A stretch of DNA of 64,000 nucleotides from a virus (taxonomy: Duplodnaviria; Caudoviricetes). Positions 1 to 64,000 of this stretch are shown here, piece after piece. Within the stretch, counting starts at the first letter, position 1. Every line of letters begins with the position of its first letter. The translations under genes were made by a program, and so were the position numbers. The notes beneath the pieces were generated by a model. That model worked only from the letters and a program-made list of their open reading frames with translations. It made no database searches and was not told the origin of the DNA. The stretch covers positions 86,264-150,263 of IMG/VR virus record IMGVR_UViG_3300033066_001283; one strand, 5' to 3'.

Positions 1-3000
1 TACCTGCTGTTCTTAAGGCTACTTGGAATCTCTGTTTTTCAAAGCCACCAAATCCTCCTGATTCTTCAGCAAACTGTACAGCATCTCTGAATTCTTGTGA
101 TTTAGGTGCAACTCTAGCTAAGATTTCAATTCTAGAAAGAAGATCATAGGTTTCATATTTAGATACAGTTCCCTGTGCTACAAGCTTATTCATAACAGCT
201 CTTGCTCTATCTACCTTATCCAGTATGTTCTGCCATCTGTGGGGATCAAATGGATAATCCTCAATTCTAACCTGAGACATATCATCTCTATTAACAAAAG
301 CTAAGTGTGCCATCTTAAGCCCTGTTATAGCCATGTATGCAGTGATCTGATCTATATACTTATCAGGTGTATGACCCCAAGACTTAGCACCTTGAGTTTT
401 AATATCAAATATTTCATTTCCAGTAGGGCCCCTAACTATAGCATCAATAGTACCAGAGATATTATGCTCCTTATCAAAGATGGAAACTTCAGCTCCAACT
501 AGGATACCTTGATCTCGAAGCTGCCTCTGGATTTTCAAGTGAGCTTCAGAGTTTCCAGTATAGAAGACTTTGCCTTTTCTACGTGCGCACCAAGTACTGT
601 TCTTAACTGTTGGACACCAGACAATACCAGTATATTCTACTTCAGTTTTTCTATTCTCAGAAGGTTTATGAAAGGCATATTTTGACTGAGAATGAAATCC
701 TAGAATACACTCATTGCAAATTCTTTCTTTACCCTTATATCTATAGATCCACGGTGATCCCAATCTAAGATTAGTCCTTTTCCCCAGCAAAATACAAGCT
801 AGTTCTATAGCTTCTAACGCTTCTTCTTCTTTTTGTCCTATTTGATTGGCACATTTGCCATCTGCTTTGATTGAAGTTTCTATGAATATGTTAAGTTGCT
901 CTTCAGTTAGCTTCTTAATAAAGTCTGTTGAGGCTATTTTATTTGGAACCACCTTTAATAGCTCTTCAGAGGCTGGAACATTTAATGCGAAAGTGGCAAA
1001 ATCTGTCTTGGTAGAATATTCTCTCCACATTGGAGGATTACTACTATAATTTGAATGCATATTTGAGCTTTCAGGTCCAAATAAATTAGTCAATATTTGC
1101 CTTATTTCTAACACATATGGCATATTGACTTTTTTTGATTGATGGATAAATACAGCTCTCTTTCCATGTAAAGATCCTTCGGTCCAATACCATGCTACCA
1201 ATTTCACAAAATCATCAGAATAAGTCCGTACACTAGGAATTTCACCACATTTTGCTCCTAAAATAATAGCTTGATTTCTTTTTCCTATTTCTTCTGATGT
1301 GCTCCATTCCCTAGTTTCACGACTAAACACATTATTGTTATAATATGTACGTAAAATAGGCCATTTATGATTTTTTGTTGTAAGAGATGAATGCCACTTG
1401 CTCTCCAAGGAAACCAGTTTCTCATCTGCAACACTATAACTATTAATATGATCTACTGGATGCCATTCACTAAGTCCAGTATCATGATTCAAGGTTAGGA
1501 TTTTATCCCCCACCTTAAACTCTCCATATTTCTTCCATCCATTCTCAGTAAGTATTTCAGTTTCTATATCAACGCATCCAAAATTCACAATGTCTTCTGC
1601 ACTATCTCCTTCTAATGGTTGCATTGGGTTTAACCATTTCTGAATAATCTCTTTCTCAGTTAAGCCAATATTAGATCCACGAACCCTGAGAGGCTCATCA
1701 TATGGATGTTCACGTTCCCAAGCTTCGCCTGGAAGATTATGTTCACCAGCAGGTGTTCTAAGCATTGCGTTACCTGTATTATGTGTTGCAAGCCCAGGTA
1801 AACAGAATGAATTATCTCCATCGATAGAAATAGCTACTAATGGTTCTTGTTCAACTTCTTCCTTCTCAGTTAATTTACAATAGAAGTATCCATCTTCAAA
1901 ATACCAATGTCCAGACCATTTATTTTCATTTAGCTTTTTGCCTAGTTGAGAAGTTCCAGCCTTATCAAATTTTATAAGTTCTGAGAATTTGTATGCTTGT
2001 GTGCTATTAAAAGAAATTCCTTCTTTACTAAGACTTCCTACGATATTATTTGCTAACGCAAATTGCCAAATTTTGTACAATAATTCCATATTGTGGGGTT
2101 GCTTGGCAGCTACATGTGGAGTATTTTTGTAAATAGTATAACACCCATCTCCATTAAAGAATGTTCTTAATGCGATCTTCCAGTTATCAACTCCACATAC
2201 TAGTTTTTTCTTATATGGTCCTTGAACCAAAAAGTTCTTTAAGAAATCAGCAATAATTGCACTAGAGTACACAACTACTTTACCATGACCACAATATTCG
2301 TATTGATATATTTTACCTCTAAGTCCCCATAGATTGAACATAGCTTGGTCTAACTCTTCAATAAATGAGTTTTCATCCTCGTGAAAACCAAAAACTATGT
2401 TTCTTCCTCGCACAGAGCCCTCAGCAACAAAGTACCCAATAAATATTCCCCATTCTGGAGAATTAATATCAACAAATCTAGATACTTTTTGAAGTTGCGA
2501 GTTTTTAGATTGTCTAGCTTTTGCACCCAAACATTTATCCCACTCGATTCCTAAGGTTGAGCATACTTCTTTACATTGACCTTTTTCCCAATAGTCAATA
2601 TCATTAGCCATCATATATTCTACTAATTTATATAATGCTTCCCTAGTTTTATAGGGATAGATATAGTCTTTTGTAACTGAGAACCTTTCAACATATTTTG
2701 ATATGTCTACTATACTCTCCTTTTCCACTAATTCCTCAATTTTAGGAATAGGGTATCCTACAAAGTCCCCAATATTAATATTTTTGATTTCTTTCCAACC
2801 AGTAGGTGTCCAAAGAGGATGTTCCTCAGAGAGTTTGGCTGTAAAGTGTTGTTTACCTGTAGTTTTTATCTTGTAAAGTTTTTCACCAGAGTCCATTTTG
2901 CGAAGTACTAATGAAGTTAGTGGGGATAAATTGCCTTTATGCGTTCTTATGGTATCCCCAATCTTTAAATCTATAGCTTTTTTGAAGCTATTGCCATCTA

Positions 3001-6000
3001 CTTCTACAAGAGTATCATAGGTAATACACTTAAATCTATCTGGGAGCCAGCTAGGCATGTCATTAATTAAATTAGATGGTGCATCATATGGCTGCTGACG
3101 ATAGTTAACAAACCTTCTTAAGAATTCCCCTAATGGTCCTGTAGCTTCGCCATAATCCCCTGCGAACATTCTTCTAATAATGTTATGATCAGCATTAGGA
3201 TTTTGTCTAGCAGTAGAATCATATTCTGTTGGGAAGAATGGAACTCTCTGTAGAAGCGTACCATATAGTCCAAACTGTCTTCTAAATATATCTGAGGCAC
3301 CAGTAATAATATTCTGGAGAGACATGGATCCTTCACTATGTCCATGGAAATAGTTAAGTCGTAATGGAAGTCCCCCAGGATGTGCCCCTCCTGGCCCCGT
3401 AGAGCCCGCTCCACCGGGGTATCCACCCACTTCCCCAAATAATACGGGGGTACCTCCTCCAGACGTCTGTATGGGCAAACCATAGCCAAATGTGCCATAG
3501 CCTAATTCTCCATATTGACCTTGGCTATTTATTTCTAAGTAGTTTTCATCTCTAAGATTATTCAGTTCTTTTCTATGTTGAGCATGTTGTACATATGGAT
3601 TGTGAGGAGAATAACTGAATGAATTATCTACTTCTGTCCAATGTGATTTCCATCTACGATAGAAGTTAGGTCTAACATATTTAACTTTTCCACCATGGAT
3701 ACTTCCACGCGTTCCAATAACCCAGCCACGACCTGATCTAACTTCTTCATCGCCATAGAATAGATAATCTTCATATTCGTCATGTGATCTTGGATGGAAA
3801 TATTGATCTAATCCTGGTAATAATCCTACTAAATATTTATTTATTTTAGTAATTCCTAATGCATCCTTAACAGTTGCGCCAGCTAGGTTAGCATTAGCTA
3901 AAATATTAGCTCCAATATCATCAACACCAGGCATATCTGATTGATGAGCTAAATGATTAAGTCCTTGATACGCTGCATAAGCTCCAACCAATGGAGCAAC
4001 TCTCTTACCATAGAATCCTAATAGTGATCTAGCAGCAGTAATTCTATCTTGTTGTCCTAATCCTATACCAATGTTATTAGCAATCTCTTGGGGCATTTGC
4101 ATTAGTATGGTTGTAGCCATACTAAACTGCCCAAGAGGATGATTAGGATCAACTAATGATTGAATATAGTCTCCTAGGCCAAAACCTTTACCATATTGCT
4201 CTCTAAGTACCTTAAGTGGGTTCTCAAAGATTTCACCTAATGATGGTGTTTCATTAGGTATTGCAAAGTGCATAGGTTGATTAAGAACATTCTCAGACAT
4301 GTCTTGTGGGAACCAAGCACCTTTACCTCCAATCTTTTCAAGCAATTTAGCATGTTCAGCAATAGTTGTAACTAGTTTAGCTTTTCTATCTTCATACCCT
4401 TTTCCTAAGATGGCCATTGACTCTTCTACTGAATATCTTAATTCATCAGCAATCTTAGCTTTAACCAATGGGTCATTAGTAAGAGATAATAGTTCTTGTG
4501 GATCTACTAATGTTCCTAGAACTGCGTTAAGTTTGTTAAAGTCTACATACTTTCCATTATATACCTGACCTAGGAAGTTTTTAGTTTGTTCAGTACTTAG
4601 ACCTAACCTAGCAATTGCTTTCCCAATAACAGTATCAGAATCTAATGACCCTGCAATTCCATCTTGGATTTGCGCCATTATATGTCTTGAACTAGACTCA
4701 GCATTTTCAAGTGTTGTGTATGAAGCTTCTGCTACCCACTGAGATAGAAGACCTTCCTGAAGCTTTTGGAACATAGGAGAAATTCCAGTTTTGCCTTCAA
4801 CTTCCTGTCTTAACTCTCCAAAGAATCCATTCTTAATTTTGGATGCTTCAGTAATCTGCTCTGGCTCAGAGGCAAAGGATGTAACTGCTCTCCATAGTTT
4901 GGAGTTTAATTGGTGCAGAGGTGAATACCATCTATCTTGATCAGCTCTTCTAGTTGCTGCTTCTAGAAGAGAGAATGGCTCTCCTGGGAATCCAGCATTA
5001 TCTGGAATACCTGCTACAGCTTTAGCCAAGTCTTTAGCATTTCCAGCTCTTTCATATACACTATGAAGAAGTCCTCTATAATCCTTCCAAGGATAGTGAG
5101 AACTAGTAGCAATAACATTCTCAACCACATTTACATTATCTGCTAGGAAATCTCCAATACTCTCACTCGATCTAGATCTTTCAATCATTATTCGATCTAA
5201 TGCGAGTAGTCTATCACCAGGAGTTATATTAGTATTTGTTCTTAGAAGATGAGCTAATTGATCTGGATGAATTTTAGTTACATCTAATGCAGCACTCTTA
5301 CCGTGTGTTAAAGAGTATAAGGGTGAATACTCTTGAATCTTAGGCTTACCAATAAATCCTACTGATGGATCATAATCTAGATCCATCCAATTGGGAGATG
5401 TTGCATATGCCATTCTTTGAAGATCATTTAAACTACCTGATCCTGGTTTCCAGTTTTTTCTATACCCTTCTCCCCACTTATCTAAATAATTCTCAATCTC
5501 TAAGGATCTTAAGCCTGCCATTCTTTGTATGGCAGCACTATTTCTAGATTTATAGGTTGCAATTTTATGCCCTGTATCAATAATAGATTCTGCCTCAGGA
5601 TCCATAATAAGCAGGTGTTCACCTAAGGCTACACCATGACTTTGAACAGAGTTAATAGAATGTTTAAATGCTTTAGAAAGCTCAGCCTGACCTTGAAGGT
5701 TACCTAAGTGAATAACGGCTTTATGCTCTGTTTGAGCAAACTTAAATAATCTTACTGGAACATTAAACTTGTAAGGAATAAGTGGTAACTGTAAATGGCT
5801 AAATCCCTTCTCTAATAAATGTCTAGCTGTATTAGACACGTGTGCAGTGGATATAATTCTTCCATCAGCACCTAAAGAATATCCTGAATGTGTAGAGTGG
5901 AAAAGATTTACTAATTCATCAACTATAGGCTCATTCCACTTATGAACCTTATTCTTATTTTGAGTTCTAGTTTCAGCGAACAAATCCTGGATATTATGCA

Positions 6001-6835
6001 TAACTTCATTATACATACTTGTATACCCACCTTTATACCCCATTGTATTAAGATAGGTATCCATTTTACCCTGTAATTTCTTTGAACGCTTTATTTCTCC
6101 CCAGGTTAAAGATCTACCAGGAATATTCTTAGACTTAATTAGTGCTCTTTCTCTAGCTTCAACAGTTCTAGTCCAGGCATCTTTCAAAGATTGTGCAACC
6201 TTCGTATGATTCTGCTTTAAGAAGTGGTCTACTTCTTCTTGAGTTGCATTCTTATCTCTTCCTGCAGTTATAAGATTTCTGAATATTTCCTGTTGCTTTC
6301 TTTTAAAATCAGCCTGAAATACAATATCAAGTTTCGCAGCTTTCTTTTCTAATGCTGATAAATATTCTTGGGGGTTGATATGCTCTACCGCTTGCATATC
6401 AACAGCACCAATAATTGGAGAGAATGAAGGAATTAAGCCTTTTAACTTGGAGACAAATTTCTCATGATCTCCAGCCTCATATCCTTCAATTAAAGGAGCC
6501 AGTACATCTCTATAAGCTCTAGCTCTTTTCTGGTGTGTTAAAGTTGTATAAGCAGAAGAGCGTATTTCTTTAGTTGCAGTTCCAAAAAACTGACTAGCTT
6601 CAGATGCTGTCTTTTTAAATACTTCTGAGAATTCTGTACCTACAACTCCTAGGAGTGAATTGCCTTTCTCAGTAGCTAAGAACTTACCAAATTGAGCAGT
6701 TGCAGCTCCACCTATCATTGGTAAAGCTGCAAACCCTATACTTACAATCCCTGCAATTTCAGCTGCAGCCCAGGCTTTATGTGTAAAGGTATGTGGGTCA
6801 TCCTTAGATGAGTAATACCCTCGATCCCATATCAT
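1..6835 (-). CDS. Giant virion protein (>2278 aa, 3'-truncated by window) in tape-measure position; contains two inteins and a PD-(D/E)XK nuclease domain
   Basis: Not in ORF track (no stop in window). Manual translation from ATG at 6835 (MIWDRGYYSSKDDPHTFTHKAWAAAEIAG...) stays open to position 1. It directly follows tail-chaperone-like genes and overlaps the upstream stop (ATGA). Confidence 0.75.
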   Translation of the reverse strand, partial: MIWDRGYYSSKDDPHTFTHKAWAAAEIAGIVSIGFAALPMIGGAATAQFGKFLATEKGNSLLGVVGTEFSEVFKKTASEASQFFGTATKEIRSSAYTTLTHQKRARAYRDVLAPLIEGYEAGDHEKFVSKLKGLIPSFSPIIGAVDMQAVEHINPQEYLSALEKKAAKLDIVFQADFKRKQQEIFRNLITAGRDKNATQEEVDHFLKQNHTKVAQSLKDAWTRTVEARERALIKSKNIPGRSLTWGEIKRSKKLQGKMDTYLNTMGYKGGYTSMYNEVMHNIQDLFAETRTQNKNKVHKWNEPIVDELVNLFHSTHSGYSLGADGRIISTAHVSNTARHLLEKGFSHLQLPLIPYKFNVPVRLFKFAQTEHKAVIHLGNLQGQAELSKAFKHSINSVQSHGVALGEHLLIMDPEAESIIDTGHKIATYKSRNSAAIQRMAGLRSLEIENYLDKWGEGYRKNWKPGSGSLNDLQRMAYATSPNWMDLDYDPSVGFIGKPKIQEYSPLYSLTHGKSAALDVTKIHPDQLAHLLRTNTNITPGDRLLALDRIMIERSRSSESIGDFLADNVNVVENVIATSSHYPWKDYRGLLHSVYERAGNAKDLAKAVAGIPDNAGFPGEPFSLLEAATRRADQDRWYSPLHQLNSKLWRAVTSFASEPEQITEASKIKNGFFGELRQEVEGKTGISPMFQKLQEGLLSQWVAEASYTTLENAESSSRHIMAQIQDGIAGSLDSDTVIGKAIARLGLSTEQTKNFLGQVYNGKYVDFNKLNAVLGTLVDPQELLSLTNDPLVKAKIADELRYSVEESMAILGKGYEDRKAKLVTTIAEHAKLLEKIGGKGAWFPQDMSENVLNQPMHFAIPNETPSLGEIFENPLKVLREQYGKGFGLGDYIQSLVDPNHPLGQFSMATTILMQMPQEIANNIGIGLGQQDRITAARSLLGFYGKRVAPLVGAYAAYQGLNHLAHQSDMPGVDDIGANILANANLAGATVKDALGITKINKYLVGLLPGLDQYFHPRSHDEYEDYLFYGDEEVRSGRGWVIGTRGSIHGGKVKYVRPNFYRRWKSHWTEVDNSFSYSPHNPYVQHAQHRKELNNLRDENYLEINSQGQYGELGYGTFGYGLPIQTSGGGTPVLFGEVGGYPGGAGSTGPGGAHPGGLPLRLNYFHGHSEGSMSLQNIITGASDIFRRQFGLYGTLLQRVPFFPTEYDSTARQNPNADHNIIRRMFAGDYGEATGPLGEFLRRFVNYRQQPYDAPSNLINDMPSWLPDRFKCITYDTLVEVDGNSFKKAIDLKIGDTIRTHKGNLSPLTSLVLRKMDSGEKLYKIKTTGKQHFTAKLSEEHPLWTPTGWKEIKNINIGDFVGYPIPKIEELVEKESIVDISKYVERFSVTKDYIYPYKTREALYKLVEYMMANDIDYWEKGQCKEVCSTLGIEWDKCLGAKARQSKNSQLQKVSRFVDINSPEWGIFIGYFVAEGSVRGRNIVFGFHEDENSFIEELDQAMFNLWGLRGKIYQYEYCGHGKVVVYSSAIIADFLKNFLVQGPYKKKLVCGVDNWKIALRTFFNGDGCYTIYKNTPHVAAKQPHNMELLYKIWQFALANNIVGSLSKEGISFNSTQAYKFSELIKFDKAGTSQLGKKLNENKWSGHWYFEDGYFYCKLTEKEEVEQEPLVAISIDGDNSFCLPGLATHNTGNAMLRTPAGEHNLPGEAWEREHPYDEPLRVRGSNIGLTEKEIIQKWLNPMQPLEGDSAEDIVNFGCVDIETEILTENGWKKYGEFKVGDKILTLNHDTGLSEWHPVDHINSYSVADEKLVSLESKWHSSLTTKNHKWPILRTYYNNNVFSRETREWSTSEEIGKRNQAIILGAKCGEIPSVRTYSDDFVKLVAWYWTEGSLHGKRAVFIHQSKKVNMPYVLEIRQILTNLFGPESSNMHSNYSSNPPMWREYSTKTDFATFALNVPASEELLKVVPNKIASTDFIKKLTEEQLNIFIETSIKADGKCANQIGQKEEEALEAIELACILLGKRTNLRLGSPWIYRYKGKERICNECILGFHSQSKYAFHKPSENRKTEVEYTGIVWCPTVKNSTWCARRKGKVFYTGNSEAHLKIQRQLRDQGILVGAEVSIFDKEHNISGTIDAIVRGPTGNEIFDIKTQGAKSWGHTPDKYIDQITAYMAITGLKMAHLAFVNRDDMSQVRIEDYPFDPHRWQNILDKVDRARAVMNKLVAQGTVSKYETYDLLSRIEILARVAPKSQEFRDAVQFAEESGGFGGFEKQRFQVALRTAG
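551..1576 (-). mobile_element. Intein 2 (342 aa) with LAGLIDADG-like domain in giant ORF
   Basis: N-junction IVNFG|CVDIETEILTENGWK, block B TKNHKW, VAWYWTEGS and ETSIKADG motifs, C-junction VWCPTVKNSTWCARRKGKVFYTGN|S. Confidence 0.9.
1778..3028 (-). mobile_element. Intein 1 (417 aa) with LAGLIDADG homing endonuclease in giant ORF
   Basis: N-junction WLPDRFK|CITYDTLVEV, block B SEEHPLW, LAGLIDADG-like IGYFVAEGS and RTFFNGDG, C-junction GLATHN|T. Confidence 0.92.
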
Positions 6836-7398
6836 TTCTTTCTATAGTCAAATCTTTCCACATCATATCCCTTCACACCAGGTTTCAGTTGATCCCTTGG
6901 GAAAGGAATATTAGTAGTTGTACCCACACCTGTTTGTGGAGTATTCTCCTGTAACTTAAAAGCTTCGCTAATTGGTATTGCATATAGACTCTCAAATTGA
7001 AATTTACCTAGTGTAAGATACCTGCAATAATAAAATGGATCACAATTGTGCAGATGTTCTAAAGTCAATCCTGGAACTAAAGCCACTGCTACTGCTTCTA
7101 ATGATCCAGTTTCACTTTGAATCCACTCTATTGCATCATTATAGATAGAGCCTTCTGCATCAACTCCTGAGATTCGATAAATCTCTTTTAGAAGTTTCTG
7201 AACTACACCACAAAGTGCAGTTTCCCAATTCTCTTCACCTTGAACACAAGTCTCAAGAATATAGTTCTCAGCTTCATAAGTACTAGCTTTTAGTCCTGCT
7301 CTTCTTAACTCTGCAGCTGTTAAACCCCTAAAGACATAATCCTTAGGGGTTCGAAGCTTACTATCTAGAAGTACAATCTTATAGTACTTATATTCCAT
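6832..7398 (-). CDS. Putative tail assembly chaperone
   Basis: Lies between tube genes and the giant ORF; YVFRGLT..E...ILETCV...G.V..L...I...SG pattern shared with 7401..8078. Confidence 0.55.
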   Translation of the reverse strand: MEYKYYKIVLLDSKLRTPKDYVFRGLTAAELRRAGLKASTYEAENYILETCVQGEENWETALCGVVQKLLKEIYRISGVDAEGSIYNDAIEWIQSETGSLEAVAVALVPGLTLEHLHNCDPFYYCRYLTLGKFQFESLYAIPISEAFKLQENTPQTGVGTTTNIPFPRDQLKPGVKGYDVERFDYRKK

Positions 7399-7400
7399 AG

Positions 7401-8078
7401 TTACAACTCTTCTACTTCTGAAGTGTCATCCCATCCACTGATGTCCATTGCTCTCTTAGAGATTGTATCTACTAATCCTGCTGGAATGGAATCCCAATTT
7501 ACTGGATTTGGCCACATAATAACTGATCTGGCAATTGCCATTTGGGGATCATTAGACTGTTCAGCTAATTTAAGATCAGTTCTGGTCATAGGTCTAATGG
7601 CAAATACCCATCTACCTACTCTTAATCTGAATAAAGCAAATGCACTCTTAGAAAGGTTCTCTTTCTCTTCAGCAGGAATATCTCCCCAATAATCAAAGTC
7701 TTTGAGTGTAATTGTACTATCATCAGGACCTAAAACTCTACCTAAGACATCAATATTAATAAAGCCTGACTTTTCCTGAATAGATTTAGAGATTTGGGGT
7801 ATATCTCCTACTCTAAGCAGCATTTTCTCTTCTATAGTAAGCTTAGGCCATAGAACACAAGAGTCAAAGATCTTCTCATTAATCTGCTCAAGTGGCAAAG
7901 GCTTATCTTGCATTGTGGCCTCATCACTAAGCTCTTTAATAGAATTCATCAGTTCAATTGAGATAGGCCTAAATACAGCCTCATCTTTCTTGTTCTGTGA
8001 AACCCATTTAAAAAGCTGCAGCTCTGGGTATTCTTTCTTTAAATTTTCAATTACGTTTTCGGGTACTAGTCCTTTCAT
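7401..8078 (-). CDS. Putative tail assembly chaperone, two tandem copies of the domain
   Basis: Internal duplication: VFRPIS...CVLWP...GDIPQISKSIQEKSGF / AIRPMT...VIMWP...GLVDTISKRAMDISGW; gene position. Confidence 0.55.
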   Translation of the reverse strand: MKGLVPENVIENLKKEYPELQLFKWVSQNKKDEAVFRPISIELMNSIKELSDEATMQDKPLPLEQINEKIFDSCVLWPKLTIEEKMLLRVGDIPQISKSIQEKSGFINIDVLGRVLGPDDSTITLKDFDYWGDIPAEEKENLSKSAFALFRLRVGRWVFAIRPMTRTDLKLAEQSNDPQMAIARSVIMWPNPVNWDSIPAGLVDTISKRAMDISGWDDTSEVEEL

Positions 8079-8086
8079 TTATTCTC

Positions 8087-8923
8087 CTAGAATGGTGTAA
8101 ATGTCTTGGCAAAATTATTTAAGTTAACTGTATTAGGATTAGCAGTATTTCCTGTAATATCGCTAACCTTAAGTATCTGGATATTTCTAGCCATGAATGA
8201 GTAAGTCTCAGCAATAGCTCTTCCATCATCAGTAATAGATGTTCCACGGCTTTGGAAGTGAACTCCAATCAATTTAATTCCATTAGCAGTAGTAATACCA
8301 TCTTTAAATCCAGTAGGATCTTCATCAACATTATTATCTAAGTAATAGTTAGTCTCAGACTGCCAAACAATCTTTCTACCATTACTGAGTGGGGTACCAA
8401 AAACTACTTTAATTTCTAATTCTTGGCCAGGATTTTCAAACATTCCACGTGTATTGTAGACAGTAGCATCATCCACACTAGAATAGGTATTAAACTGATT
8501 AGCACTCTTCTTTGCCTTAAGTGCTTTAATTTCAGCTTGAGAAATAGCTCCACTAGAATCTGTAGAAATAGTAGATAGATCTAGGCTATATGGAGCAACA
8601 TCATTTTGAGATGCGTAAGTAGAAAAGGAGGTTTGTAGTCCCTTACCAATATTACTGAGAAGAGAGAATATGAATCCTTCCCTTTTGAAGTTCAAGCTTA
8701 ACTCTCCAGAGATTAATCTAGCTCCATGATAAATTCTATTAGGTACATAACTTGCATAATTATAGTATGGCCTAAGCTGTTCTAGAATCTGATAATTTAA
8801 TTGGAGTGCTTCATCTAAGAATATATCATTGATATAGATATGGGCATCTAGACCACTCCAATAGGCAGTATCAAATTCATCCACCAGTTTCCAGTTTTCT
8901 TGTAAAGCTTCAGTTCTAATCAT
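8087..8923 (-). CDS. Tail tube-like virion protein
   Basis: WSGLDAHIYIN...GARLISGELSLN...IAETYSFMAR pattern parallels 9903..10739. Confidence 0.55.
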   Translation of the reverse strand: MIRTEALQENWKLVDEFDTAYWSGLDAHIYINDIFLDEALQLNYQILEQLRPYYNYASYVPNRIYHGARLISGELSLNFKREGFIFSLLSNIGKGLQTSFSTYASQNDVAPYSLDLSTISTDSSGAISQAEIKALKAKKSANQFNTYSSVDDATVYNTRGMFENPGQELEIKVVFGTPLSNGRKIVWQSETNYYLDNNVDEDPTGFKDGITTANGIKLIGVHFQSRGTSITDDGRAIAETYSFMARNIQILKVSDITGNTANPNTVNLNNFAKTFTPF

Positions 8924-9894
8924 TATGGGGGTGCCGTAGTTAGGAATTCAGTTGTAGAGTTATTAGTGCTAGTAGCTGTGGTTGCAGTAGTTGTAGTTGC
9001 TGCCGTGGTAGTTGCAGTAGTAGTTACTGTTGTTGTAGCAGCGGTTGTTGTAGCCGCAGTGGTGGTTGCAGCCGTAGTAGCGGTAGTTGTGGCTGTGGTA
9101 GTTGCTGTAGTCGTAGCGGTAGTAGTCGCGGTAGTAGTTGTAACGAAAGTAGTAGCAACAGTGGTAGTATTAACTTGCCTAATTGTTTCTAATCTCTGAT
9201 CTACATCATTACCATTTACCGCATCAGTAAAGAAGTTACCAAAGGCATCCTTCATCCCACTAAGAAGATTATACTGCTTCTTATATGTTTCACGCATCAG
9301 TGTGGTAATTTGTGATGCCATGAATGAGTACATATCTGTTAGCTGAATATCATTCACTGAGATGTTCTTAGAAGTATCAACAATCTTTACTGATTTGATC
9401 AGTATACTTCCTATCTCACTCTTTAATCCACTAAAGAAAACTACGCTAACATCAAATGGTGGAAGATTATCTGGGGTAATATATTCAGGTGCACCTAATC
9501 CAGCCCAAGATGCATAAGCTCTTATTACTTCTGCGAATGGATTCTCATCTTGTACAACGAATCCCATAGATCCCGCTGGTAGATAGTGTCCTGTTGTATA
9601 TCCTTTAATTCCCTTTCTACCTAAGCCTACAACAGGATATGTTTCTCTATGTTCAGAGAGGCTTAAAATAGTTAGCCCTGGGAGCGAAACCATTGGAGGT
9701 TTTGTCCCAGAGCTAAAAGGCAACATTATTGTAACTGATACGTCGGCAAAAGTATATGGGTCAGGAAAATAAGTTTGTTCACCTGGTCGTCCGATCCATT
9801 CTATTTTATTTTTAGAAACATTGTCCGCACGAACAAAGTCTGAATTTAACCAGACCTGGTTACGTGCGGCAAAGTCCGCAGTACTAACCGACAT
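8923..9894 (-). CDS. Tail tube-like virion protein with Thr/Ala-rich C-terminal tail
   Basis: PDNLPPFDVSV resembles SDQIPPFDLTL of 9903..10739; YSFMA motif shared with 8087..8923; about 70-aa T/A low-complexity C-terminus. Confidence 0.55.
   Translation of the reverse strand: MSVSTADFAARNQVWLNSDFVRADNVSKNKIEWIGRPGEQTYFPDPYTFADVSVTIMLPFSSGTKPPMVSLPGLTILSLSEHRETYPVVGLGRKGIKGYTTGHYLPAGSMGFVVQDENPFAEVIRAYASWAGLGAPEYITPDNLPPFDVSVVFFSGLKSEIGSILIKSVKIVDTSKNISVNDIQLTDMYSFMASQITTLMRETYKKQYNLLSGMKDAFGNFFTDAVNGNDVDQRLETIRQVNTTTVATTFVTTTTATTTATTTATTTATTTATTAATTTAATTTAATTTVTTTATTTAATTTTATTATSTNNSTTEFLTTAPP
8966..9170 (-). repeat. Low-complexity coding repeat (TTTA/TTAA)n
   Basis: Translation ...TTTATTTATTTATTTATTTATTAATTTAATTTAATTT... 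Confidence 0.85.
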
Positions 9895-9902
9895 AATTCA
9901 GA

Positions 9903-10739
9903 TTAATGAACACCAATAGCTACTGCCGCGACATTAGATATTGGATTAACAATTTCACGCCATGGGCTTACGTTGAGAGCAACAAAAGCCATACCTACAG
10001 AGTTACCAAGATCATTCTGGCTGAAACCAGCTGTTTCTTGTGTAATACTCAATCCAAAGAGTGCACATGTTGAAGCATGGCCATCCTTAGTTACACCAAC
10101 TAGAGTAAGATCGAATGGAGGAATCTGATCACTGAAGTTAAACTTCTGTGCACCAACCAATCGAGCAGTATTCCTCAACTGAGCAGCAAGCTCTTCAGCA
10201 AAGGCAGCTTGTGAAAGGCCCTTAATAAGTGAAGAACTATTTGTTCTATTCTGAGACTTATCTCCAGAATCTTGAATAATATACTGATTCGCTTGACCCA
10301 CTCTTCCTGGATTAAGCACAGCTAATGCAGCAGCATCACTATTTGTAGTAGCTAAAAATTGAGCAGCAGAATCTGCACTCCAAAGGTCACCAATATACTT
10401 GGGTCCCTTATGCTGAAGATCAAAAACTCCCTCTAGAAGAGCATGCTTAGTATACTGACTGAATACTAATGATCCTACAACAGCTCGCTTACCTTGAACA
10501 TAGAGCTGTGCATTTCTATCGCCCATAACATAGTTACCAACTGTTTCAGTTGAGATTGACCATGTAATAGACTCTAGGTTGCCAACTCGAATGTTATTGA
10601 TGTAGCAATCAAGGTCACCACCAGTGAAAACAACGTTGTTATTCTGGTTATTATATTGAGAATCAAGTGCCGGATCATTGACAATCTTAGCTCTCGATGT
10701 GTATGCATATCTTGCAAATACGTTATTAGTGTTTGCCAT
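9903..10739 (-). CDS. Probable major tail tube protein
   Basis: Immediately downstream of sheath; FTGGDL, GKRAVVGSLVF, DQIPPFDLTL; strong AGGAG RBS. Confidence 0.65.
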   Translation of the reverse strand: MANTNNVFARYAYTSRAKIVNDPALDSQYNNQNNNVVFTGGDLDCYINNIRVGNLESITWSISTETVGNYVMGDRNAQLYVQGKRAVVGSLVFSQYTKHALLEGVFDLQHKGPKYIGDLWSADSAAQFLATTNSDAAALAVLNPGRVGQANQYIIQDSGDKSQNRTNSSSLIKGLSQAAFAEELAAQLRNTARLVGAQKFNFSDQIPPFDLTLVGVTKDGHASTCALFGLSITQETAGFSQNDLGNSVGMAFVALNVSPWREIVNPISNVAAVAIGVH

Positions 10740-10749
10740 TTATTTCTCC

Positions 10750-12465
10750 TTAAGAACTCTGCCGTACCGCAACGGTCAAGAATATACGTCGTAGAGCTGA
10801 AGCAGGAGCAATTTCCATATAGACTCTAGCAATACCAAGAATGGAGTCAGTACCATCCATTGTTACCCTAAAGTCATATCCAATTCCCTTTCCACCTCGA
10901 AGTGCACCAGATTGAGTGTATCCATCAAGAACGTTCTGAACAGATGTTTCCATTGCTGAAAGAACACCAGCACCAGTTGACTGTCCAAGGAAGTTACTTA
11001 GTTCATAGCTAACATCACTGTGAATGTTATTGCAGAGATGAACTAATTGATAGTTTCTGAAGTACTCATCTCTACCAGCAGCAGTAACGTCATCGAACAC
11101 TACCATTGGGCCAAATGGATCTCTTAGATTTCGTGTAAGGCACACAAATGCACCATTACCAGAGGTATCAGTTATTCCATCATATCCTACACCTTGAACC
11201 AGTTTATTGGCATATTTAGCAGGGTAAGCTGTTCCATATGCAGTGATTCCAGCAACTTCTTTATAGATAGGTGCTCTCTCAGGTGCTAGAGTAGTCAACA
11301 TGGCAGCATAACTTACATGCCAGTTCTCAGAATATCGTCCTAGCTCAGGATGTGTATAAACAACCTGTGGCCCTGCAACTACTGCTAATCGTGCTCCAAG
11401 ATCAATAATACCAGCGACTGGATCATTTCTCTTCCAACCAGCATTAAGTAATGGACCAGCTTTATTCCAACGTAATGTTGAGTTATATGCTGAAGATCCG
11501 TCAGTAGCAAGTAATGCGTTATTAATGTATGTAATTAAAGACGCCTCTTCCCGAAGGTTAGGTGGTCTTGTACCCATAACACCAAAGCAAGGCCTAACTT
11601 CTGCTGATTGTTGATCTAAGAAGTAGATAAAGTCTGATGCAATAGTTGTAGTGGTTTTAGCAGTTGCGTTATCAGCTACAACCTGGTCATCAATGTATAT
11701 TCCAGCTAAGACTGCAACACTAAATTGGAATCTTTGACCTAGAATACTATCAAATGTACCAGAGTCGACAGTTGTAAGCATTGTGGCATATCCTGATACA
11801 CAATCAGCATATGATTCACCTTTAGCTCTTGTACCATTAGTTCCACCAGATAACGTACAAGTACCTGAACTAATTGTAGTACAGGCATTAGTTATTACTG
11901 ATGGATATGTTTCAGGATTAATATAGATCGAGTTGTTTCTACGATCACCATTAATCTGATTAATCATTTCGCCAATATTCAATGAGGAAGCATAAGTTGT
12001 AATGTATGCTCCACCCTTAACAGTTGGCTGGTTCAAATGGAAGGTAACTTGGTTACCTGAAGTGGCAAATGTAACAGAAACCGAATTATACAATCTACCT
12101 GGGTAGAGTGATCGGATGTCCATTGCGCTTCCAAAACTTGAAGCTGAAGTAGCATAAGTACCTGTTGCACGAATACACCAAACATCACCGCAACCTGCTC
12201 CAATTGCTTGAACGGCTGCTTGTGAAATTGAGTTACCTGCATCAAGACCACTCTCAGTGCTTGAGTTTGGATCTAGATAGCTGTTAGTATAAACAGCGGG
12301 CCCAAATATACGGGCTAAGTCAGTGGCGCTTGTAATCTGAACGGGTCTATTCAATGGACCATCAACTGCGGTGCCTATAATAAGCAACCGCTCTGTGGTT
12401 GGACCATTAACAATATTCTTAATCTTCCCGCCGATTGTTGTAAAATACGAGCCTGGAACTGGCAT
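10750..12465 (-). CDS. Contractile tail sheath protein
   Basis: LIIGTAVDGPLNRPVQI...IFG N-terminus, LSGGTNG, C-terminal YDFRV...IAPASALRRIFLTV typical of sheaths. Confidence 0.8.
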   Translation of the reverse strand: MPVPGSYFTTIGGKIKNIVNGPTTERLLIIGTAVDGPLNRPVQITSATDLARIFGPAVYTNSYLDPNSSTESGLDAGNSISQAAVQAIGAGCGDVWCIRATGTYATSASSFGSAMDIRSLYPGRLYNSVSVTFATSGNQVTFHLNQPTVKGGAYITTYASSLNIGEMINQINGDRRNNSIYINPETYPSVITNACTTISSGTCTLSGGTNGTRAKGESYADCVSGYATMLTTVDSGTFDSILGQRFQFSVAVLAGIYIDDQVVADNATAKTTTTIASDFIYFLDQQSAEVRPCFGVMGTRPPNLREEASLITYINNALLATDGSSAYNSTLRWNKAGPLLNAGWKRNDPVAGIIDLGARLAVVAGPQVVYTHPELGRYSENWHVSYAAMLTTLAPERAPIYKEVAGITAYGTAYPAKYANKLVQGVGYDGITDTSGNGAFVCLTRNLRDPFGPMVVFDDVTAAGRDEYFRNYQLVHLCNNIHSDVSYELSNFLGQSTGAGVLSAMETSVQNVLDGYTQSGALRGGKGIGYDFRVTMDGTDSILGIARVYMEIAPASALRRIFLTVAVRQSS

Positions 12466-12481
12466 TTGTTATTTCTCCTTA

Positions 12482-13330
12482 CTACGATTTAATGATGGTT
12501 TGAACGGTGGCAGGACCTGCTAGAATATAATCTACTCGGAACTGTTCTCCAACGGAGGGACCTACACCATTATCAGTCCACTCTATATAAGCTACGTTGT
12601 CGTCATCATATTTGATTTTATAATCAACATCCTTTACAGTAGGAGTACTTGTTACTTGTCTAACTATTCTAGTTATATCAACAACACGTTTTCCTACATC
12701 TACAGGAACGTACAGTTTCGAGGTTGCGTTTGATCTAACAATAATCTTAGAATCTGCTAGAGATCCTAATCTTGCTTCTTGTTCGATCATTCTAAGCTGA
12801 GGTACAGCATGAATATACTTGATAGGTACTACTGCTTCAAATCTTAATGTTCTAACCATCAATTCGTCTTGGTTTTTCCACATAAGAGTAGAATCACCAA
12901 CTTGTTCTGAGAACACCATTGAGAATCCTAATACTTCTGATTGAACTACCGAGACAACTTGTAAGATCGCATTTTCTAGATTCCAAGCAATTTCTTCTAC
13001 TTCCTCTGAAGAGGTACCAAATACAGCAAATTCATAGACGACTCTCTGCTGCTGCATATGTTCTTCAAATTGATATCCAGTATCTGAATTACCTACATAT
13101 CTATAAAAACTAGCTCCTCTTGCTTGTGCTATATTATCCTTTCCACCACCTGGAATTCTTCTAAAGATTCTCCAGACAATGGTTGGTTTATTTACAGCTT
13201 TCTGAGGATAGGCATTCGAAACTTCAACACCATATTTAGTTATGAAGTATTCTTCAATCTTGCTCCAAATTTTCTTGGGTATATCATACGGACTAATATT
13301 CGATTGTGTATCCAGTTTGTTCGTAGACAT
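12482..13330 (-). CDS. Putative tail terminator/neck protein
   Basis: Upstream of sheath; YEFAVFGTS.EEVEEIAWNLE pattern. Confidence 0.45.
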   Translation of the reverse strand: MSTNKLDTQSNISPYDIPKKIWSKIEEYFITKYGVEVSNAYPQKAVNKPTIVWRIFRRIPGGGKDNIAQARGASFYRYVGNSDTGYQFEEHMQQQRVVYEFAVFGTSSEEVEEIAWNLENAILQVVSVVQSEVLGFSMVFSEQVGDSTLMWKNQDELMVRTLRFEAVVPIKYIHAVPQLRMIEQEARLGSLADSKIIVRSNATSKLYVPVDVGKRVVDITRIVRQVTSTPTVKDVDYKIKYDDDNVAYIEWTDNGVGPSVGEQFRVDYILAGPATVQTIIKS

Positions 13331-13350
13331 CCTATCTATAGTAGAGGAGC

Positions 13351-14763
13351 TTACTTATTCTTAACTACAAAAGAAATATTAAGAATTTCGTTGCTAACTA
13401 TACCTTCTATACCCACAAACATATCCTCGCCCTTGACTATAACACTTACATTGGTAATCTTAACAAAAGCTATAGTAGATAATATCTGGGTGATATCTCT
13501 TTGCATTAAGCTATTAACACCTTGTGGAATCAATTGGCCAATATATCTAAAGCAATAGGTTCTTGCAAGGCTTATAATCTCAGCTACTTTAGAGTGGTAA
13601 ATAAAGCTATAATTACTAATATCTCCTAGTGAGTTTACTCCTCTATACGTACTTATATCGTTCTTAATATAACGCATTAAAGGTACAAATCCATTAGTTA
13701 TCAGTAATTCTAGATCTGATTCCTGTAAAGTAGGTGTGAACGAATCTACTGATAGTGGTAGATTAGTTAGGTTATCATTCAACGATTTAGATATGGCTAT
13801 AGCAGCAGCTTCAGCACCATATCTAGTAACTTGCTTACCTTCAATAGTAGTTGTTACTTCACCAGCAACAAGTACAATCTGGCTACTTCTATAAGGTATT
13901 TGTGTAGCCATAGTATCAACCCACGTAGACGCTGGGCTAGTTACCATTGGTGAATTCAAGAAATATATTCTAGGTTGACCAGTAGGATCAGCAATAAAAT
14001 CTGCAATTTTAATAATATAATCTGAAGTAGCTTCAGCTGGTATACACACATGAGTAACTTCTGTCGGAAAGAATCCATAGTTAATTAAATTATCTAACGT
14101 AGATGAATTTATTGTTCCATCAGAGCCCCCACTCATGTACGAACTAAAAGGAGATAAAGTATCAGTAAAAGTCTCCACATAGATTGGAGAAGATCCTAAT
14201 CTAAACTTACTGTCTAACCAAGCAGGGAAATTATGAACATCACCTGTATAACTTAAGGCTGGATAGTTAGGTTCTAAGCCTGATACAGTAAATCCAGATC
14301 CTGTGTAACTAATATAAACCTTATTATACTTAACTCCACCATACTTAGATTTGAATATCCAGTCTCCTACTACTAAGCTAGCTTTCTCTCCACCTATTCT
14401 TACAACATATGGAGCAGTTCCTGTATCAGCTTGGAACTTTTTAGCTGAGGCTATTAAATCTGAATAAGCTATATAGGGTGTGTAGGTTAGATCAACTAAT
14501 TGATTTCCTGAACCTCCTATTGTTCCAAATAATAATGTTGAGCCTGAAACGATTGGTGAATATAGCCAACTATTAACATAGTTTACCTTATTAGTAGGAG
14601 TTTTCCAGGGAGTATATTCTAAAGTTACTGAAGAAGCTGATGGGGATAAATATTGACGCTGTACATAATTTCCACCATATAGTGCTACATCATCACCTGA
14701 AAATAATTTAACTTGATAGCTGGGACCATCAGTTGCTGTTCCTACCAATAAGACTTTTGCCAT
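13351..14763 (-). CDS. Second tail sheath-like protein
   Basis: VLLVGTATDGP, KSKYGGVKYNKV, MSGGSDG align with 10750..12465. Confidence 0.6.
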   Translation of the reverse strand: MAKVLLVGTATDGPSYQVKLFSGDDVALYGGNYVQRQYLSPSASSVTLEYTPWKTPTNKVNYVNSWLYSPIVSGSTLLFGTIGGSGNQLVDLTYTPYIAYSDLIASAKKFQADTGTAPYVVRIGGEKASLVVGDWIFKSKYGGVKYNKVYISYTGSGFTVSGLEPNYPALSYTGDVHNFPAWLDSKFRLGSSPIYVETFTDTLSPFSSYMSGGSDGTINSSTLDNLINYGFFPTEVTHVCIPAEATSDYIIKIADFIADPTGQPRIYFLNSPMVTSPASTWVDTMATQIPYRSSQIVLVAGEVTTTIEGKQVTRYGAEAAAIAISKSLNDNLTNLPLSVDSFTPTLQESDLELLITNGFVPLMRYIKNDISTYRGVNSLGDISNYSFIYHSKVAEIISLARTYCFRYIGQLIPQGVNSLMQRDITQILSTIAFVKITNVSVIVKGEDMFVGIEGIVSNEILNISFVVKNK

Positions 14764-15359
14764 TCGCCACCTGATTCTAACACTTTTATATTTGAAACTA
14801 GATTTACAGCTTTACTAAACCTATCTGCATTAATTCCATACTCTTCTAGCCCACAACCAAAGAAGCTAAGTTCTCGCTCAAAATGATTGTTTATCTGCTT
14901 AATTAAGAACACATCAGTAATATTTAGTATTCTAGGTTTAGTGCTATTACTAATAGATTGTGTAGGTTTATCCCATTCTACTATACAGATTAAATCTTCT
15001 AATTGAGGTTTTACCACTCTAGGGAAGAAGACTACAGCTTTAAAGTACTGAATGAAACCTGGATCCTGTCTAATATCAGATTCCCTTGGCGAAATAGAGG
15101 TGCCACCAAAGTCAAATCTACAAGGAACTATTTGTGGTGTAATTTTAACACCTGTACCCCAGCAGAAAGAATCTACCTTATTTACTGCTAAAGATGATTG
15201 ACCTTCAGCACTATAATGAGTAGGACATTTAAATCGTTCATCACGTCTTAAATAAAGAGAAAACTGACAGTTCTCATCTATAAAGTCCCTAGCATGACTA
15301 CCTATTGGAGAACTATCTTTCCAGTTCCCTTTCTTTACACCCCAATCATTCATAGCCAA
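14742..15359 (-). CDS. Putative head-closure/neck protein
   Basis: Gene position; KCP...FCWGTG putative Zn-ribbon-like motif. Confidence 0.4.
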   Translation of the reverse strand: MAMNDWGVKKGNWKDSSPIGSHARDFIDENCQFSLYLRRDERFKCPTHYSAEGQSSLAVNKVDSFCWGTGVKITPQIVPCRFDFGGTSISPRESDIRQDPGFIQYFKAVVFFPRVVKPQLEDLICIVEWDKPTQSISNSTKPRILNITDVFLIKQINNHFERELSFFGCGLEEYGINADRFSKAVNLVSNIKVLESGGEWQKSYW

Positions 15360-16900
15360 CTATCATCCCTGTGTGATTCAACCCAGTTTACACTTTGATC
15401 CCAGTCCCATACAGCAGGACTCCAGTCAGCAGATCTTGCAGCAGATTTTGGTAGATCTGATGGAATTAGGTAGTTCTCCCATTCCTTTAGATCCTTACCA
15501 GCAGTGTCTAATGCTAGTTTCATTGCATCAATGAAATCTTTAGATAGGCTATCTGAATAATCTCCTAACTTCCTAGCTCTACCTACATCTCTCAACTGTT
15601 CCATTAGAACAGACTGGAGAATCTTATATGTTGCAGCTGCTTCAACCCATTTTAGTACACCAAAGCTCTTAAGGTTACTTGAATCCCTAACCACCTTCTC
15701 AGTAAGTGTATCACCATAGAAAGTATACATAGTTGGGATCATAATATAACCATAGAATCTAGCATTAGCTTCTAAGCTTGCTTGGTAAATCCAGAAGTTA
15801 ATTAAATCATCAGGAATCTGCCCTTCTGCACCTAATAGTCTTGCTCTAATTGCACGTTTATCCACATAATATGGATCATACATTCCTGAGATATAATAGC
15901 TATAGTCTTCATCTAACGCAATTCCATCAGTATTCAGCATTTCTCCTGAGATACTAAAATCATACCTCATATTCTTTGAGATAGTCTCAGAAGGAGTGAA
16001 TGTTAATTTCTTACCTGATAAAGACCAAGATCCTGCTATATCAGCTTCAATGTAAGAGCTTACATCATCGTTTCTTGGGAGTTGCGCTTTCTTCTTCGCT
16101 GTAACATATGAAGTAAAGTCAGAAGCGGGTGTAGAGCTAAATGTGAAGGAAATAGTCGGAAAAGCTGGTAAGTGTGTGGCTCCATTAGTAAATCCAATTT
16201 TTGTTATTCCAAATGTATCTACATCCGCCCAAGTTTGATTGGATGTAGGGTGTGCAATTTGAACACTGCCAAAGTAGAATGAGTTAACATCTGAGTAGAC
16301 TCCAGAAACACTACTGGTGAAGCTTTCAACTCGCCAATAATATGTTGTTTCAGAATTGAATGATCCTGCTGGAGTTATAGCACTAGATGTTGTCGTAGAA
16401 GTGTAAAGTGGGGAAATAAAATTCCAATTATCATCTAGTACGACTCTGTAATAGACAGTTCCTGTAGCAGAAGAGCTCCAGGATAACGTTGGAAATACAT
16501 CTAATATGGATGCATTTGCTGGGCTTAAAAGGGTAACAGGGCTTAAACTAACAGAATCAGTATTAAAATCCCATTGATACTTATTAGTGCTCTTTCTACC
16601 GTCTGTGGAAGCAACACCATTTCTTACGAAGATTCTATACTTCTTGCCTCTAGGAAGATCCTGGGCAGCAATTAAGGTCAATCTTCTAGTGTTAGCTGTG
16701 TAACTAACATAACTAGTAGGAATTATAGTACTAGTTAAATCATCCATTAGTACAACTAGTTGAGCCCTAGTTGCATCATTTGAGAATTGTGCAGTATCTA
16801 CATCCACTGACCAATCTAGGATGATTGTTGGTCTTAGATCTGTAACCGCTGAATCTTTCAAGGTTGGAAAGAAATAAGTGAGTTCTGGAATATACTGCAT
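15350..16900 (-). CDS. Virion protein with Ig-like/FN3 domains and a possible head-tail adaptor C-terminus
   Basis: Beta-rich repeats (LTLIAAQDLPRGKKYRIFV; TTYYWRVES; LTFTPSETISKNMRY); directly follows MCP. Confidence 0.55.
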   Translation of the reverse strand: MQYIPELTYFFPTLKDSAVTDLRPTIILDWSVDVDTAQFSNDATRAQLVVLMDDLTSTIIPTSYVSYTANTRRLTLIAAQDLPRGKKYRIFVRNGVASTDGRKSTNKYQWDFNTDSVSLSPVTLLSPANASILDVFPTLSWSSSATGTVYYRVVLDDNWNFISPLYTSTTTSSAITPAGSFNSETTYYWRVESFTSSVSGVYSDVNSFYFGSVQIAHPTSNQTWADVDTFGITKIGFTNGATHLPAFPTISFTFSSTPASDFTSYVTAKKKAQLPRNDDVSSYIEADIAGSWSLSGKKLTFTPSETISKNMRYDFSISGEMLNTDGIALDEDYSYYISGMYDPYYVDKRAIRARLLGAEGQIPDDLINFWIYQASLEANARFYGYIMIPTMYTFYGDTLTEKVVRDSSNLKSFGVLKWVEAAATYKILQSVLMEQLRDVGRARKLGDYSDSLSKDFIDAMKLALDTAGKDLKEWENYLIPSDLPKSAARSADWSPAVWDWDQSVNWVESHRDDSWL

Positions 16901-16920
16901 CGGTTATATGAAATAGAGGA

Positions 16921-16957
16921 AGAAAATAGGGTGGACCCCCGTGAGAAAGGTCCACCC
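16921..16957 (-). terminator. Intrinsic terminator after major capsid gene
   Basis: Minus strand GGGTGGACCT...GGGTCCACCC hairpin followed by TATTTTCT. Confidence 0.75.
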
Positions 16958-16990
16958 ATGTAGGAGGTAGTACTGTTACTGCTTACCCAA

Positions 16991-18280
16991 TTAGCTGGTA
17001 ACAGTGCGGATTGTAAACAGTGCTTCCTGGTTAACGTCCACTCGAATGTTTCGGGCCACACACATACCCTTACCATTATCTTTAGCAGAGATACCAAGAT
17101 GCTGCTTAGCCTTAAGAGTGGTTGAATCTCTATACCAGTTATCCATCTGATCCATCTGGATTCCACCACGCTGTGCCATGTACAAAGAGTTATCCTTGTC
17201 AATTAGGTAGAGATCGCTAAGAACCTTAGCAGTACCAAAACCTGAACCTGTCCAAGAAACTAGTGCCTTGTTTTCAGCATAAGGAATTGCATAGTATGGA
17301 ACATACTGAACACCAAATGGGAAGTTATGACTCTGATCAAATTGAGGAGGAGTAGTCCAGACTCCAGCACCAAGCTGTCCACCGTGATAGAACTGAGCTC
17401 GAATAATTGGATCCTGTGCGAATACTGGCCACATCAATGGATGAGCTAGGAAGTGAGTAGCATTGTATCGGTTGCCCAATAGAACACCAAACATCTTCAC
17501 CAAGTCATTATAGCTGAAGGTACCATTGGCAATCAAAGTTCCACCAGAAAGACCCTTACCAGTTGTCTGGTAGGTTGTCTGCTGAGAGTTCTCAAGAGAC
17601 ACTTCTGGTTTGGGGAATGTTCGATCAATATCGTTATCGAAGACAACCTGTGCTCGCTGGGTCAAAGCCTGGAAGAGCATTGATTCCTTCTTGAGCTGGA
17701 TTGCCTGACTCATCAACCGCATATTGAGCTTAAGAATCGGCCACATGGACTGATTAATAACCTCTTCAGAAACACCCATCGAGAGACCGATCTTTCTGAT
17801 GCGGATTGATGTCATGTGCTGTTGGAAGCTGAGGCTCTGGTTAGGATACTCTTGGTTCTCAGCAACTTCAAACGCTTGAACGCTTGAAACTGTAGGGAAC
17901 TCAACCAACAGTGGATTGTTGTCAGGTAGATTAACAATATCTGCAACACTGTTCTGTAGGAACAAATTCGGCATGCGAGGCTCCTGAAGAACCTCAGAGA
18001 TGACACGTGGGAAGACGATTGATACGTCAGCTGAAGTTAAAGCTTCCTTAACAGCAAGCCCTGGATTATCAATTACCTGCTCACCAGCAAATGTTTCACC
18101 AGTAAACTGGGAATACACATACTCCTGAGCTTGATTAATCTTCTTCTGGATTTCCGCTGGAGTGTACTCACCCTCACCTTCGCCAATCTTTAGACCATTC
18201 GCTTCTGCAAATGCTTGGATTGAAGGCTCAAGTTCCTTCCTCTTCGCTTCCTGCATTAAACTAAAAATATTCTTTTTCAT
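16991..18280 (-). CDS. Major capsid protein
   Basis: 429 aa, downstream of protease; AFEVAENQEYP, IRKIGLSMGVSEEVI, ATHFLAHPLMW consistent with HK97-fold MCPs; followed by terminator. Confidence 0.8.
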   Translation of the reverse strand: MKKNIFSLMQEAKRKELEPSIQAFAEANGLKIGEGEGEYTPAEIQKKINQAQEYVYSQFTGETFAGEQVIDNPGLAVKEALTSADVSIVFPRVISEVLQEPRMPNLFLQNSVADIVNLPDNNPLLVEFPTVSSVQAFEVAENQEYPNQSLSFQQHMTSIRIRKIGLSMGVSEEVINQSMWPILKLNMRLMSQAIQLKKESMLFQALTQRAQVVFDNDIDRTFPKPEVSLENSQQTTYQTTGKGLSGGTLIANGTFSYNDLVKMFGVLLGNRYNATHFLAHPLMWPVFAQDPIIRAQFYHGGQLGAGVWTTPPQFDQSHNFPFGVQYVPYYAIPYAENKALVSWTGSGFGTAKVLSDLYLIDKDNSLYMAQRGGIQMDQMDNWYRDSTTLKAKQHLGISAKDNGKGMCVARNIRVDVNQEALFTIRTVTS

Positions 18281-18344
18281 TTTCTATTTCTTTCCTTGTT
18301 TTAATTCTTAGCCTGTTGGGGGAAGTTATCCCCCAACCTTATTC

Positions 18345-19841
18345 TTAATAAACGAATAGTCTAAGACCTCCAACGACGTCTGAGAGGTTAAGCCAAGAAG
18401 GAGTACCGTAAGCTGCTGTAGATGGTGTAAGATTTACAGTGTTTCCATAAACATCAGTTGTCGGATAACCAGTTCCGGTTGATCCTGAGTTAATGCTAGA
18501 TGGAACGTTTCGACCATCAGTTAGACCGATAATTCCACCACCCCATAGAACAGCACCATCTCGGGGAGAAGTGATGTAGCTATAGGTAACTCGAACAGTG
18601 ATTGCTGTACCAGTGATTGGAGTAACGTTAGTACCAATCTCGATAATACCAGTTCGTGGGTTAATACTGTGGTATAAACCGTTGAAATACTGGCGAGAAT
18701 CAAGCATAGTGCTATTTGGCAATGTGTAGTATGCCGAAGCGTATGCAGTAGTTCCAGAGTCTCCACCATCCTTATCAATAATTCTCGCATTAGTAACTTG
18801 AACAGTTACAGGATGGAAAATTGAGATTGGATAGTTAGCAACTCGGAAGATATTGGTAGTAGATGACTGAACAGTAGCAGTTTCATTAGTAACCGCAGTT
18901 ACGTTCTGTCTCTGCTGTGCAGGTGGGAAGTTGAGGTAGTCCTGTGGAGCATACTCAACCCATTTGAGGAAGTCATCTCTATTAAGCATATCTTGAATGC
19001 TCTGAATTCGATGAACTTCACCACCAACTTGGTTAGCATCTTGACCATACTCATACCAAACTTCAGTAACTGAAGATCCGAAAGTAACATACCACATCGC
19101 CCAATCTGAACTATAAACTAAAGTTGTATAGTTGTTAGACAACCGATCTGGATAGTTACCGTTAGTAAAGGTCTGTCCTGTCTGAACCTGTGTACCACCT
19201 GATCCAGAGAACGCAGCTACGATTCGTGGTGTAATACCAGGATAAAGAGCAGCAGGAAGCTGAACAGTTGTGGAAGCAGCACCAGTAGCTGTGTAAAGTC
19301 TCTTAGCAATCCACTTTACTGGCTTTCCTCGGTGAAGATAAGAAGGTACTGAGGTTGAAGTTGTTGAACCGTAATAACCAGTAAGCTTATCACCTGAAAC
19401 TAATGTACCAAAACCATTATAGGAGTTATTAATACTTAAAATGTAAGGTACTTCAGCAACAAAGCCCTTTCGGAACTTTACTGTATTACTATCGGTCATG
19501 AACTCATTCATTTCCTTGTACATCTGGTTAACAGACATACCAGCAGGAGTGAGGTTCCAACCATCGTGTAGGGTAAGAGGTGTGCGGCCTGTATCGTTAA
19601 TTTCCATACGATATCGGTTGGTACCACGTCCACCACTAAATCCAATTGAAACAAATCGCCCAGTCGGAATAACAATAGCAGCCGCTGGATCGAATGGATC
19701 CACCGCTAGTGTTGGGGCGAAGGGGTCTACTTTGAATGCGCCTGGAGGAACTGTACCAACGTTATCAGGGGACACCTCAATATGTGGCGTCCACTTCCTT
19801 CCCGGTACAAAGTTGCTTCCAAACATGCTAGAAAATGCCAT
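18345..19841 (-). CDS. Capsid-associated structural/decoration protein
   Basis: Between protease and MCP; IVIPTGRFVS, S/T/G-rich beta composition. Confidence 0.5.
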   Translation of the reverse strand: MAFSSMFGSNFVPGRKWTPHIEVSPDNVGTVPPGAFKVDPFAPTLAVDPFDPAAAIVIPTGRFVSIGFSGGRGTNRYRMEINDTGRTPLTLHDGWNLTPAGMSVNQMYKEMNEFMTDSNTVKFRKGFVAEVPYILSINNSYNGFGTLVSGDKLTGYYGSTTSTSVPSYLHRGKPVKWIAKRLYTATGAASTTVQLPAALYPGITPRIVAAFSGSGGTQVQTGQTFTNGNYPDRLSNNYTTLVYSSDWAMWYVTFGSSVTEVWYEYGQDANQVGGEVHRIQSIQDMLNRDDFLKWVEYAPQDYLNFPPAQQRQNVTAVTNETATVQSSTTNIFRVANYPISIFHPVTVQVTNARIIDKDGGDSGTTAYASAYYTLPNSTMLDSRQYFNGLYHSINPRTGIIEIGTNVTPITGTAITVRVTYSYITSPRDGAVLWGGGIIGLTDGRNVPSSINSGSTGTGYPTTDVYGNTVNLTPSTAAYGTPSWLNLSDVVGGLRLFVY

Positions 19842-19842
19842 T

Positions 19843-21906
19843 TTACTTTTTCTCCTTGTTTACGCCTTTTTTGCTGCCGCGTGTTGCAGTATAACTATAC
19901 CAATCTGTCTTCCCAATCTTTTTCGCACCCTCTGAGGCAGTTTCCGTAGCGGCAACCGGGTTAGTTATTGTTTCTATGGGTGCAGATTCAACTGGCTCTT
20001 CTGTTTTAGTTGGCAAACTCTCAATAAATTTATTAAGAACTGCTGTTCCAAAAACACTATAAGCTTTCTCAGCTGAGTCAAATGTCTCTTTGTCAATTTT
20101 TAGTTTACGTACTAAGCCTGCTAAAGGCACCAAATACTTCTTAATTTGAGCCTGTGATTCCTTAAATCTATCTACAAAGTAGGAGATTGGGAGCTCAACA
20201 GGTGAAGTATCCTTACACTCTAGTAGAGGAGAATCTGAAGCCAATGCATTAGCATCTTCCATATACGTTTCTAAAAAGATCTTGAACGTTTCTTTCTGCT
20301 CATCAGTAAATGAATATGCTTCAGAAATTGTATCAATTGATTCAAGTAGAGCAGATGCATCTTCTTTTGAAGAAACTGTCTCAAAACTCAAATCCATATC
20401 TTCTATCACGATTGGGTAGTGAACAAGATTATCATTTTCTGCTCCTACACCAAATTTCTTAGCCCTACGTTTAATGCATGCTAAAATCTTGTCTTTGTCA
20501 TCACCTTTGTAACGACCAATTAATCTTAATGCTGCAACAGCGTGTGCTTTATCTGCAACAGGGAAAGATCTTCCAGGTCCACAGAAGACTGAATCAGGAA
20601 GAGCATCTCTACTCTTTGTTGAGAGCTTTGATTCTCCTTCCAAATCTTCTATATTGTAGAGCTCTGATAAAAGAACTAAATCATCTGGGTTAGAGATATT
20701 CCCTTCGTACGCATTAACTGCTAGATAGGCAGCTTCCCATGTAAAGTCTTCACACAATTCTACAGCTTTATCCTGTAGAGCTTTGAAGGCTTCTAGATCT
20801 TCTACTTGATAATCAAACTCATCATTTAAGAGGGCTTCAACAATACTTTTAGTTTTCTCGTTGGGTGACTGAGCTTTCAATGTTTCTGATAAAACATCTA
20901 GAAAATCCTCATTATCCTTCTTTAATTTCAAGAGCTCATCAAGGTTTTTAATATTATCTATCTTCATTGTAACCTCATTTGCACTTTCAGTAACAGAGAC
21001 TCCTTTAGATTCTCCGCTAACAAACCAATAACTATTCACCTGGCAGGAATCAATCATGTAAGATTCATCCACTGCAGCGTAGTCCAAATCTACTGATACC
21101 TTCTCCTGTGTTTTTGCATCAAAGAAGCTAAATTCTTTCTTACCAAGTTTCTTCTCAGCAAGAAGAAGTTTAATTCCCTCTTCACCAACATCAGGATTTA
21201 CAGTATGAGCATATTCATCTGATGGAATATTTACATAGCTGCATTCTCTACCAGTAACATCTCCCATAACCCAATATGAGAGTTTGCCTTCATATAGCTG
21301 ACCTCTCTCATATGGAGGTAATTCTTTTCCTTGCCTCCGAAGCTCAGCAATATTTTGCCCAGAAATAGATTCTTTTACATTCTCAACATTAGATCCAATG
21401 GAAACTGTATGGAAAGCTCTTCCTAAGATTCTGGTAATTGCATCTGATTCTGTAACGCCAGCAACCACATACATACTTCCATCTCCTTCTAAGTAACCTG
21501 GAATGTAGCTCTTATGTGGAGCATTTCTTGGAGCGTCAACACCCTCTTTATACTTCCTAAAGCCACTAGCTATAATTCTTCCAATAGGAGGTTCAGCATT
21601 TGTAGAACCGAATAGTCCTTGGGAGTCACTAGATCTATGTTCAGTTAGAATAGGCTTACCATAAGGTAGAACGAATGAGGAATATCCTGTAGGATTCCCA
21701 GTCTTATTTTTACCAATTAAACTTTCCGCTGGGTAAAAAGTATAATTTCTTGTTAGCCTACCACTATTAATAGCCTTAATTAGTGGGTAGATTGCTCTAA
21801 CTCCACTTATTTTGAGATCCGAAACCATGGCTTCTGTAATTGGTTTCGAGAAATCTTCAATTATAGGGTTTTCTACTAAGAGTGTGGCTCTTTCGACAAT
21901 AAACAT
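19843..21906 (-). CDS. Prohead protease/scaffold
   Basis: YGKPILTEH, PIGRI, FHTVSIG, ECSYVNIPSD protease motifs; acidic scaffold C-terminus; internal RDALPDSVFCGPGRSFPVADKAHAVAAL module. Confidence 0.8.
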   Translation of the reverse strand: MFIVERATLLVENPIIEDFSKPITEAMVSDLKISGVRAIYPLIKAINSGRLTRNYTFYPAESLIGKNKTGNPTGYSSFVLPYGKPILTEHRSSDSQGLFGSTNAEPPIGRIIASGFRKYKEGVDAPRNAPHKSYIPGYLEGDGSMYVVAGVTESDAITRILGRAFHTVSIGSNVENVKESISGQNIAELRRQGKELPPYERGQLYEGKLSYWVMGDVTGRECSYVNIPSDEYAHTVNPDVGEEGIKLLLAEKKLGKKEFSFFDAKTQEKVSVDLDYAAVDESYMIDSCQVNSYWFVSGESKGVSVTESANEVTMKIDNIKNLDELLKLKKDNEDFLDVLSETLKAQSPNEKTKSIVEALLNDEFDYQVEDLEAFKALQDKAVELCEDFTWEAAYLAVNAYEGNISNPDDLVLLSELYNIEDLEGESKLSTKSRDALPDSVFCGPGRSFPVADKAHAVAALRLIGRYKGDDKDKILACIKRRAKKFGVGAENDNLVHYPIVIEDMDLSFETVSSKEDASALLESIDTISEAYSFTDEQKETFKIFLETYMEDANALASDSPLLECKDTSPVELPISYFVDRFKESQAQIKKYLVPLAGLVRKLKIDKETFDSAEKAYSVFGTAVLNKFIESLPTKTEEPVESAPIETITNPVAATETASEGAKKIGKTDWYSYTATRGSKKGVNKEKK

Positions 21907-21910
21907 TTAA

Positions 21911-22162
21911 TTACTCCTTTGGATTCGCCTTATCCTCATTATCAACTAGAGCAGCCTTCTTTGCAGCTAAGAAGCTGAAGATGTCATTTACTGATCCACC
22001 TAATGCTCCATAAACAGCCATACACACTAAAAATAATGTGGCATATGCTCCAAAATTAATTACTGAGGTTGCAACTAATCCTGCTATAAATGCAAAGACT
22101 GCATTTAATAACACTTTCTTTATATGAATTAAGACGTTAAAAGTATCCATTTTAAAATCCAA
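21911..22162 (-). CDS. Small two-TM membrane protein (holin-like)
   Basis: Two hydrophobic helices, charged C-terminus. Confidence 0.4.
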   Translation of the reverse strand: MDFKMDTFNVLIHIKKVLLNAVFAFIAGLVATSVINFGAYATLFLVCMAVYGALGGSVNDIFSFLAAKKAALVDNEDKANPKE

Positions 22163-22532
22163 AATATTTCTTAACTAGCTCCCAAGCAATGGTTAACCCA
22201 GTTCCAAATGCGGCAACCCATAATAGAAATCTTGATTTCTGATCCTCTTCAACTTTTTTATCATCTTTAGACTGATGAGTTTCAAGCAGAGCAACCTTAT
22301 TACCAAGCTCTTCTTCTATCTTGTTCAGTTTAACACATGTAGCTTCTAAAGCTTCAAGTGTTTTTTGAGCACTTAGTAAGGTGCTATCAATTCTGGTAAC
22401 AGCACCTTCAATCTTAATTATTCGTTCAACAAACTGGTTTAGTTGCGTGTCGTGCTCGTCTAAGAGTCTTAACACCATCTTCTGATACTCTATCCAGGTT
22501 CCGTTCTCCATTCTCTTGACTCCTTGTGTCAA
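22152..22532 (-). CDS. Coiled-coil protein with C-terminal TM helix
   Basis: Heptad-rich body, FLLWVAAFGTGLTIAWELV anchor. Confidence 0.45.
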   Translation of the reverse strand: MTQGVKRMENGTWIEYQKMVLRLLDEHDTQLNQFVERIIKIEGAVTRIDSTLLSAQKTLEALEATCVKLNKIEEELGNKVALLETHQSKDDKKVEEDQKSRFLLWVAAFGTGLTIAWELVKKYFGF

Positions 22533-22579
22533 CAGGGGTTAGGGGAACATTTTCTCTCTCTAAATACTCGAACATCTCT

Positions 22580-24190
22580 TTAATCTTGTCTATTAGTGTC
22601 ATTTGCACTCTCCATGACAAGAGCTACTATTGCTTCTTCATCACCTAGTAGCTCTTCAATATTATCCCTATACTCTGAGAGATCAATTCCCATTCTCTGA
22701 TTGATTAAGAACAAAAAGTCGTCAATATGCTCGTCCGATGTGGGAACATATTGGCGAACTTCTTTAGCTGAAGGCTTTGCCTTGATCTGTTGAACTTTAC
22801 CTTTAGTTTCATGATCCAGCTCTGCCTTCTTTATCTTATTCAAATAGAGCTCAGATTCAACAGGTTTCTTCTTTAATTTGCCAAACTGCCGCGCCTCCCC
22901 ATGGTCCATCATATTCATATTAAATTGCTGGGCGGCATGTGTTTGTAGCTTAATTAAAGCATCCTGGTCAATGTCTTCAAATACTAACTTAACTTTATGG
23001 GCTGGATTTGTATATGGATCAAATCGACCTTCCCATAGAATCTCATTTAGTATGAAGAACTCTATCTCTCTTGAGAGCTCTTCTTGACAAAATCTGACTT
23101 TGGTCATTAATATTTCCTGACCTGCTTGCGCAGCTCCAATAGACATACTACCAATACCCATTACGGCTTGGGAGACACCTAAACCAGAGAACGCACGATC
23201 AAGGAAATATCTTAAGTAACCTTCAAGTCGGAGAGCTTGGGACTCTGCACCGACTGCTTTAATTTCTGAATTACCACCAGTAATAATAACACCAGTAGGA
23301 TCAGCTCTACGATGAAGGACGTACGCCTGATCAATTTCAGATTGGATTCCTGCTTGTGGAGAAGCAGAACGAAGAATCTTGTGATGGATAATTGGGTTTG
23401 CAAACTTCTTAGACATAATCGCAGTAGTTTGCTCCATAGTTCTGAGAAGAGCAATATCTTCTAGAGAGGGTAGTGTAAGTCCAACACCCCAGTTACTATC
23501 AGCACCTTTCTTATATGCAATTTGTACTACATCTGGGCCTGATAAGAATACTCTTTCTTTAACTTCACTTGGGGGATTAGGAACTGTAATTAATGCATTT
23601 GCTGGGTTTAATTTCTGTGCATTAGGAAGTACTAAATCTAGTTTCTTCTCTTGTGTTCCTACAGCAAACTTCCATCCTAGAAATGATCCTTCTGGATCTG
23701 CTGCCACATCTAATCTATCAGCACTTATTAGTGAAAATCCTGATAAGGAGTAGGGGCGATTAGAGTACAATGGTCGAAATCCTGACTTCTCTAATCCTCC
23801 TCTCAACTTAACTACAAAAGCATTTCCAGTTTTAAAATATTCAGTAATAAGTCTTGTAAGGAATGTCTTCCAATATTCTCCAGTGTGAAGGCTCATTGTG
23901 TTCAATCTATCTTCTAGATATTTAACACACTTAGGATCACCTTCAAATGAGAACGCTTTAAAATTCTCAGCATACTTATCTACCGCTTGCCTAATTAAGC
24001 CGTCAATATTATAGGCAGAGCCAGATTTCTTTATCAGATTTCTTAACTGTAAATCTCTTCTAGTAGAGTATGATAATTCGGGTCTGATTGTTGCTTCGGT
24101 AGGAGATACAACTTTGCTAACTACCTCTTCATAGGTATTCTTAGAGCTCACAGATGTGAACCCGGTGGCGCTAGCTATTTGGTTGCTCAT
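22580..24190 (-). CDS. Portal protein
   Basis: 536 aa between terminase and protease; EYFKTGNAFVVK, NWGVGLTLPSLEDI, GLGVSQAVMG. Confidence 0.8.
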   Translation of the reverse strand: MSNQIASATGFTSVSSKNTYEEVVSKVVSPTEATIRPELSYSTRRDLQLRNLIKKSGSAYNIDGLIRQAVDKYAENFKAFSFEGDPKCVKYLEDRLNTMSLHTGEYWKTFLTRLITEYFKTGNAFVVKLRGGLEKSGFRPLYSNRPYSLSGFSLISADRLDVAADPEGSFLGWKFAVGTQEKKLDLVLPNAQKLNPANALITVPNPPSEVKERVFLSGPDVVQIAYKKGADSNWGVGLTLPSLEDIALLRTMEQTTAIMSKKFANPIIHHKILRSASPQAGIQSEIDQAYVLHRRADPTGVIITGGNSEIKAVGAESQALRLEGYLRYFLDRAFSGLGVSQAVMGIGSMSIGAAQAGQEILMTKVRFCQEELSREIEFFILNEILWEGRFDPYTNPAHKVKLVFEDIDQDALIKLQTHAAQQFNMNMMDHGEARQFGKLKKKPVESELYLNKIKKAELDHETKGKVQQIKAKPSAKEVRQYVPTSDEHIDDFLFLINQRMGIDLSEYRDNIEELLGDEEAIVALVMESANDTNRQD

Positions 24191-24665
24191 TAATTATCTC
24201 CTTAAATCTACTATATAGATCCATATGATTCACAGAATGCTCCCACAGAATGAGGAACAACTTGGGGTCCCTAGCCTCACCGTATGTCGTCAATAAAGGA
24301 ATATTTTCCTTGTACAGAGAAAGTCTGCCTTGCTCTTTTTCCCATACTTGCCGAGGGACCCCACGCAACTCAGCTGTTTCCCAGCTAGCAGTTTCAATAC
24401 CACCAACGTAAACAAATAGAGGGTGTTCAGGAAGTACAAAGTGAAATAGAGGTAACTCACCATTCTCTAGTTCAAAGTAGTTAATTCTAAACTGTCCCTC
24501 TATAATAACCTTATTTAACCAACTAGGATTTAAATCTGGTAGAGTACTATGAAGAAAATCCCTAACAGATTCTAGCCTAGCAATATGTTCAGTATTGTTA
24601 TATGATTTAAGTAATCTAGTAGCAAACTTTAATAGTCTTATTGCTAATCTATGTATAAACTTCAT
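24171..24665 (-). CDS. Hypothetical protein
   Basis: ORF in morphogenesis operon, overlapping neighbours. Confidence 0.5.
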   Translation of the reverse strand: MKFIHRLAIRLLKFATRLLKSYNNTEHIARLESVRDFLHSTLPDLNPSWLNKVIIEGQFRINYFELENGELPLFHFVLPEHPLFVYVGGIETASWETAELRGVPRQVWEKEQGRLSLYKENIPLLTTYGEARDPKLFLILWEHSVNHMDLYSRFKEIINEQPNS

Positions 24666-25942
24666 GCATTGCCAGTATTAATATTGTCTTTTATTGTAAG
24701 TACTTTCTTAACAAAATCTGCCTTAGGTGGTGAAGGTTTCGCTAGTTTTTGATTTAAGAATATCTTTAATCCATTTGAAAGTAACTGGAGTGTTTCTTCT
24801 TTAAGCTGATTTTCTAATGTTCCACCACTAGACTGAAGCAAATAATCTATCATATAGATGTATTGCTTAGTCATTGCATTCTTTTTAGTGTTCAATAGTT
24901 GAAGTTGTCTATCTTCACCAATCTTCTTAAAGTATCCTTCTTTGTATACTAAATCTGCTTCACTAGTTTGAAGTGCACTAACTATTGATCTTAATAACTG
25001 ACTAGAGAATTCTGTGTAATCTTTATTGATATCTACGTCTCCAGATGAGTTTAGAATACTCTCAAACAGTTCTAGATCTCTCATTGTCTTTGATGAGAAA
25101 CCACCAACTATTGCATTATTATATGTAGAGAATAGTTTAGAATATGCTTTAGATAGGTAATTATTAAATACGTTAGATAGAGATACCTTCAATGTTTTAA
25201 AGTTATCAGTATTTAAAAGAAGTGAAGATTGAAGCAAGGTTCTCATTTGTAAAAGAGCTTTATTAACTTGTACTCCACTATCATAGTTATAACTTAGTGA
25301 TCTATACAAATCACCTGTAAATCGATTAACAAAACTATCACTAACCTTCTGTAGTACGTTCTTCTGAATGGAAGATATTTGGGAGTCTAGTATTCCGATA
25401 TACTGTCTCTCCTTGAATAGTGAATATCTTACTACAGGATTTGAGGTTTCAAAATCTGAATAAAGATTATTGTCAGCAAGTACTTCTCTCCAAATCGTGT
25501 CCAAGTTAAGCTTGGTTAATCCTAATTCTGACTTCAAATCATAGAGATCAGAAACTAATGGGGCCCTAGGATCTGGAATTCTAGCATACACTTCTGATTC
25601 AATAGCTAATATCAATTTGGGGCTATAAACTACAACAGGTGTATAATTAGGATCAGCCAGTTTAAATGCGTCAAAGTAGTTAGCTTTAACCATTTCTAGA
25701 TATGCTGTGAATACTTGATCATCAGATACATGGGAGATTTCTTCAATAGCTTTATCAGCATTCTGCATTGCATTATCAGCTAGTGCAGAGATATCTTCTA
25801 GAAGAACTGGTAAAGGGGTATCTTGTGAGGTGTCTAAAGCAGAATAATCTATAGGGGGTATAGATTCAGGTGAAAGATTGCCTTCTTCAGGGTCAACTAC
25901 TTTCTCAATTTTACGCTGTTCAAAATATTTCCCTAAACTCAT
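24662..25942 (-). CDS. Hypothetical helical protein
   Basis: 426-aa ORF between terminase and portal. Confidence 0.55.
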   Translation of the reverse strand: MSLGKYFEQRKIEKVVDPEEGNLSPESIPPIDYSALDTSQDTPLPVLLEDISALADNAMQNADKAIEEISHVSDDQVFTAYLEMVKANYFDAFKLADPNYTPVVVYSPKLILAIESEVYARIPDPRAPLVSDLYDLKSELGLTKLNLDTIWREVLADNNLYSDFETSNPVVRYSLFKERQYIGILDSQISSIQKNVLQKVSDSFVNRFTGDLYRSLSYNYDSGVQVNKALLQMRTLLQSSLLLNTDNFKTLKVSLSNVFNNYLSKAYSKLFSTYNNAIVGGFSSKTMRDLELFESILNSSGDVDINKDYTEFSSQLLRSIVSALQTSEADLVYKEGYFKKIGEDRQLQLLNTKKNAMTKQYIYMIDYLLQSSGGTLENQLKEETLQLLSNGLKIFLNQKLAKPSPPKADFVKKVLTIKDNINTGNA

Positions 25943-28274
25943 CTCTACCTCCTAGTTCTGTTCTATATACACCAGCCCCTGGTATTTCAGTTCTAAAAGT
26001 TTCTACTTGATTCCAGAAACCTTCAATTTGTGGTTCATTTACCACATTGATCTCATCGGCACTTATTCTATGTAGAAAATTATTCCTAGCTACAAATCTC
26101 TTATCTAGTTCATTCTCAAATAAGTACCAAATTCCGTACATAGAGAATAGAGCACAGTCAACAATATGTTCACGGTTGGAAGAGAATCTAGTATATTTCT
26201 CAGTTCTATGTACAACTCTATAAGTTAATAATTGCTCTTTCAATTCTTGATCAGAATTGGGGAATAGAACCTTTCCTTCTTGGAACTTCTTCTGAAGCTG
26301 GCCAACCAAGAATTCCTTCAGCATCTTCTTCTCTTCCATTCCAGTCATAGGATTAAGAACAAGTTCAACTTCATTGAATTGCTTCTTCATAAACATATGA
26401 GCAGGGAATCCTCTCTTCTCTCCTTCTATGAATAAATATTCCCACTGGAATTGACCCATTCCGCCATCTGAGATACAAATATCTATCTGGTATTCATATG
26501 CTAAATCTAAGGCTAACTGACAAGCATTATGGAATGTAAAATCTCCTCTTGGTACTTCTTCTCTATATATGAGAACCATTTCACCTGTATTTTGATTATA
26601 CTGAAAGATGACAATGTTAGTTCCAGCTTGAGCTTTATCCCAATCTATACCCATGATCCTAATTAGATCAGTATTAACTAAGTGTGAACCATACTCCCAA
26701 TCATCTTCAGAAGCTCGTTCAACATCAGCAGCTCTAAATACAGCAGTCTCTTCATCACCAAACTTAAGTAAATATTCAGTCTGGAATTGGTAGGCTGGTG
26801 TAACTGCTCTAATCTGCTCAATTTCTTCTTCACTGTAATCAGGATTAGTATCAATAGGTGCAAATACTTTAGTTTCTGCTACAGGATCAAGTGTGTTTTT
26901 AAATATCTTCTCATAGTAGAGACCAGCAGGAATTCGTACAGTTCCAACAATATAATTTCTAATTCTTGGAGCACGATATTTATCACCATTCATCATAGGT
27001 GAAATAACAGACCATCCATCCTCATTAATCTCTTGAGCTTCTTCAACAAAGATATAATCAGGTGAAAGACCTCTAATCTTAGGTCCTACAATATAACCTT
27101 TAATTTTACTTCCATTAGTGAAAGTTCTAGTAGGTGGAGTTTTAGTATTACCTACTGCTGATCTGATTGATTGGAGAATAGGATTAGCTCCAATCCAGTT
27201 ATCTAAAACATCAAACCACTCTGTAAGCTGTGCCTCAGAGGCACCAAATACTGCAATATCCCTGTTAGGTTCAGTAAGAACATGCCATAAAGCTAATACA
27301 GTTAACGCATAACTATTGTGTAAGACTGTGTTTGTACCAAGGAAATTATGGTCTTCATGCTCTACTGATAAATCATAAACATCCTGTAGACCAGTATGCC
27401 ACATCTCAGTTATCAGTTCCCATCTCCTAGGTCCTCTAACATCTAAGATTTGTGTTTCAATTCCAACTAAATTAAGGAATTGGTTCTGATCAATTACATT
27501 GTCTATGAATAAATTGCCATCTTCATCTACTCTTGATTCTACACCGAATCTTAGAATTAGATGCTGTAAATCAAATGCTAGTAGTCTGTTCCAGAGTAGA
27601 AATCCAACTTCTTTATCTTCTCTAAAGATTCTACCATCTTCTACCCATAATTCTCGTATGAAAGATCTTAAGCATTCTCTAGTTAAGCTAAATACCACAT
27701 CAGGAATGAATTTCCAGTCCATTACTATTGAAACTAAATCTCTTGTTTCATCTAGTGTTTTAACATTCTCACCAAAGACTGGAATAGTAGTTGGAGCAAG
27801 AATATAATCTCCAACTCTAAGTTCTTCTGCTTTAATCCACCCTTTCTTAGCTTCAAATACATTATGATCAGTAGAAAGTGAAATATTATTTCCAGTTCCT
27901 AATTTAAGCTTTAAACATTTCTTCTTACCTGAATCAAACCACTCACAATCAGCCCAAATTAGTTCATTCTTATCGAAATCAAAACATAATGTCTTATTAA
28001 AGCTAGATGCTGATGCAATGGGGACTGGTCTTAGGGTGGTTGGGTGTATAACTAAAGTATCGCCTGCTACACATTTTCCAACACGTCGTGAAGCACAAAT
28101 ATAGGTAAATTTCTTCTTTGTGCTCATAATTTTCTTCTGAACCCAGTTAGCTTCAAATGGAGCTTTTGTTTGTGGCTCAACCAAGAATGTTTCTGCCCAG
28201 GTTACAGGGTTTTGAATGATCTTAGCCAGTTTTCTTCTTTGCTCTGGCGTAAGTTCACTAAGATCTTCTATCAT
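25920..28274 (-). CDS. terL: Terminase large subunit, intein-interrupted
   Basis: Walker A ASRRVGK|S after splicing, IRGLSPDYIFVEEAQ Walker B, MGIDWD nuclease motif, EHIVDCA. Confidence 0.9.
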   Translation of the reverse strand: MIEDLSELTPEQRRKLAKIIQNPVTWAETFLVEPQTKAPFEANWVQKKIMSTKKKFTYICASRRVGKCVAGDTLVIHPTTLRPVPIASASSFNKTLCFDFDKNELIWADCEWFDSGKKKCLKLKLGTGNNISLSTDHNVFEAKKGWIKAEELRVGDYILAPTTIPVFGENVKTLDETRDLVSIVMDWKFIPDVVFSLTRECLRSFIRELWVEDGRIFREDKEVGFLLWNRLLAFDLQHLILRFGVESRVDEDGNLFIDNVIDQNQFLNLVGIETQILDVRGPRRWELITEMWHTGLQDVYDLSVEHEDHNFLGTNTVLHNSYALTVLALWHVLTEPNRDIAVFGASEAQLTEWFDVLDNWIGANPILQSIRSAVGNTKTPPTRTFTNGSKIKGYIVGPKIRGLSPDYIFVEEAQEINEDGWSVISPMMNGDKYRAPRIRNYIVGTVRIPAGLYYEKIFKNTLDPVAETKVFAPIDTNPDYSEEEIEQIRAVTPAYQFQTEYLLKFGDEETAVFRAADVERASEDDWEYGSHLVNTDLIRIMGIDWDKAQAGTNIVIFQYNQNTGEMVLIYREEVPRGDFTFHNACQLALDLAYEYQIDICISDGGMGQFQWEYLFIEGEKRGFPAHMFMKKQFNEVELVLNPMTGMEEKKMLKEFLVGQLQKKFQEGKVLFPNSDQELKEQLLTYRVVHRTEKYTRFSSNREHIVDCALFSMYGIWYLFENELDKRFVARNNFLHRISADEINVVNEPQIEGFWNQVETFRTEIPGAGVYRTELGGRDEFREIF
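27315..28073 (-). mobile_element. Intein (253 aa) in terminase P-loop with reduced endonuclease domain
   Basis: GK|CVAGDTLV ... STDHNVF ... VYDLSVEHEDHNFLGTNTVLHN|S; only one LAGLIDADG-like motif (RELWVEDG) visible. Confidence 0.92.
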
Positions 28275-28277
28275 ATT

Positions 28278-28724
28278 TTATCTTGCTAAATAGCGTGCTG
28301 CGTACATTTGAGCTTCATTTCCAGTTGAAGCGTACGCATCTCCAACTCTAGATCTTGCATACTGTAGTGCTGTAAATGCTTGATCCATAGGCAATGTAGA
28401 ATGTGTAAATGGCACAGCAGCCATAATTCTTTGGTCTTGGGAGCTTCTATACGCGTGGAGTGTTCCTACCATACCTCTTCTAATTGCAGGTGACATTGCT
28501 AACAATCCCGCAGTAGCATTTTGCAGCCAAGGAGCTTTTATTCCGCTAGCTAAATACCATGTACCTAATTGAAGACCAAGCAAATGCATTTTCTCATGAG
28601 GAGATACACCCGGTGTTAGCATAGTAACTGCAGCACCGAATGCTTGGAACTTTAAAGCACTCGCAATAGTATGACTCTTAGTATTTGTAGCAGCTTTAAA
28701 AGCGCGATCAAACCATGAGTTCAT
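28278..28724 (-). CDS. Hypothetical Ala-rich protein (possible internal virion protein)
   Basis: ORF; composition. Confidence 0.4.
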   Translation of the reverse strand: MNSWFDRAFKAATNTKSHTIASALKFQAFGAAVTMLTPGVSPHEKMHLLGLQLGTWYLASGIKAPWLQNATAGLLAMSPAIRRGMVGTLHAYRSSQDQRIMAAVPFTHSTLPMDQAFTALQYARSRVGDAYASTGNEAQMYAARYLAR

Positions 28725-29420
28725 TTATCCCCTCAACCATTTGGCAGCTTTTATAAGTCCACTTCCAAGTTTTCCAAATTCTTTAAGTTTTCCATTATTA
28801 ATAGCAATTCTCTCAGCATTACGGATTGAAGCTCCCATATTACCTATCCTTCTAGCCCCCCATCCAACAGCTTTATTAAAGTGATCATTCATTAACCCTT
28901 CTCCCATAGCAAGTTGATAAGAAGTGATACCAGCACCAACAGCAAACGCACCATTTGCAAGAGCAGAACCTATTCTACCATTCTGAAGAGCTGAGTAAGC
29001 ATTTCCAGCAGCATTTACACCTATTAGTCCAGATAAAGCTGCACCACCGTATCTTAGAGAACTATTACCTGCTCCAAATCCGCCTCTTCTTTTAGCTGTA
29101 TTTGCTGCCCCTGCTACCCCCGCTGCTCGTCTTGCAGTCCCTGCTGAAGGTGGTTCCCATCTAACTAGATTAATTCCTCTTTCGCCACGAGCACCGTACT
29201 CTCTCCAATCTACATACCCTCCAGTAGCCACACCATGTTTAGCATTAAATTTTGCTCTATTCAAATTTGCTTGTGCGTGAGTGGATACACCAAATGATAC
29301 TTTGGGAGATATTTGAGAGGGAGGCAATGTCGAATTTAGAGCTGTTCCAAGAAGAGATCGTCTTCCCGGAGTCCCTATTTCTCGCCCGTATCCTAAACTC
29401 CTTTTTCCTAATCTTGCCAT
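28725..29420 (-). CDS. Gly/Ala/Arg-rich protein (possible ejection protein)
   Basis: AGGAG RBS; GA-rich hydrophobic segments. Confidence 0.4.
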   Translation of the reverse strand: MARLGKRSLGYGREIGTPGRRSLLGTALNSTLPPSQISPKVSFGVSTHAQANLNRAKFNAKHGVATGGYVDWREYGARGERGINLVRWEPPSAGTARRAAGVAGAANTAKRRGGFGAGNSSLRYGGAALSGLIGVNAAGNAYSALQNGRIGSALANGAFAVGAGITSYQLAMGEGLMNDHFNKAVGWGARRIGNMGASIRNAERIAINNGKLKEFGKLGSGLIKAAKWLRG

Positions 29421-29449
29421 TTATTTCTCCTCATACTTAAATAGAGTCA

Positions 29450-30610
29450 TTAGAATAGGTGTGGTAAAACCCTTGCAATATCATCACCAGATAGATTTAA
29501 ATCGGAATTTGATCCTAAAATGGTTGATCCATACCTACCACCAGTTCCCATATCATTTCTGTGGTGCATATGTAGACCATCAAAGAACATTGTTGGTGGT
29601 GGAGCAGCTGGTGAAATAGCTTCATGAATCATCTGACCTGCACCTAAAAGAAGATTACCAGCAATTAACCTTCTAGCTATTCTAGGATTAGGTGCAATTC
29701 TTCTAAAATCGTGTTTATCTAATTTCTGAGAGTTAAAATGAGGGAACCAGTCATCTAATGGTGTTTTTCCATTACCAAAGAAGCTTTTAGTTAGTAGACC
29801 TCTAGATAATCCTTCAACATCCTTCAGTACTTGTGCACCAATCCCCACACCAGTCATTGCAGCATGCATTGCCACATTTCCTAAGCCTACAGGTCCACCC
29901 ATTCTACCTAAAATACGTGCTGGAATAGCTGTTGCTTTTCTTTCAATCCAACCAGCTGCTGCTAACCCTTTTTTGCCAATGCTATAGGCCTTATACCTTC
30001 CAACCATATTCCCATCTCTACTAGACTGGGAAGTTATCCATTCTTGGTACCCTTTAGTTTTACGGAGTTCTCTATCTTTCCTCCATTTATACGCAGCTTT
30101 AGGGTCTAATAATCGCTCCTCTTCAGCTGTAGTAAGCCTATTTACCTCTTTTTCCATCTCATCTGGAGAGATGATAGTACCTCCTGACTTAGCAGCTTCT
30201 AAATTAGCCTTTTTTGTTCTTCTTACATACGCATGTGAGTCTCCTGCCATAGCTGCCCTTCTTTCAGCATATTTTGCATATAAAGGATCGTTCCTAATTA
30301 TTCGTTTTCCATGTCGTATAGGTTCAGTAAGTTTAGTTGCTGCATAAATACTTCCCCCAAGTATTAAAGCATCTAATCCATATCCTAAGGGCCCTAACGC
30401 ACCCGCAGCTCCTGCAAGACCGCCAGCAAATTGGTGCGAGCCAAACCATGCAGCCCCAGCAATCCCTACGCCAATTCCTCCCCAAGCAAGAGCGTTAGCA
30501 GTAGTTCCTGTTAATCTATCTTCCCACATTGAAGCAGTAGAACCAACGGGATTATTAAAGGCACTTTTAATTCTATCAGCTCTATATCTAAGCTCATCCA
30601 TTATATTCAT
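29450..30610 (-). CDS. Gly/Ala-rich protein with hydrophobic segments (possible ejection protein)
   Basis: Composition; position near terminase and DFDGD gene. Confidence 0.4.
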   Translation of the reverse strand: MNIMDELRYRADRIKSAFNNPVGSTASMWEDRLTGTTANALAWGGIGVGIAGAAWFGSHQFAGGLAGAAGALGPLGYGLDALILGGSIYAATKLTEPIRHGKRIIRNDPLYAKYAERRAAMAGDSHAYVRRTKKANLEAAKSGGTIISPDEMEKEVNRLTTAEEERLLDPKAAYKWRKDRELRKTKGYQEWITSQSSRDGNMVGRYKAYSIGKKGLAAAGWIERKATAIPARILGRMGGPVGLGNVAMHAAMTGVGIGAQVLKDVEGLSRGLLTKSFFGNGKTPLDDWFPHFNSQKLDKHDFRRIAPNPRIARRLIAGNLLLGAGQMIHEAISPAAPPPTMFFDGLHMHHRNDMGTGGRYGSTILGSNSDLNLSGDDIARVLPHLF

Positions 30611-31298
30611 CGGATTCTTCCTCCTCTTCGAAATCTGCCTCTAAAATCTCGGGTTTTCGGGTGAAAATGTCCTTCAAGAAGCTATTTCCCTTACCAATTA
30701 CTGAAGCAAGCTGTGCTCTGTCCTTTCTAGACGCCATTAATTGGGTCTGAAGTGCTGAAATCTGCTTCTCAAGCTTCTCATTCTCTTTGTAGAGTGGATG
30801 AACAGCCTCTTTCCAGTAAACTTGACCAGTTCTCTGGTTCACAGCCCCTGGTTCCTTAGTCATCATGCCATCTAAGGCTATTTGCCAGTCAATTCTACGC
30901 TTAAAAATGTATAATCTGACCAAACTTGTGACGTTAAGTATGTCTGTAGCTTGATTTGGGTTAATATCAAGCTCCTTAACTAGGCTGGAGAACTGTTTTA
31001 GAGCCTCAACTCGGTCAATTCTACAGTCACTACCTACTAAACCTAGGATTTCATTGTCATTTAGCTTACTAATCAGTGGGCATTTATCAGCATAAGGGCA
31101 ATCTTTACCCTTACAGACCATTGGAACGTCCTCTAAGATGGGAATTACCTCTCTTAGCTTGGTTGTTTGCTTAAAAACTGGCTCCCATTTAGTGTCAAAA
31201 AGCAAGAATTCTGCAAATTCGATAAGCATTTGGTCAAATTGCTCATCATTTATGGGTGTTTTAGGGTCAAATTTAACTATCGCTTCGTGCTTTTCCAT
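30594..31298 (-). CDS. Candidate terminase small subunit
   Basis: CKGKDCPYADKCP motif, VHPLYKENEKLEKQ..L.TQLMASRK coiled coil, acidic tail; upstream of terL. Confidence 0.4.
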   Translation of the reverse strand: MEKHEAIVKFDPKTPINDEQFDQMLIEFAEFLLFDTKWEPVFKQTTKLREVIPILEDVPMVCKGKDCPYADKCPLISKLNDNEILGLVGSDCRIDRVEALKQFSSLVKELDINPNQATDILNVTSLVRLYIFKRRIDWQIALDGMMTKEPGAVNQRTGQVYWKEAVHPLYKENEKLEKQISALQTQLMASRKDRAQLASVIGKGNSFLKDIFTRKPEILEADFEEEEESDEYNG

Positions 31299-31695
31299 AT
31301 TTATAATTAAAAACTTTTAAACTGAGCTGTGGCTGGAACAAACTTAGTATTCTTACTGGTGAATCGAGGTTTTCAAGCTCATACACCTTAAAAAATGTCC
31401 CTTTTATCGGCCCATAGCAGTTTTTCCACTCTGTATTTACTACTCTATGGAAAGCACAATCTCTTAAATAGTCAATTTCATAGAGTTTCGATCCTACTGG
31501 GGTAAATTCCTTCATGTGCTTACCCGATAAGATCTCTCTAAAATCGTCATCATCGAACCCCATGATTCGTACGCTCATATCAATTAGCGTATGTTGAGCA
31601 ACTGGGTGCTCATAGGGGTATATTAAGTTGAATTTAGGAAATCTTTTTAATGCATCAAAAGATTCCGCTGGTAGGGGCACATCTATAGACTTCAT
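31273..31695 (-). CDS. Hypothetical protein
   Basis: ORF with GAGG RBS. Confidence 0.5.
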   Translation of the reverse strand: MKSIDVPLPAESFDALKRFPKFNLIYPYEHPVAQHTLIDMSVRIMGFDDDDFREILSGKHMKEFTPVGSKLYEIDYLRDCAFHRVVNTEWKNCYGPIKGTFFKVYELENLDSPVRILSLFQPQLSLKVFNYKYGKARSDS

Positions 31696-31740
31696 AAGTA
31701 CACCTCTATTGTAGGAAAGTCCTACCTAACAAGTAGAGGT

Positions 31741-34700
31741 CTATTTAGAGACAATAGCCTTAAATACTTCTCCTAACTTAGCAAAAGCCTCTTTTAGAAT
31801 TGGTGAAAGGTGTGATGCTGACTCTACCCCACCAATCAATCTTCCTTCTACTGCTGCCATTCTTTCAGCGTAACCAGCTTGGTATCTTTCTAATCCAGCT
31901 GCAACTATTTTTCTACCATCAATCTCTTCACCACTATCTAGAAAGAGTTTTGCAGGATCCATTCCTGCAGCTACTGCTTCTAATAGTGTTTGACCCACAT
32001 GTTCTACCAGATTATTGACCATTCCTTCATCTAATCCTTGTTCTACCCACATTCTAGCCATCGGCCTTAACTGATCAATGATGGCTGTGCCTTGGTATCT
32101 TCTAATAACTGATTCTGTCTCTTCAGTAATAGCAGTTTCAGTAGAAGTTAATGATCTTCCTGCCTGAACATCCATCCAGAGTCTACTTTTATGCTTATAA
32201 TTAATTCCATCTTTACTAAACTCAAAAAGCTTTTCTTCACGGTGTGCAACCAACCGATTATAGTTCTCAGCAGAAGAATCTTTCATGTAAGCATTGAAAG
32301 CCTGTTTGGCTGATTCTGAAGTGCTTGCAATATCTGCTAAAACATCCATCAAGCCCTTATCTTTAGCTCCACCAATTCCTTGAAAGATAAGATTTTCACT
32401 TGATTCAAATGAGAAAGGTAATCCTTGATCTTTAATTGCACCATTAGTACTTAACCATTTACCTAATTCTTTAGTGAAAGAGTAATGTTCTCCCTCATAC
32501 TCTATTCCAGTTTCCGCTTTAGTGGGCATTTGAAGCGTTCTTCTATGCTTAGCCTCCCAAGATGAGGATACACCAGAAGAGACGCCTAGAAAGCCCTCTG
32601 AGGCGTCAAAAACCCTATTTACAGAAGACTCACCATAGTGTTTATAGATTGAACTGGCCAACTCTGGCTGAAAATCCTCCATATCTGTTAAAACTAATCT
32701 CGCTTTGACGAGTGGGCTATTAGTAAGCTGCTTCATAGTCTTCATAGTAGCACTCTGATTATTGATTGTTAAGTAGTCACCAATAAATGGTTTCTCACCA
32801 TGAAGGGTGCCTAATAATCCAATTCCAAACCTAAGTCCTTCCTTATCTAAATTTCGCATCATTAAGGTTCCAACTAGAACTTTATCTAAATCCTTATCAC
32901 TATTAAGCTCATTAACTGCCCCAAGTGCCAAACTAATGTTCTCATCCCCATAAACTCCATAATTTTGCTGAAGATCTAATAATCGGTAATGCCTAAAACG
33001 CATAACATTAGTCTCAGGTGTAATAGCTAATCCACCATCAATTTGGGCTACAACATCACTAATTCCTATTGCACCTATTGTTCGTTTTACTTCACCCATA
33101 GCCTCTCTATATACATAAGCTCTATCAGCATAGTCAGCCATACCCATAATGTATGCAATGTATTCCCGATCATTAGGATTCGCCTTTAATGTATTTCTTA
33201 GTGTGGCTGGATCAGTCCCCATAGCTGTAGCTGCTTTAATTAAAATATTATTGTGCTCGAAAATGTAACTAGCAGTAATATTTTCACTTTCACCAAACAA
33301 TCTATTTGACTCAAGACCGATGCCTTTCTTAGTGAATAATGAACCAATGATTTCTGGTAGGTACTGTTCCGGTTGATCTTCTACAACTTCCCCAAACTCA
33401 TTTAACCTTCTTCTAATTGGTAGGTAGATGCCGTGTTGTATATTTTTAAATTTTGCATTAGTTGCTTTTCCAGTAGGATCTCTGAAAGTAACTAATTTAC
33501 CTTCTACCCCGTCAATAGTGTGGAGCTCAAGGAAACTGAAACGCTCATTTATGTTCTTTCTAGTTTTAGTAAACTGTTTGTAGAATTCAAGTGCTCGTGC
33601 AGATGCTTCATGAACTGGGGTTCTAACATCTTTAGTATCCCCATAACTTCTTTTGAAAAACATCTCTTCTGGGCGGAAAGCTCCAATCAACTTTCTAGCA
33701 AGTTGTTCCCTTGGAAGAATAGCTTCGTTAGCAATAACAGCTGCCTGTACCTCTAATGGCATTTGCTCAAAATACTTTCGTTGGCTGGTGCTTTTACCAA
33801 ATACCTCATCTAATGCATAATCATGAGCAACCATAGCTTGTAGCTGATGGTACATGGGTGATGAAGCTGTTCCTTTCTGGTTAAGACCAAGATTTTCAAT
33901 AGCCATCGCCACAAGCCCTTTATCACGAAGTGGATCAAATAAAGCAAATGCCCCAGTTAAAGCATTATCATCCTCCATCAATTGTGCATACTTATCTGGG
34001 TTATCTCTTGCTAACCTGGCTAGAAAATCTTTGAAAGCAATTAAGTTGGTAACATTTACCTGGTTAGTTCCGAGGCCTACTACTGTATCTCTAGCTCCAA
34101 TCTCCCACATCTTTGTGAAAGCCTTAACCTGGTTCTCTTTAGTACTGGTAAAATAATATTCCAGATCTTTTGAAATACCTTTAAACACTGGGTGGTTAGG
34201 TCCAACCTCTTTTATTCCCCGAAGAATCTTGTGTGGATCTTGCTTATCATAGTGTATAACGTAGGTTAAGTTTGGTGAGTGTGCTGGGAACTTGGTAACA
34301 AATCCTCCAAGGCTAATATTACCATTACCCACCCTCTGCTTCATCTCTTCAGTTTTTCGCTGAAGCCATGCGTTAAAATTAGCTTCAAATGTTGTAACAG
34401 ATACTTGGTCACCATCAAAGTCACGGTAGAGTAGGTAAGAAGCTTTTGGGTTCATCATAACAACCTCTTGCCCTGTATTCTCATTCACCTGAATCCTAAT
34501 ATGTATCTCAGTTCCAGGTGGAATAGGAAGCTTCTCAGTATCGGCCCAGCTTCTTCCCCTCAGTTTTGGGTCCATAGGGAGCGTAGGATCCCAAAATAGC
34601 TTCATCATTCTAGTGTGAACATTATCAGCACCAAACGCTTTACTTAAAAAGTGTTTAACTGCAGCAGGACCTTCTATTCTACTTTGATCATTTCCTAGCT

Positions 34701-34950
34701 TTGTTAAATTCCTTCCAGCTATATTCCTTAACTGGGCTAGAATCGCAGTGTTATCATCAGCAGAATTAATTCCCGCCTTCAACTGTCTCCAAGCGAAGTC
34801 AAAGCCAGCTGCAAAAATCTCCCGTTGATTCTGAACAAAGGGTATTGCTTCAAATTCGCCCCTTATCTCATCAGCAGAAAATAATCTCCCTGAAGAATCT
34901 TTAAACCATGTATTAGGTTTAAATGTATACCTTCTAGCAATCCAGCTCAT
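31741..34950 (-). CDS. Putative single-subunit two-barrel RNA polymerase (candidate virion RNAP)
   Basis: MMNP...YRDFDGDQV (D177-D181, nt 34408-34422); VGLGTN; GKWLSTNGAIK (res. 830-840); colinear motif similarity to 42506..45082. Confidence 0.65.
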   Translation of the reverse strand: MSWIARRYTFKPNTWFKDSSGRLFSADEIRGEFEAIPFVQNQREIFAAGFDFAWRQLKAGINSADDNTAILAQLRNIAGRNLTKLGNDQSRIEGPAAVKHFLSKAFGADNVHTRMMKLFWDPTLPMDPKLRGRSWADTEKLPIPPGTEIHIRIQVNENTGQEVVMMNPKASYLLYRDFDGDQVSVTTFEANFNAWLQRKTEEMKQRVGNGNISLGGFVTKFPAHSPNLTYVIHYDKQDPHKILRGIKEVGPNHPVFKGISKDLEYYFTSTKENQVKAFTKMWEIGARDTVVGLGTNQVNVTNLIAFKDFLARLARDNPDKYAQLMEDDNALTGAFALFDPLRDKGLVAMAIENLGLNQKGTASSPMYHQLQAMVAHDYALDEVFGKSTSQRKYFEQMPLEVQAAVIANEAILPREQLARKLIGAFRPEEMFFKRSYGDTKDVRTPVHEASARALEFYKQFTKTRKNINERFSFLELHTIDGVEGKLVTFRDPTGKATNAKFKNIQHGIYLPIRRRLNEFGEVVEDQPEQYLPEIIGSLFTKKGIGLESNRLFGESENITASYIFEHNNILIKAATAMGTDPATLRNTLKANPNDREYIAYIMGMADYADRAYVYREAMGEVKRTIGAIGISDVVAQIDGGLAITPETNVMRFRHYRLLDLQQNYGVYGDENISLALGAVNELNSDKDLDKVLVGTLMMRNLDKEGLRFGIGLLGTLHGEKPFIGDYLTINNQSATMKTMKQLTNSPLVKARLVLTDMEDFQPELASSIYKHYGESSVNRVFDASEGFLGVSSGVSSSWEAKHRRTLQMPTKAETGIEYEGEHYSFTKELGKWLSTNGAIKDQGLPFSFESSENLIFQGIGGAKDKGLMDVLADIASTSESAKQAFNAYMKDSSAENYNRLVAHREEKLFEFSKDGINYKHKSRLWMDVQAGRSLTSTETAITEETESVIRRYQGTAIIDQLRPMARMWVEQGLDEGMVNNLVEHVGQTLLEAVAAGMDPAKLFLDSGEEIDGRKIVAAGLERYQAGYAERMAAVEGRLIGGVESASHLSPILKEAFAKLGEVFKAIVSK

Positions 34951-35091
34951 TAGTTAAAATAGAGGCAAAACTAATTCAAGTGTCAAAAATTAGAACACCC
35001 TTCCACCCCAATTAATTTCTCTGTTTCAGAAATAGGTACTGTCAAAATAATAATTTCCTAAAACTCAGAATTAGACCCACCCCCCATTGAA

Positions 35092-36102
35092 TTAATCCTT
35101 CTTAATACTCCAACCATAGTAAGTTGGAAACTTACCCTTCTTCAATTGATACAAGCCATTTCTTGGAATATTAAATTGTTTAGCTAACTGAGAGATATTA
35201 TTAGTTACATGCTCATTACCGTTGGGATCAATGAATGTGGGGTGTATTGTCTCTCCATTCTTTATTCTTACAGAGTTTTCAGCATTTATTTTCGCTATTC
35301 TTTCACTCTTTTCAGATGAGTAAATCTTTTCTTTTGCTGCTTTACGAGGTTTAGGTTGCCATATCTTTTCTCTTTCACCTGGAGGTAAAGAATATCCCTT
35401 GTAGGTTTTGCGCGTCCCATTAATAACTCTTCTTAGTCTTTTTTGCTCTAAATTATTCTCTTCACAAAATAAACTTAAATTTCTAACTGTAAAAGTGGTA
35501 TTCTGAAAACAAAGTTGATACTCTTTTGAGATTGGTTTATTTTCCCTGTATTCTCTGGAAATATTTTCTTTTTTATATTTCTCTCGACTCTTAATAACCT
35601 TATCAGAAATAGTATACCGTCTGCCGTAATCTTTACTTCTCTCTAAAGATTCTAATCTTTTAGCATTTCGATATTCAATCCTTTCAGAGTCACTCATACT
35701 AGATAGCTTCTTGCGTTTTTCTTGCCCTTCCTTAACCTTAGTACTAAATTCAGTTTCAGAAATTCTAATTTTATAATTAGGTAGTAGTCCTGGCTTTAGT
35801 AGTATATTATACATTTTGTCTTTAGTACATAGACTTAAGTAATATTCTTCTTTTTCGTTCAGCTGCTCAATCGAGCACTCCTCAATAATTCCCGGTTTAA
35901 AGTATTCTTTATCTTTATTCCATGCGTTCTGAAGATATGCATTAGAGTGTACCCCTTTCAATAAATCACATCTGTGATCTGTAAATCGTCTAGGTATATG
36001 TTTAGATTGTCCTATATACATTTTATCATTTAATGTGTTGTATAGACAATAGATGCCAGAAACATTTGGAACTTCCTTCCATTCGTATAATGAGATATTC
36101 AT
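35092..36102 (-). CDS. GIY-YIG homing endonuclease with C-terminal NUMOD-like repeats
   Basis: SGIYCLYNTLNDKMYIGQS..IPRRFTDH...HSNAYLQNAWNK...E..Y...YN. Confidence 0.9.
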   Translation of the reverse strand: MNISLYEWKEVPNVSGIYCLYNTLNDKMYIGQSKHIPRRFTDHRCDLLKGVHSNAYLQNAWNKDKEYFKPGIIEECSIEQLNEKEEYYLSLCTKDKMYNILLKPGLLPNYKIRISETEFSTKVKEGQEKRKKLSSMSDSERIEYRNAKRLESLERSKDYGRRYTISDKVIKSREKYKKENISREYRENKPISKEYQLCFQNTTFTVRNLSLFCEENNLEQKRLRRVINGTRKTYKGYSLPPGEREKIWQPKPRKAAKEKIYSSEKSERIAKINAENSVRIKNGETIHPTFIDPNGNEHVTNNISQLAKQFNIPRNGLYQLKKGKFPTYYGWSIKKD

Positions 36103-36275
36103 ATAAAAGAATGTAGATCATCCCCTAAAAATCAAGGCATGTCTGAGTTGGTAATAGACGGGGGCATAGTCGGAATTAGACCCACGAGGGTCGTTTTTAT
36201 GGGCAATCATGCCTATAGGGAATCATCCCAGTGATGCTGTGCTCAACAGCTTTTACCTTTGTAGGAGGTAATATC

Positions 36276-36614
36276 GTGTTTAAAATGACAGTAGCCACTA
36301 TGGCAGCGATCATTCTGCGTAGTAAGGACATGGCAAGTCCTTCCATCGCTCTCCGTTCAGGCGAGCTTGTCCTCATTGATGGAGATATCAATGACGAGAA
36401 CCTTCTCATCGTGGATGCGGTGGACACCTCGTTCTGGGAACAGTGGTTGCCCAGTAATATCCCGTTCCGACATACCTTTGGAACGTTCGAGTCTCAAATG
36501 AAGCGGTACGTGAGCCGCTTCAATCGAACTGGTGTAAAGAATGTCCTCATGGCATTGTCGTATCATGAGGTGCAGTTGAAGAGGAGGTATCCAGAAGAAC
36601 TGTTTAAAGACTGA
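36276..36614 (+). CDS. Early hypothetical protein
   Basis: Start revised to GTG 36276 after TGTAGGAGGTA RBS. Confidence 0.6.
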   Translation: MFKMTVATMAAIILRSKDMASPSIALRSGELVLIDGDINDENLLIVDAVDTSFWEQWLPSNIPFRHTFGTFESQMKRYVSRFNRTGVKNVLMALSYHEVQLKRRYPEELFKD

Positions 36615-36681
36615 GCCGAAAGCCAGGGATTTCTCCCTGGTTATACATAGGGTATGCTCCTATGTACTGATGAGGCAGCAC
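36615..36681 (+). ncRNA. Hammerhead ribozyme, type II (copy 1)
   Basis: GCC-GAAA-[GCCAGGGA tttc TCCCTGGT]-TA-[TACATAGG gtatgct CCTATGTA]-CTGATGA-GGC-AGCA. Full core, stems I-III, loop I TGCT complementary to 3' AGCA; predicted cleavage after A36643. Confidence 0.92.
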
Positions 36682-36718
36682 TCTCACAACGACCTTTACC
36701 TTTGTAGGAGGTAATATT

Positions 36719-37033
36719 ATGCTATTGACATTCACCATTCCATCTACTGGGCACATACGCTCAGTGGATCTGAGGGACGAGCTTGTGCATGAGTACAAGC
36801 TTTCAATCCAAGAGATGAGCAGGTACTTTAGCCCTGCTCTTGACAGACAGCGGAGGGCAGCACACAATAAGGTGGCTGCTTCTCTTGTCCCCATTCTCAA
36901 GGAAGAACTTCCTGAGGAGGATGATGCTTCTCTCACTCAAGAGGCCCGTAGGATAGTGACGGGTTTTTTAGAAGAATCCCTGACTGGCCGGAGTATGGTC
37001 AGGGAGCTCCTGGACTCCGGTTTACTGCGTTAG
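36719..37033 (+). CDS. Early hypothetical protein
   Basis: TGTAGGAGGTA RBS. Confidence 0.65.
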   Translation: MLLTFTIPSTGHIRSVDLRDELVHEYKLSIQEMSRYFSPALDRQRRAAHNKVAASLVPILKEELPEEDDASLTQEARRIVTGFLEESLTGRSMVRELLDSGLLR

Positions 37034-37040
37034 TTTGAGT

Positions 37041-37097
37041 ATTGCGGTGAACAGTGCCTAACTGTATGGTGTGTAAATCACCTATCTGTAGGAGGTA
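37041..37097 (+). ncRNA. Unidentified conserved intergenic structured motif B (copy 1)
   Basis: TGCGGTGAACAGTGCCTAACTGTATGGTGTGTAAATCACC, near-identical to copy 2. Confidence 0.6.
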
Positions 37098-37105
37098 AGT
37101 AAATC

Positions 37106-37372
37106 ATGCGTTCAATGAACAAAGGAAGTTGGGTGTATTTACCAACTCTTATCACTCTTTCGATGCTCCAGGAGCAGAAGGACAGACACTACACCTTCCA
37201 CCCAGAGGTCTTCTTCGAGGACCTCAATCCTGGGTGGACTGAGCAGGTTCTCGGGTTCATGGCGAAGAACCCAACGTGCTCGATGAGCATCGATGCACGG
37301 TATCATCAGGACAGCTACTCTGATGGGGAAACCCTTAGAGGAGAAGGCATGGTGTATTGTCAGACTAGATAA
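37106..37372 (+). CDS. Early hypothetical protein
   Basis: TGTAGGAGGTA RBS. Confidence 0.65.
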   Translation: MRSMNKGSWVYLPTLITLSMLQEQKDRHYTFHPEVFFEDLNPGWTEQVLGFMAKNPTCSMSIDARYHQDSYSDGETLRGEGMVYCQTR

Positions 37373-37440
37373 TGCCGAAAGCCAGGGATTTCTCCCTGGT
37401 TATACATAGGGTATGCTCCTATGTACTGATGAGGCAGCAC
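37373..37440 (+). ncRNA. Hammerhead ribozyme, type II (copy 2)
   Basis: Core identical to copy 1, stem II TGCC/GGCA; begins immediately after stop codon; predicted cleavage after A37402. Confidence 0.92.
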
Positions 37441-37474
37441 TCTCACAACGTTTGTTACCGTAGGAGGTAATATA

Positions 37475-37636
37475 GTGAATAGAAGAACAAAACTCATCAT
37501 CGTTAGTGCTATCATAGTAGCACTATGCCTGCTGGATGCAGCAGGTGTCTGCATCACTGACCCTCGCTTTGAGGCGGGGAAGCAGGATAGGGCTCAAGCA
37601 GCCCGCATTCTTGAGGAAGCAAGCACAACACATTGA
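37475..37636 (+). CDS. Small membrane-anchored early protein (53 aa, not in ORF track)
   Basis: GTAGGAGGTA RBS then GTG; MNRRTKLIIVSAIIVALCLLDAAGVCITDPRFEAGKQDRAQAARILEEASTTH. Confidence 0.6.
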   Translation: MNRRTKLIIVSAIIVALCLLDAAGVCITDPRFEAGKQDRAQAARILEEASTTH

Positions 37637-37640
37637 TTGC

Positions 37641-37695
37641 TTGTGGTGAACAGTGCCTAACTGCATGGTGTGTAAATCACCTAATTGTAGGAGTA
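37641..37695 (+). ncRNA. Motif B (copy 2)
   Basis: TGTGGTGAACAGTGCCTAACTGCATGGTGTGTAAATCACC. Confidence 0.6.
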
Positions 37696-37700
37696 ATAAA

Positions 37701-38144
37701 ATGAAAACATTAGTAGTAGCAGTGTGGGCGTGGCTTTCGGCCAAGTACCAAGGTCTTGTCTATGGCAGGACTGAGAAGTGTGAGTGGTGCGGGGAGCCGT
37801 GCGTTCCCAACGCTCACCATATGTGTGTGCACTGCCTTGAACAGGAGTTTGGCACTCCTGAAGACTGGCAGGCAGAGTGGGAAGAGGACTCGCTTCGACA
37901 GAAGATCGAGGACGTTCTGGATCCTGAAGAGTTGGAGCATTCTAATACTCAGGATCAAGGAGAGGGATGGGGAGTCCACACCTGCTGCAAGTGTGGTGGA
38001 AAGACTCATCCTGATGGTCCTGCATCTGTGTGGGATCCTTTCACCGATGAGACTTGGTGTGAGGATTGCTGGTATAAGGAGAATCCTCCCAGCGAACAGC
38101 TCATAAAGAGTCTGCCGAAGTGTGAGGTAGACTTCGAAGACTAA
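37701..38144 (+). CDS. Early Cys-rich (Zn-binding) acidic protein
   Basis: Start revised to ATG 37701 after TGTAGGAG; CEWC, CVHC, CCKC, CEDC pairs. Confidence 0.6.
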   Translation: MKTLVVAVWAWLSAKYQGLVYGRTEKCEWCGEPCVPNAHHMCVHCLEQEFGTPEDWQAEWEEDSLRQKIEDVLDPEELEHSNTQDQGEGWGVHTCCKCGGKTHPDGPASVWDPFTDETWCEDCWYKENPPSEQLIKSLPKCEVDFED

Positions 38145-38148
38145 TGAG

Positions 38149-38202
38149 TATATGGTGGACGTGCCTAACGTAGCAGAAGGATTATCTGCATTTGTAGGAG
38201 TA
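38149..38202 (+). ncRNA. Motif B (divergent copy 3)
   Basis: TATGGTGGACGTGCCTAACGTA then GCAGA-7nt-TCTGC hairpin, then TTTGTAGGAG. Confidence 0.5.
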
Positions 38203-38210
38203 GTAAGAAC

Positions 38211-39569
38211 ATGAAACTGTTAAGTTTAGAACAAGTGTGGAAGATGCGGACGAAGCATCAGTTGGAGTGGTTGAACTCAATCCCTGACCTGAAGACGAAG
38301 AAGTGTCAGCGTGTTGTTGTAAGAGGAAACAAGACGATTTCAATCGTCGTGACCATGGGATTCCGAGATTCGGAATCAAAGGTCCGTCTATTCAAGATCG
38401 AACACAGATTTAAGATTGATGGTACCTACCTTGGCTCGTACTTTGAAGGAATAGATCCTTCTGCCTTCACGCGTCAGGTTCTGAGGCTGGTGAGATTATC
38501 ACTCCCAGGGTTGCACTCAAAAGTGCAACATGGGTATGTTATGGATAAACTCTGCCACCCATTCGATCTAGCGGATTTTTCCAAGGAAATTGGTATCAGC
38601 GCCTGCCCGTGGGGTGTTAAGACCGTTCTGCTGTGGCAGGATCTTGGATTCTATACTAGGTATAGTGTCAATGATCTCTACCTTCCAGTTAAACATGGAT
38701 TGTTACGCAATCTAAAACGAGAAGATCATGGAGGATTAGAGTACATGATGCGAAAGGGAGGCAAGTATATTCGCTCCCTAGGAAAACAAGGAAGTATTAT
38801 GGTATGGAGAGCTGTAACAGCAATGGATGCTGCTAGAATCTCTCCCGGCCTCCCCTTCCGAGTGGCCACAATGTGGTTAACTGTAGTAAGCCATAGACGG
38901 AACGAAGAATCTCTCCCAATATGGGCAAGGTTTATCTTCCTTCACTGGGAGCAGAACTACAGAGCCATTCTTCGTAGAACGAAGAATGCAGCTGGAGTGC
39001 ATCGCTCACGAGATATAGATGCAGTGCTCAATGATCTGTATGATTACTTGGGTGCACATTACGAAGAAGCTCTACCAGATGCTGCATTCGAGGTCTTGTT
39101 CCAAAGATCAGAAGCGTGGCATCGCGTGTTAAGAGAGAATCGGCGTGCTCTTAATGATATAGACTATGGTCCAAATCTTGAGAAGGACACTGCTCTTCCT
39201 TGGAATGGATTGGAAGGAACATTCTCTATTGGCGAATTCGAGTTTACTCGAATTACAACGTATGGAGATCTCTTGGATGAGGGCGACATTATGCGGCATT
39301 GTGTAGCTACATATGTCAGGTATTGTCTAACAGGCAATACATCCATTTGGAGTATGAGACTCAAGGTACTAAAGGGCAAGAAATGTATGCGTGTTGCCAC
39401 ACTTGAAGTAGCGCATGCAGGAGTGTCTGAGTTGCGACAGGCTCGAACTGCCTGTAATGGCTCACTAAACGACGAACAAAGAGCCGCAACCAGAGCCTTT
39501 GTATCCTGGCTTAACAATCAACCACTTAGTGTGGGTGAGAGACTTAGAGCATTGAATGAGGTAAACTAA
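38211..39569 (+). CDS. PcfJ-like domain protein
   Basis: C-terminal S..WH ... LLDEGDIMRHCVATY ... SIWSMR ... ATLEV ... Q....N pattern typical of PcfJ family. Confidence 0.7.
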   Translation: MKLLSLEQVWKMRTKHQLEWLNSIPDLKTKKCQRVVVRGNKTISIVVTMGFRDSESKVRLFKIEHRFKIDGTYLGSYFEGIDPSAFTRQVLRLVRLSLPGLHSKVQHGYVMDKLCHPFDLADFSKEIGISACPWGVKTVLLWQDLGFYTRYSVNDLYLPVKHGLLRNLKREDHGGLEYMMRKGGKYIRSLGKQGSIMVWRAVTAMDAARISPGLPFRVATMWLTVVSHRRNEESLPIWARFIFLHWEQNYRAILRRTKNAAGVHRSRDIDAVLNDLYDYLGAHYEEALPDAAFEVLFQRSEAWHRVLRENRRALNDIDYGPNLEKDTALPWNGLEGTFSIGEFEFTRITTYGDLLDEGDIMRHCVATYVRYCLTGNTSIWSMRLKVLKGKKCMRVATLEVAHAGVSELRQARTACNGSLNDEQRAATRAFVSWLNNQPLSVGERLRALNEVN

Positions 39570-39898
39570 TGAACAAGAATAAGAAGCTCCAGATGGAGCG
39601 GATCATCGCTGAGGTACGAGCAAACAAAGTGCTCGTTATTGATGTCAAGGACTTTGAAGCCTATCGAGGTGTTGTCCGCCTTGGTACCCTCAAGGCGAGG
39701 GAAGCAAAGAGGGAGTGGAAAGCTCCCAAGTTGATTGTCAAAGCTCAGACAGCTGATCCTGAAGTTCTCAGGAAGTTGGCTGACAGAGGAGCTAGCAGAA
39801 TTATCTGCTCAGTTCCCAAGAACAAGAAACGAGAGATCATCCAGTCTCTCGTCAAGAACCCTGCACGATGTTGGGTGCAGGTAATGGAGGTAAAATAA
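39569..39898 (+). CDS. Basic hypothetical protein
   Basis: GAGG RBS, translationally coupled. Confidence 0.55.
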   Translation: MNKNKKLQMERIIAEVRANKVLVIDVKDFEAYRGVVRLGTLKAREAKREWKAPKLIVKAQTADPEVLRKLADRGASRIICSVPKNKKREIIQSLVKNPARCWVQVMEVK

Positions 39899-40164
39899 TG
39901 CCACTACTCATTCAAGTGTTCAGGAAGGGGCAGAATGAGCCCCTTGCCTTGCAGGATGTTGATATGGAGGTGAGAAATCACTTCCAATATCACAAGGACC
40001 AAGAGACAAAGTTTATTTGTAGTTGGCCCTCAACTCTCACATATAGGCTTGCATTCAAGCCTATGGATGAGGTACTATCTGATCTAAGAGCAGACGGATT
40101 AGTCACAGTCGCTGAGGTATGTGAGTATATCAGCGATAATTATGACATCAGAGTATGGAGGTAA
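39898..40164 (+). CDS. Hypothetical protein
   Basis: Start revised to ATG 39898 after GGAGG. Confidence 0.55.
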   Translation: MPLLIQVFRKGQNEPLALQDVDMEVRNHFQYHKDQETKFICSWPSTLTYRLAFKPMDEVLSDLRADGLVTVAEVCEYISDNYDIRVWR

Positions 40165-40167
40165 ATC

Positions 40168-40485
40168 ATGTGGAAATTGATCAGGATTGAGCTAGGTAGT
40201 CGAAAGACTGTCCTGCTCAAGAAGCAGTTCGCTACTGAGAGAGATGCTCAGAAGCATGCCAATCGACTCAATGGTATGTATGCCCATCGCTATGGTGATG
40301 GGTTCTACCATGTACAACTCCTATCCCCTTCTCAGTGGAGAGAGCCACAAGTGGTGAAGACCAAGTGGTTCATCGGAGATAAGACAGGGCAGATAATCGC
40401 CTCATTTGATCAGGAAGAGAAAGCTACCCAGTTCTTAGATGATAACTGGGAACAGGACTGGACCAAATGGCAGGGCCCAGCCTAG
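40168..40485 (+). CDS. Hypothetical protein
   Basis: GGAGG RBS. Confidence 0.55.
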   Translation: MWKLIRIELGSRKTVLLKKQFATERDAQKHANRLNGMYAHRYGDGFYHVQLLSPSQWREPQVVKTKWFIGDKTGQIIASFDQEEKATQFLDDNWEQDWTKWQGPA

Positions 40486-40586
40486 CATCACTGTTCTATT
40501 CCCCTACTGGATTAGCCTCCGGTAGGGGAACGCCTGCCGTGGATTGCCGCCTAGGTGGTGATACCAAGTTGTAGGAGATTACAAAT

Positions 40587-40826
40587 ATGAAACAGCCTAT
40601 CGTAATTACAGCAGAGCGCAAAGCCGAACTGAAGAGGATTGTCAAGCGGGCAATCGAGACCGGAGCTACGAGCTTCACCGTGAACAGCCCAGCAGAATGG
40701 ACGTTCTGCGTGCGTGCTATCCAACACGAGCGGTCTAAGGGGCAGTACATCCCCAATAAGCAGATCCTTACCCGGACACAGCTCCGGGATGACGCGCTCG
40801 AAGACTTCGATTACAATCCAAGCTAG
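40587..40826 (+). CDS. Early hypothetical protein
   Basis: TTGTAGGAG RBS. Confidence 0.55.
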   Translation: MKQPIVITAERKAELKRIVKRAIETGATSFTVNSPAEWTFCVRAIQHERSKGQYIPNKQILTRTQLRDDALEDFDYNPS

Positions 40827-40998
40827 TGCGTGTTCGGGGCCAACCTAACGGTTGGCCCCCCTTTTCTTGTGGCCTAACAAACCTCCGGTAGACTGCCTGT
40901 TTGGTAGTTTTGGGGCTAATTACGCTCTTGTGTGGTGTTGCCACATTGGGCACGGCCTGAGGTTTGGGGTGTTAGTGCCCCCATTGTAGGAAGGTAAT

Positions 40999-41346
40999 AT
41001 GCTGAAAATTATCAAGAATCGACGTGTGCGTACAGCACCAGTGACCAAGCCCGTAAAGCTTACCACTACAGACGAGTTTGATGCTCTAATGAGCAGACTT
41101 GAGGAGCTTTCTAAGCAACTTGTTATGCCTGCTTCCCCGAAGAACCTCACTCCTGAAGATATCAGGGAAGGGACTAAGAAGATGATGATCGGAACTCTGT
41201 TCATTACAGAGATGGAAGGCAATACGCAGGAAGAGCAGATTGCCATGTTCATCAGAATTCGCTCTCAGCTAGTTCCGTATGAGCTTGACTGGTTCAGGCT
41301 CGGAGCTGAGGCGATCATGGAATACAGACGGCTATGTTCGGCCTAG
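40999..41346 (+). CDS. Early hypothetical protein
   Basis: TTGTAGGAAGGTA RBS. Confidence 0.55.
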   Translation: MLKIIKNRRVRTAPVTKPVKLTTTDEFDALMSRLEELSKQLVMPASPKNLTPEDIREGTKKMMIGTLFITEMEGNTQEEQIAMFIRIRSQLVPYELDWFRLGAEAIMEYRRLCSA

Positions 41347-41531
41347 GACGACCTGTAGACAGACGTGGAGAGTATTCACGTCCACTGACAATCAAAGAAT
41401 GTGAAGAACTGATGGCATTCTTTGAGTTGGCTCTACAGCAAACTGGCATGCCACAGTTCTGGTATGCCCTTGCCAAGAAGAAGAGGGATGAGGTTATAGA
41501 GGCCTACTCCCACTTAATGGAGGCACAATGA
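41334..41531 (+). CDS. Hypothetical protein
   Basis: Overlapping operon ORF. Confidence 0.45.
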   Translation: MFGLGRPVDRRGEYSRPLTIKECEELMAFFELALQQTGMPQFWYALAKKKRDEVIEAYSHLMEAQ

Positions 41532-41893
41532 GTAGTGCAAGTCTACGAAAGACCATTAAAGAGCAGGGAACTATCTCTGTCTCTGAACTAGCGAAGGCTC
41601 AGCTTGAGAAGTTCAACGCTGAGCGAATCGGCTACATAAGGGCCGCTAAAGAGGTCCTTAAGAAAGACAGGTATTCTGAGATTTCTCAGAATGTTGAAGT
41701 AACAGTCGATGGCGAAGGACTGTTGCTAACTTTGAAGGTTCGCCCACAACCAGTCACAGAGGCTCTCATAAGAGAGATCTATGATACAATTCGAAGTGCA
41801 CAAGCAGCTGCTGATGCGGCTGCTGATGAGGGCTTAATGGAAAGAGTCCTTGACGAAAACAAGAAAATCATAGGAGCAATAAATGGCGAGTAA
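41528..41893 (+). CDS. Hypothetical protein
   Basis: GGAGG RBS. Confidence 0.55.
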   Translation: MSSASLRKTIKEQGTISVSELAKAQLEKFNAERIGYIRAAKEVLKKDRYSEISQNVEVTVDGEGLLLTLKVRPQPVTEALIREIYDTIRSAQAAADAAADEGLMERVLDENKKIIGAINGE

Positions 41894-42359
41894 ATTCATC
41901 AACCCTTCGACACTCTGGCAGAAAAAGCTGAAGAATTGCAGCACTGCTGATCAAGATGCAGCTCAGGAGATCCTCAGTGAAATCCACAGCAAGCCCCTTA
42001 CCATGCAGAAATGGGGCGATGGATCTCCACTCTTCTTCAGAAATGGCTCTACCAGCTCAAAGCATCGAGTACCATCGGTGCCAGTTCGTTACCTGATCGA
42101 AACTGGATTGGCCGGTGTTACCATCGACAATCACGTGGTGCCACTCGAGAAACCAATCGAGTACGAAACACCCGGCGTAACCAAGCCTACGACTCAACAG
42201 GAATCTTCCGTTGGAAGAGTCATCAATCTGTCTACGCAAGAAAGACAGTTCATTGAGCTATTACGAATCTTGCCATCGCACGTCAAGAAGGAGATCACGG
42301 AATACGCTAACACCGAAGCCCGCGCCTTCATGAAGGAGATTAACAGTCTATTGTGCTGA
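41883..42359 (+). CDS. Hypothetical protein
   Basis: AGGAG RBS. Confidence 0.55.
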   Translation: MASKFINPSTLWQKKLKNCSTADQDAAQEILSEIHSKPLTMQKWGDGSPLFFRNGSTSSKHRVPSVPVRYLIETGLAGVTIDNHVVPLEKPIEYETPGVTKPTTQQESSVGRVINLSTQERQFIELLRILPSHVKKEITEYANTEARAFMKEINSLLC

Positions 42360-42505
42360 GAATGGTCGGTATGACAATCTACATCATCGCGTGTGTAATC
42401 CTCGGATTCATCTGCGCGATATTATTCATCGAGCCCCTGATCAATAAGTATCAGGAGCACAAAGCAGCAAAAGCCTAAGACACTACTGTAGGAGGTAGTA
42501 AAATC

Positions 42506-45082
42506 ATGAAATTCAAATTCACGAAGAAGGTAGATCCTTCATTTGAGTACTTTGACTGGAACGGAATTAAGGTTCCGTACAGTACAAACCAGAAGCTGGT
42601 ATTGGACGGTAAGGAGACAGTTCCTGATAAGCCACATATTAGCTACCTGAAACGTGGCAACATCCAAGCAGCCTGCGTTAGCATGGCTCGTGAAGCCCTT
42701 ATCCTATTGATGGGGGAAATGACATTTCAAGTAAGAGGATGGGATGCTCCAACAGCAGTCTCAGCCTCAGTTCCAGAAGGAGCCATTTATCTTGACAAGC
42801 GTGGCGTTCCAGTAGTCAATGAAGACTGGGGCGATCAGCACGCACTTGATGCTGATGGAGATAGGTGCTCCATCCATCGGCATAAGGATAATCCAGGACA
42901 AGCTGTACTGGTGAAATATCCTGTTACCAGCACCCCAATCACTGGTCTTATCTCCAAAGATGGCATCTTGGAGAAATTCACTGGCCTTACAGTGGAAGAT
43001 AGTCAGAAGCTGATATCTCAGTACAATACTTCAGGTGAAGTGTATGGAATTCCAGGTGATGGAATCAGTGTCGAGTTCGGCAAGAATACTCCTTATCAAG
43101 AGGAGAAGTTCTTCCTGAAGGGGCATACACCAGCACCGGTAGGCCTACTCACCAATGGCTGGAATACTTACGAGCTAGATAAAGCTCAAGCCAAGCGTGG
43201 ATGGTCTAGGAAGATTGACAGCATGTTCAATAACTATCAGAGATATGAAGATATTGAACTGGGCGGTCTGAAGGCTGCGCGTAAGGATGAAGCATCACTA
43301 GCAGACAGTGACATCACTAAGCTTGATTATGCCCTTGCATATCAGCATGCTTGGGCATTGACTGGCACAGGTAGACTTGCAGGTTTAAGTGAGCAGGCTC
43401 TTGAATGGTTCCCAGCTCTTGATGAGAAGGGCCTTAAGCAGGTGCTTACTGACATCAGCAAACTGAATGTGGATTTCAGGAAGAGAGAAGAGAATGATTT
43501 CGAGCGTCGTAAACCTACGCTACGAACATCTCCATTCCTGAAGAAGCTTTTGCCTGCCAGGTACTACTATAAGGGCAAGCTGATTGAGAACCCAGATCAT
43601 ATAACTAAAGGTGGACTGATAAAGTTCTATGAACTAAAGGCTATGCCTGGAGCTCCATCTGCAGTGGTAATCTGGCTTCAGAGACCAGAAGGCATCCCAG
43701 TTGCTCTTACGGACGTGAAACGTAAGGATCACGATCCAGAAGGCTTAGGCTTTGCATACGTTCTTTATCCTGTCTGGGATAACAGAGAACTCTACAGCAA
43801 TGACAAGACTGGCGATCAAAGTCTAATGGTCAGTGCCAAATCATGCTGGGTGCATCCTATCGACCATCTCGAGAAGTGCCTACGTCAGTTCGACAATAAG
43901 GTGATCAATCCTGAAAATGGCGTAGTAGTTTCAAGATTCCCTGAATCCTGGGAAGAGTGGAACTGGCCAAGCAGAGCAGGCAAGATCAAGAGACTGCAGA
44001 AGTTCCTCACTGACTATTGTGGCGAGTATGGTGACGTAGTAAACTGCACCATGCGTAATCGACGTCCTGAGCTACTTGAGCATAATGTCAAGTTCGCAAG
44101 AGCTTCAGCAGTGATCGATTATGGTGGAATAGAACTTACACCAGAGCAAATGTGGAAGATTGCATCTAAAGCGTCTTCTAAGCTACGACTCTGCTTAGGT
44201 GGCAATAAGCAGACCAAGAGTCACGTCAGGAAATACTGTATTGCTGATGAATCTGGTACACCTGCATGGGGAGCGTTTAAGACTAAATGCCATCCAGCTA
44301 GGCAGGGAAAGCAAAGAGCACAGCTTGTGCATGCACTGAAGGAAGTGAGAATGCGTGTGGCAATTGTCAACTGCAACACTCTCACTCAATGCTTCATCAC
44401 ACCCTCTGGTATTGAGAAACAAACCACATCATCAGGATTCCTGCCAATGTGTCTCAACTCACTAGGAGACGCTCAAGCATATCTGGACAGTCTCACTGAT
44501 CTGGAGAAGGCTAATATGCCTGATAACTTCTTGAAGGGAACCGAGTTTACAACTTGGACTGGACAGAAGGTAACAGTCTGGGTAGTAAATCCCAGAAATA
44601 CCGTTCAGGTAGGTAAGCTGATCTCAACACGAGCAGAGAAGTTCGTACCAAGAGTGATTGGGCCTGTAGTTGACCTTGATGAGTTCAATGCCAACATGGA
44701 GAATGAGCAGATCGATTTGGTCATTCCAGTCACTGAACTGATCAATAAGGGTGCACATACCAATATGCTTGAGAAGTGCACCGAACATATGATTCACTTC
44801 AAGTCATATGTGTCTGAAGATCTCACTCAGCTAGGTGATATCACCATTCCAGCAATGGTTGGAGAATTCATCTACTTCAGAAGTGGTGCTCACTCAGAGA
44901 ATACACCACCACGATGGCGAACATGCCGATACAAAGGAATTGATGGGCATGTAATCATTCGACAAATTGAAAAGCTCTATGGCAAAGAATGGGAACAAGA
45001 AGTGAACATTCTTCCTGCACTTGAGCTTCTTGACTCAATGAAGAAGATCATGAAACGTTGTGGCATCAAATTCAACCGCTAG
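42506..45082 (+). CDS. Putative single-subunit two-barrel RNA polymerase (candidate non-virion RNAP)
   Basis: HALDADGDRC (D115-D119, nt 42848-42862); VGLLTN; beta-like GKLISTRAEK (K704..K712, same spacing as GDKxxxRHGNKG), IDLVIP, PAMVGEFIY. Confidence 0.7.
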   Translation: MKFKFTKKVDPSFEYFDWNGIKVPYSTNQKLVLDGKETVPDKPHISYLKRGNIQAACVSMAREALILLMGEMTFQVRGWDAPTAVSASVPEGAIYLDKRGVPVVNEDWGDQHALDADGDRCSIHRHKDNPGQAVLVKYPVTSTPITGLISKDGILEKFTGLTVEDSQKLISQYNTSGEVYGIPGDGISVEFGKNTPYQEEKFFLKGHTPAPVGLLTNGWNTYELDKAQAKRGWSRKIDSMFNNYQRYEDIELGGLKAARKDEASLADSDITKLDYALAYQHAWALTGTGRLAGLSEQALEWFPALDEKGLKQVLTDISKLNVDFRKREENDFERRKPTLRTSPFLKKLLPARYYYKGKLIENPDHITKGGLIKFYELKAMPGAPSAVVIWLQRPEGIPVALTDVKRKDHDPEGLGFAYVLYPVWDNRELYSNDKTGDQSLMVSAKSCWVHPIDHLEKCLRQFDNKVINPENGVVVSRFPESWEEWNWPSRAGKIKRLQKFLTDYCGEYGDVVNCTMRNRRPELLEHNVKFARASAVIDYGGIELTPEQMWKIASKASSKLRLCLGGNKQTKSHVRKYCIADESGTPAWGAFKTKCHPARQGKQRAQLVHALKEVRMRVAIVNCNTLTQCFITPSGIEKQTTSSGFLPMCLNSLGDAQAYLDSLTDLEKANMPDNFLKGTEFTTWTGQKVTVWVVNPRNTVQVGKLISTRAEKFVPRVIGPVVDLDEFNANMENEQIDLVIPVTELINKGAHTNMLEKCTEHMIHFKSYVSEDLTQLGDITIPAMVGEFIYFRSGAHSENTPPRWRTCRYKGIDGHVIIRQIEKLYGKEWEQEVNILPALELLDSMKKIMKRCGIKFNR

Positions 45083-45182
45083 GGTTTTGTGGTTGTTTTT
45101 GGGCTCTTGTGAGCTATGTCCAATGTTTTAGTGATGAGGTTTGGGGGTAACCCCGTTAACAACAATTAGGAAACACAACATC

Positions 45183-45992
45183 ATGTCATTCAGAGAACAA
45201 TTGAAGCAGACAACTCAGATCAAGCCTGAGGTCATAGACCTCGGTATCGATCACGACGTACTTGCTACTTCTGGAAGCACACCACTTGCAGTAGCAGTCA
45301 TTCCTCTCAAGCAGAAATTCGAAGGGAAAGTCTTTGAGTATTCTACCCCTATTAAAGGGGGCGGATCTCAACGGATTCCCTACGAAGTCTGGGCCGCCAA
45401 GTTCATCGCCCTTAAAAGCCGGTCTACTAAGATGGGCGAAAAGGGCGAACCCACAACTCTCGTATACGTTGGATTCCTTGGGAAGCCAATCAAGCGAGAC
45501 GACAAAACTGGGGAACCGCTGAAGGATAAAGATGGCAAGTTCATCTATGACGACCATGACATCCCGGAAGAGATGTGCATGGAAATCGATGGTGACCTTC
45601 TTCCAAATCTATGCGAGTTTAGACTTGCATGGGGCGTCAACTTCCAAAAGAGCGCAACCAAGCGGCTTAGTGTGCCAGAGATCAAGATCGGCATGAGCAG
45701 AAATGTTCCAGCCGACCGCAAATCTGGAGACAAAGGACAAACCTATCTTAACGAAGATTGGGACGTAATCCCATTCGGTCGTGGATTGCTCCATTGGGCA
45801 CACAATCACTTGCTAGTTGGTATGGAAGATGGGAATCAGACCCTGACAACTATCTACAATTCCATTCCACAGGAAGAAGTGCGTGACAAGAATGCTGAGG
45901 GCGACTCCGTAGCTGGCGATATCATTGATCCCGAAAAGGTCAATGAGGCCGCAGACGCAGCTGAGCCAGTCGGAGTGTCAGTCGACGAGTAA
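45183..45992 (+). CDS. Hypothetical protein, possible ssDNA-binding protein
   Basis: Beta-rich, acidic C-terminal tail; follows RNAP-like gene; start revised to ATG 45183. Confidence 0.35.
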   Translation: MSFREQLKQTTQIKPEVIDLGIDHDVLATSGSTPLAVAVIPLKQKFEGKVFEYSTPIKGGGSQRIPYEVWAAKFIALKSRSTKMGEKGEPTTLVYVGFLGKPIKRDDKTGEPLKDKDGKFIYDDHDIPEEMCMEIDGDLLPNLCEFRLAWGVNFQKSATKRLSVPEIKIGMSRNVPADRKSGDKGQTYLNEDWDVIPFGRGLLHWAHNHLLVGMEDGNQTLTTIYNSIPQEEVRDKNAEGDSVAGDIIDPEKVNEAADAAEPVGVSVDE

Positions 45993-46430
45993 GTGAAGAG
46001 GAATGGGGAAGTTCGAAAGGGCTCTCCCAAGCATCAGCAACTCAAACAGCAAACGAAACAGATGCACAAAACGATACCGGTCTAGGATAGGTATCGGGGA
46101 AGGGAAGTGTCTAGGATACAACCCTTCCCAAAAAATTTCTTATCGCTCGAAATCTAATTGCTAGGCAATGAAATTAAGAGTGATGAGGAATGGGAGTACA
46201 GCAAGTGGATGCTCGAAAGACCGTCTGACTTGTGTCTTACTCTCTTACTTTTGCCTGTACAGAGTCGAAGGAGAAATCCGGAGCAAAACAGGCCTGGAAG
46301 CCATCAGAGAAAGCAGGTTAACATAGATCTAGGCGGAGAGACCCCGCTAGGGCAGCAATGCCCTAAAGACGACCACGTGCGTCCCAGGATCCTTAAGATT
46401 TTTACCCCGTCCAACACAAGCAGAGCCATA

Positions 46431-46456
46431 GGGGAGCAATACGCTCCCCACTTTTT
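46431..46456 (+). terminator. Intrinsic terminator
   Basis: GGGGAGC aatac GCTCCCC a CTTTTT. Confidence 0.7.
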
Positions 46457-46459
46457 CGA

Positions 46460-46550
46460 TTTCTACCTTCACTACCTCCTACAACAGTGACACGGTAGGG
46501 GGTCAGGCAACTGGCCCCAACCAATTTCAGGGTGCAATCCCACCTATCGT
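46460..46550 (+). ncRNA. Candidate small RNA presenting an anti-RBS loop
   Basis: TCACT-ACCTCCTACAAC-AGTGA hairpin, then GGGGTCAG gcaa CTGGCCCC and GGG tgcaat CCC. Confidence 0.55.
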
Positions 46551-47048
46551 AGATCCTCTCCCCAAAAGAAGAAACACGCACCCTGATTCAATTTCCGGCC
46601 AGCAATGGACGGAGAGTACTCTAACAGGAAATCCCTGGTATGAACTGTTAGAAGAATAATATCAGGGCAAAGGACCCATGTGATAGAGACCTTGTGGTGA
46701 TGAAATGGGATTAAACCACAAACTTGGCCAAGGTTGAATGGTCTTAACAAGATGCTAAGTCAACAATACGCTCTTGGGATTTAATGTTGATTTCCAACAC
46801 AGCCTGCTGCACTGCAAAGTGTCTCAGGTCCTTGCGGAAGCAGGAACATATGCAAACTCACACTGTGAACTGAGTAAGCGGGCTTCTCTTTTGCGTCGAG
46901 CGAGAGGAAGCTGACTCAACATAGTTGAAGAAGCGAGATGACTAAATCACAGGCTTAAGATCGGTATCCTTTCGGGATGCTTTAGTCAAGAAGAAGTGAC
47001 GAATTATTCTGTCTGAGCGAAGAATCAACTGATGGTTGCGGGATCTAC
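46549..47048 (+). ncRNA. Candidate ~500-nt structured non-coding RNA
   Basis: Closing helix GTAGATCC/GGATCTAC, many nested stems, crossing helices, no credible ORF. Confidence 0.5.
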
Positions 47049-47348
47049 CCTATTTAAATCTCGAATCATTTTTGGCGCCAATACGCCCTTAGTCTGGAAA
47101 TCTGAGGGATCAATCAAACTGGTAATTTCCAACTACTAGGAGTACACAGAATGGTGTGTACTCAGCGCCATCAGAGCAATTGCCGAAGCTCTGGAGTTGA
47201 ACATACGTAATACATGTGCATGTCTAAATACAGGTATGTACTGGGTAGTCAAACCGAGAAAATATTGAGAGGCGTTTTAACCAATAACGTAGTTTCAGTC
47301 ATGACTGAAACTGGATGTGTTCAACTTACCCTATTTCCAATCAAAGCC

Positions 47349-48101
47349 ATGAAACTAATACTTGCCAGTATAATGATCGTTTCTGTTGCCCACGCAAATT
47401 CCTTTGGGAAAATCATGTGCGTAGGTGACTCACTAACTGCAGGTGGTGCTAATCCACCAGCATATAGACAGGAGCTGTTCAATTTACTGACAAGCGGGTT
47501 AGATACTTTCCAATTCGTTGGCCCAAATGACTGGGGCTACTTTGGATCAGTACATGCTAACATTCATGCAGGTTTCGGTGGATGGAGTAGTTACCAATTG
47601 TGTAATGGTAACACATTATCTCCTTCTTCTGGTAAATTATCTGATTGGTTGAGTTTCGCTCCCAATACAGTAATACTCATGTGTGGTACCAATGATTACT
47701 GGGATAATTATTCCGGCATTGGCTACTGGGATACAGTTTCACAGAATAACCTTTGGAATAACATGGTTCCAAGGTACACAAATCTACTGAATCAAGTATT
47801 CAGTAGCGGTGCTTCGCTTGTCGTCTTTGTTGCTCCACCAAAGTATCTTGCTGATAATTATGGGCCGAGATATGAGTATCTCCATCAATTATCAGTAGTT
47901 GTAAAGAGTGTTTATACGACATTCTATCAACAACGTAAGAACATCAAGTTCGTTGATCTATGGTCAGTAGCATCTGATCAACTTGGAGTCGACCTAGGTT
48001 CTGATAACATTCACTGGAACAATAATGGTGCTAAGAAAGCAGCAACATGTATTTATGGTGGGATGAAAAGAACATTAGGGATGAGGATAGAGACACAATG
48101 A
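47349..48101 (+). CDS. Secreted SGNH/GDSL hydrolase (esterase)
   Basis: Signal peptide MKLILASIMIVSVAHA, GDSLT, MCGTND, DNIHWN; start revised to 47349. Confidence 0.85.
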   Translation: MKLILASIMIVSVAHANSFGKIMCVGDSLTAGGANPPAYRQELFNLLTSGLDTFQFVGPNDWGYFGSVHANIHAGFGGWSSYQLCNGNTLSPSSGKLSDWLSFAPNTVILMCGTNDYWDNYSGIGYWDTVSQNNLWNNMVPRYTNLLNQVFSSGASLVVFVAPPKYLADNYGPRYEYLHQLSVVVKSVYTTFYQQRKNIKFVDLWSVASDQLGVDLGSDNIHWNNNGAKKAATCIYGGMKRTLGMRIETQ

Positions 48102-48283
48102 TTATCTACTCAGTTATTTCCTTTTGCATCTTTATTCTTATCCATCTCTGGGAAGTGGATAATAATGAAGACTATGGAAACGCACAAGTGGCACTACTCT
48201 TCATTTTCGCTCTCCTCTGGCCCTTTATAGTCATCTCAGCAATACTAGGCTGGTATAAAACCAAGAAAGAAGCCCTAATTTAG
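48098..48283 (+). CDS. Small two-TM membrane protein
   Basis: Hydrophobic helices, ALLWPF motif; start revised to the in-frame ATG. Confidence 0.45.
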   Translation: MIIYSVISFCIFILIHLWEVDNNEDYGNAQVALLFIFALLWPFIVISAILGWYKTKKEALI

Positions 48284-48298
48284 ACTCATGACAATTTT

Positions 48299-48394
48299 GG
48301 CAGTACCACCAGGGAGTTTGGCAGGCCTGGCTCCGCCTCATAAGCGGTTTCGATTTATTCGACGTTATTGGTTCGATTCCAATTGCTGCCACCA
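48299..48394 (+). tRNA. Atypical tRNA with CAU anticodon (Met/Ile2-like), 96 nt
   Basis: Acceptor GGCAGTA/TGCTGCC-A-CCA, anticodon arm CCGC-CTCATAA-GCGG, T arm ATTGG-TTCGATT-CCAAT; enlarged D arm and long variable arm. Confidence 0.75.
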
Positions 48395-48470
48395 AAGATT
48401 GCACCATTGCCTTACCCCCTACGGGTTGGGATAGATATCCTTTGGTGCAATACAATTTGTGGTGAATCTA

Positions 48471-48872
48471 ATGAGCACAACACGCAGAGAAATCCTTAAA
48501 GCAGCACCACTTGCTCTTCTTAGTGGTGGTTTCGCCATTCCCCTTCTATCAGCCTTCACTGAAGATGATTTGAAGAAAGCTGAGAAAGGAAAGGTGATTA
48601 AGCAAGAAGCCAAAGCCGTTAAGGTGCATCCAAGCCTCCACAAATATTCACCATCCGAAGCATTTGTTTGGCCATATCCGACAGAACCTATTCTTACCCT
48701 AGGTCCTGCCTTTCTCAATGAGCTTCCATGTGAAATTATTGGCCTACATCTCTTCAGCCCGGTGACCGTGGCCAAGCAGCCAAAACATAGTAGTTACTAT
48801 TTGTTGAGATTTCAATCTATTATCCAAATAGATAATACTCATCAGACGTTCATCCTGTCACAAACAATTTAA
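48471..48872 (+). CDS. Protein with twin-arginine (Tat)-like signal
   Basis: MSTTRREILKAAPLALLSGG. Confidence 0.5.
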   Translation: MSTTRREILKAAPLALLSGGFAIPLLSAFTEDDLKKAEKGKVIKQEAKAVKVHPSLHKYSPSEAFVWPYPTEPILTLGPAFLNELPCEIIGLHLFSPVTVAKQPKHSSYYLLRFQSIIQIDNTHQTFILSQTI

Positions 48873-48876
48873 TTTT

Positions 48877-48952
48877 CCCCCGGTAGCTCAGTGAATAGAG
48901 CGGGTGGTTTCTACCCACTAGGTCAGGGGTTTGAGTCCCTTCTGGGGGGCCA
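48877..48952 (+). tRNA. tRNA-Arg(UCU)
   Basis: Cloverleaf CCCCCGG/CTGGGGG, anticodon loop TT-TCT-AC, encoded CCA. Confidence 0.88.
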
Positions 48953-49169
48953 AAATGTTCAAGTTGAACGCTACTCTGAGGCATCAGAAGTGCTAGGCTT
49001 GATCTACTCCACAACAATAGAGAACTGGTTGTGGCTCAAAGTATAAACATGGAACATCGGGTTTGATTATGGTTGCAACCGTAATCAAGCTGCAGACGCA
49101 TCATATAGACCAGTATACTGGGTATGATGTCTTAGTCTGACTAATCAATTTTCTACATTGAGGGTATCT

Positions 49170-49445
49170 ATGAAGAAACTTACCAATTCAATCATGCTCG
49201 GCAGTGTAATGCTGATGGGCTTTCTAGTTACTAGCATTGCGATGCCGATCCAATCAGTGGTCAGCTATCCAAAATGCTGTCAAGACCAGCCAATGGGGGC
49301 AAGATGCTCTGATGCAAAATTCAAAGCAGCATGCTACCGAGCCTGCCAGAAGGGTTGTGGCGACCCTGATGGATTACCAGGAAAGAAATGCCGATTGGAT
49401 TGTGACCGATACTTCGGCAATGTGTCAACAGGAGGAACGATGTGA
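49170..49445 (+). CDS. Secreted Cys-rich small protein
   Basis: Signal peptide then 8 Cys. Confidence 0.5.
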   Translation: MKKLTNSIMLGSVMLMGFLVTSIAMPIQSVVSYPKCCQDQPMGARCSDAKFKAACYRACQKGCGDPDGLPGKKCRLDCDRYFGNVSTGGTM

Positions 49446-49921
49446 ATCTCAACACAAAACTATTTCTTGGACTTATGCTCTTAAGCTTGGGAGCACTAGT
49501 TGCACTCAGTGTAAATCACTACGCTGAGAAGAATGATGACCAAAAACTGGTCAATGACTTCCCAAAGGAGCAGCAACCTATGATTGTGGCTATGCGGGAA
49601 GCAGAACGAACAGGCTCAATGAGCGATGAGAGTTGGAACAAAATGATCGGTTGGGTCAAATCAGAAGACGCTGACCGAGCAGCATTCGCTCTAAGCGCCC
49701 TCATGGAAGAGAGAAATACCTCTAGAAGGGCCCAGATTGCCCCGCTGGCGACCGCTATCGCCCTTACCCCTCCCGTAACGGATGGGGACGGCTATCTACG
49801 CTGTAAAGCGATTATAACGCTAAAAAACATAGGAGATCCTGATTGGAAATCCTATGCAAAAGCGATCCTGGAACAGGACAAAAGAGCTTTAGTGCAAGAG
49901 AGCATCAAGCCCTTGCTGTAA
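49442..49921 (+). CDS. Membrane-anchored helical (HEAT-like) protein
   Basis: N-terminal TM; RCKAIITLKNIGDP. Confidence 0.45.
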   Translation: MNLNTKLFLGLMLLSLGALVALSVNHYAEKNDDQKLVNDFPKEQQPMIVAMREAERTGSMSDESWNKMIGWVKSEDADRAAFALSALMEERNTSRRAQIAPLATAIALTPPVTDGDGYLRCKAIITLKNIGDPDWKSYAKAILEQDKRALVQESIKPLL

Positions 49922-50078
49922 GATTTCACCAGAAGTGGTGAAAACATCGAGCCAAGTAGCTCACCGTATAATCAACGGAGGAGATCATGTAACCATATCC
50001 CTACACACAACCTGAGATTGATTAGAAACGCAAATATGTGAGTTCATTGGGGCAGAGCGACAACTGCCCCAAGTCTCT

Positions 50079-50164
50079 GGCCGGGTGGTGGAATTGGTAG
50101 ACAGTGCGGACTTAAAATCCGTTGCCCCTTGGGCGTGTGGGTTCAAGTCCCACCCCGGCCACCA
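50079..50164 (+). tRNA. tRNA-Leu(UAA)
   Basis: GGCCGGG/CCCGGCC-A-CCA, GCGGA-CTTAAAA-TCCGT, long variable arm, GGTTCAAGTCC. Confidence 0.93.
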
Positions 50165-50166
50165 AT

Positions 50167-50388
50167 ATGCTAACAAATCTAGGATTCTCAATCGTTTCAG
50201 GTCATATCTTAGGAACTGCATTAGCCATAAGAAGATTCAGAGCTATTCTTAAAGCAGAAATTCCTGATGATGCTAAGAAGATCATTGCAAAGGCTTGTGA
50301 CGAAACAACATTGGTTATTATCTTTTGTACCATTTTGACCGTAGGTACATGGATACTAGTTCACAAGCTTTGGCCAACACCAATTTAA
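50167..50388 (+). CDS. Small membrane protein
   Basis: Start revised to ATG just after tRNA-Leu; two hydrophobic segments. Confidence 0.45.
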   Translation: MLTNLGFSIVSGHILGTALAIRRFRAILKAEIPDDAKKIIAKACDETTLVIIFCTILTVGTWILVHKLWPTPI

Positions 50389-50538
50389 AGAATTCACTGG
50401 CGAAAGCTGGTGGGTAAACCAAAAAACAACAAGGAGTAACCCCTATTAACAGGAAACTCCTGGCGTTGCACAAATAGACGCGTGGAACATCTGATGGGGG
50501 TTGGGAGTCATCCTGACCCCTCCGTTCGAGGGAATCTT

Positions 50539-50877
50539 ATGGAATTTGAAGTTCAAAAACAAGCGTTACTGCAAAGTGGCAGCAAGAAAATGGCTAGGCT
50601 TGCAATAGAACTGCGAGATCTAACTGGAGACAAGTTTGATGAGCTCTATCGGAACGAAAGAGATAAGTTTCCATTCAGATATCTTCCTGATAAGTGGGTG
50701 AGAGGCCATTTAGCTACGAAAGTTTGGAGCATGCTTGAAGCGGACAAAGATCTTTGCTTACTGAAGAAAAAGATTGGGGAGATCAAAAAGACATTGGATG
50801 AACTACCTGCCGGTGGTAAGATCAAAATCAGTCTACCAGTAAAGAATCTACTAATGGGGAGCTTCTATGGCGTATGA
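50539..50877 (+). CDS. Hypothetical protein
   Basis: GAGGG RBS before MEFEVQK. Confidence 0.5.
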   Translation: MEFEVQKQALLQSGSKKMARLAIELRDLTGDKFDELYRNERDKFPFRYLPDKWVRGHLATKVWSMLEADKDLCLLKKKIGEIKKTLDELPAGGKIKISLPVKNLLMGSFYGV

Positions 50878-51129
50878 GTTTCAAGTAGATTTCGTAGAAG
50901 GCTTATGTTTTCCGCTACCTAATGGGAAAATAGGCTACTGGTCACCACCGACTCCTATCTTTAGGGATTCGCCACCAGTTATAGGTGAAGGTAAAACAGT
51001 CGAAGAAGCTATAGATAAATATGAATTCATAGCTGCACTAACTGTTGTGATTCCAGAAAAACTATTTACATCGCGTAAATAACCATCATTAGTGATGGGG
51101 AATGGGGATAAGAACCCCAAGGAGAAAGC

Positions 51130-51375
51130 ATGAACATAGCAGCAATCAAGATGGCAGTGGCAGGCCTTGGCAAATTGGCAGCATACGCAATTCCCTTCGG
51201 GGCATTCCTTGCTGTTGGATTTAACATGGGCGAATCAGCTGTCAAATGGGTCAAAGACAAGTTCACTGGTGGATACCAAAAGACCAGGCAGAAGTGGGAT
51301 GAAAAGAAGACTGCAATGAAGACTGCAATGAAGGTTGCAGCTGCTTCTAAAGATCCAGCTTATCAATCTGCGTAA
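51130..51375 (+). CDS. Small membrane-associated protein
   Basis: AGGAG RBS; hydrophobic N-half. Confidence 0.5.
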   Translation: MNIAAIKMAVAGLGKLAAYAIPFGAFLAVGFNMGESAVKWVKDKFTGGYQKTRQKWDEKKTAMKTAMKVAAASKDPAYQSA

Positions 51376-51413
51376 TTATTACGCCACGACCGCACCATCT
51401 CTAGGAGACAAAA

Positions 51414-51839
51414 ATGGATGCAACAATGATTGCAGGTAAAACTGCAGGCAAAACAAAAGCAGCTAAGATTGCTAAAGCAAAGGCAATCGCAGCAAAACAA
51501 GCAGCAGCTAGTAAAGCTAAGGTTATCACACTGAATGCAGTGTTTCCTGGCTCACATGGCCCTGAAAAGGTCACGTTTACTGGCGATGCGAAGGAAGTCA
51601 AAGCAGGTGTCGAAAAGGCAAAAGCTCTGGCTGCTAAGGATCCTTCACAGGTAATCGTAAATGGCGCTCGAATGGATACACCAGTCGGCAAAGCAAAACT
51701 CTTTGCTATTGATCTTCAGGTCAATCAGGGAGTAGACAAGATCACTGCAGAGAAAGCAGCAGCAAAGCAATTTGGCCTTGGAGAGGACTTTAAGTTCTCT
51801 GATATAGGCTACAGAGGTGTCCAGCCCACGGCTGGATAG
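51414..51839 (+). CDS. Lys/Ala-rich basic protein
   Basis: AGGAG RBS; KTKAAKIAKAKAIAAKQAAASKAK. Confidence 0.55.
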   Translation: MDATMIAGKTAGKTKAAKIAKAKAIAAKQAAASKAKVITLNAVFPGSHGPEKVTFTGDAKEVKAGVEKAKALAAKDPSQVIVNGARMDTPVGKAKLFAIDLQVNQGVDKITAEKAAAKQFGLGEDFKFSDIGYRGVQPTAG

Positions 51840-51933
51840 ATCCCAAACCTGGCAAGTGGGTGGGGGCAGAAATGCCCCCAATCAATTATGGTTGCATTGC
51901 CTAAGACAAATCAATAGCAACTGAAGGTGAAAA

Positions 51934-52221
51934 ATGAGCAAAGTATACGGTATCAAGGAGGATAAAGAAGGTAGAGTTGAGTTAACAGAACAAAGCCAAG
52001 GACTAGGGCAGTCCATCTATTTCCTGACTGTTACAGAAAACATGAAGGTTGCTAGAGGCAAGCTGTCCAAGTCTAATTTCACAGTCAACCTCCTGCGAAG
52101 AGGGGAACAAAATCAGATTCTTCACACTTGGAGTGGATCTGACAGACAGACAACCTTGGAGCGGGCATGTCATGAACTGAAAGGTATCATCGATGCCCGT
52201 CGTGGAAATCAGAAAAAATGA
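51934..52221 (+). CDS. Hypothetical protein
   Basis: ORF with RBS. Confidence 0.5.
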   Translation: MSKVYGIKEDKEGRVELTEQSQGLGQSIYFLTVTENMKVARGKLSKSNFTVNLLRRGEQNQILHTWSGSDRQTTLERACHELKGIIDARRGNQKK

Positions 52222-52424
52222 AACTGTTGTGTTTAAGGAAACGTGCCAGTGCAGGTGCGAATTTGAAGCTATTTTGGAGCACGGCCTAGTAAGCGGAAAC
52301 ATTGAAGATGGAATGACTTGTCATTACATCGAGGAGTACGAAATATGCCCATCATCGCTATCGCCATCATACTCGGGGTAATATCACTCATACTCTGGGT
52401 TATTGTGAACTGGGATGAGATAAA

Positions 52425-52988
52425 ATGATCTTCTGGATGGTGCAGGCAATTGCAATCATGCACAGGCATCTCTGTAAAGAGATAAGAATGGATAGATCCA
52501 TTGAACAATGCTTCGATCCTGATCTGTATAATCTGTACCATTCAGAACCACCTAAACCTTACATTGATCCAGATAAGCTGGATAAGCTGACTAAGTGGTT
52601 TGAATATCACATTGATTGGGAGCAAGAAGTACCAGAACCAACTGAACCTATCTGGTGCAACGGTCACCCAATCTGGCCTGGTCAACCTGAATCATTAGTT
52701 AAGTTTCTTGAGATTTTCAATCAAGCACTTGAGGAAGGGGAGTATAACAGCATGCTTCTCTGGGATGATGAGGATCCAGTCATTGGACTAATCATCGCCC
52801 AACATCCTTATCCTGCTAAATTGGTGAAAGACTTATCTTTTGCAACACCAGGAATGAGGAGATTGAGAATTGATTATCTACGTGCACAAGGATTCACTGA
52901 AGAAGATGCTGAGCATGTAGTAATCGAAAAAGGATTAATTCCATGGATTACACATCCAATTGGGATAAAACTAATGGAGACAAAATAA
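52425..52988 (+). CDS. Hypothetical protein
   Basis: 187-aa ORF. Confidence 0.5.
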   Translation: MIFWMVQAIAIMHRHLCKEIRMDRSIEQCFDPDLYNLYHSEPPKPYIDPDKLDKLTKWFEYHIDWEQEVPEPTEPIWCNGHPIWPGQPESLVKFLEIFNQALEEGEYNSMLLWDDEDPVIGLIIAQHPYPAKLVKDLSFATPGMRRLRIDYLRAQGFTEEDAEHVVIEKGLIPWITHPIGIKLMETK

Positions 52989-53281
52989 TGATGTTCAGTC
53001 CTTACGCATGGATTTTCGCAGTTTGTGCAGTTGTCAGTATGCTCTGCACTGTAGCACAAACCATTCTAGCCTATCAAAGACTATGAGATTTCACATCACC
53101 CCAAAGCTTAGTGACCTATTTGGTAGGCCCACTTTAGTAGTTCATGAAACTACTGATACAGATGGAAAGGATTTCCATGATACGAGAGATAAGTTTATTG
53201 CTGAAGAAGCAAAACGTATCTTAGTCTATCTACTTAACGGTTCATGGAAACTGTACAACTTGACACAATTCGAGGAAAAGT

Positions 53282-54238
53282 ATGGCGTTACTTCAGCTCA
53301 TTTTGCCAGCGATGGCAATTATCCTGTTTATCCAATTCAAACTCAAGGGTAAACTGAAGGAATATTTCTGGAAAGTTCCAGTTCTTGTCAGTTCTACTGC
53401 ACTAAGTATTGGCGTTGGACATCTAGCTAAGGGTGTCATGGGACCGTATGGCGGATTCCTGGCTGACATCGTTATCTATCCAACTCTCGTATTTATGAAG
53501 AGGAGAGAGGAGAAGAAGCAGGAGAAACTTCGCAAGAAGACAACTGCAATTCTCAACTCAAAGTTAGGAGCAGCAACATGTTAGCAACAGTATTTGGCAC
53601 AGTTTTAGCTTTCATTGGCCCCTTCATTCCAGCCATTGGCGCTATTGCGGCTGGAATCACCGGAATTTATCTCCTACTCGTCTGCCTCAGATGGATGAGG
53701 AAGATTGTTGTAGGCCCAGAGGTTAGGACACCAGCACGAGCATGAAAGCATTTCTCATTGGCTTATTAGCATGGTCAGCATCAGCATGGCTGGCCACGAT
53801 CAACACACTCCCATATCTTACACCAGCAATTACCCTACTAGGATGGGGTGGTGGAATGATATGCACCCTCGGCGCTTTCCTATTCGCCTTTGATCTGTTC
53901 ATCAGAGAGGCAGAAGGGTCAGTAGATAGACTGAACAGAGTATCAGACAGACTCGAAAAGTACCCTAAAAGGAAAGTAGACGTGGAGGTTCCAGCATGAA
54001 AGTACTACTCTATCTACTCACATCCGCTGCGCTATGTCTGGTACTAGCACCAGCATTTCCTACAGCACTCAGTTTCACACTAGGTGGAGTAACTGAAGTC
54101 TTTGCTTCTGGCCCAATCGTCATCTTCCTGATTGTAGGTGTAACACATCTAGCCATGTGGAAACTAGGGGAAATTCTCAAGTTTCTCTGGAATAAGTGGA
54201 AGGATAGCCAAACTCCAAAAGGAAAAGTTCCAGCTTAG
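53282..54238 (+). other. Cluster of four translationally coupled small membrane proteins (53282..53584, 53578..53745, 53742..53999, 53996..54238)
   Basis: Each has TM helices; overlapping stop/start codons; 53578..53745 (MLATVFGTVLAFIGPFIPAIGAIAAG...) found manually. Confidence 0.55.
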
Positions 54239-54260
54239 GGCCGAAAGGCCCTGCATTTTT
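54237..54260 (+). terminator. Intrinsic terminator ending the GC-richer early block
   Basis: AGGGCC gaaa GGCCCT gca TTTTT. Confidence 0.7.
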
Positions 54261-55538
54261 AACCGCCTAGCATAAGAAAGAATCAGTTTGCTCTTTCCTG
54301 AATTAGAAAATGAGGGAAGAGATGAAATCCATTACCGAAGGTAATGAGACAATAACGCTAAGTTCGCTTTTCCGCCGCCTAGCATAGGTCTGGCGGAGGG
54401 CGGGTGGGCGGGACGAATTTAATAACCTCCATGCATCCTCTCCTAACAAAAGCACGCATGTAGACGTGCGAACTGGTCATTAAGAGTAGTTCTATTTCAT
54501 CCTTTGACGCCATTTAGGGTGATTTAGACTACTCTTATTTTTTAGTGATAAGAGTAATTTTGCATCGAGCTAAGATGATAAGCGGAATTCTGATGAAGTA
54601 TATTCCAAAAACTGATAATCTTAACCCAGATTATACTTGGGAGAATTATGTCTGGTACGATTTAGGTTTCTGGGGGTTAAGTTTTCTTAAATTCACTAAT
54701 TATTTCCACATTAATTTTGGATGTTCTGGGGTATCTAATTTTAAAGTTTATACTGAGTGGAAATATGATTCTCTTCTTAATTTAACTGATAAAGGGAAAT
54801 GGTTGGTGAAGTGGTAGAATATCAAATAATTCATGGACAATGGTATATGTTTACCATTAGGCATATGCAATTGAACTTTTTATCTATGCAGGGAGGAAGA
54901 AAGCCTTACATAATTGCGCATAATTATGGTATTGATCTCTTCAAAAGGCTTGATTTTAATACCCCCTATAGTATTGCTAAATGTATAGAATACACAAATT
55001 AACACCAAGTTGGATTACAGCATCTGTAATAGATGGGAATCCAGTTTCATGCCTAGACTTCTCAATTGAAGATGGATTATTTCTCTACCACTTCAATAGA
55101 TGGGATTGGACACCGGCAACACTCTTTACCACACCACGATCAACTGTTACAATAAGAACTAAGTGGGCACACGGCAATCCATTTAAACCTTTCAGTAAAA
55201 TAGTATTACCCCACTTCTAGCAATTCTGTACTAGAAAGAAGTGAGGATCTGAAAAGAATGATGAAATTGTATGCTTTTACGTCTGGATAAGAGTTTAAAC
55301 TAAGTAATTATGCGTAAATTAAAAAATAATTGAGTAGAATTTAGTATACCTTAGGCTAAGATTGATCTGCATCGGATTAAATTTATATCGAAACGAACGA
55401 GAAAACCGGATTTCCATGCTTCTTCAGTAAGAATTCTGCATTAATTATTTTATTTTTCACACATAACAACTAGAGGAGCTAATTTAACTCAAATCTAGGT
55501 ATTTCTTACTTAAATTTGTACTTAATTTACTGATAAAG

Positions 55539-55944
55539 GTGAATAAAATTAGATCTCAAACGATAATCTATGACTATGGCAAGCTATATTTCGAGAATCA
55601 TGCTCATGGACCCTGGCAATATTACGCCTGGACAGCCTGGGGCGTAGATTTTCTCCAATTTCATAGGAATAGAGTCACTTTTCTTGAGGATAATAAACAA
55701 TTAGACGTGATTTTGAACCTAAAATCAAGAAAATAAGTAAAAATTACTGATAAAGATGAATAGAAATCTCGAATCACAAGTAATATCTTACTCCGATAGG
55801 CTAGATTTTACCAAAAATCACTATAGGAACGGAACATGGGTCTACTACATATTTCATCATTACTCAAGAATCCCAATTCTAACGTATGTAAACAACGTAG
55901 CTGAGTTAGATTACACTTTAACAGTGATTTTGAACCTAAAATAG
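55539..55944 (+). other. Tandem paralogous small ORFs (55539..55736, 55756..55944)
   Basis: Shared upstream TTACTGATAAAG(G/A)TGAATA and terminal GTGATTTTGAACCTAAAAT (VILNLK). Confidence 0.6.
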
Positions 55945-56015
55945 ATAGAATCAACGTAAAAATAGGCAACAGATTAGATTTTTCAGTAGAAAAGTTAAGA
56001 GGAAATAGAGAAAAT

Positions 56016-56192
56016 TGACCAACTTCCGTTGGTCAGAACCCCGAGGAAATTAAGCCTAAGGCTTAAATCTATACCGTGGAAATTAAGCCTAAGGCTTATC
56101 TCTAACCGTGGAAATCATCCTAAGGCTTAAATCTATATCGAGGAACGTTAATTTAAGGCTTAAATCTATAGGAACGTTATTCTAAGGCTATA
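56016..56192. repeat. Five ~32-bp tandem repeats with palindromic core, preceded by an inverted repeat (candidate origin iterons)
   Basis: Units at 56041, 56074, 56106, 56138, 56171: CCG(A/T)GGAAATTAAGCCTAAGGCTTAAATCTATA; TGACCAAC ttcc GTTGGTCA at 56016-56035. Confidence 0.8.
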
Positions 56193-57725
56193 TTCAAGAC
56201 TTCATTTCTTTCTTCTCTCTATCATTCGTCTCTATTCTACGTATATCTTTATTCTTTCTTCATCTAATAGAAAAAGAAAGGTTCTTTTACTGATAGAAGC
56301 AAATCGTGGTAAGGCTCCCGTATAGCTATGTTTCTTTATTCTACCGTTTTATATGCACCAAAACTTGACTGGTTTTATAATGGTGATGGTTATAGCAATA
56401 GAATAACGCTTTGTGATGAAGATTTCTCCAGTCTCTATTCAATATCTAAAAGAAACAACTGGTTTTTGCTTAGTGCAGGTTCTTATTCAGTGTTAAGATT
56501 AAAATGAGTACAATCTTGATGGAATAAAAATATACTATGAATTTTAGGTATAAGAGTGAAGAGTTTCCATTTTACTCAAGTACTTATGTATGGGCTTTAA
56601 AAAGATGGACCTTCAGAATTAAATTTGAAAGAAGAGTAGACATGGGATTTGGATTTCAACATACCCATTTCGATTATTATGTCTAAACCCTATGGAATTT
56701 ATTACCCTATGGATAGAAAATTATCCATAGAGAATTGGCAACGGGATCTTGAATTCAAGTCAATGACTATGTTTATAACTCTTTTAGATAGTAATCATTG
56801 GCTTATTTGCAATACCACCTCAGTTTTATTATACCCTTCAAATGTACTTTTTATTTTACAAGAAATAGGTAAAAAATGAATAGATATAGCATAGCATGGG
56901 CTTCTTGGAAAAAATCTATAAGTATAAACTCATGGAAGCCAAAAAAAGAAGAGTATGAGAAATATCTATCACATATCCATATCTCTCCCCTTAATCATTG
57001 GATTCTTGTAGGAGATAAATTTGTTACATTACAAACCTCTTCAACGCCATCTCACTTGGGAAACTCAGTTACTATTAATTTTTTAAATGTTCTATTATCC
57101 ACAAAACTTCTCGATTGATTTAGATCCAAAAGGATTAAGACATTCAAGGACTGGTAATTCAACTATAATCTTTAGCTGTCTTTATACTGAAGAATGGGGT
57201 AAAACAGTAGTGATGAGATTTAGTTCAACCTATTTCTCCCTTGAACATCAATTTAAAATATTTGAAAAAGGAGTAAAAATATTCCAGAAAAAATAATCTT
57301 TAGAGATTCTAACCTAGAGTTAGGTAAATGGATACCTGATGAATATTATAAAGTCTATTTAGGCTTTATAACTATAAATTCAACTAATTATTGGTTATTA
57401 TTTAATAAGAATGGATCGTTATTAGTTACTAATATCCATTTCGAGTTTAAAAGAGTAGAAGTGATAAGGAAATGAGGAAAGAGATTTTTAAAGCTACAAC
57501 AAGTTATTGTTACAATCCCAGATATCCCCATCTCACTGAGATTCGTAACTACTCAAAGCTTAGTTCTATGTTCATGCTTTATCCTACTAGAAATTCTAAA
57601 CAAGATAAAGCTTATTTTCCATGGGAGAACGCCGCAGTAATAAGATTAGAAAAATCCCACATTAAAGTTGAGGACTTTCGAGTATTAACCAATCCTAATT
57701 TATCCGTCTTTGTAAGAGTAAAACT

Positions 57726-58220
57726 ATGATTACAGCTCCAATCAAACCAGAGATCAGTAATTCTCACCATTTTCCAGAGAGTAGATATTTCACTATTCCT
57801 ACTGCTACTGAAAAGAAATATAGACAGATAGAAGAGCCTACAGAAGAATTAAGTTTCGAACCAATCTATTTGACTGATACGAATTTTTCACTTTCGGATC
57901 TGATCTTTTCAACTGAGGAAGAAATTAATCTTCTCATTCTAGCAGAACAAGGAATAATAGGTCCTCAATCACCCTTGAGTTTGATAGAAAAGCTAGCAAC
58001 TAGTGTTAAGAATGAAGACATTCAAGAATTCTCTCTTGATTCTCTTCTTAAATGGGCAAAAGAAGAGGGTAAAGAAGAACTTCACCTAGTTGTTGGAGTA
58101 GCTGTTGAGTACGCAGAAAACCCCCAAATCTGTTTTGTTACCGAACGAGTAATTAACATCGAGAAAGAAACAAAGGCAATAGCCTTATTTGAGAAAATCT
58201 ATGGCAAAGACATTACGTAA
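57726..58220 (+). CDS. Acidic hypothetical protein
   Basis: 164-aa ORF. Confidence 0.5.
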   Translation: MITAPIKPEISNSHHFPESRYFTIPTATEKKYRQIEEPTEELSFEPIYLTDTNFSLSDLIFSTEEEINLLILAEQGIIGPQSPLSLIEKLATSVKNEDIQEFSLDSLLKWAKEEGKEELHLVVGVAVEYAENPQICFVTERVINIEKETKAIALFEKIYGKDIT

Positions 58221-58749
58221 ACGAACAGCAAGATTATTAGGACGACAGGCAGATTGGGAAAAGACTCAATCAGCTCTTTCAGGAACAAAGAGATCTAGGG
58301 AAATGAGGAAGCCTGGATCAGGGAAATCAAGGTCATCAGGCTAGATAAATTCACTATAGAAAACATTAGCATTGGGCGCTGTATTCTTTATTCCAGCGCC
58401 CAAATAAATCTTGAGGTTTGGAAGAAAGCAAATATGCTAGTTATTAGTAATTTTGGCAAATTTCGTCTAAATAATTCTCCAAATTTGGTCTTTATTTACA
58501 TAAAGTAAACCTAAAGATTTCAAAAGCCTGGTTTGGAAGGTAAACACCTATGGGTTACATACTAGTTAGATCCCTCACTATTAATCATTCTTTTTACAAA
58601 TTTGGAAAGATGTATATGGTTGGATGGGACTTTAACATTCATTATCCCAACGATAAAAGATATGGAAATGGATTAATAGGTGTAAATATGACGAAGGACT
58701 GTGCCATTGACACCTGGATAAATACCAAACTTGCAGTAGGAATTAAATC

Positions 58750-58977
58750 ATGAGGAAAGCATTCACACTTATCGAATTTCTCGTCGTTCTAGCAATTATG
58801 GCTATTCTTTTTGCAATTTTCATACCAGTATTTGGTGGTGCATCAAATAATCCCTATCAGTTTCTTTATGAAGAGAACGGTAAGAGTCACTATCAGAATA
58901 AGAATACAGGAGATTGTTTCTGGGCTTTTTCTGATGACGAAGAAGTAAGTTATCCAGAGCCATGTCAACAAAATTAA
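58750..58977 (+). CDS. Prepilin-type N-terminal cleavage/methylation domain protein
   Basis: MRKA|FTLIEFLVVLAIMAILFAIFIPVF type IV pilin leader with E5. Confidence 0.85.
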   Translation: MRKAFTLIEFLVVLAIMAILFAIFIPVFGGASNNPYQFLYEENGKSHYQNKNTGDCFWAFSDDEEVSYPEPCQQN

Positions 58978-59789
58978 CAGCTAAGGAAAAGATTCTTTTT
59001 GATCTTTATTACATGGAAAGACCTTGGACTAATAAAGAGCAAGGTATAACCATACTAATAGCTATATTAGAAACCATAGTTTTTGGAATACTAACCATAG
59101 TAAGTGTTCCACATGTTTTACCCTTTATTCTTCTGCTAACTAATTCTTTTCTGGCTCTAATTATGATTCTTTATTTAGGAACAGAAAGCGGAGATAATAG
59201 GTTTAGCTTGCTAACTTTTCTTGTTGCTATTCTACAAATAAACGCCGATAGAAATAGGCAAATTCTTAAGTTTAAGAAGAACATAGAAAATAAGGATGTT
59301 GATACTGAAGTAGCCTTAGTTGAGTATAAGCAAAAGATGGTTGCTATCTCAGCTCAGTTTGAAGAGTTTAACGAAAGAATTACTGAGCAGATAGAAGAAA
59401 TAGATAGTTCCATCTTTCAGCTAAACTCAATTGATTATCAACGTAACACTCCTAAAGCTACTTTAATTGAGGATCTAAAGAAAGATCTTAAAGCTGCAAG
59501 GAATACTTTGTGGAATCAAAGGAAAGAAGCTGAAGCTAGATTTGAGGCGTCAAAGCTTAAGTTCAATGCTGATACCAAGACAATTAAAGACCATACAGCT
59601 TTAGTTGAAATTCTTAGATCGCAAAGAGTTGTATCTAGAGCTAATTTCCTTATCGAAGAGAATAAGTTAATCCTTCAATCAATTCATGCCAATTTATCAG
59701 CACTTGAGGGTACTTGTAAGTCTTTGAATTCAGATTTGCAATGCTCCATAAATGCTATTTCAGAACTACGTGAGGTAACAAACGTCTAA
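58962..59789 (+). CDS. Membrane protein with long coiled coil (paralogue A)
   Basis: TM helices then coiled coil; LVEILRSQR...FLIEENKLIL. Confidence 0.6.
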   Translation: MSTKLTAKEKILFDLYYMERPWTNKEQGITILIAILETIVFGILTIVSVPHVLPFILLLTNSFLALIMILYLGTESGDNRFSLLTFLVAILQINADRNRQILKFKKNIENKDVDTEVALVEYKQKMVAISAQFEEFNERITEQIEEIDSSIFQLNSIDYQRNTPKATLIEDLKKDLKAARNTLWNQRKEAEARFEASKLKFNADTKTIKDHTALVEILRSQRVVSRANFLIEENKLILQSIHANLSALEGTCKSLNSDLQCSINAISELREVTNV

Positions 59790-59790
59790 G

Positions 59791-60636
59791 ATGAAACTAA
59801 CAGAGCTTGAACAGGATCTTTTTAATAAGTGGGAAACAAAGGAGAGAAGTGATAAATACTGGGAAGAGGAAAAAGTACGTGTTCACCCTCTTATTAATCT
59901 TGATCTTGGTATTGCACTAGTCTCACTAATATTCTCACTTGGGTGTTTTATACATTATGAATGTGATAAACCAACAACTTATCTCACTATTTTTGGAGTA
60001 AATGCACTACTAATCTGGGGTAGTATATTTCTAGCAGAAATAATTACCGCTCTTATCAAAATTAACTTCTCAGGAATTGCAGCTAGAAAACTTAAGGCTG
60101 CTTACTTTAAAGAGTTTAAAGATAGCCTCAAGAATGTTGATCTTGCAACTGAAGGTACTATCTTTGATTTTAATAAGAGAAAAGCTATTCTTACTGCACA
60201 ATACGAAGAATTTTCTCAGAAGATTGAAACACAACTTACTGAGCTAAAAGGAGCAAAAGATAAACTTAAGGATATTGAGAGAAGAACTAAAGAAGGATCT
60301 AAACTCACTTTAGTTCACAATATTCTTAAAGAGATAGATGAAGTAAGTAGTCAACTTGAGAGTCAGAGAGAGAAAGCTGATAATCTTTATACTGGTGTGT
60401 CGAAGGAAATAAGAAGTGGTTGCCAGGAACTAAGAGATCAGCTAGATTTGGTTGAGGTATTGAAAACTCAAAGACTGCTAAATGCTTCGAAGTTTGTTAT
60501 TGAGGAGAACAAAGCTATTCTTTTAAGTATGGAGAATTGTTTAGCTCTTTTCGATAGAGAAATTAAATCTCTGAACCAAGAATTTACAGCATCGTATGAA
60601 GCAATAGAAGAACTAGGAGCTTTAAATGTATCTTGA
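59791..60636 (+). CDS. Membrane protein with long coiled coil (paralogue B)
   Basis: LVEVLKTQR...FVIEENKAIL; AQYEEF vs AQFEEF. Confidence 0.6.
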   Translation: MKLTELEQDLFNKWETKERSDKYWEEEKVRVHPLINLDLGIALVSLIFSLGCFIHYECDKPTTYLTIFGVNALLIWGSIFLAEIITALIKINFSGIAARKLKAAYFKEFKDSLKNVDLATEGTIFDFNKRKAILTAQYEEFSQKIETQLTELKGAKDKLKDIERRTKEGSKLTLVHNILKEIDEVSSQLESQREKADNLYTGVSKEIRSGCQELRDQLDLVEVLKTQRLLNASKFVIEENKAILLSMENCLALFDREIKSLNQEFTASYEAIEELGALNVS

Positions 60637-61120
60637 TTACATGTCAGCAGGACACTACAATACAATTTGTTTTGATCAAAAAATAAGCAGGATTGCAGTT
60701 CAACGTAGAATTGAGCATGCTGCCGCAATACATTTCTTCAGTGCTTTAAATAAAGCTGGTATTAGTTTATGGCAATCATCTACCCATAGATCAAGCTATC
60801 ACTCCTGTCACCATTTACCTTTCTGGTTGGAGAAGTATAAAGATGTTGCTATAAAGTGCTTACGAAAGTGGGAGGGAGTAGCAGACTTAATAGGTAAGCC
60901 AGACCTCAGATTTGATAAATATTTGCATCCAGATATTTACATCTATGCATCTAACAACCAAAGATTTCTAGATGCTGTTGATGATGATATTCTTCAAGAG
61001 ATACTGAAAATTAAGGGAGAAGAATCAGTATCTACTCCTCCAGACAGAGATTTTTCAGAGCTATTAAAAGCTCTAGACCAGTTAGACGAAAAACATAGGT
61101 TAATTTATGAACGATACTAA
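60626..61120 (+). CDS. Hypothetical protein
   Basis: AGGAG RBS. Confidence 0.5.
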   Translation: MYLDYMSAGHYNTICFDQKISRIAVQRRIEHAAAIHFFSALNKAGISLWQSSTHRSSYHSCHHLPFWLEKYKDVAIKCLRKWEGVADLIGKPDLRFDKYLHPDIYIYASNNQRFLDAVDDDILQEILKIKGEESVSTPPDRDFSELLKALDQLDEKHRLIYERY

Positions 61121-61457
61121 TACCAACCAACCAATCGCATCCAAACTCGTTGACCTTTTAGGCTTTGATCCCACTAAGAATGGGATTACAGCTGAAGTCT
61201 TCAAAGAAGCAGTTGAAGATGTAGAAAAGGAGCGAAGAGAGGCTCTGAAAGCAAAGGCGACTGCTCTTGTTAAGGAAACTGTACAAGGGCTTGAAGATCT
61301 GAATAAACTCAAGAATGAGTTCAATGGAAAGACTAAAGCAATCGAAAAGAAGCTGCAAGAGTCTTTCAAGAAGGCTTCTAATATTCTGAAGGCTGCTAAC
61401 GGAGAAGCTGTAGAAGAGGAGCAGCCAGAAGAGAAAACAGAAACCAATAAGGAGTAA
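61107..61457 (+). CDS. Coiled-coil hypothetical protein
   Basis: Heptad K/E-rich. Confidence 0.55.
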   Translation: MNDTNTNQPIASKLVDLLGFDPTKNGITAEVFKEAVEDVEKERREALKAKATALVKETVQGLEDLNKLKNEFNGKTKAIEKKLQESFKKASNILKAANGEAVEEEQPEEKTETNKE

Positions 61458-61489
61458 AAAATTAGCTCGATTAATTTCCCCTAAACCCT

Positions 61490-62593
61490 ATGAATTACAA
61501 TATACCTGTAGACAATTATAGCGAGCATTACATTGTTGAACATGCCGTAGCTCTTGCCGAAGAGAGAAAATTTGATTTCGTTTATAGCTTCACAACAAAA
61601 AATCTTAAGGCTGCTGAGGTTGAGAAACTATGTAAATTAGGAAAGGTAACTAAAAGCTTTAATTCTTTCTCTGAGAACACTAAAAAGACATCACTTCTTG
61701 GAAAATTAAGACTTTCTGGATCTTATTGCAGATTAATAGAAGCTGATGATTTCATTCTATTCATCTCAGCAAATTTAACTAGAATCTATTGTAAAGAAGA
61801 GAACACAATTGATTCTATTGAAGAAGTTATTAAGCCAATTTTAAAAAAGAAGAAGGTTAAATCTAAAGACCAGATCCAGGTTGATTTTTCTTCTTGGTCA
61901 GGTAATGGAATTAGAAAGACTGAAAGAAACTTAGATGTACCATTCTTAAGTGAGATTAAGTCTAACTATGTAGAGCACATTGATGAATTAGAAAAATTAG
62001 TTAAACTTAAACCTGATAAGGTGAATGAAAAGCTAATTTTACTTAATGGTTCGCCTGGTTGCGGTAAAACACACCTAGTTAGAGCTTTCATCAGAGAGTG
62101 GAGTGAATGGACCAATGCGATCTATGTTACTGATCCAGAGAATCTATTTTCTATTCCTACATATCTTCTAGATACACTTCCTGATATCTATGACGCTACT
62201 GATAATAAGCATAATCTCTTAATTCTAGAAGATTGCGATCAATTTGTTTCAGTAGATGCAAAGTCAACCAATGGTCAAGCTGTCAGTAGATTACTGAATA
62301 CTTTAGATGGGTTGCTTGGACAATCGTGTAATCTATTAATTATCCTAACTACTAATGAAGATTTAGATAAGATTCATCCAGCAATTTCTAGACCTGGAAG
62401 ATGTTTAGCTAATTTAACATTTCATGGGTTTAATCAAGAACAGGCTATTAATTGGTTAACAAATAAGAAGGTTGCAAATCCAGAAGAGAAGTTGAAATCT
62501 CTTCAGATAGAAGACAGCGTAGGATTTAGAAATTCCAACTCAAAATCCAAATATTCTTTAGCAGAATTATACAAATTACTTAAGGAAAACTAA
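61490..62593 (+). CDS. AAA+ ATPase
   Basis: Walker A GSPGCGKT, Walker B LILED, LLNTLDG, TTN sensor, AISRPGR second region of homology. Confidence 0.9.
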   Translation: MNYNIPVDNYSEHYIVEHAVALAEERKFDFVYSFTTKNLKAAEVEKLCKLGKVTKSFNSFSENTKKTSLLGKLRLSGSYCRLIEADDFILFISANLTRIYCKEENTIDSIEEVIKPILKKKKVKSKDQIQVDFSSWSGNGIRKTERNLDVPFLSEIKSNYVEHIDELEKLVKLKPDKVNEKLILLNGSPGCGKTHLVRAFIREWSEWTNAIYVTDPENLFSIPTYLLDTLPDIYDATDNKHNLLILEDCDQFVSVDAKSTNGQAVSRLLNTLDGLLGQSCNLLIILTTNEDLDKIHPAISRPGRCLANLTFHGFNQEQAINWLTNKKVANPEEKLKSLQIEDSVGFRNSNSKSKYSLAELYKLLKEN

Positions 62594-63072
62594 TGATACT
62601 AAGCATTATAAGCATACTAATATCTATTTCAAGTATATATATTTCATTAAGAAATACTAAGGTTATTAACTTTATGCTTTCTTTAACAGATAAAGTAATA
62701 GCAGCAGCAGAAAGAGATGTTATGTCTGGTAGAGATTATCAATGGAGATGGCGAGCTCTTGAAAGTGTCTCTTACTGGAAAGTGCTATTCTCTTTTAAGA
62801 AACCTAAAGTTGAGAATTATTGGCCCCATTCTGGTTGGCTAGAATGAGACTTAAAAAAGTAGTTTGGGATGGTAAAAATGTATCTCTAGTAACTCCCCTT
62901 TCTACTCAATATATTTCCTTACGTGCTTCATCATTTTCTGTTAGTTACGGTAAATGGGAAGGGGAGTTTCCCATCTGGAATTTCATTTGTCAGAACTATT
63001 TAAAGAATAAAAAATTAGAAGAGAATATAACGTCAGGAAAAAGAGGCTTTCTTCCTGCCCTTAGGAAAGGCT

Positions 63073-63438
63073 ATGAAAAAGAGCTTAGGTGAAAAATTAT
63101 CTGATAAAGTATCAGAAGTATGTGGCTCGTGGACATTCATTCTTTCTTTCCTTCTAGTAATGGGAATTTGGATTTGCCTAAATACTGGCCTTTTAAGGCA
63201 TCCATTTGATCCACCCCCATATATGGGCCTCAATCTATTTCTATCGACTGTAGCGGCCATCCAGGCCCCTTTAATCATGATGTCTCAGAACAGATTAGCA
63301 CAGACTGATAGAGAAAGGGCGATTGAAGATCATGAGCTTAATAAAAAGATTAATCAAAAGCTTGATGCACTGATAAAAGCAGATGCAGCGATCATTAGAA
63401 AACAAGATACTATTCTTGAGGAATTAGACGATGAATGA
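63073..63438 (+). CDS. DUF1003-like membrane protein
   Basis: GSWTFI...W...N...FDPPPY.GLNLFLS.VAAIQAPLIMMSQNR...DR. Confidence 0.8.
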   Translation: MKKSLGEKLSDKVSEVCGSWTFILSFLLVMGIWICLNTGLLRHPFDPPPYMGLNLFLSTVAAIQAPLIMMSQNRLAQTDRERAIEDHELNKKINQKLDALIKADAAIIRKQDTILEELDDE

Positions 63439-63901
63439 AAAACTAAGCACTACTACAAATGTAACAGTAGACAAAGACAATAAGATAACTAGTAAGACAA
63501 TAAATATTGCTAGTAACAATGATACTGGTATTTTAGAACCCACAGAGTTTGGATTTGTTTTAAAATACTTTACCGATTCAAGCTCCCAAGAATTACATTC
63601 AGAAAAACTAGAATCTCTTTTCAAAGAAAAGGAAGGTTCTCAATCTTTCACATATGTACCCTTCTTTCCTTTCAACGGTAATACTATTTTACTCCATTCT
63701 ACTACTCTAGGAATGGTAAGTCCAGATTCTGTTCCTCTCTTCAAAGAACTAAAAGTGGGAGATAAAATAGACGTTAACTTTGATCATCAATATAATAACA
63801 TGCTCAAAATTAATTCTAATCCAGGAGTATACACCTGCAAAAATGCCGAGGATGATATGCTCGGATATCGAGTTGTTATACTAGAAAGAGATCAAGAATG
63901 A
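63431..63901 (+). CDS. Hypothetical protein
   Basis: 156-aa ORF. Confidence 0.5.
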   Translation: MNEKLSTTTNVTVDKDNKITSKTINIASNNDTGILEPTEFGFVLKYFTDSSSQELHSEKLESLFKEKEGSQSFTYVPFFPFNGNTILLHSTTLGMVSPDSVPLFKELKVGDKIDVNFDHQYNNMLKINSNPGVYTCKNAEDDMLGYRVVILERDQE

Positions 63902-64000
63902 AAAATCATGCAAATCTAAGAAGAGAATTAGAAGAGAAAGGAGTTTTCTTTATCTCTTACGATTATGAAACTAAGGTATACGTAATTATGTACCAAGGCT

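What the first reader, a model, noticed from the sequence alone, without database searches (positions are those of the whole stretch)
16921..16990. Major capsid mRNA 3' UTR carries the same anti-RBS sequence
Seen: on the coding (minus) strand, between the MCP stop and its terminator, lies TACTACCTCCTACA. The plus strand 16959-16972 (TGTAGGAGGTAGTA) is identical over 14 nt to 42487-42500, the RBS of the early RNAP-like gene. No plus-strand start codon follows at RBS distance. A specified 12-mer is expected about 0.01 times in 128 kb of uniform sequence, and here it occurs in two non-coding antisense contexts. Inference: the likely most abundant late transcript, or a 3'-UTR-derived sRNA, feeds back to silence early genes.
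Basis: partly seen in the sequence, partly recalled or inferred. Interest (0 to 1): 0.78.

Follow-up and report, generated by a model that had tools for sequence, protein, structure and literature searches.

The report
Anti-RBS motif before late-gene terminators
In an uncultivated ~150-kb phage, the untranslated tails of the capsid and chaperonin messages carry, just before their terminators, an exposed sequence complementary to the ribosome-binding site shared by early genes; late messages may therefore silence early genes, but this is untested and poorly conserved in relatives.

Summary
TGTAGGAGGTAGTA at 16959-16972 (+) is identical to 42487-42500, the ribosome-binding site (RBS) of an 858-aa gene. 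On the coding (minus) strand it reads UACUACCUCCUACA. There it sits unpaired between the major capsid protein (MCP) stop (16991-16993) and a strong intrinsic terminator (16929-16957).

It is not an isolated coincidence. The core CCUCCUACA recurs 3 nt before the terminator of the phage GroEL gene, outside the window, and in a hairpin loop at 46470-46483. UGUAGGAG(G)UA is the stereotyped RBS of about eight genes of the opposite, probably early, block.

Across five related genomes, CCUCC lies within 35 nt upstream of 5 of 27 sense-strand terminators. Within-window shuffles give 0.37, GGAGG occurs in 0 of 27, and control hairpins give 3 of 123.

At the MCP site itself, however, only 1 of about 16 distinct relatives has CCUCC. 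No regulator-target covariation was found in the one relative that could be tested. No transcript data exist.

Best reading (about 0.4): a C-rich anti-RBS seed embedded in late-mRNA 3' UTRs that pairs in trans with early translation-initiation regions. Rivals are a cis-acting 3'-end element, or no function.

This would be a new variant of a known kind. The scan has noted analogous CCUCC-displaying RNAs in other jumbo phages.

The parts
16991..18280 (-). Major capsid protein gene (429 aa), stop TAA at 16993-16991
   Evidence: ORF list. PF25209 at 29.7 bits, above the 27-bit cut-off. PHROG 3922 major head protein. 70 homologues, most carrying PF25209.
16959..16972 (-). Anti-RBS element UACUACCUCCUACA in the MCP 3' UTR, with core CCUCCUACA
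   Evidence: Unpaired in the MFE fold. Unpaired probability 0.43-0.87. 14/14 complementary to 42487-42500.
16929..16957 (-). Intrinsic terminator hairpin (12 bp, 7 GC, loop 5)
   Evidence: scan and fold. A hairpin plus T-tract at this position is kept in nearly all relatives.
16919..16928 (-). U-rich tail of the terminator (UAUUUUCUUC)
16911..16918 (-). CTCTATTT motif, 10 nt before the ATG (16900) of the next gene. It recurs before late genes and is a candidate late promoter or leader motif that marks the start of the next transcription unit.
   Evidence: nine intergenic sense-strand copies in the minus block, each a few to about 20 nt before an ATG.
42487..42500 (+). RBS region UGUAGGAGGUAGUA of the 858-aa gene (ATG at 42506), the perfect 14-nt complement of the MCP 3'UTR element. 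It lies in a weak hairpin (CACUAC/GUAGUA stem, -5.7 kcal/mol, not better than shuffles).
42506..45082 (+). 858-aa gene, the best predicted target. Function unknown; it carries a DADGD motif but has no family hit.
36260..36273 (+). Early-block RBS UGUAGGAGGUAAUA, 13/14 complementary to the MCP element
36703..36716 (+). Early-block RBS UGUAGGAGGUAAUA (13/14), about 19 nt downstream of a hammerhead-II-like element
37085..37098 (+). Early-block RBS CUGUAGGAGGUAAG (11-nt perfect match UGUAGGAGGUA)
37459..37472 (+). Early-block RBS CGUAGGAGGUAAUA (12/14)
46470..46483 (+). Second in-window anti-RBS copy CACUACCUCCUACA (13/14). It lies in the 12-nt loop of a hairpin inside a 1.2-kb ORF-free region of the plus block.
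   Evidence: Fold z-score -3.85.

Best explanation
The MCP 3' UTR carries a C-rich anti-RBS seed, UACUACCUCCUACA. It is held single-stranded directly 5' of the mRNA's intrinsic terminator.

It belongs to a small set of such elements in this phage. A second copy precedes the GroEL terminator, and a third sits in a hairpin loop at 46470. All share the core CCUCCUACA.

The proposed action is in trans. The regulator would be either the whole late mRNA or a terminator-protected 3' fragment. It would base-pair with the stereotyped translation-initiation regions UGUAGGAG(G)UA of genes in the opposite-strand, putatively early, block. The best match is the 858-aa gene (14 bp). Pairing would occlude the Shine-Dalgarno sequence and lower translation and/or stability of those mRNAs once late transcripts accumulate.

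- **Shown:** the sequence, its position, predicted accessibility, complementarity, recurrence and strand-specific enrichment.
- **Inferred:** that the plus block is early, that these 3' ends are abundant or stable, and that pairing occurs and represses.
For: 1. **Exact complementarity without flanking similarity.** The match is 14 nt.
2. **Seed layout.** The element is unpaired and 1 nt from a 12-bp terminator, as in bacterial 3'UTR-embedded seeds.
3. **A second copy at another terminator.** CUACUCCUCCUACA lies 3 nt before the terminator of the phage GroEL gene (L020:1951-1964, minus strand). That hairpin sequence is different, and the element is again unpaired. These two account for 2 of the 4 sense terminators in the 110-kb late block.
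4. **Over-representation of the 9-mer.** CCTCCTACA occurs 2 times in sense non-coding DNA, or 3 counting the ORF-free region, against 0.01 expected.
5. **Stereotyped targets.** The complement UGUAGGAG(G) is the RBS of about 8 plus-block genes between 36260 and 42500. All matches of 11 nt or more to the MCP seed are in that block.
6. **No plus-strand RBS reading.** Neither the MCP site nor the GroEL site has a start codon after the plus-strand GGAGG.
7. **Clade-level enrichment.** CCUCC lies within 35 nt upstream of 5 of 27 sense intergenic terminators in G000-G004. Within-window shuffles give 0.37, and 0 of 20000 shuffles reach 5. GGAGG occurs in 0 of 27, CCUCCUA in 4 of 27, and control hairpin sites give 3 of 123.
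8. **Retention at an analogous site.** G001, whose GroEL C-terminal part is only 49% identical, keeps GUACCUCCUAC before the terminator that ends its GroEL module, with an unrelated hairpin.
9. **Background control.** Only 4 of 80 unrelated GroEL-bearing viral contigs have CCTCC within 70 nt after the stop; the two I read closely sit in GC-rich stems.
Against: - **No transcript or interaction data exist.** The phage is uncultivated.
- **Poor conservation at the MCP site.** Only 1 of about 16 distinct relatives (53-58% and lower MCP identity) has CCUCC, and there it is UCCUCCCUU directly after the stop. No relatives between 58% and 99% identity exist, and the 99% strains are identical throughout, so they are uninformative.
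- **Absent from more distant genomes.** The two at 43% MCP identity (G003, G004) lack CCUCC before terminators.
- **No covariation.** The G002 homologue of the 858-aa gene has the RBS GAGAGGUAAUA. The G002 CCUCC element matches only 7 nt of other early RBSs, which is chance level.
- **Imperfect specificity.** The MCP seed also matches 10 nt of the RBS of late gene 24662-25942.
- **No sign of an independent sRNA.** No internal promoter motif or obvious processing site would release one.
- **Non-independent RBS copies.** Several early RBS copies are paralogous repeats of leader modules, so '8 targets' is fewer than 8 independent events.
Confidence: 0.4

Rival explanations
1. A cis-acting 3'-end element. 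The pyrimidine-rich CCUCCUA tract before the hairpin would be part of the 3'-end signal of major late transcripts. It might bind a protein, tune termination efficiency, or protect against exonucleases. Its complementarity to early RBSs would then be a by-product of both being built around the SD/anti-SD core.
For: - The motif is tied to terminators rather than to any one gene. It appears at three positionally conserved terminators (after MCP, after the GroEL module, after the ~95-aa gene) in varying combinations across G000-G002.
- Its distance to the hairpin is short, 5-19 nt.
- Relatives show no matching change in early RBSs.
- The weaker third copy, ACUACUCCUUU at genome 81704, matches late RBSs as well as early ones.
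Against: - No known terminator or 3'-end stability element has this sequence; this rests on my own knowledge, not on a test.
- Most terminators in the clade work without it: 22 of 27 lack it.
- The four-base extension UACA beyond CCUCC is shared by all three G000 copies and matches the UGUA extension of early RBSs. A generic pyrimidine tract would not need this.
- The copy at 46470 is in a hairpin loop, not before a terminator.
Confidence: 0.22
2. No function. The 14-mer would be a chance or relic sequence in a fast-evolving 3' UTR, for example a remnant of an RBS-bearing fragment inserted in inverted orientation. The other copies would be coincidental.
For: - The motif is not conserved at the MCP site in about 15 of 16 relatives.
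- It was found by searching for a motif already known to be over-represented as an RBS, so the choice was post hoc.
- Early RBS modules are repeated and could be copied around.
Against: - Expected count of the 9-mer in sense non-coding DNA is 0.01, against 2-3 observed.
- The enrichment is strand-specific: 5 of 27 for CCTCC against 0 of 27 for GGAGG.
- Flanks of the 14-mer show no similarity to any RBS module, so no inserted fragment is visible.
- An analogous CCUCCUAC is kept before the G001 GroEL-module terminator despite 49% GroEL identity.
Confidence: 0.2
3. A general SD sponge or mimic of the 16S rRNA 3' end. Abundant late 3' ends displaying ACCUCCUA, close to the 16S tail ACCUCCUUA, would titrate any strongly SD-led mRNA, host or phage. 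This would shift translation toward other messages rather than addressing specific early genes.
For: - The part conserved across G000-G002 is only CCUCCUA, the SD complement, and not the gene-specific flanks.
- GGAGG-type RBSs followed by a start codon are about 13 in the plus blocks against 5 in the 110-kb late block.
Against: - By pairing energy with the anti-SD, about a quarter of late genes have SDs as strong as those of plus-block genes, so a global sponge would also hit late genes.
- The stoichiometry against all cellular SDs is demanding.
- The host and its SD usage are unknown.
Confidence: 0.12
4. A genuine plus-strand RBS of an unannotated small gene antisense to the MCP 3' end.
For: - The plus strand is a perfect copy of a used RBS.
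- A 53-codon frame is open after it, with CTG at 16973, 5 nt after GGAGG.
Against: - No ATG, GTG or TTG lies at RBS distance.
- The frame lies antisense to a conserved capsid C-terminus inside a 110-kb unidirectional block.
- The GroEL-site copy has no start of any kind.
- No antisense GGAGG in the genome is followed by a start codon and an ORF of 40 aa or more.
Confidence: 0.03

Closest known systems
Bacterial 3'UTR-embedded or 3'UTR-derived regulatory RNAs that share the parental mRNA's terminator (class as reviewed in the sRNA literature; a recent phage-related case is CisR from the prtV 3'UTR acting on the CTXphi cep mRNA, PMC13250501)
   Same: The seed lies single-stranded just upstream of the mRNA's own intrinsic terminator and is complementary to the translation-initiation region of a target encoded elsewhere.
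   Different: Here the parental mRNAs are late genes of a lytic-type phage (capsid, chaperonin) and the targets would be the phage's own early genes. No processed fragment, chaperone dependence or repression has been shown. In the CisR case the regulator is host-encoded.
icaR mRNA of Staphylococcus aureus: a 3'UTR anti-SD motif (UCCCCUG) pairing with an SD (PMC3868564)
   Same: A C-rich anti-SD sequence located in a 3' UTR that blocks ribosome binding by SD pairing.
   Different: icaR pairs with its own 5' UTR. The MCP's own RBS (AAGGAAAG) is not complementary to the element, so the action would have to be intermolecular on other genes.
C-rich-seed sRNAs of low-GC Gram-positive bacteria (RsaE/RoxS; PMC6158497, PMC5419742, PMC8216469)
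   Same: Unpaired C-rich motifs that pair with G-rich SD regions of several targets.
   Different: Those are stand-alone, conserved sRNA genes with several C-rich regions in defined structures. No Rfam family matches here, and the element is a single motif inside an mRNA tail.
Phage antisense regulators of RBSs
   Same: Phage-encoded RNA that occludes the RBS of another phage gene to control timing or lifestyle.
   Different: Those are dedicated small transcripts, mostly cis-antisense or processed from a leader. Here the complement is encoded 25 kb away, on the other strand block, inside the 3' UTR of a structural-gene mRNA.
CCUCC-displaying candidate small RNAs noted by this scan in other jumbo phages (e1-5657770, e1-5656849, e1-5666394, e1-5650741; AI notes, untested here)
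   Same: Large uncultivated phages carrying exposed anti-SD CCUCC in non-coding late RNA.
   Different: Those are stand-alone folded RNA genes conserved among relatives. This one is an unstructured tract in mRNA 3' UTRs with patchy conservation and no sequence homology to them.

Membership tests
3'UTR-embedded/derived regulatory RNA | Lies between the stop codon and the mRNA's own intrinsic terminator | tested here: met
   Stop at 16993-16991, element at 16972-16959, hairpin at 16957-16929 plus U-tract.
3'UTR-embedded/derived regulatory RNA | Seed is single-stranded and accessible | tested here: met
   Unpaired in the MFE fold. Unpaired probability 0.43-0.87, against a transcript mean of 0.41. 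This is an in-silico result only.
3'UTR-embedded/derived regulatory RNA | Seed complementary to the translation-initiation region of a trans-encoded target | tested here: met
   14/14 with 42487-42500 and 11-nt perfect runs with other plus-block RBSs, including 36260 and 37087.
3'UTR-embedded/derived regulatory RNA | Seed conserved more than its flanks among relatives | tested here: not met
   At the MCP site only L024/L025 of about 16 distinct relatives has CCUCC. There is partial support at the GroEL-module terminator, where G000 and G001 share CCUCCUAC.
3'UTR-embedded/derived regulatory RNA | Stable 3' fragment (processing site or internal promoter), or demonstrated regulation by the full mRNA | not testable with these tools
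   No transcriptome is available. No CTCTAYTT promoter-like motif lies inside the MCP 3' end.
icaR-type 3'UTR-5'UTR self-pairing | 3'UTR anti-SD complementary to the SD of the same mRNA | tested here: not met
   The MCP leader reads AACAAGGAAAGAAAUAGAAAAUG and has no complement to CCUCCUACA.
RsaE/RoxS and other Rfam sRNA families | Match to a curated covariance model | tested here: not met
   Rfam at gathering threshold found only two tRNAs in the window.
Cis-antisense phage RNA (sar/OOP type) | Transcribed from the strand opposite its target at the same locus | tested here: not met
   The element and its best target are 25.5 kb apart.
Functional plus-strand RBS | ATG, GTG or TTG 4-12 nt downstream opening a plausible ORF | tested here: not met
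   None present. Only a CTG opens a 53-codon frame antisense to MCP. The same absence holds at the GroEL site.
Intrinsic (Rho-independent) terminator | GC-rich hairpin followed by a U-tract on the transcribed strand, at the end of a gene | tested here: met
   12-bp stem with 7 GC pairs, then UAUUUUCUU. A positional equivalent is seen in nearly all relatives.

The most novel reading that the evidence does not exclude
This phage would use an RNA 'address code' for temporal control. A class of early genes shares the extended RBS UGUAGGAGGUA, partly delivered by ribozyme-processed leaders. The 3' ends of the most strongly needed late messages (capsid, chaperonin), plus a loop in a separate non-coding RNA, carry its complement. 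Accumulating late mRNAs would then themselves shut off early translation, without any dedicated repressor protein or sRNA gene.
Probability: 0.15. Interest if true: 0.8.

Novelty: new variant of a known kind. Interest (0 to 1): 0.55.

Why it matters
How large lytic phages turn early genes off after the switch to late expression is known in detail for only a few model phages. There it relies mostly on proteins (for example T4 RegA/RegB) or cis-antisense transcripts.

Structural-gene mRNAs that double as riboregulators through their 3' UTRs would be a cheap, self-timing mechanism, because the regulator rises automatically with late transcription. It would extend the bacterial concept of 3'UTR-borne sRNAs to phage developmental control.

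The stereotyped early RBS and its three complements give a small, directly testable regulator-target set. If the idea is wrong, the strand-specific CCUCCUA enrichment before terminators in this clade still needs an explanation.

Tried and rejected
- **DNA search of phage records.** The MCP region gave no match.
- **Single-protein search of IMG/VR.** It found no relatives. An alignment-based search was needed and gave 15 loci.
- **GroEL-based sampling of IMG/VR.** It returned mostly unrelated GroEL-bearing contigs. I used them only as a background control.
- **RNAduplex ranking of all TIRs.** Early genes came out on top, but this merely restates the shared motif, and the energies are inflated by long loops. 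I do not count it as independent evidence.
- **'Late genes lack SD' as support for a global sponge.** Not supported: the fraction of genes with anti-SD pairing of -7 kcal/mol or stronger is 0.24 in both blocks.
- **Alternative anti-terminator pairing.** I considered pairing between the motif and the hairpin arms by eye. Only G001 has a GGAGG in the stem, so it is not general, and I rejected it.
- **Similarity of CCTCCTAC to the recurring post-terminator motif CCTCTAYTT.** Noted but judged coincidental. They differ by an insertion, and the two motifs lie on opposite sides of the hairpin.
- **RNAP identity of the 858-aa protein.** No support from Pfam, PHROGs, PDB sequences or BLASTP against the 1069-aa protein.

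Full report
**Context.** The window is the last 64 kb of a 150,263-bp IMG/VR virus record, estimated about 80% complete and 37% GC. A crude ORF map shows three parts:
- one 110-kb minus-strand block (genome 12.5-122.4 kb; window up to about 36,100) holding structural and other large genes;
- a plus-strand block from window 36,231 to the end, with many small ORFs and two tRNAs;
- a mostly plus-strand stretch at the start of the record, interrupted by a 2.4-kb minus segment.

I call these blocks 'late' and 'early' by gene content and layout only.

**The observation.**
- TGTAGGAGGTAGTA occurs at 16959-16972 and 42487-42500 on the plus strand and nowhere else in the record.
- The 429-aa minus-strand ORF 16991-18280 is a capsid protein: PF25209 at 29.7 bits against a 27-bit cut-off, PHROG 3922, and 70 homologues.
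- Its stop is at 16993-16991.
- A 12-bp hairpin at 16957-16929 followed by UAUUUUCUU is a textbook minus-strand terminator.
- On the mRNA the element reads UACUACCUCCUACA. It ends 1 nt before the hairpin and is unpaired in the MFE fold, with unpaired probabilities of 0.43-0.87.
- On the plus strand no ATG, GTG or TTG follows. The only open frame starts at a CTG and is antisense to the capsid C-terminus.
- Flanks of the two 14-mers are unrelated, so this is not a recent duplication of a longer segment.

**What the complement is.** GGAGG followed by a start codon is rare in the late block (5 genes) and common at the start of the plus block. About eight genes between 36,260 and 42,500 share the extended RBS UGUAGGAG(G)UA. 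Some of these RBSs sit behind repeated leader modules:
- two full-length but sub-threshold Hammerhead_II matches, at 27.7 and 26.0 bits against a gathering score of 37;

The eight are therefore not eight independent events.

The 858-aa gene is the only one that matches all 14 nt. Its 'RNAP-like' label found no support in Pfam, PHROGs, PDB sequences or BLASTP against the 1069-aa protein.

**New finding: the element recurs.** I listed every true intergenic region of the late block and every sense-strand hairpin plus T-tract. This gave only four intergenic terminators in 110 kb.
- **MCP and GroEL terminators.** Two of the four carry the same core directly upstream. The MCP site is one. The other follows an 866-aa phage GroEL gene (Cpn60_TCP1, 2e-58, with sub-threshold Hint/LAGLIDADG hits consistent with an intein). 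There CUACUCCUCCUACA lies 3 nt before an unrelated hairpin (L020:1951-1964, minus strand; fold z-score -3.2, motif unpaired).
- **Third terminator (genome 81,704).** It is preceded by a weaker ACUACUCCUUU and has CCUCC in its loop.
- **Third full copy.** CACUACCUCCUACA lies in the 12-nt loop of a hairpin at 46,470-46,483, inside a 1.2-kb ORF-free, GC-richer stretch of the plus block.

The 9-mer CCTCCTACA is expected 0.01 times in sense non-coding DNA and is seen 2-3 times. Neither terminator-proximal copy has a start codon on the other strand.

**Relatives.** MCP homologues fall at 99% identity (three contigs, with an identical UTR, so uninformative) and then at 58% or below. Nothing lies in between.

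*The MCP site.* I read the MCP-downstream region in about 16 distinct relatives. A strong hairpin plus T-tract follows the MCP gene in nearly all of them, so the terminator is positionally conserved. CCUCC before it occurs only in L024/L025 (UAAUCCUCCCUU).

*Whole genomes.* I then pulled four relatives in full (G001-G004) and ran the same terminator scan.
- G001 has GUACCUCCUACUCUCCUC before the terminator that closes its GroEL module, in addition to the MCP-site motif.
- G002 has AGCCUCCUAAG before the terminator after the ~100-aa gene. This site is syntenic with G000's third terminator.
- G003 and G004 (43% MCP identity) have none.

*Pooled statistics.*

| Measure | Result |
|---|---|
| CCTCC in the 35 nt upstream of sense intergenic terminators | 5 of 27 |
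| Mean in shuffles that keep each window's composition | 0.37 (0 of 20,000 reach 5) |
| The other four orderings of C4T1 | 0-1 each |
| GGAGG, AGGAG or TAGGAGG in the same windows | 0 of 27 |
| CCUCCUA in the same windows | 4 of 27 |
| CCTCC at hairpin sites in coding or antisense context | 3 of 123 |
| CCTCC within 70 nt after the stop in unrelated GroEL-bearing viral contigs | 4 of 80 (the two read closely sit in GC-rich stems) |

An exposed CCUCCUA shortly before a terminator is therefore a real, strand-specific but evolutionarily labile feature of the G000/G001/G002 group.

**Tests that did not support specific targeting.**
- Only G002 has a homologue of the 858-aa gene (30% identity). Its RBS is GAGAGGUAAUA, and the G002 CCUCC element matches early RBSs over only 7 nt, which is chance level.
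- The MCP seed also matches 10 nt of the RBS of one late gene, 24,662-25,942.
- SD strength by pairing energy is similar in the two blocks. This weakens a 'global SD sponge that spares late genes' reading.

**Mechanism.** The layout is an accessible C-rich seed, a terminator hairpin and a U-tail. This is the layout of bacterial 3'UTR-embedded regulators and of anti-SD elements such as the icaR 3'UTR (PMC3868564) and the C-rich seeds of RsaE/RoxS (PMC6158497, PMC5419742). Unlike icaR, the MCP's own leader is not complementary, so any action must be intermolecular.

The most coherent model is that late mRNA 3' ends pair with the UGUAGGAGG-type translation-initiation regions of plus-block genes and occlude the SD. 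I put this at about 0.4. The rivals are:
- a cis-acting 3'-end element whose SD complementarity is incidental (about 0.22);
- no function (about 0.2);
- a non-specific SD sponge or 16S-tail mimic (about 0.12);
- a hidden plus-strand gene (about 0.03).

A literature search found 3'UTR-derived sRNAs acting on phage genes (host CisR on CTXphi, PMC13250501). It also found sRNAs mapped in jumbo phages, reported as 5'UTR-derived or intergenic (PMC11512511). It found no case of a structural-gene 3'UTR carrying an anti-RBS for the phage's own early genes. That library is limited to open-access papers.

**Relation to the rest of the scan.** The scan's own notes list CCUCC-displaying candidate RNAs in several other jumbo phages. 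They are analogous, not homologous, and I did not test them. They are leads, not support.

**Verdict.**
- Observation: confirmed, and extended by a second terminator-proximal copy and a clade-level enrichment.
- Interpretation: partly supported. The architecture and recurrence fit it. Conservation at the MCP site and covariation do not, and nothing is known about the transcripts.
- If real, it is a new variant of a known regulatory kind.

Noticed in passing
L020:1919-1964 (genome 56918-56963, about 29.3 kb before the window start), minus strand: The 3' UTR of the phage GroEL gene (866 aa, intein-containing) carries CUACUCCUCCUACA 3 nt before its terminator. This is the same core as the MCP element, with an unrelated hairpin.
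   Followed up: yes
window 16911-16918, 29439-29446, 31731-31738, 34957-34964 (minus strand), plus five more intergenic sites upstream in the genome: The motif CTCTA(T/C)TT recurs on the sense strand in nearly every true intergenic region of the late block, a few to about 20 nt before the ATG and often right after a terminator hairpin. It also follows terminators in relatives. It is a candidate late promoter or leader motif.
   Followed up: partly
window 45993-47213, plus strand: A 1.2-kb stretch with no convincing ORF. GC is 0.41-0.53 against 0.37 for the genome, and there is no Rfam hit. It contains strongly folding hairpins, including the anti-RBS loop at 46470-46483 (z-score -3.85). It is a candidate large non-coding RNA.
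   Followed up: partly
window 36614-36684 and 37373-37443, plus strand: Two full-length but sub-threshold matches to Rfam Hammerhead_II (27.7 and 26.0 bits; gathering score 37). Each ends about 15-20 nt upstream of an early RBS of the UGUAGGAGG type. If active, cleavage would leave early mRNAs starting just before the proposed target site.
   Followed up: partly
window 42506-45082 (+) and 31741-34950 (-): The 858-aa protein has no Pfam, PHROG or PDB-sequence hit and no significant BLASTP similarity to the 1069-aa protein. Only the short DADGD / DFDGD motifs line up. The 'RNAP-like' label is unverified.
   Followed up: partly
window 18315-18337: A 9-bp GC-rich hairpin (GUUGGGGGAUAACUUCCCCCAAC on the mRNA) sits between the 498-aa gene and the MCP gene, with no U-tract on the transcribed strand. 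It may be a processing or stabiliser site rather than a terminator.
   Followed up: no
window 42482-42500, plus strand: The RBS of the 858-aa gene sits in a small hairpin (CACUAC / GUAGUA stem, loop UGUAGG) that half-buries the SD. The fold is weak (-5.7 kcal/mol, not better than shuffles).
   Followed up: partly
G001 (IMGVR_UViG_3300020577_009814) about 28,850-29,050, minus strand: The small ORF between GroEL and the terminator contains a direct repeat of about 65 nt. This is either an assembly artefact or a real duplication.
   Followed up: no

Follow-up and report, generated by a model that had tools for sequence, protein, structure and literature searches.

A pair of identical type II hammerhead ribozyme candidates between small genes of an uncultivated phage

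Two copies of one short sequence lie in a block of small genes of a viral genome, each of them between the stop codon of one gene and the ribosome binding site of the next. The locus raises two questions: what these copies are, and whether a messenger RNA transcribed through them would cut itself into gene-sized pieces. The stretch of DNA analysed, referred to as the window, is 64,000 nucleotides long and represents the final 64 kb of a linear IMG/VR virus record of 150,263 bp, for which a completeness of about 80% was estimated.

Minus-strand structural genes occupy positions 1-36102 of the window, among them genes for a capsid protein, for an intein-containing large terminase and for a homing endonuclease of the GIY-YIG type; the plus-strand genes run from 36276 onward. 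These capsid, terminase and homing endonuclease genes constitute the phage context of the repeated sequence. The large terminase (25920-28274, minus strand) has a LAGLIDADG domain in its intein, and the free-standing GIY-YIG/NUMOD homing endonuclease (35092-36102, minus strand) adjoins the strand switch, beside the block that holds the two copies. The G+C content, about 36-38% over the minus-strand structural genes (1-36000), steps up to 44-48% in the plus-strand block (36000-54000) and falls back to about 34% beyond 54 kb; judged by these steps, the genome looks like a mosaic.

The capsid protein shows 24-29% identity to its counterparts in a Moorella phage and in Bacillus jumbo phages of the 0305phi8-36 group, a distant similarity that is consistent with the strong Shine-Dalgarno sites found in the block. 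IMG/VR scans with the PcfJ-like protein, an 858-aa protein and the capsid revealed no close relative, and megablast against cultured phages returned no related phage. The record derives from a large, uncultivated phage without close relatives, probably one of Firmicutes. A match to the Rfam type II hammerhead family (RF02276, Hammerhead_II) was absent from each of four cultured jumbo phages whose capsid is distantly similar, so that the ribozymes are not a trait of the lineage.

DNA sequence analysis of the plus-strand block identified five consecutive small ORFs, each preceded at the proper distance by GGAGG. Gene 1 (36276..36614, 112 aa) starts with GTG; gene 2 (36719..37033, 104 aa) has its GGAGG at 36707-36711; gene 3 (37106..37372, 88 aa) follows; gene 4 (37475..37636, 53 aa), which also starts with GTG, encodes a hydrophobic stretch and has its GGAGG at 37463-37467; the fifth ORF spans 37701-38144. 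Searches of Pfam and PHROG gave no match for any of the five. We do not regard the two minus-strand ORFs lying over the repeats, at 36604-36936 and 37360-37557, as genes: they have no Shine-Dalgarno sequence and overlap the plus-strand ORFs that carry GGAGG. No convincing promoter was found in a search of the block. An early timing of its expression may be presumed from two things only, the position by the divergent switch and the small orphan genes.

The two copies, at 36615-36691 and 37374-37450 on the plus strand, are 100% identical over 77 nt and 759 nt apart, and a third copy could not be found in the whole record. The identity runs from the exact first base of what we read as stem II to 11 nt past the pseudoknot, and the genes flanking the two copies are unrelated. 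Perfect identity points to a recent duplication or gene conversion and also means that the two copies count as a single observation. The first-pass annotation, made by reading the sequence, had described a direct repeat of about 75 nt at 36615 and 37374, lying in sense between genes, starting right after a stop codon and ending about 20 nt before the next ribosome binding site. The layout agrees well with that description: both copies are in the orientation of the five plus-strand ORFs, the first starts 0 nt after the TGA of gene 1 and the second 1 nt after the TAA of gene 3, and the GGAGG of the following gene (gene 2 or gene 4) lies 26 nt from the end of the pseudoknot and 15 nt from the end of the repeat.

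The same annotation had assigned the repeats to the type II hammerhead ribozymes, with a complete core, a short stem II, strong stems I and III, a pseudoknot between loop I and the 3' tail and cleavage after A36643 and A37402, and our re-reading of the sequence arrived at the same elements and the same positions. In the first copy, of which the ribozyme proper covers 36615-36680, the order is as follows: the 5' strand of stem II, GCC (36615-17); GAAA (36618-21); stem III, nine pairs closed by a UUUC loop (36621-29 with 36634-42); the cleavage nucleotide A17 (36643); stem I, eight Watson-Crick pairs closed by the 7-nt loop GUAUGCU (36644-51 with 36659-66); CUGAUGA (36667-73); and the 3' strand of stem II, GGC (36674-76). 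In the second copy, in which every position is shifted by +759, GAAA is found at 37377-80 and CUGAUGA at 37426-32. Stems I and III are thus capped by loops and stem II is open, with GAAA, stem III, the cleavage site, stem I and CUGAUGA in the order of the type II topology.

All invariant positions of the core are intact in both copies (C3 U4 G5 A6 N7 G8 A9 and G12 A13 A14), and the three pairs adjacent to the core, G10.1-C11.1, U1.1-A2.1 and A15.1-U16.1, are present. The last of these, A36621-U36642, belongs to stem III, which also contains a G15.2-U16.2 wobble. Stem II has 3 bp in the first copy and a possible fourth pair in the second; stem I has 8 bp, or 9 if a terminal G-U is counted. The pseudoknot is formed by the last four of the seven loop I nucleotides, UGCU (36655-58), and the tail AGCA (36677-80). 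Its 4 bp stand in the register seen in other viral type II members, the last loop nucleotide pairing with the first tail nucleotide; the final U of UGCU is also claimed by the terminal G-U pair of stem I, which must open for the pseudoknot to form. Folding of the 86-nt element and of the two 221-nt contexts kept stems III and I, in the centroid as well as in the minimum-free-energy structure. Cleavage is predicted at A36643/U36644 and A37402/U37403, after a UUA triplet, which satisfies the NUH rule but is atypical. Judged by core, topology and pseudoknot, the assignment of the two repeats to the type II hammerheads is supported as far as sequence analysis reaches.

A lenient type II descriptor (the core, stem II of at least 2 bp, stems I and III of at least 4 bp, loops of at most 12 nt) found just these two sites on both strands of the 150-kb record and none in 300 dinucleotide-preserving shuffles. 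In E-value mode the whole of the RF02276 model could be aligned to both copies, with scores of 27.7 and 26.0 bits; the E-values were 0.0075 and 0.021 for a 2.5-kb stretch searched against all families and 1.1e-4 and 2.9e-4 for this single family against the whole genome. In the Rfam comparison that the first-pass annotation had proposed, the alignment was end to end but the scores stayed below the gathering cut-off of 37 bits, a curated value that is operational and not a structural feature. Used at the gathering threshold, Rfam returned two tRNAs only, and no ribozyme, from the window and the remaining 86 kb. A further CUGAUGA-hairpin-GAAA string at 48810-48845 on the minus strand, beside a tRNA gene (48877-48949), was rejected as a hammerhead: its hairpin is separated from GAAA by additional bases that a hammerhead core does not accommodate, and it had no Rfam match.

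The loss of score was located mainly at positions 15.2-16.2 and 17. The window copies share with the members of RF02276 the core, the short open stem II, the capped stems I and III, the pseudoknot and the bacterial or phage setting, and differ from the usual members in having UUA and the G15.2-U16.2 wobble instead of GUC and a C-G pair, in scores of 26-28 bits and in a 7-nt loop I of which four nucleotides pair. For a comparison with other viral sites, IMG/VR was searched with a pattern in which only GCCGAAA and CUGAUGAGGCAGC were fixed, 40-62 nt apart. The GCCGAAA/CUGAUGAGGCAGC pattern matched 23 contigs, and all but one or two of the sites fold as type II hammerheads, with stem sequences unrelated to one another. 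A loop I/tail pseudoknot of 4-8 bp can be formed in 17 of the 23. The cleavage triplet is GUC in 22 of these other sites and AUC in the remaining one, as against UUA in the window.

A covariance model (R1) seeded on four of the pattern sites gave 42 matches. In the resulting alignment 98.7% of the cells were paired, compared with 31-63% in shuffled and slid controls, and changes on both sides were seen in 16 of the 17 pairs. Covariation is therefore strong at the level of the family, but does not come from orthologues of the window element: the searches of IMG/VR and of the metagenome set yielded no relative of the phage or of the window variant, and hence no orthologous copy with compensatory changes. 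A metagenome pattern that retained G15.2 and UUA had a single match, judged to be due to chance as it lies inside a coding region. Pair 15.2-16.2 is CG in 32 rows of the family alignment, UA in 3 and GU only in the two window copies. For a second model (R2), 34 of the R1 matches were used and the window copies left out; it scored these copies at 46.2 and 45.4 bits (E about 1e-11); the scores are inflated, since the seeds had been chosen by a pattern taken from the window element, and stem II and the first bases of the tail contribute by construction. Over the whole 150-kb record, with E up to 10, R2 matched nothing besides the two window copies.

The atypical triplet and the core-adjacent G-U pair, together with an Rfam score below the cut-off, speak for a rival reading, in which the element is a decayed or catalytically very slow derivative of a hammerhead. 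Its two strong hairpins, or a use as leader or recombination cassette, would then be the reason why it was kept or recently duplicated, and instead of cleaving itself it would stabilise the RNA, offer a site to a host nuclease or form a joint for gene shuffling. Non-GUC sites are generally slower or less active, although the NUH rule admits UUA (PMC2238771), and two copies without a single difference may stem from a duplication too recent for selection to have acted on. Moreover, the leader found downstream of the repeats (CAAC...GGAGGTAATAT; family D2) is also present before gene 1, where there is no ribozyme, indicating that leader cassettes duplicate in this block. We nevertheless hold a derivative of this kind to be unlikely. 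Every invariant position of its core and all three adjacent pairs have been retained, the complement that forms the pseudoknot stands in the right register and the triplet obeys the cleavage rule. The score itself is not disqualifying: other viral type II ribozymes reach 38-62 bits, and three members of one array, with only 29.5-34.4 bits, are also below 37.

The leader cassette, common to genes 1, 2 and 4, is located at 36244-36274, 36687-36717 and 37443-37473 on the plus strand and consists of CAAC, a T-rich ACC stretch and then GTAGGAGGTAATAT. Upstream of gene 1 a plain hairpin (36236-36250) takes the place that the hammerhead has before genes 2 and 4. The exchange of hairpin for hammerhead in front of a common leader suggests that leader modules have been duplicated or exchanged within the block.

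The gaps in which no hammerhead is found contain a different repeat, D3, of which three plus-strand copies (37042-37094, 37641-37693 and about 38150-38200) alternate with the ribozymes; a start codon follows each copy at a distance of about 45 nt. Its sequence reads GGTG[A/G]AC..GTGCCTAAC.., then TGTAGGAG. D3 is not a hammerhead, matched no Rfam family and, used as a pattern, had no match in IMG/VR. As a sigma-70 promoter it was not flagged by a consensus scan, and as a stable RNA structure it was rejected on account of its weak fold, with z-scores of about -0.2. RNAalifold detected no compensatory pair among the three copies, a number too small to show covariation. D3 may represent a promoter specific to this phage, or else an RNA with a regulatory function.

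Analysis of the IMG/VR matches showed that unrelated contigs carry two to five type II hammerheads on one strand, at gene-sized spacing. All four of the examples that follow are on the minus strand: five ribozymes within 3 kb in L010 (205-3256), four in L025 (10714-13484), four in L008 (6101-8520) and three or four in L006 (10845-13179). Each ribozyme of these arrays lies in the gap from the stop codon of one ORF to the Shine-Dalgarno sequence and start codon of the next, and a stop codon directly abutting the ribozyme was seen in many other members of the family as well. The arrays in L010, L025 and L008 resemble the window in their location on the coding strand, in gaps from stop codon to ribosome binding site and among small genes of unknown function. 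They differ in that the window has only two copies, which are identical, whereas the copies of the other arrays usually differ in their stems; three copies in L010 have the same stem III and different stems I. The carrier is a further difference, the window being part of an uncultivated phage genome of 150 kb or more.

Natural type II hammerheads were discovered by Perreault et al. (2011, PMC3088659), who reported that stem II is frequently just 2 bp long, that most members have a pseudoknot of at least 4 bp and that this contact between loop I and the 3' tail is required for fast cleavage. In prophages, multiple hammerheads were found often to flank single genes or short gene blocks (their Fig. 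3), and the role proposed was the conversion of long phage transcripts into gene-length mRNAs. The two ribozymes of the window, which flank genes 2 and 3, fit this clustered arrangement of phages and prophages. The arrangement is not new, the same layout having been described in 2011 (PMC3088659) and being common in phage DNA. Precedent for activity in cells is provided by Desulfovibrio vulgaris, in which in vivo cleavage of three type II hammerheads near phage-like genes was detected by cyPhyRNA-seq (PMC8782182). These are ribozymes of the same type in a phage-like neighbourhood; they are single chromosomal sites and experimentally proven, and the window copies are predicted from sequence.

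The arrangement in the window is the one for which the mRNA-processing hypothesis was published, and the similar layout of many viral contigs is consistent with it. We consider it likely, from the intact core and its placement, that a plus-strand polycistronic RNA of this block self-cleaves after A17 at both sites. The course of events would be the following. Transcription would pass from the stop codon of the upstream gene straight into the ribozyme. The RNA would fold, forming stems III and I and the 3 bp of stem II, and loop I would dock on the 3' tail through the 4-bp pseudoknot. The backbone would then cut itself after A17 (36643 and 37402). The upstream message would end with the 9-bp hairpin of stem III and a 2',3'-cyclic phosphate; the downstream message would begin with a 5'-OH at the 8-bp hairpin of stem I, about 60 nt before the Shine-Dalgarno sequence. 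The likely effect would be to uncouple neighbouring cistrons with no host nuclease involved, each cistron gaining defined, structured ends and, with these, its own context of stability and translation. We infer that the sites are transcribed through, that they are cleaved in vivo, that this takes place early and that the fate of the mRNA is affected; independence of the cut from host nucleases is of the same standing, and in the first-pass annotation both it and the early timing had been put too firmly.

The early polycistronic mRNA of phage T7 is cut by host RNase III, which acts on double-stranded RNA and leaves 5'-phosphate ends. T7 processing and the cleavage proposed here have in common that the cuts fall between cistrons and that the fragments have structured ends. 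The catalyst in T7 is a host protein, whereas in the present case the RNA would cut itself and leave 5'-OH and 2',3'-cyclic phosphate ends.

The abutting stop codons, in the window and in many other family members, may also be taken to mean that cleavage is conditional, and that it reports on, or is gated by, translation of the upstream gene: stem II, GAAA and part of stem III would be hidden under a ribosome that terminates at the stop codon. An observation made within gene 3 touches on the second copy. The heptamer TCATCAG (37304-37310, plus strand), 70 nt upstream, is the exact complement of the CUGAUGA of hammerhead 2 and is paired with this core in the predicted 221-nt fold (z = -3.8). 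Pairing of UCAUCAG with the core could add gating at this copy; the helix, known from the fold prediction, may reflect chance or a translation-sensitive off-state. We regard gated cleavage as improbable all the same. Close spacing may reflect mere compaction of the genome, the first copy has no such complement upstream and a family-wide test for a competing helix between core and 3' tail gave no excess: the mean was 4.39 bp in 36 family members against 4.02 bp for shuffled tails, and this helix was rejected as a general feature.

Identical hammerheads in direct orientation around a unit are also the architecture of retrozymes and viroid-like RNAs, in which sense the two ribozymes might excise a 759-nt RNA (36644-37402, containing gene 2, D3 and gene 3) that a host ligase would circularise by joining the 5'-OH and 2',3'-cyclic phosphate ends, with one complete hammerhead being rebuilt; if true, the circle would be a phage-encoded circular mRNA or regulatory RNA. 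Circular or spliced products were raised as a possibility for phage arrays by Perreault et al. (2011, PMC3088659); we think excision very improbable, as these authors looked for such products and detected none, a search of the 150-kb record (about 80% complete) for RtcB and RNA ligase domains was negative, and the occurrence elsewhere of three to five ribozymes of differing sequence around unrelated genes fits processing better.

Processing of a polycistronic message by self-cleavage is the most likely reading. The unusual points of the locus are only four: UUA together with a G-U pair next to the core, a pseudoknot of the minimum 4 bp, an Rfam score under the threshold and the alternation with D3. 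The window opens no new question and gives no special handle on the role of arrays of this kind. What the locus adds is a further clear case of phage operons punctuated by hammerheads, this time in a large phage that is uncultivated and has no close relatives. The element is in addition an unusual natural variant, with a UUA site, G-U at 15.2-16.2, a pseudoknot of minimal length and a score below the Rfam cut-off, and as such it would help to calibrate searches for ribozymes and could serve as a substrate in tests.

Follow-up and report, generated by a model that had tools for sequence, protein, structure and literature searches.

Genomic setting and anatomy of the B elements

The window analysed here, a single stretch of 64,000 nucleotides, comprises bases 86264-150263 of a 150,263-bp IMG/VR contig from an uncultured phage with a genome of about 150 kb. 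Gene direction flips at about position 36103 of the window: to the left lie leftward genes with a GC content of ~36%, including those for a 1069-aa protein and a GIY-YIG endonuclease, and to the right lies a rightward block of small ORFs with a GC content of ~46%, an early operon. Within the first 2 kb of this rightward block we found three plus-strand copies of a spacer of about 65 nt, here termed B, each of which fills the whole gap between the stop codon of one gene and the ribosome-binding site (RBS) of the next (Table 1). The intergenic spacers follow the order gene, hammerhead, gene, B, gene, hammerhead, gene, B, gene, B, gene, with two identical type II hammerheads in equivalent slots of the same operon; both are full-length matches to RF02276, yet fall below the gathering score of 37. 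A preliminary description of this DNA had proposed this order, the alternation of B with hammerheads and the placement of B in the same stop-to-RBS slot as the ribozyme, and all three hold.

Table 1. Features of the early operon, in window coordinates
Feature	Position	Strand	Remarks
P1, first-gene leader	36179-36275	+	Terminator-like hairpin and T-run at 36179-36200
P1 GCCTA	36211-36215	+	Directly after the terminator-like hairpin, ahead of the first gene
P1 AGTGAT and B-like hairpin	36230-36250	+	GCTGT-GCTCA-ACAGC
Type II hammerhead 1	36614-36684	+	RF02276, 27.7 bits, E 0.0075, full model
B1 element	37034-37105	+	Whole spacer separating the 104-aa gene (stop) and the 88-aa gene (ATG); model R1 81.7 bits
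B1 core	37046-37062	+	GGTGAACAGTGCCTAAC
B1 hairpin 1	37051-37065	+	ACAGT-GCCTA-ACTGT, 5 bp, 5-nt loop (RNAalifold)
B1 hairpin 2	37068-37082	+	GGTG-TGTAAAT-CACC, 4 bp, 7-nt loop
B1 RBS	37088-37095	+	GTAGGAGG
Type II hammerhead 2	37373-37443	+	RF02276, 26.0 bits; 94-nt repeat with copy 1 (family D1)
B2 element	37637-37700	+	Model R1 83 bits
B2 hairpin 1	37650-37664	+	A.C closing mismatch
B2 hairpin 2	37667-37681	+	
B3 element	38145-38210	+	Model R1 64.3 bits
B3 core	38154-38169	+	GGTGGACGTGCCTAAC
B3 hairpin 1	38159-38171	+	ACGT-GCCTA-ACGT
B3 hairpin 2	38173-38189	+	GCAGA-AGGATTA-TCTGC
Weak B-like leader	40539-40586	+	GTGGA, TTGCC-GCCTA-GGTGG (G.U-rich stem), then RBS
Intrinsic terminator	40836-40859, plus T-run	+	Followed by GTGGCCTAAC, with GCCTA at 40872; feature ends at 40876
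Leader hairpin	40966-40981	+	GGGG-8 nt-CCCC; family D5; homologous to B1 hairpin 2; precedes the gene at 40999

B1, B2 and B3 are the sole copies in the whole 150,263-bp genome: the 17-nt core, with up to three mismatches, gives 2 matches against 0.38 expected, and the 9-mer GTGCCTAAC occurs exactly three times, always in the B copies. The motif starts 9-13 nt past the stop codons and its conserved 5' half can be written as (TGAGTAT)-RGTGRAC-GT-GCCTA-AC, with TGAGTAT being common to B1, B3 and a copy from a relative (L038a), and with sequence conservation extending about 20 nt upstream of GCCTA. An extended RBS, TGTAGGAG, begins 4-5 nt 3' of the second of two hairpins. All three copies fall in 1.2 kb of one operon, and no terminator lies ahead of them.

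Several neighboring leaders share elements with B. The first-gene leader, P1, shows homology to the hammerhead unit, in the 3' half of the latter (z 8.1); the B-like hairpin of P1 is the only extra match to the hairpin descriptor in the early-operon slots, scores only 13.5 bits with covariance model R1, and lies in a stretch that aligns better to the region of the hammerhead tail than to B. The weak B-like leader further downstream reaches 20.9 bits (E 0.0016), a score to which the RBS contributes much, and is conserved in the relative L045. The terminator and GCCTA at 40836-40876 are likewise kept in L030 and L045.

Distribution of B and shuffling of genes at its copies

Look-ups with the encoded proteins recovered near relatives in other assemblies (L031, L038, L039, L040, L044 and L045), and those from other samples carry four further copies of B. 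The data sets in which relatives occurred comprise JGI 3300020577, SRR32051691, SRR32380193, SRR8942298 and ERZ1749649. Model R1 accordingly has seven strong matches, at 64-86 bits, with the next best at 21 bits. In the distant relatives L041-L043, whose version of an 858-aa protein shows ~33% identity, neither R1 nor the hairpin descriptor detected B. Searches further afield recovered nothing comparable: a scan of IMG/VR for the exact core gave 25 matches, all unrelated and mostly in coding contexts; a core-plus-RBS pattern gave six matches in JGI metagenomes, none of them B-like; a looser pattern run against GTDB genomes gave, among the 50 matches listed, none above 22.6 bits with R1; blastn of the region against GenBank phages gave no match; and searches for related loci in IMG/VR found nothing, whether the query was the PcfJ-like protein or the polymerase described below. 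At the RNA level, cmscan with Rfam 15 over 35900-38400 (E <=10) detected nothing besides the two hammerheads except an miRNA match due to chance, and none of these lay over B1-B3, and a search of the whole window at the gathering score returned two tRNAs only. Hence the earlier statement that B does not match twister, twister-sister, pistol, hatchet or HDV can be extended to every Rfam family, even at E <=10. B is a real, conserved and modular two-hairpin leader cassette that lies outside every known RNA family.

Comparison of the variant genomes shows that they gain and lose genes through recombination, with crossovers that fall within B, within the hammerheads or within the RBS that is shared. 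The deletion in L040 coincides exactly with the stretch that separates the hammerhead copies. In L038 a B1/B2 hybrid links the 104-aa gene to a diverged homologue of the 147-aa gene, the PcfJ-like gene is missing, and a B3-type copy stands ahead of the next gene; in L031 the PcfJ-like gene is preceded by a B1-type copy and, before that, by another gene. In L045 the P1 leader replaces B1 before the 88-aa gene, with the crossover in the shared RBS GTAGGAGGTAA, and the GIY-YIG gene is missing. Another slot of L045 holds a plain hairpin that lacks GCCTA. The outcome that the preliminary description had allowed for, namely that B is a duplication relic, is unlikely because several phage variants have kept the B copies, which act as recombination joints.

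Two short hairpins define the structure of B

The seven copies of B represent six distinct sequences. The structure-aware alignment of all copies has one gap in each arm of hairpin 1 of B3 and is thereafter gap-free to the RBS, and RNAalifold finds exactly two hairpins in it. Hairpin 1 corresponds to the fold AC(A)GT-GCCTA-AC(T)GT, offered originally as an alternative, which turns out to be the one backed by all copies. In the middle of its stem four copies have an A-U pair and the copy L038b has U-A, whereas B3 has lost this pair from both arms; L038b retains the hairpin with the loop GCATA instead of GCCTA. Hairpin 2 changes from GGUG/CACC to GCAGA/UCUGC in both B3 and L038b while keeping its register and 7-nt loop, and the chance of four Watson-Crick pairs in the replaced register is about 0.004. 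The complete replacement of this hairpin in the third copy with retention of loop length, already recognized in the preliminary description, is thus upheld, the register being exactly the same if the paired loss of bases from hairpin 1 is taken into account.

The more extended pairings that had been suggested fare less well. The helix TGCGGT/ACTGTA does tolerate three transitions in the B1-type copies, surviving them only via G.U pairs, but it is impossible in B3 and L038b. Pairing of the loop CCTA with TAGG of the downstream RBS, although possible in six of the seven copies, is lost in L038b with its GCATA loop. A loop-RBS pseudoknot and a GGUGA:UCACC outer helix were both rejected, since neither is kept across the B3-type copies. 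The alignment of B yielded no conserved tertiary pairing, pseudoknot or third helix, the longest supported helices measure 4-5 bp, and the folding energies of the single sequences are ordinary (z = +0.05, -0.33 and -0.12). On account of the alignment, the failed outer pairings and these ordinary energies, we consider the two hairpins real and nothing more elaborate supported.

Certain known elements can be set aside on similar grounds. A likeness to the lambda nut site (boxA/boxB) or to HK022 put presumably does not hold, given that the B loop is not GNRA-like and no boxA is seen. Pistol, which has three stems and a 6-bp pseudoknot joining the P1 loop to the P2/P3 internal loop (PMC4604425), was rejected as B has only two hairpins and no match to RF02679, and the one potential loop pairing of B, the 4-bp CCUA:UAGG, is located on the 3' side of hairpin 2 and does not persist in L038b. 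An intrinsic terminator within B was rejected because a terminator scan places such elements at 36179, 40836 and 46431, none of them in B.

GCCTA as a strand-specific intergenic signal shared with relatives carrying the same polymerase

In the early region of the window GCCTA occurs 5.4 times per kb of intergenic DNA versus 1.1 times per kb of coding DNA, and its reverse complement TAGGC is absent. An unbiased ranking of k-mers, which took in only the three distant relatives L041-L043 that had not been used in defining B, placed GCCTA at the top of the plus-strand intergenic 5-mers, with 35 occurrences against 13.8 expected (p 1e-6); among the 6-mers GCCTAT came first, with 19 against 3.2 expected (p 1.6e-9). 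The occurrence is strand-specific, the base that follows is A or T at 29 of 34 sites, and a T-run lies within 25 nt upstream of 35% of the sites as against 13% of control positions (p 6e-4). Several sites are positioned 17-22 nt ahead of a start codon with a Shine-Dalgarno sequence in between, including those of the first genes at the contig ends of L041 and L042. Others directly follow terminators, as at 36211 and 40872 in the window and also in L043. GCCTA is therefore an enriched, strand-specific and intergenic motif that is present in relatives encoding the polymerase, and the family has a second intergenic motif, CCTCCGGTAG.

The signal has bounds of its own. GCCTA is not depleted inside genes, where 10 copies occur in 9.3 kb of early coding DNA, and it therefore cannot suffice alone as a promoter. 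A general rule by which a 5' hairpin follows GCCTA was rejected, since the minimum free energy (MFE) of the RNA downstream of these sites is no lower than at control intergenic positions. The occurrence at 42473 was discounted as a chance pair of an Ala and a stop codon that is absent at the same place in L030 and L029. Elsewhere in the family GCCTA is not enclosed in an inverted repeat and often has a T-rich sequence upstream, a context that B lacks.

The 858-aa protein provides a candidate reader for this signal. Its DxDGD motif is invariant across 19 homologues, its structure is predicted with a pLDDT of 81.5, and the best 50 structure matches of the model are all second-largest subunits of RNA polymerases, with Z-scores up to 9.1 over 200-340 residues. 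Judged by this predicted structure, it is a phage-encoded single-chain two-barrel RNA polymerase. The 1069-aa protein is a second polymerase candidate, and its similarity to the 858-aa protein in BLASTP is not significant. As the phage appears to encode a polymerase of its own, a phage-specific class of promoters is to be expected. A sigma-70 promoter in B was rejected, as a consensus scan of 35900-48000 for -35/-10 sites with 16-18 nt spacing found none at any of B1-B3; sigma-70-like sites in the AT-rich stretch that precedes P1 in L045 are no commoner than in shuffled sequences.

A model for the function of B and its alternatives

We tentatively favor, with a probability of roughly 0.4, the proposal that B is a cassette resembling the promoter-early stem-loop (PeSL) cassettes of T4-type phages, its components being a stem-loop, an internal promoter or 5'-end signal of the phage, a hairpin in the leader and an RBS. 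GCCTA would be the promoter and start site for the phage two-barrel RNA polymerase, placed in B inside an inverted repeat of 4-5 bp, and RNA initiated at or near it would open with the variable hairpin 2 followed by the extended RBS. In read-through transcripts hairpin 1 would fold just past the upstream stop codon, thereby capping that cistron. B would thus do by initiation what the hammerheads do by cleavage, with the downstream mRNA receiving its own defined 5' end. That GCCTA acts as a promoter, that this polymerase reads it and that each hairpin has the role given here are inferences, as is the choice of initiation over processing at B. In favor of the proposal, the phage has its own polymerase, conservation reaches some 20 nt upstream of GCCTA, leaders are interchangeable, as in the replacement of B1 by P1 in L045, and cassettes are gained and lost at B and the hammerheads. 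The promoter option, one of three in the preliminary description, receives most of the new support through the finding that GCCTA is a strand-specific intergenic signal in distant relatives with the same polymerase. Against it count the missing T-rich upstream context at B, the compensatory change in hairpin 1, which is unexpected for a plain double-stranded promoter, the retention of the hairpin with GCATA in place of GCCTA in L038b, and the clustering of B within 1.2 kb of one operon with no terminator before the copies. Alternatively, GCCTA could act at the RNA level or mark nick sites.

Compensatory change in hairpin 1 makes it conceivable that B acts as RNA, in processing or in stability. 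The main rival to the favored proposal, to which we would give a low but appreciable probability, is that a host or phage endoribonuclease recognizes hairpin 1 by its RGUGR flank and GCCUA loop and cleaves within or beside this hairpin. Upstream mRNA would then keep a 3' hairpin and the downstream mRNA a 5' hairpin, making B a protein-dependent counterpart of the hammerheads with which it shares the stop-to-RBS slot. The compensated or doubly deleted pair of hairpin 1 and the in-register replacement of hairpin 2 argue for such a site, as do the spacing of 1-2 nt between the hairpins, which would be a natural place for a cut, the persistence of the outer helix of B1-type copies through G.U pairs, which are found only in RNA, and the plain hairpin in the other slot of L045. 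However, GCCTA in the relatives often follows terminators or precedes the first gene at contig starts, where there would be little upstream RNA, and the RNA downstream of it shows no more structure than that of intergenic control positions. Searches of the small flanking proteins with Pfam and PHROGs recognized neither an RNase nor a regulator, and no RNase gene is recognizable among the neighboring ORFs. RNase III processing sites, as in T7 early mRNA, comprise about 20 bp of double-stranded RNA; the stems of B are far too short for this enzyme, and with helices of 4-5 bp and ordinary MFE folds a site for it was rejected.

It is improbable that B is a translational operator, in which a protein or RNA binds hairpin 1, or GCCUA pairs with UAGG of the RBS, so as to tune downstream translation. 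A conserved hairpin with a 5-nt loop situated 25-30 nt before a highly conserved RBS would suit this role, as would the CCUA:UAGG pairing available to all but one of the copies; but the GCAUA loop of L038b is not matched by a change in the RBS, the B-like hairpin of P1 has the loop GCUCA, the genes served are mutually unrelated, and GCCTA at sites without hairpins is left unexplained.

Slightly less probable still is a sequence-specific terminator or attenuator for the phage polymerase. Thermus phage P23-45, with its two single-chain two-barrel polymerases, sets a precedent in the form of a conserved 26-nt terminator motif near its left end (PMC10770324), and the conservation of B and its start 9-13 nt after stop codons are in keeping with it. 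However, three terminators 500-600 nt apart, each ahead of a gene with a strong RBS, would deprive the rest of the operon, and the polymerase gene with it, of transcription, B contains no U-tract, and ordinary intrinsic terminators serve elsewhere in the operon.

We hold it equally doubtful that B, or GCCTA, marks sites of single-strand nicks in virion DNA, or that B is merely a recombination-prone repeat. GCCTA and CCTCCGGTAG do resemble the phiKMV consensus CGACxxxxxCCTA/CTCCGG (PMC3517423, PMC3604761): the nick motif CCTA/CTCCGG and GCCTA are both strand-specific and intergenic and contain CCTA, and the second motif, CCTCCGG, completes the likeness. The strand specificity of the motifs and the role of the B copies as crossover points fit as well. 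Yet the likeness rests on short motifs, the spacing differs, the phage groups are unrelated, and known nick sites are scattered genome-wide whereas the B copies are clustered within 1.2 kb. Neither a nick site nor a relic explains the covariation of the hairpins and their fixed distance from the RBS.

The least probable reading is the one that headed the preliminary description, a new small self-cleaving or autonomous RNA-processing motif made of the RGUGR flank and the GCCUA pentaloop hairpin that replaces the hammerhead in alternate slots: B does share its slot and operon with two hammerheads, has about 17 conserved nucleotides beside covarying stems and matches no known family, and earlier ribozyme classes were reportedly found beside known ribozymes by Weinberg et al. 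in 2015, but two hairpins of 4-5 bp with no conserved pseudoknot, third helix or other tertiary pairing, folding-energy z-scores near 0, the wholesale swapping of hairpin 2, the confinement of B to one narrow lineage and the presence of its most conserved "loop", GCCTA, in unstructured form at many intergenic sites of the relatives all speak against it. Thus, of the original choice between ribozyme, regulatory RNA and phage promoter, what stands is a real, conserved and hairpin-forming motif absent from Rfam, and what lacks support is the headline of a candidate ribozyme; B is probably a variant of the phage promoter/stem-loop cassette and not a new ribozyme.

Comparison with known systems and implications

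The PeSL cassettes of T4-type phages provide the precedent for gene shuffling by means of leader cassettes (PMC2839356, PMC4122927). Both PeSLs and B are composite intergenic cassettes of 50-70 bp located among small early ORFans, and combine a stem-loop, a promoter region (putative in B) and an RBS; both are present as near-identical copies within a genome; and in both, recombination between copies, often at a point between promoter and ATG, adds, deletes or swaps genes among close relatives. B is itself a repeated intergenic cassette of stem-loop and RBS with crossovers that make indels and replacements. In contrast, PeSL promoters are strong ones of the sigma-70 kind and PeSL stem-loops terminate transcription effectively, whereas B shows no sigma-70 match and no U-tract. 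Further, unlike in PeSLs, the putative promoter core of B is placed in the loop of the stem, and B alternates with hammerhead ribozymes.

Phage P23-45 offers a parallel for the proposed polymerase-promoter pair, as its virion and non-virion single-chain two-barrel polymerases each have their own short motif (PMC10770324). It shares with the present phage a two-barrel single-chain polymerase and short conserved motifs that recur ahead of early genes and in relatives with the same polymerase; in P23-45 a conserved motif marks transcript ends as well. Its motifs were mapped by ONT-cappable-seq and ChIP, whereas GCCTA is known from genome sequence, and the parallel is one of organization, with no similarity established between the motifs themselves. 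A second parallel is seen in the hairpin promoters of the coliphage N4 virion polymerase, which like B are few, small inverted repeats with covarying stems and conserved loop bases that stand at the start of the early region (PMC4496689), in a phage that, as may be the case here, brings its own polymerase. The N4 enzyme, however, is T7-like, and its promoters have a 3-nt loop with the start about 11 nt downstream of the hairpin; moreover, the other GCCTA sites do not form an inverted repeat. The type II hammerheads (RF02276) and engineered ribozyme insulators occupy the same intercistronic slot as B and, like it, would give a 5' end that begins with a hairpin; B has neither the hammerhead core (CUGAUGA, GAAA) nor a three-way junction, and no Rfam match.

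Were B a site of RNA-level processing, two punctuation chemistries would operate within one phage operon. If, instead, the favored proposal of a PeSL-like promoter cassette is true, then a so far uncharacterised family of single-chain two-barrel phage polymerases would gain in GCCTA(W) its first candidate promoter motif. Ribozyme cleavage and internal initiation would be interchangeable slot by slot, in a natural system, as means of providing every small early gene with an mRNA of its own, and PeSL-type shuffling would extend past T4-like phages and sigma-70 promoters.

Intergenic motifs

The motif GCCTA(W) is strand-specific and intergenic across the phage family, both in the window and in three distant relatives (L041 to L043), and in an unbiased test it ranks top both as a 5-mer and as a 6-mer. 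It is a candidate signal that would mark promoters or 5' ends for the RNA polymerase encoded by this phage family itself, which is the 858-aa protein in the present phage. The 1069-aa protein is the product of a separate leftward gene; its similarity to the 858-aa polymerase in BLASTP was not significant (E 0.39), and searches of Pfam and PHROGs with it returned zero matches.

A 10-mer, CCTCCGGTAG, is repeated on the plus strand, chiefly in early intergenic DNA; copies occur in the window as well as in relatives with a polymerase of only ~33% identity. It contains the anti-Shine-Dalgarno sequence CCUCC. A GCCTA is frequently present at a distance of a few to 20 nt, and the two motifs taken together resemble the phiKMV nick consensus CCTA/CTCCGG.

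Another motif repeated in intergenic DNA, (T)AGTGATGAGG-N2-3-TGGGG, precedes a hairpin and has equivalents in two related contigs. The related word AGTTGATATGG (AGTTGA in L041) is second in enrichment among the intergenic words of L041. This motif may represent another promoter class or a relic of the hammerhead core.

Further into the window, an AT-rich stretch (32-36% GC) of nearly 4 kb is devoid of any ORF of at least 100 aa and encloses tandem palindromic repeats, TTAAGCCTAAGGCTTAA; it may serve as an origin or a binding-site array, or may hold non-coding RNA genes.

Positions of the motifs, genes and variable segments
Feature	Sequence	Position	Strand
GCCTA(W)	window	36211, 40549, 40872, 54265, 54377	
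GCCTA(W)	L041-L043	many more	
CCTCCGGTAG	window	40516-40525, 40882-40891	plus
CCTCCGGTAG	L041	3330, 3345	plus
CCTCCGGTAG	L042	5441, 5780	plus
CCTCCGGTAG	L043	2973, 3407, 4775	plus
(T)AGTGATGAGG-N2-3-TGGGG	window	45128-45150, 46177-46199, 51089-51111	
(T)AGTGATGAGG-N2-3-TGGGG, equivalents	L029, L030		
ORF-poor stretch	window	~53750-57700	
TTAAGCCTAAGGCTTAA repeats	window	56048-56168	
1069-aa protein gene	window	31741-34950	minus
GIY-YIG endonuclease gene	window	35092-36102	minus
AT-rich spacer	L045	6600-7080	
Plain hairpin slot	L045	8171-8239	
Natural variant	L040	1-1400 (vs window 36110-38300)	
First-gene leader	window	36196-36278	
Hammerhead unit, 3' half	window	36636-36721	

Variation in the early operon

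The related contig L040 is a natural variant without exactly the 759-bp hammerhead-to-hammerhead segment, which comprises the 104-aa gene, the 88-aa gene and the first copy of the two-hairpin spacer B; this loss is a DNA-level indel between two identical ribozyme repeats. In contig L045 the slot 3' of the gene downstream of the second B copy is occupied by a plain, unrelated hairpin of 7 bp (GGACCTC...GGAGGTC), followed after 16 nt by the same RBS, which indicates that hammerhead, B and simple hairpin are interchangeable as slot fillers. The GIY-YIG endonuclease gene at the divergent junction is a presence/absence polymorphism: the window and contig L044 carry it, and L045, which comes from the same sample, has a 478-bp AT-rich spacer instead.

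Homology (z 8.1) links the leader of the first rightward gene with the hammerhead unit's 3' half and spans stem I, a degenerate CUGAUGA (which reads AGUGAUG), the tail and the RBS. The GCCTA of the leader falls approximately at the position of ribozyme cleavage, so that promoter-started and ribozyme-cut mRNAs would have like 5' starts.

Follow-up and report, generated by a model that had tools for sequence, protein, structure and literature searches.

We found that an uncultured phage carries, on the plus strand of its genome, a conserved noncoding hairpin whose open loop is complementary to the phage's own early RBS, with an exact 13-nt match to the start region of a polymerase-like gene. A second copy of the same 13 nt lies in the 3' untranslated region (3'UTR) of the major capsid gene. 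Judging from these sequences, RNA pairing is probably a means by which the phage lowers early translation. We propose, tentatively and with slightly less than even confidence, that the hairpin acts as an anti-RBS element that represses the polymerase gene and a group of early genes sharing an RBS tag.

The hairpin lies in an ORF-free region of a large phage genome

The genome, of about 150 kb, is represented by a linear IMG/VR record of 150,263 bp with a GC content of 37%. We analyzed its final 64 kb (the window, 64,000 nt), and all positions given below are those of the window. The phage is large and probably virulent. Structural genes (portal, terminase, tail sheath, and major capsid protein) occupy the minus strand to about 36.1 kb, and a block of small plus-strand genes begins at 36.2 kb. 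The anti-RBS hairpin lies within this plus-strand block, 3' of a gene for an 858-aa protein (42506-45082) and a gene for a 269-aa protein (45183-45992); a GDSL lipase gene and two tRNAs follow it on the 3' side. The listed open reading frame (ORF) 47214-48101 over-extends the lipase gene. Its conserved start is ATG 47349, which is followed by a signal peptide and has no Shine-Dalgarno (SD) sequence upstream; this start is supported by the relative L002, described below, and by a near-identical strain. Because the lipase gene starts at ATG 47349, the ORF-free region spans 45993-47348 and is longer than it had seemed at first. At 56057-56173, a count of repeated words found three plus-strand copies of AAGGCTTAAATCTATA, spaced 33 to 64 nt apart.

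We found no match for the 858-aa protein in Pfam, PHROG, or PDB sequences. The motif DxDGD is invariant in 19 homologues of the protein. An AlphaFold model (pLDDT, 81.5; pTM, 0.80) gave only weak Foldseek matches (E, 0.01 to 0.13), 49 of the top 50 of which were second-largest subunits of multisubunit RNA polymerases. We read the protein as a single-chain two-barrel RNA polymerase, presumably resembling YonO of SPbeta, and we refer to its gene as the polymerase gene. A 1,069-aa paralogue is encoded on the minus strand (31741-34950). The ATG of its gene lacks an SD and has CTCTATTT 7 nt upstream. Expression of the paralogue therefore appears to be of the late type, in contrast to that of the 858-aa gene, which is led by an SD.

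All eight occurrences of CTCTATTT are on the minus strand (16911, 29439, 34957, and five more), in several cases 8 to 20 nt before late starts that lack an SD. Words similar to CTCTATTT also precede the gene after the capsid gene in the relatives L020-L023 and L026. This motif may be a family-wide late promoter; its total count is not above chance, and it is the strand bias that stands out.

An open loop displays the complement of the polymerase RBS

The hairpin and the elements next to it are as follows.

46463-46498, plus strand: anti-RBS hairpin, consisting of CUACC, a bulged U, UCACU, the 12-nt loop ACCUCCUACAAC, AGUGA, CAC, and GGUAG
46469-46473, 46474-46485, and 46486-46490, plus strand: upper stem and loop (UCACU, loop ACCUCCUACAAC, and AGUGA, respectively), read from the sequence
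46471-46483, plus strand: 13-nt core ACUACCUCCUACA, the complement of the polymerase gene RBS
46499-46518, plus strand: 8-bp hairpin GGGGUCAG-GCAA-CUGGCCCC in the consensus fold, abutting the anti-RBS hairpin and identical in L002
46527-46586, plus strand: domain closed in the consensus fold by a 9-bp helix, UCAGGGUGC (46527-46535) with GCACCCUGA (46578-46586)

A sequence-only reading of this DNA had described a TCACT/AGTGA hairpin exposing an anti-RBS loop and had claimed 13 of 13 pairs between the core and the polymerase RBS. Both claims held: the hairpin is present, and ACUACCUCCUACA (46471-46483) is, at every one of its 13 nt, the reverse complement of 42487-42499. In contexts of 341 nt and 628 nt, both the minimum-energy fold and the centroid fold show the loop unpaired, and so does the consensus fold with L002. 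In the consensus fold, the lower stem CUACC (46463-46467)/GGUAG (46494-46498) extends the hairpin, with the bulged U and an internal loop, and all five of its pairs are kept in both the window and L002.

The same reading had placed a compact closed domain after the hairpin. The GCAA-capped hairpin at 46499-46518 is real, and because it contains a U-G pair, it works only on the plus strand. The proposed closing helix, ACGGTAGG/CCTATCGT (46492-46499 with 46543-46550), is not conserved, and we rejected it; L002 has lost three of its eight pairs, and it competes with CUACC/GGUAG for GGUAG. The 9-bp helix listed above is identical in the window and L002, so the two sequences give no covariation signal for or against it. 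A resemblance of the loop to the 3' end of 16S rRNA, also pointed out earlier, is confined to the 7-nt core ACCUCCU in a comparison with a generic 16S tail; nothing beyond this core is shared.

The loop matches an RBS tag of the early gene block

The proposed targets of the loop are all start regions on the plus strand.

42481-42508, plus strand: proposed main target, with CACUACUGUAGGAGGUAGUAAA ahead of ATG 42506 of the 858-aa polymerase-like gene
36260-37468, plus strand: tagged early RBSs (U)UGUAGGAGGUA at 36260, 36703, 37087, and 37460, proposed secondary targets
Before starts 37701, 38211, 40587, and 40999, plus strand: weaker tags, proposed secondary targets

The polymerase RBS (42487-42499) lies 6 nt upstream of ATG 42506, and with flanks included, 19 of 22 nt can pair between the hairpin and this start region. 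A weak local hairpin in the polymerase leader holds GUAGGA in its loop. Several tagged leaders also have weak hairpins that expose GUAGGA in a loop and would permit contact between loops; these folds are not individually significant. The sequence (U)UGUAGGAGGUA is a private RBS tag of the genes at 36 to 42.5 kb, where nine complementary genes carry the tag UGUAGGAGGU.

We compared the loop with 68 start regions. At least 8 contiguous complementary nt (8 to 13) were found at 10 of them, and 9 of these 10 are in the 36- to 42.5-kb block; no match of a generic 16S tail to any of the 68 exceeds 7 nt. When start regions were ranked by net cofold gain, with the cost of unfolding included, the polymerase start region came first of 68 (-15.2 kcal/mol) and seven of the top eight were in the same block, with the caveat that any C/U-rich loop scores well against strong SD sites. 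A scan of the whole genome on both strands gave the same top sites. As in sRNA genes, then, the folds, the cofolds, and the 68 start regions show an accessible seed that is complementary to target start regions.

Within repeats upstream of tagged early RBSs, we also observed two plus-strand matches to Hammerhead_II, both below the gathering score of 37 bits (36614-36684, 27.7 bits, E of 0.03; 37373-37443, 26.0 bits, E of 0.09).

A terminator precedes the hairpin

The sequence-only reading had also noted a terminator directly upstream, and a scan found it.

46431-46457, plus strand: intrinsic-terminator-like hairpin and U-run, GGGGAGC-AAUAC-GCUCCCC (46431-46449) with the tail ACUUUUUC

The 7-bp stem has six G-C pairs and is directly followed by ACUUUUUC, which is the arrangement of an intrinsic terminator, a GC-rich stem-loop with a U-run. 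It is one of only about three strong plus-strand terminator-like sites between 35 and 50 kb. In L002, a compensatory change from G-C to A-U preserves the stem, the loop has 8 additional nt, and the U-run is still present. This site probably ends the polymerase operon and its structured trailer.

The anti-RBS hairpin begins 6 nt past the U-run. In a scan limited to sigma-70-like promoters, we found none on the plus strand upstream of 46463, and the late-type motif CTCTATTT is absent from the plus strand at the hairpin. From 46458 to the lipase gene, the plus strand has no terminator-like site. Because a terminator lies upstream and no promoter is recognizable, the hairpin could be transcribed only by read-through, from an unrecognized promoter, or through processing. 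The earlier idea of a multitarget anti-SD RNA stands only in part. The loop is tuned to the early RBS tag of the phage, but the discrete small RNA gene, which would need a recognizable promoter and a terminator of its own, was not borne out.

The hairpin is one module of a large structured region

The hairpin lies in the following region.

45993-47348, plus strand: ORF-free, modular, structured noncoding region of 1,356 nt, defined by stops, folds, synteny, and covariation

The hairpin stretch is noncoding, with all three stop codons in all six frames. Because all three stops are present in all frames, an alternative genetic code was ruled out. A plus-strand ORF at 46158-46490 was also rejected; it is not intact in L002, to which its alignment is broken by several indels.

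On the plus strand, the region folds more stably than shuffled sequences (z-scores of -4.5 for 341 nt and -6.4 for 628 nt), versus -2.1 on the minus strand. Its GC content is 45 to 51%, versus 37% for the genome. It contains GCAA-capped hairpins and many G-U pairs, which become A-C mismatches on the opposite strand. These G-U pairs and GCAA loops fit the plus strand only and mark it as the RNA strand. Compensatory changes affect 11 of 92 predicted pairs in the 5' part, for which three sequences could be compared, and 4 of 48 around the hairpin, one of them in the terminator stem. The build is modular: the near-identical strain L009 lacks about 46930-47340 (the 3' module), and L002 lacks about 46738-46790 and 46930-47040. 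The hairpin is one module of a conserved, covarying, structured region of 1.36 kb and not a self-contained small gene.

A search of Rfam 15 with the whole window at the gathering score returned two tRNAs only, and 45800-47400 at an E of ≤10 returned four weak unrelated matches and no family, OLE included. The surrounding 1.36-kb region is a well-supported large structured RNA without a match to a known family.

Other features of the region were seen along the way. Two plus-strand hairpins at 46072-46129 have the conserved loop GUCUAGGAU on stems that covary in three sequences; the GUCUAGGAU loops look like an RBS or a GGA-type protein-binding loop. A possible 19-codon micro-ORF (47151-47210, plus strand) has AGGAG 8 nt upstream. 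Its frame is kept in L002, with ATG changed to ATT and a GTG two codons upstream; a single synonymous change makes this weak evidence. The motif (A/G)GUGAUGAGG(A/U)AUGGGG occurs on the plus strand at 45132 and 46181, with a variant at about 46003, shortly past stop codons of the polymerase operon; this motif may mark a site of processing, form a k-turn, or resemble a promoter.

The capsid 3'UTR carries a second copy of the 13-mer

We found the 13-mer at only three places in 150 kb: the polymerase RBS, the hairpin in the gene-free gap, and the capsid 3'UTR.

16959-16971, minus strand: another copy of ACUACCUCCUACA in sense orientation, within the 3'UTR that follows the major capsid gene (16991-18280)
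16920-16957, minus strand: the capsid gene's strong intrinsic terminator (stem of 12 bp, then UAUUUUCUU)

The capsid gene was identified by phrog_3922 and PF25209. On the minus strand, the order is the stop codon (16993-16991), the 13-mer (16971-16959), and the terminator (16957-16920), so that the 13-mer lies between the stop codon and an intrinsic terminator, as a 3'UTR-borne seed would, and ends 1 nt before the terminator. The copy thus belongs to a message that is usually the most abundant of the late ones. Both antisense copies, in the gap and in the capsid 3'UTR, are noncoding and have the same orientation as the transcription around them, and each has an intrinsic terminator next to it.

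Under a first-order model, 0.0055 further copies of the 13-mer are expected on both strands of 150 kb, and two were found. In this AT-rich genome, recurring 13-mers are not unusual in themselves: 33 words occur at least three times, versus 3 to 9 in shuffles. The capsid 3'UTR is identical in the near-identical strains L037-L039, and the copy was seen only in near-identical strains. Between the capsid stop and the terminator, CCUCC-like words (UCCUCCC, ACCUCUC, and ACCUCCGGCCUCCUUA) occur in the distant relatives L017/L018, L016, and L028. We rejected a family-wide anti-SD in capsid 3'UTRs, since these words are found in just 3 of about 10 distinct relatives and are suggestive only.

Loop and target are both conserved in one informative relative

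A protein search with the 858-aa gene product retrieved one relative at 99% identity and one at 67%, with all others at 36% or less. The 67% relative, L002, is an 8.9-kb Logan contig and the only informative relative. It keeps the gene order of the window: the polymerase gene, a gene for a 268-aa protein, about 1.3 kb without genes, and the lipase gene. DNA identity between the window and L002 is 66.5% for the polymerase gene, 48% for the next gene, and 84% for the lipase gene. The core of the ORF-free region (46243-46592) is about 92% identical, versus 48 to 84% for the neighboring genes. Because identity between the two sequences is mosaic, the high identity of the region could come partly from recent exchange.

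Conservation of the loop in relatives had been suggested as a check on the hairpin, and we carried it out: L002 keeps the stems and, apart from one inserted G, the loop. Across 46450-46540, the only differences are this G and a change of the internal loop from CAC to UCC, both at positions that take part in no pair of the hairpin or of the duplex predicted with the mRNA. On the target side, a 24-nt block around the polymerase RBS is identical in L002, and the rest of the spacer is 70.6% identical. As neither loop nor RBS varies in the sole informative relative, the pair gives no loop-RBS covariation signal.

We found no further homologue by blastn against INPHARED phages, by searching IMG/VR with the neighboring proteins and the terminase, or by pattern searches of IMG/VR and JGI metagenomes. 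Six IMG/VR matches to a 17-mer of the loop were dismissed as chance matches without homology. The contigs of distant polymerase relatives (31 to 36% identical) have no nucleotide homology to the RNA and no antisense copy of their own polymerase RBS; a few matches of 10 to 11 nt are at chance level. An ACCTCCTACAA match in L004 is a chance match, because it lies inside a plausible coding gene.

Alternative explanations for the complementarity

We considered whether the loop might serve the large RNA itself. It could be a structural or protein-binding feature, such as a decoy for a ribosome factor or a tertiary-contact loop, with the complementarity to RBSs following from a shared relatedness to SD sequences. 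The hairpin is indeed a module of a conserved, covarying, GC-enriched RNA with several GCAA loops and no promoter of its own, and an anti-SD mimic inside a large noncoding RNA has a precedent in OLE RNA (PMC12054373). We think this explanation unlikely, however, as the likeness to the generic 16S tail covers only ACCUCCU, whereas the match to the phage RBS runs to 13 nt and takes in the non-16S extension UGUA. Moreover, the capsid 3'UTR copy sits in an unrelated context without the surrounding fold, and the OLE mimic is paired with an SD-like strand, whereas the phage loop is open and the region matches no Rfam family. A partner within the region would make the loop a folding or sponge device and not a regulator of early genes. 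Here the candidates are the two GUCUAGGAU loops in 45993-46260 and UAGGAG at 47136, given that three sequences show conserved UCUAGGAU loops on covarying stems and that UAGGA is able to pair with UCCUA of the anti-RBS loop. There seems to be only a small chance that this is the role of the loop: internal pairing would amount to just 5 to 6 bp, versus 13 with the polymerase RBS; the 628-nt folds leave the loop free; the terminator separates the upstream UCUAGGAU loops from the hairpin; and the 3' module is missing in L009.

The three copies could also reflect a site acting at the DNA level, for example for binding of a phage protein, or relics of inverted duplication of an RBS that have no RNA function. 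The presence of the 13-mer in both orientations and the abundance of repeated 13-mers in this genome would fit such an origin, as would the flanks of the gap copy, which resemble the RBS flanks at 20 of 23 nt, as an inverted duplication would leave them. But this 13-mer is GC balanced, with the very low expectation given above; its antisense copies are both noncoding, in the sense of local transcription, and next to terminators; and the gap copy is placed precisely in a conserved hairpin's loop, within an RNA whose helices covary. We regard an origin of this kind as quite improbable. Finally, we considered whether the sequence might simply serve as the RBS of a small gene on the minus strand, one of the findings that, according to the sequence-only reading, would overturn its proposal. 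The minus strand does read UGUAGGAGGUAGU, the phage's own early RBS, and a 41-aa ORF (46472-46347) lies downstream of it. Yet the GTG of this ORF is only 1 nt past GGAGGU, the ORF traverses the terminator hairpin, and its L002 counterpart departs from it after some 10 codons, as would be expected if the 8-nt insertion shifts the frame. Folding and G-U pairs favor the plus strand as the RNA strand, and we found no conserved minus-strand ORF. We give this possibility almost no credence.

A proposed model for repression of early genes

According to the repression model that we favor, the anti-RBS loop would be carried on a long, structured, noncoding plus-strand RNA just past the terminator of the polymerase operon. 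This RNA would be made by read-through, by a phage polymerase, or by processing. The 12-nt loop and adjoining stem bases would pair with the polymerase start region over 13 contiguous bp (19 of 22 with flanks), probably starting as a loop-loop contact with the GUAGGA loop of the weak hairpin in the mRNA. The loop could also pair, over 8 to 12 bp, with other early genes that bear the private tag UUGUAGGAGGUA. Pairing might occur in trans or, on read-through transcripts, in cis. Occlusion of the SD would lower translation, and perhaps stability, of the polymerase and tagged messages. The 13-mer in the 3'UTR of the capsid mRNA would exert this repression at the late stage and so couple synthesis of the polymerase to late transcription.

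A more far-reaching version, which we consider rather improbable, is that the 1.36-kb region represents a new class of large structured phage RNA that serves as a hub of translation control, with its open anti-RBS loop and RBS-like UCUAGGAU loops. Together with the capsid copy, it would form a feedback circuit in which the early two-barrel RNA polymerase drives late transcripts and these silence the polymerase message and the whole tagged early regulon.

Comparison with known systems

What is known of early-gene shut-off in large virulent phages mainly concerns proteins, as in T4, in which RegA and RegB carry out posttranscriptional shut-off at the RBSs of early phage messages. The T4 agents are a repressor (RegA) and a nuclease that cuts GGAG (RegB), whereas the agent proposed here is an RNA. 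If the repression model is true, it would describe an RNA-only timing circuit, in which the mirror image of a private RBS tag is backed by a copy in the capsid message. It would also account for early RBSs that are conserved beyond the needs of 16S pairing.

Among the closest known systems is the c4 antisense RNA of P1 and P7, in which complementary bases displayed in loops pair around an RBS and block translation (PMC12197685). Like c4, the hairpin is phage encoded and would act on the phage's own message, with regulator and target on the same strand of one region; its loop complements the RBS region of one of the phage's own genes. In contrast, c4, which belongs to lysogenic immunity, is released by processing as a short RNA and acts on an antirepressor message, while the hairpin lies downstream of its target in a 1.36-kb structured region and has many possible targets and a copy in the capsid 3'UTR. 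Neither the whole window nor 45800-47400 gave a family match in Rfam that would indicate homology to c4.

In RsaE/RoxS and other Rsa RNAs of Staphylococcus aureus, which are C-rich-loop sRNAs of Bacillota, an unpaired C/U-rich motif in a hairpin loop binds the SD and prevents formation of the initiation complex (PMC2790875). The hairpin resembles these RNAs in that several targets share one motif. Rsa-type sRNAs, however, are discrete chromosomal genes with UCCC motifs, whereas the phage seed is a 12- to 13-nt exact complement of a private RBS tag. OLE RNA, whose P6 region is an anti-SD mimic that binds bS21 (PMC12054373), is likewise a large structured noncoding RNA carrying CCUCCU. Its mimic is base paired to an SD-like strand and serves protein binding, whereas the mimic described here is an open loop that matches beyond the 16S-like core. 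We suggest that the hairpin works like c4 and the C-rich-loop sRNAs, and it is a member of neither group. Its unusual parts are its embedding in a large structured RNA and its twin in the capsid 3'UTR.
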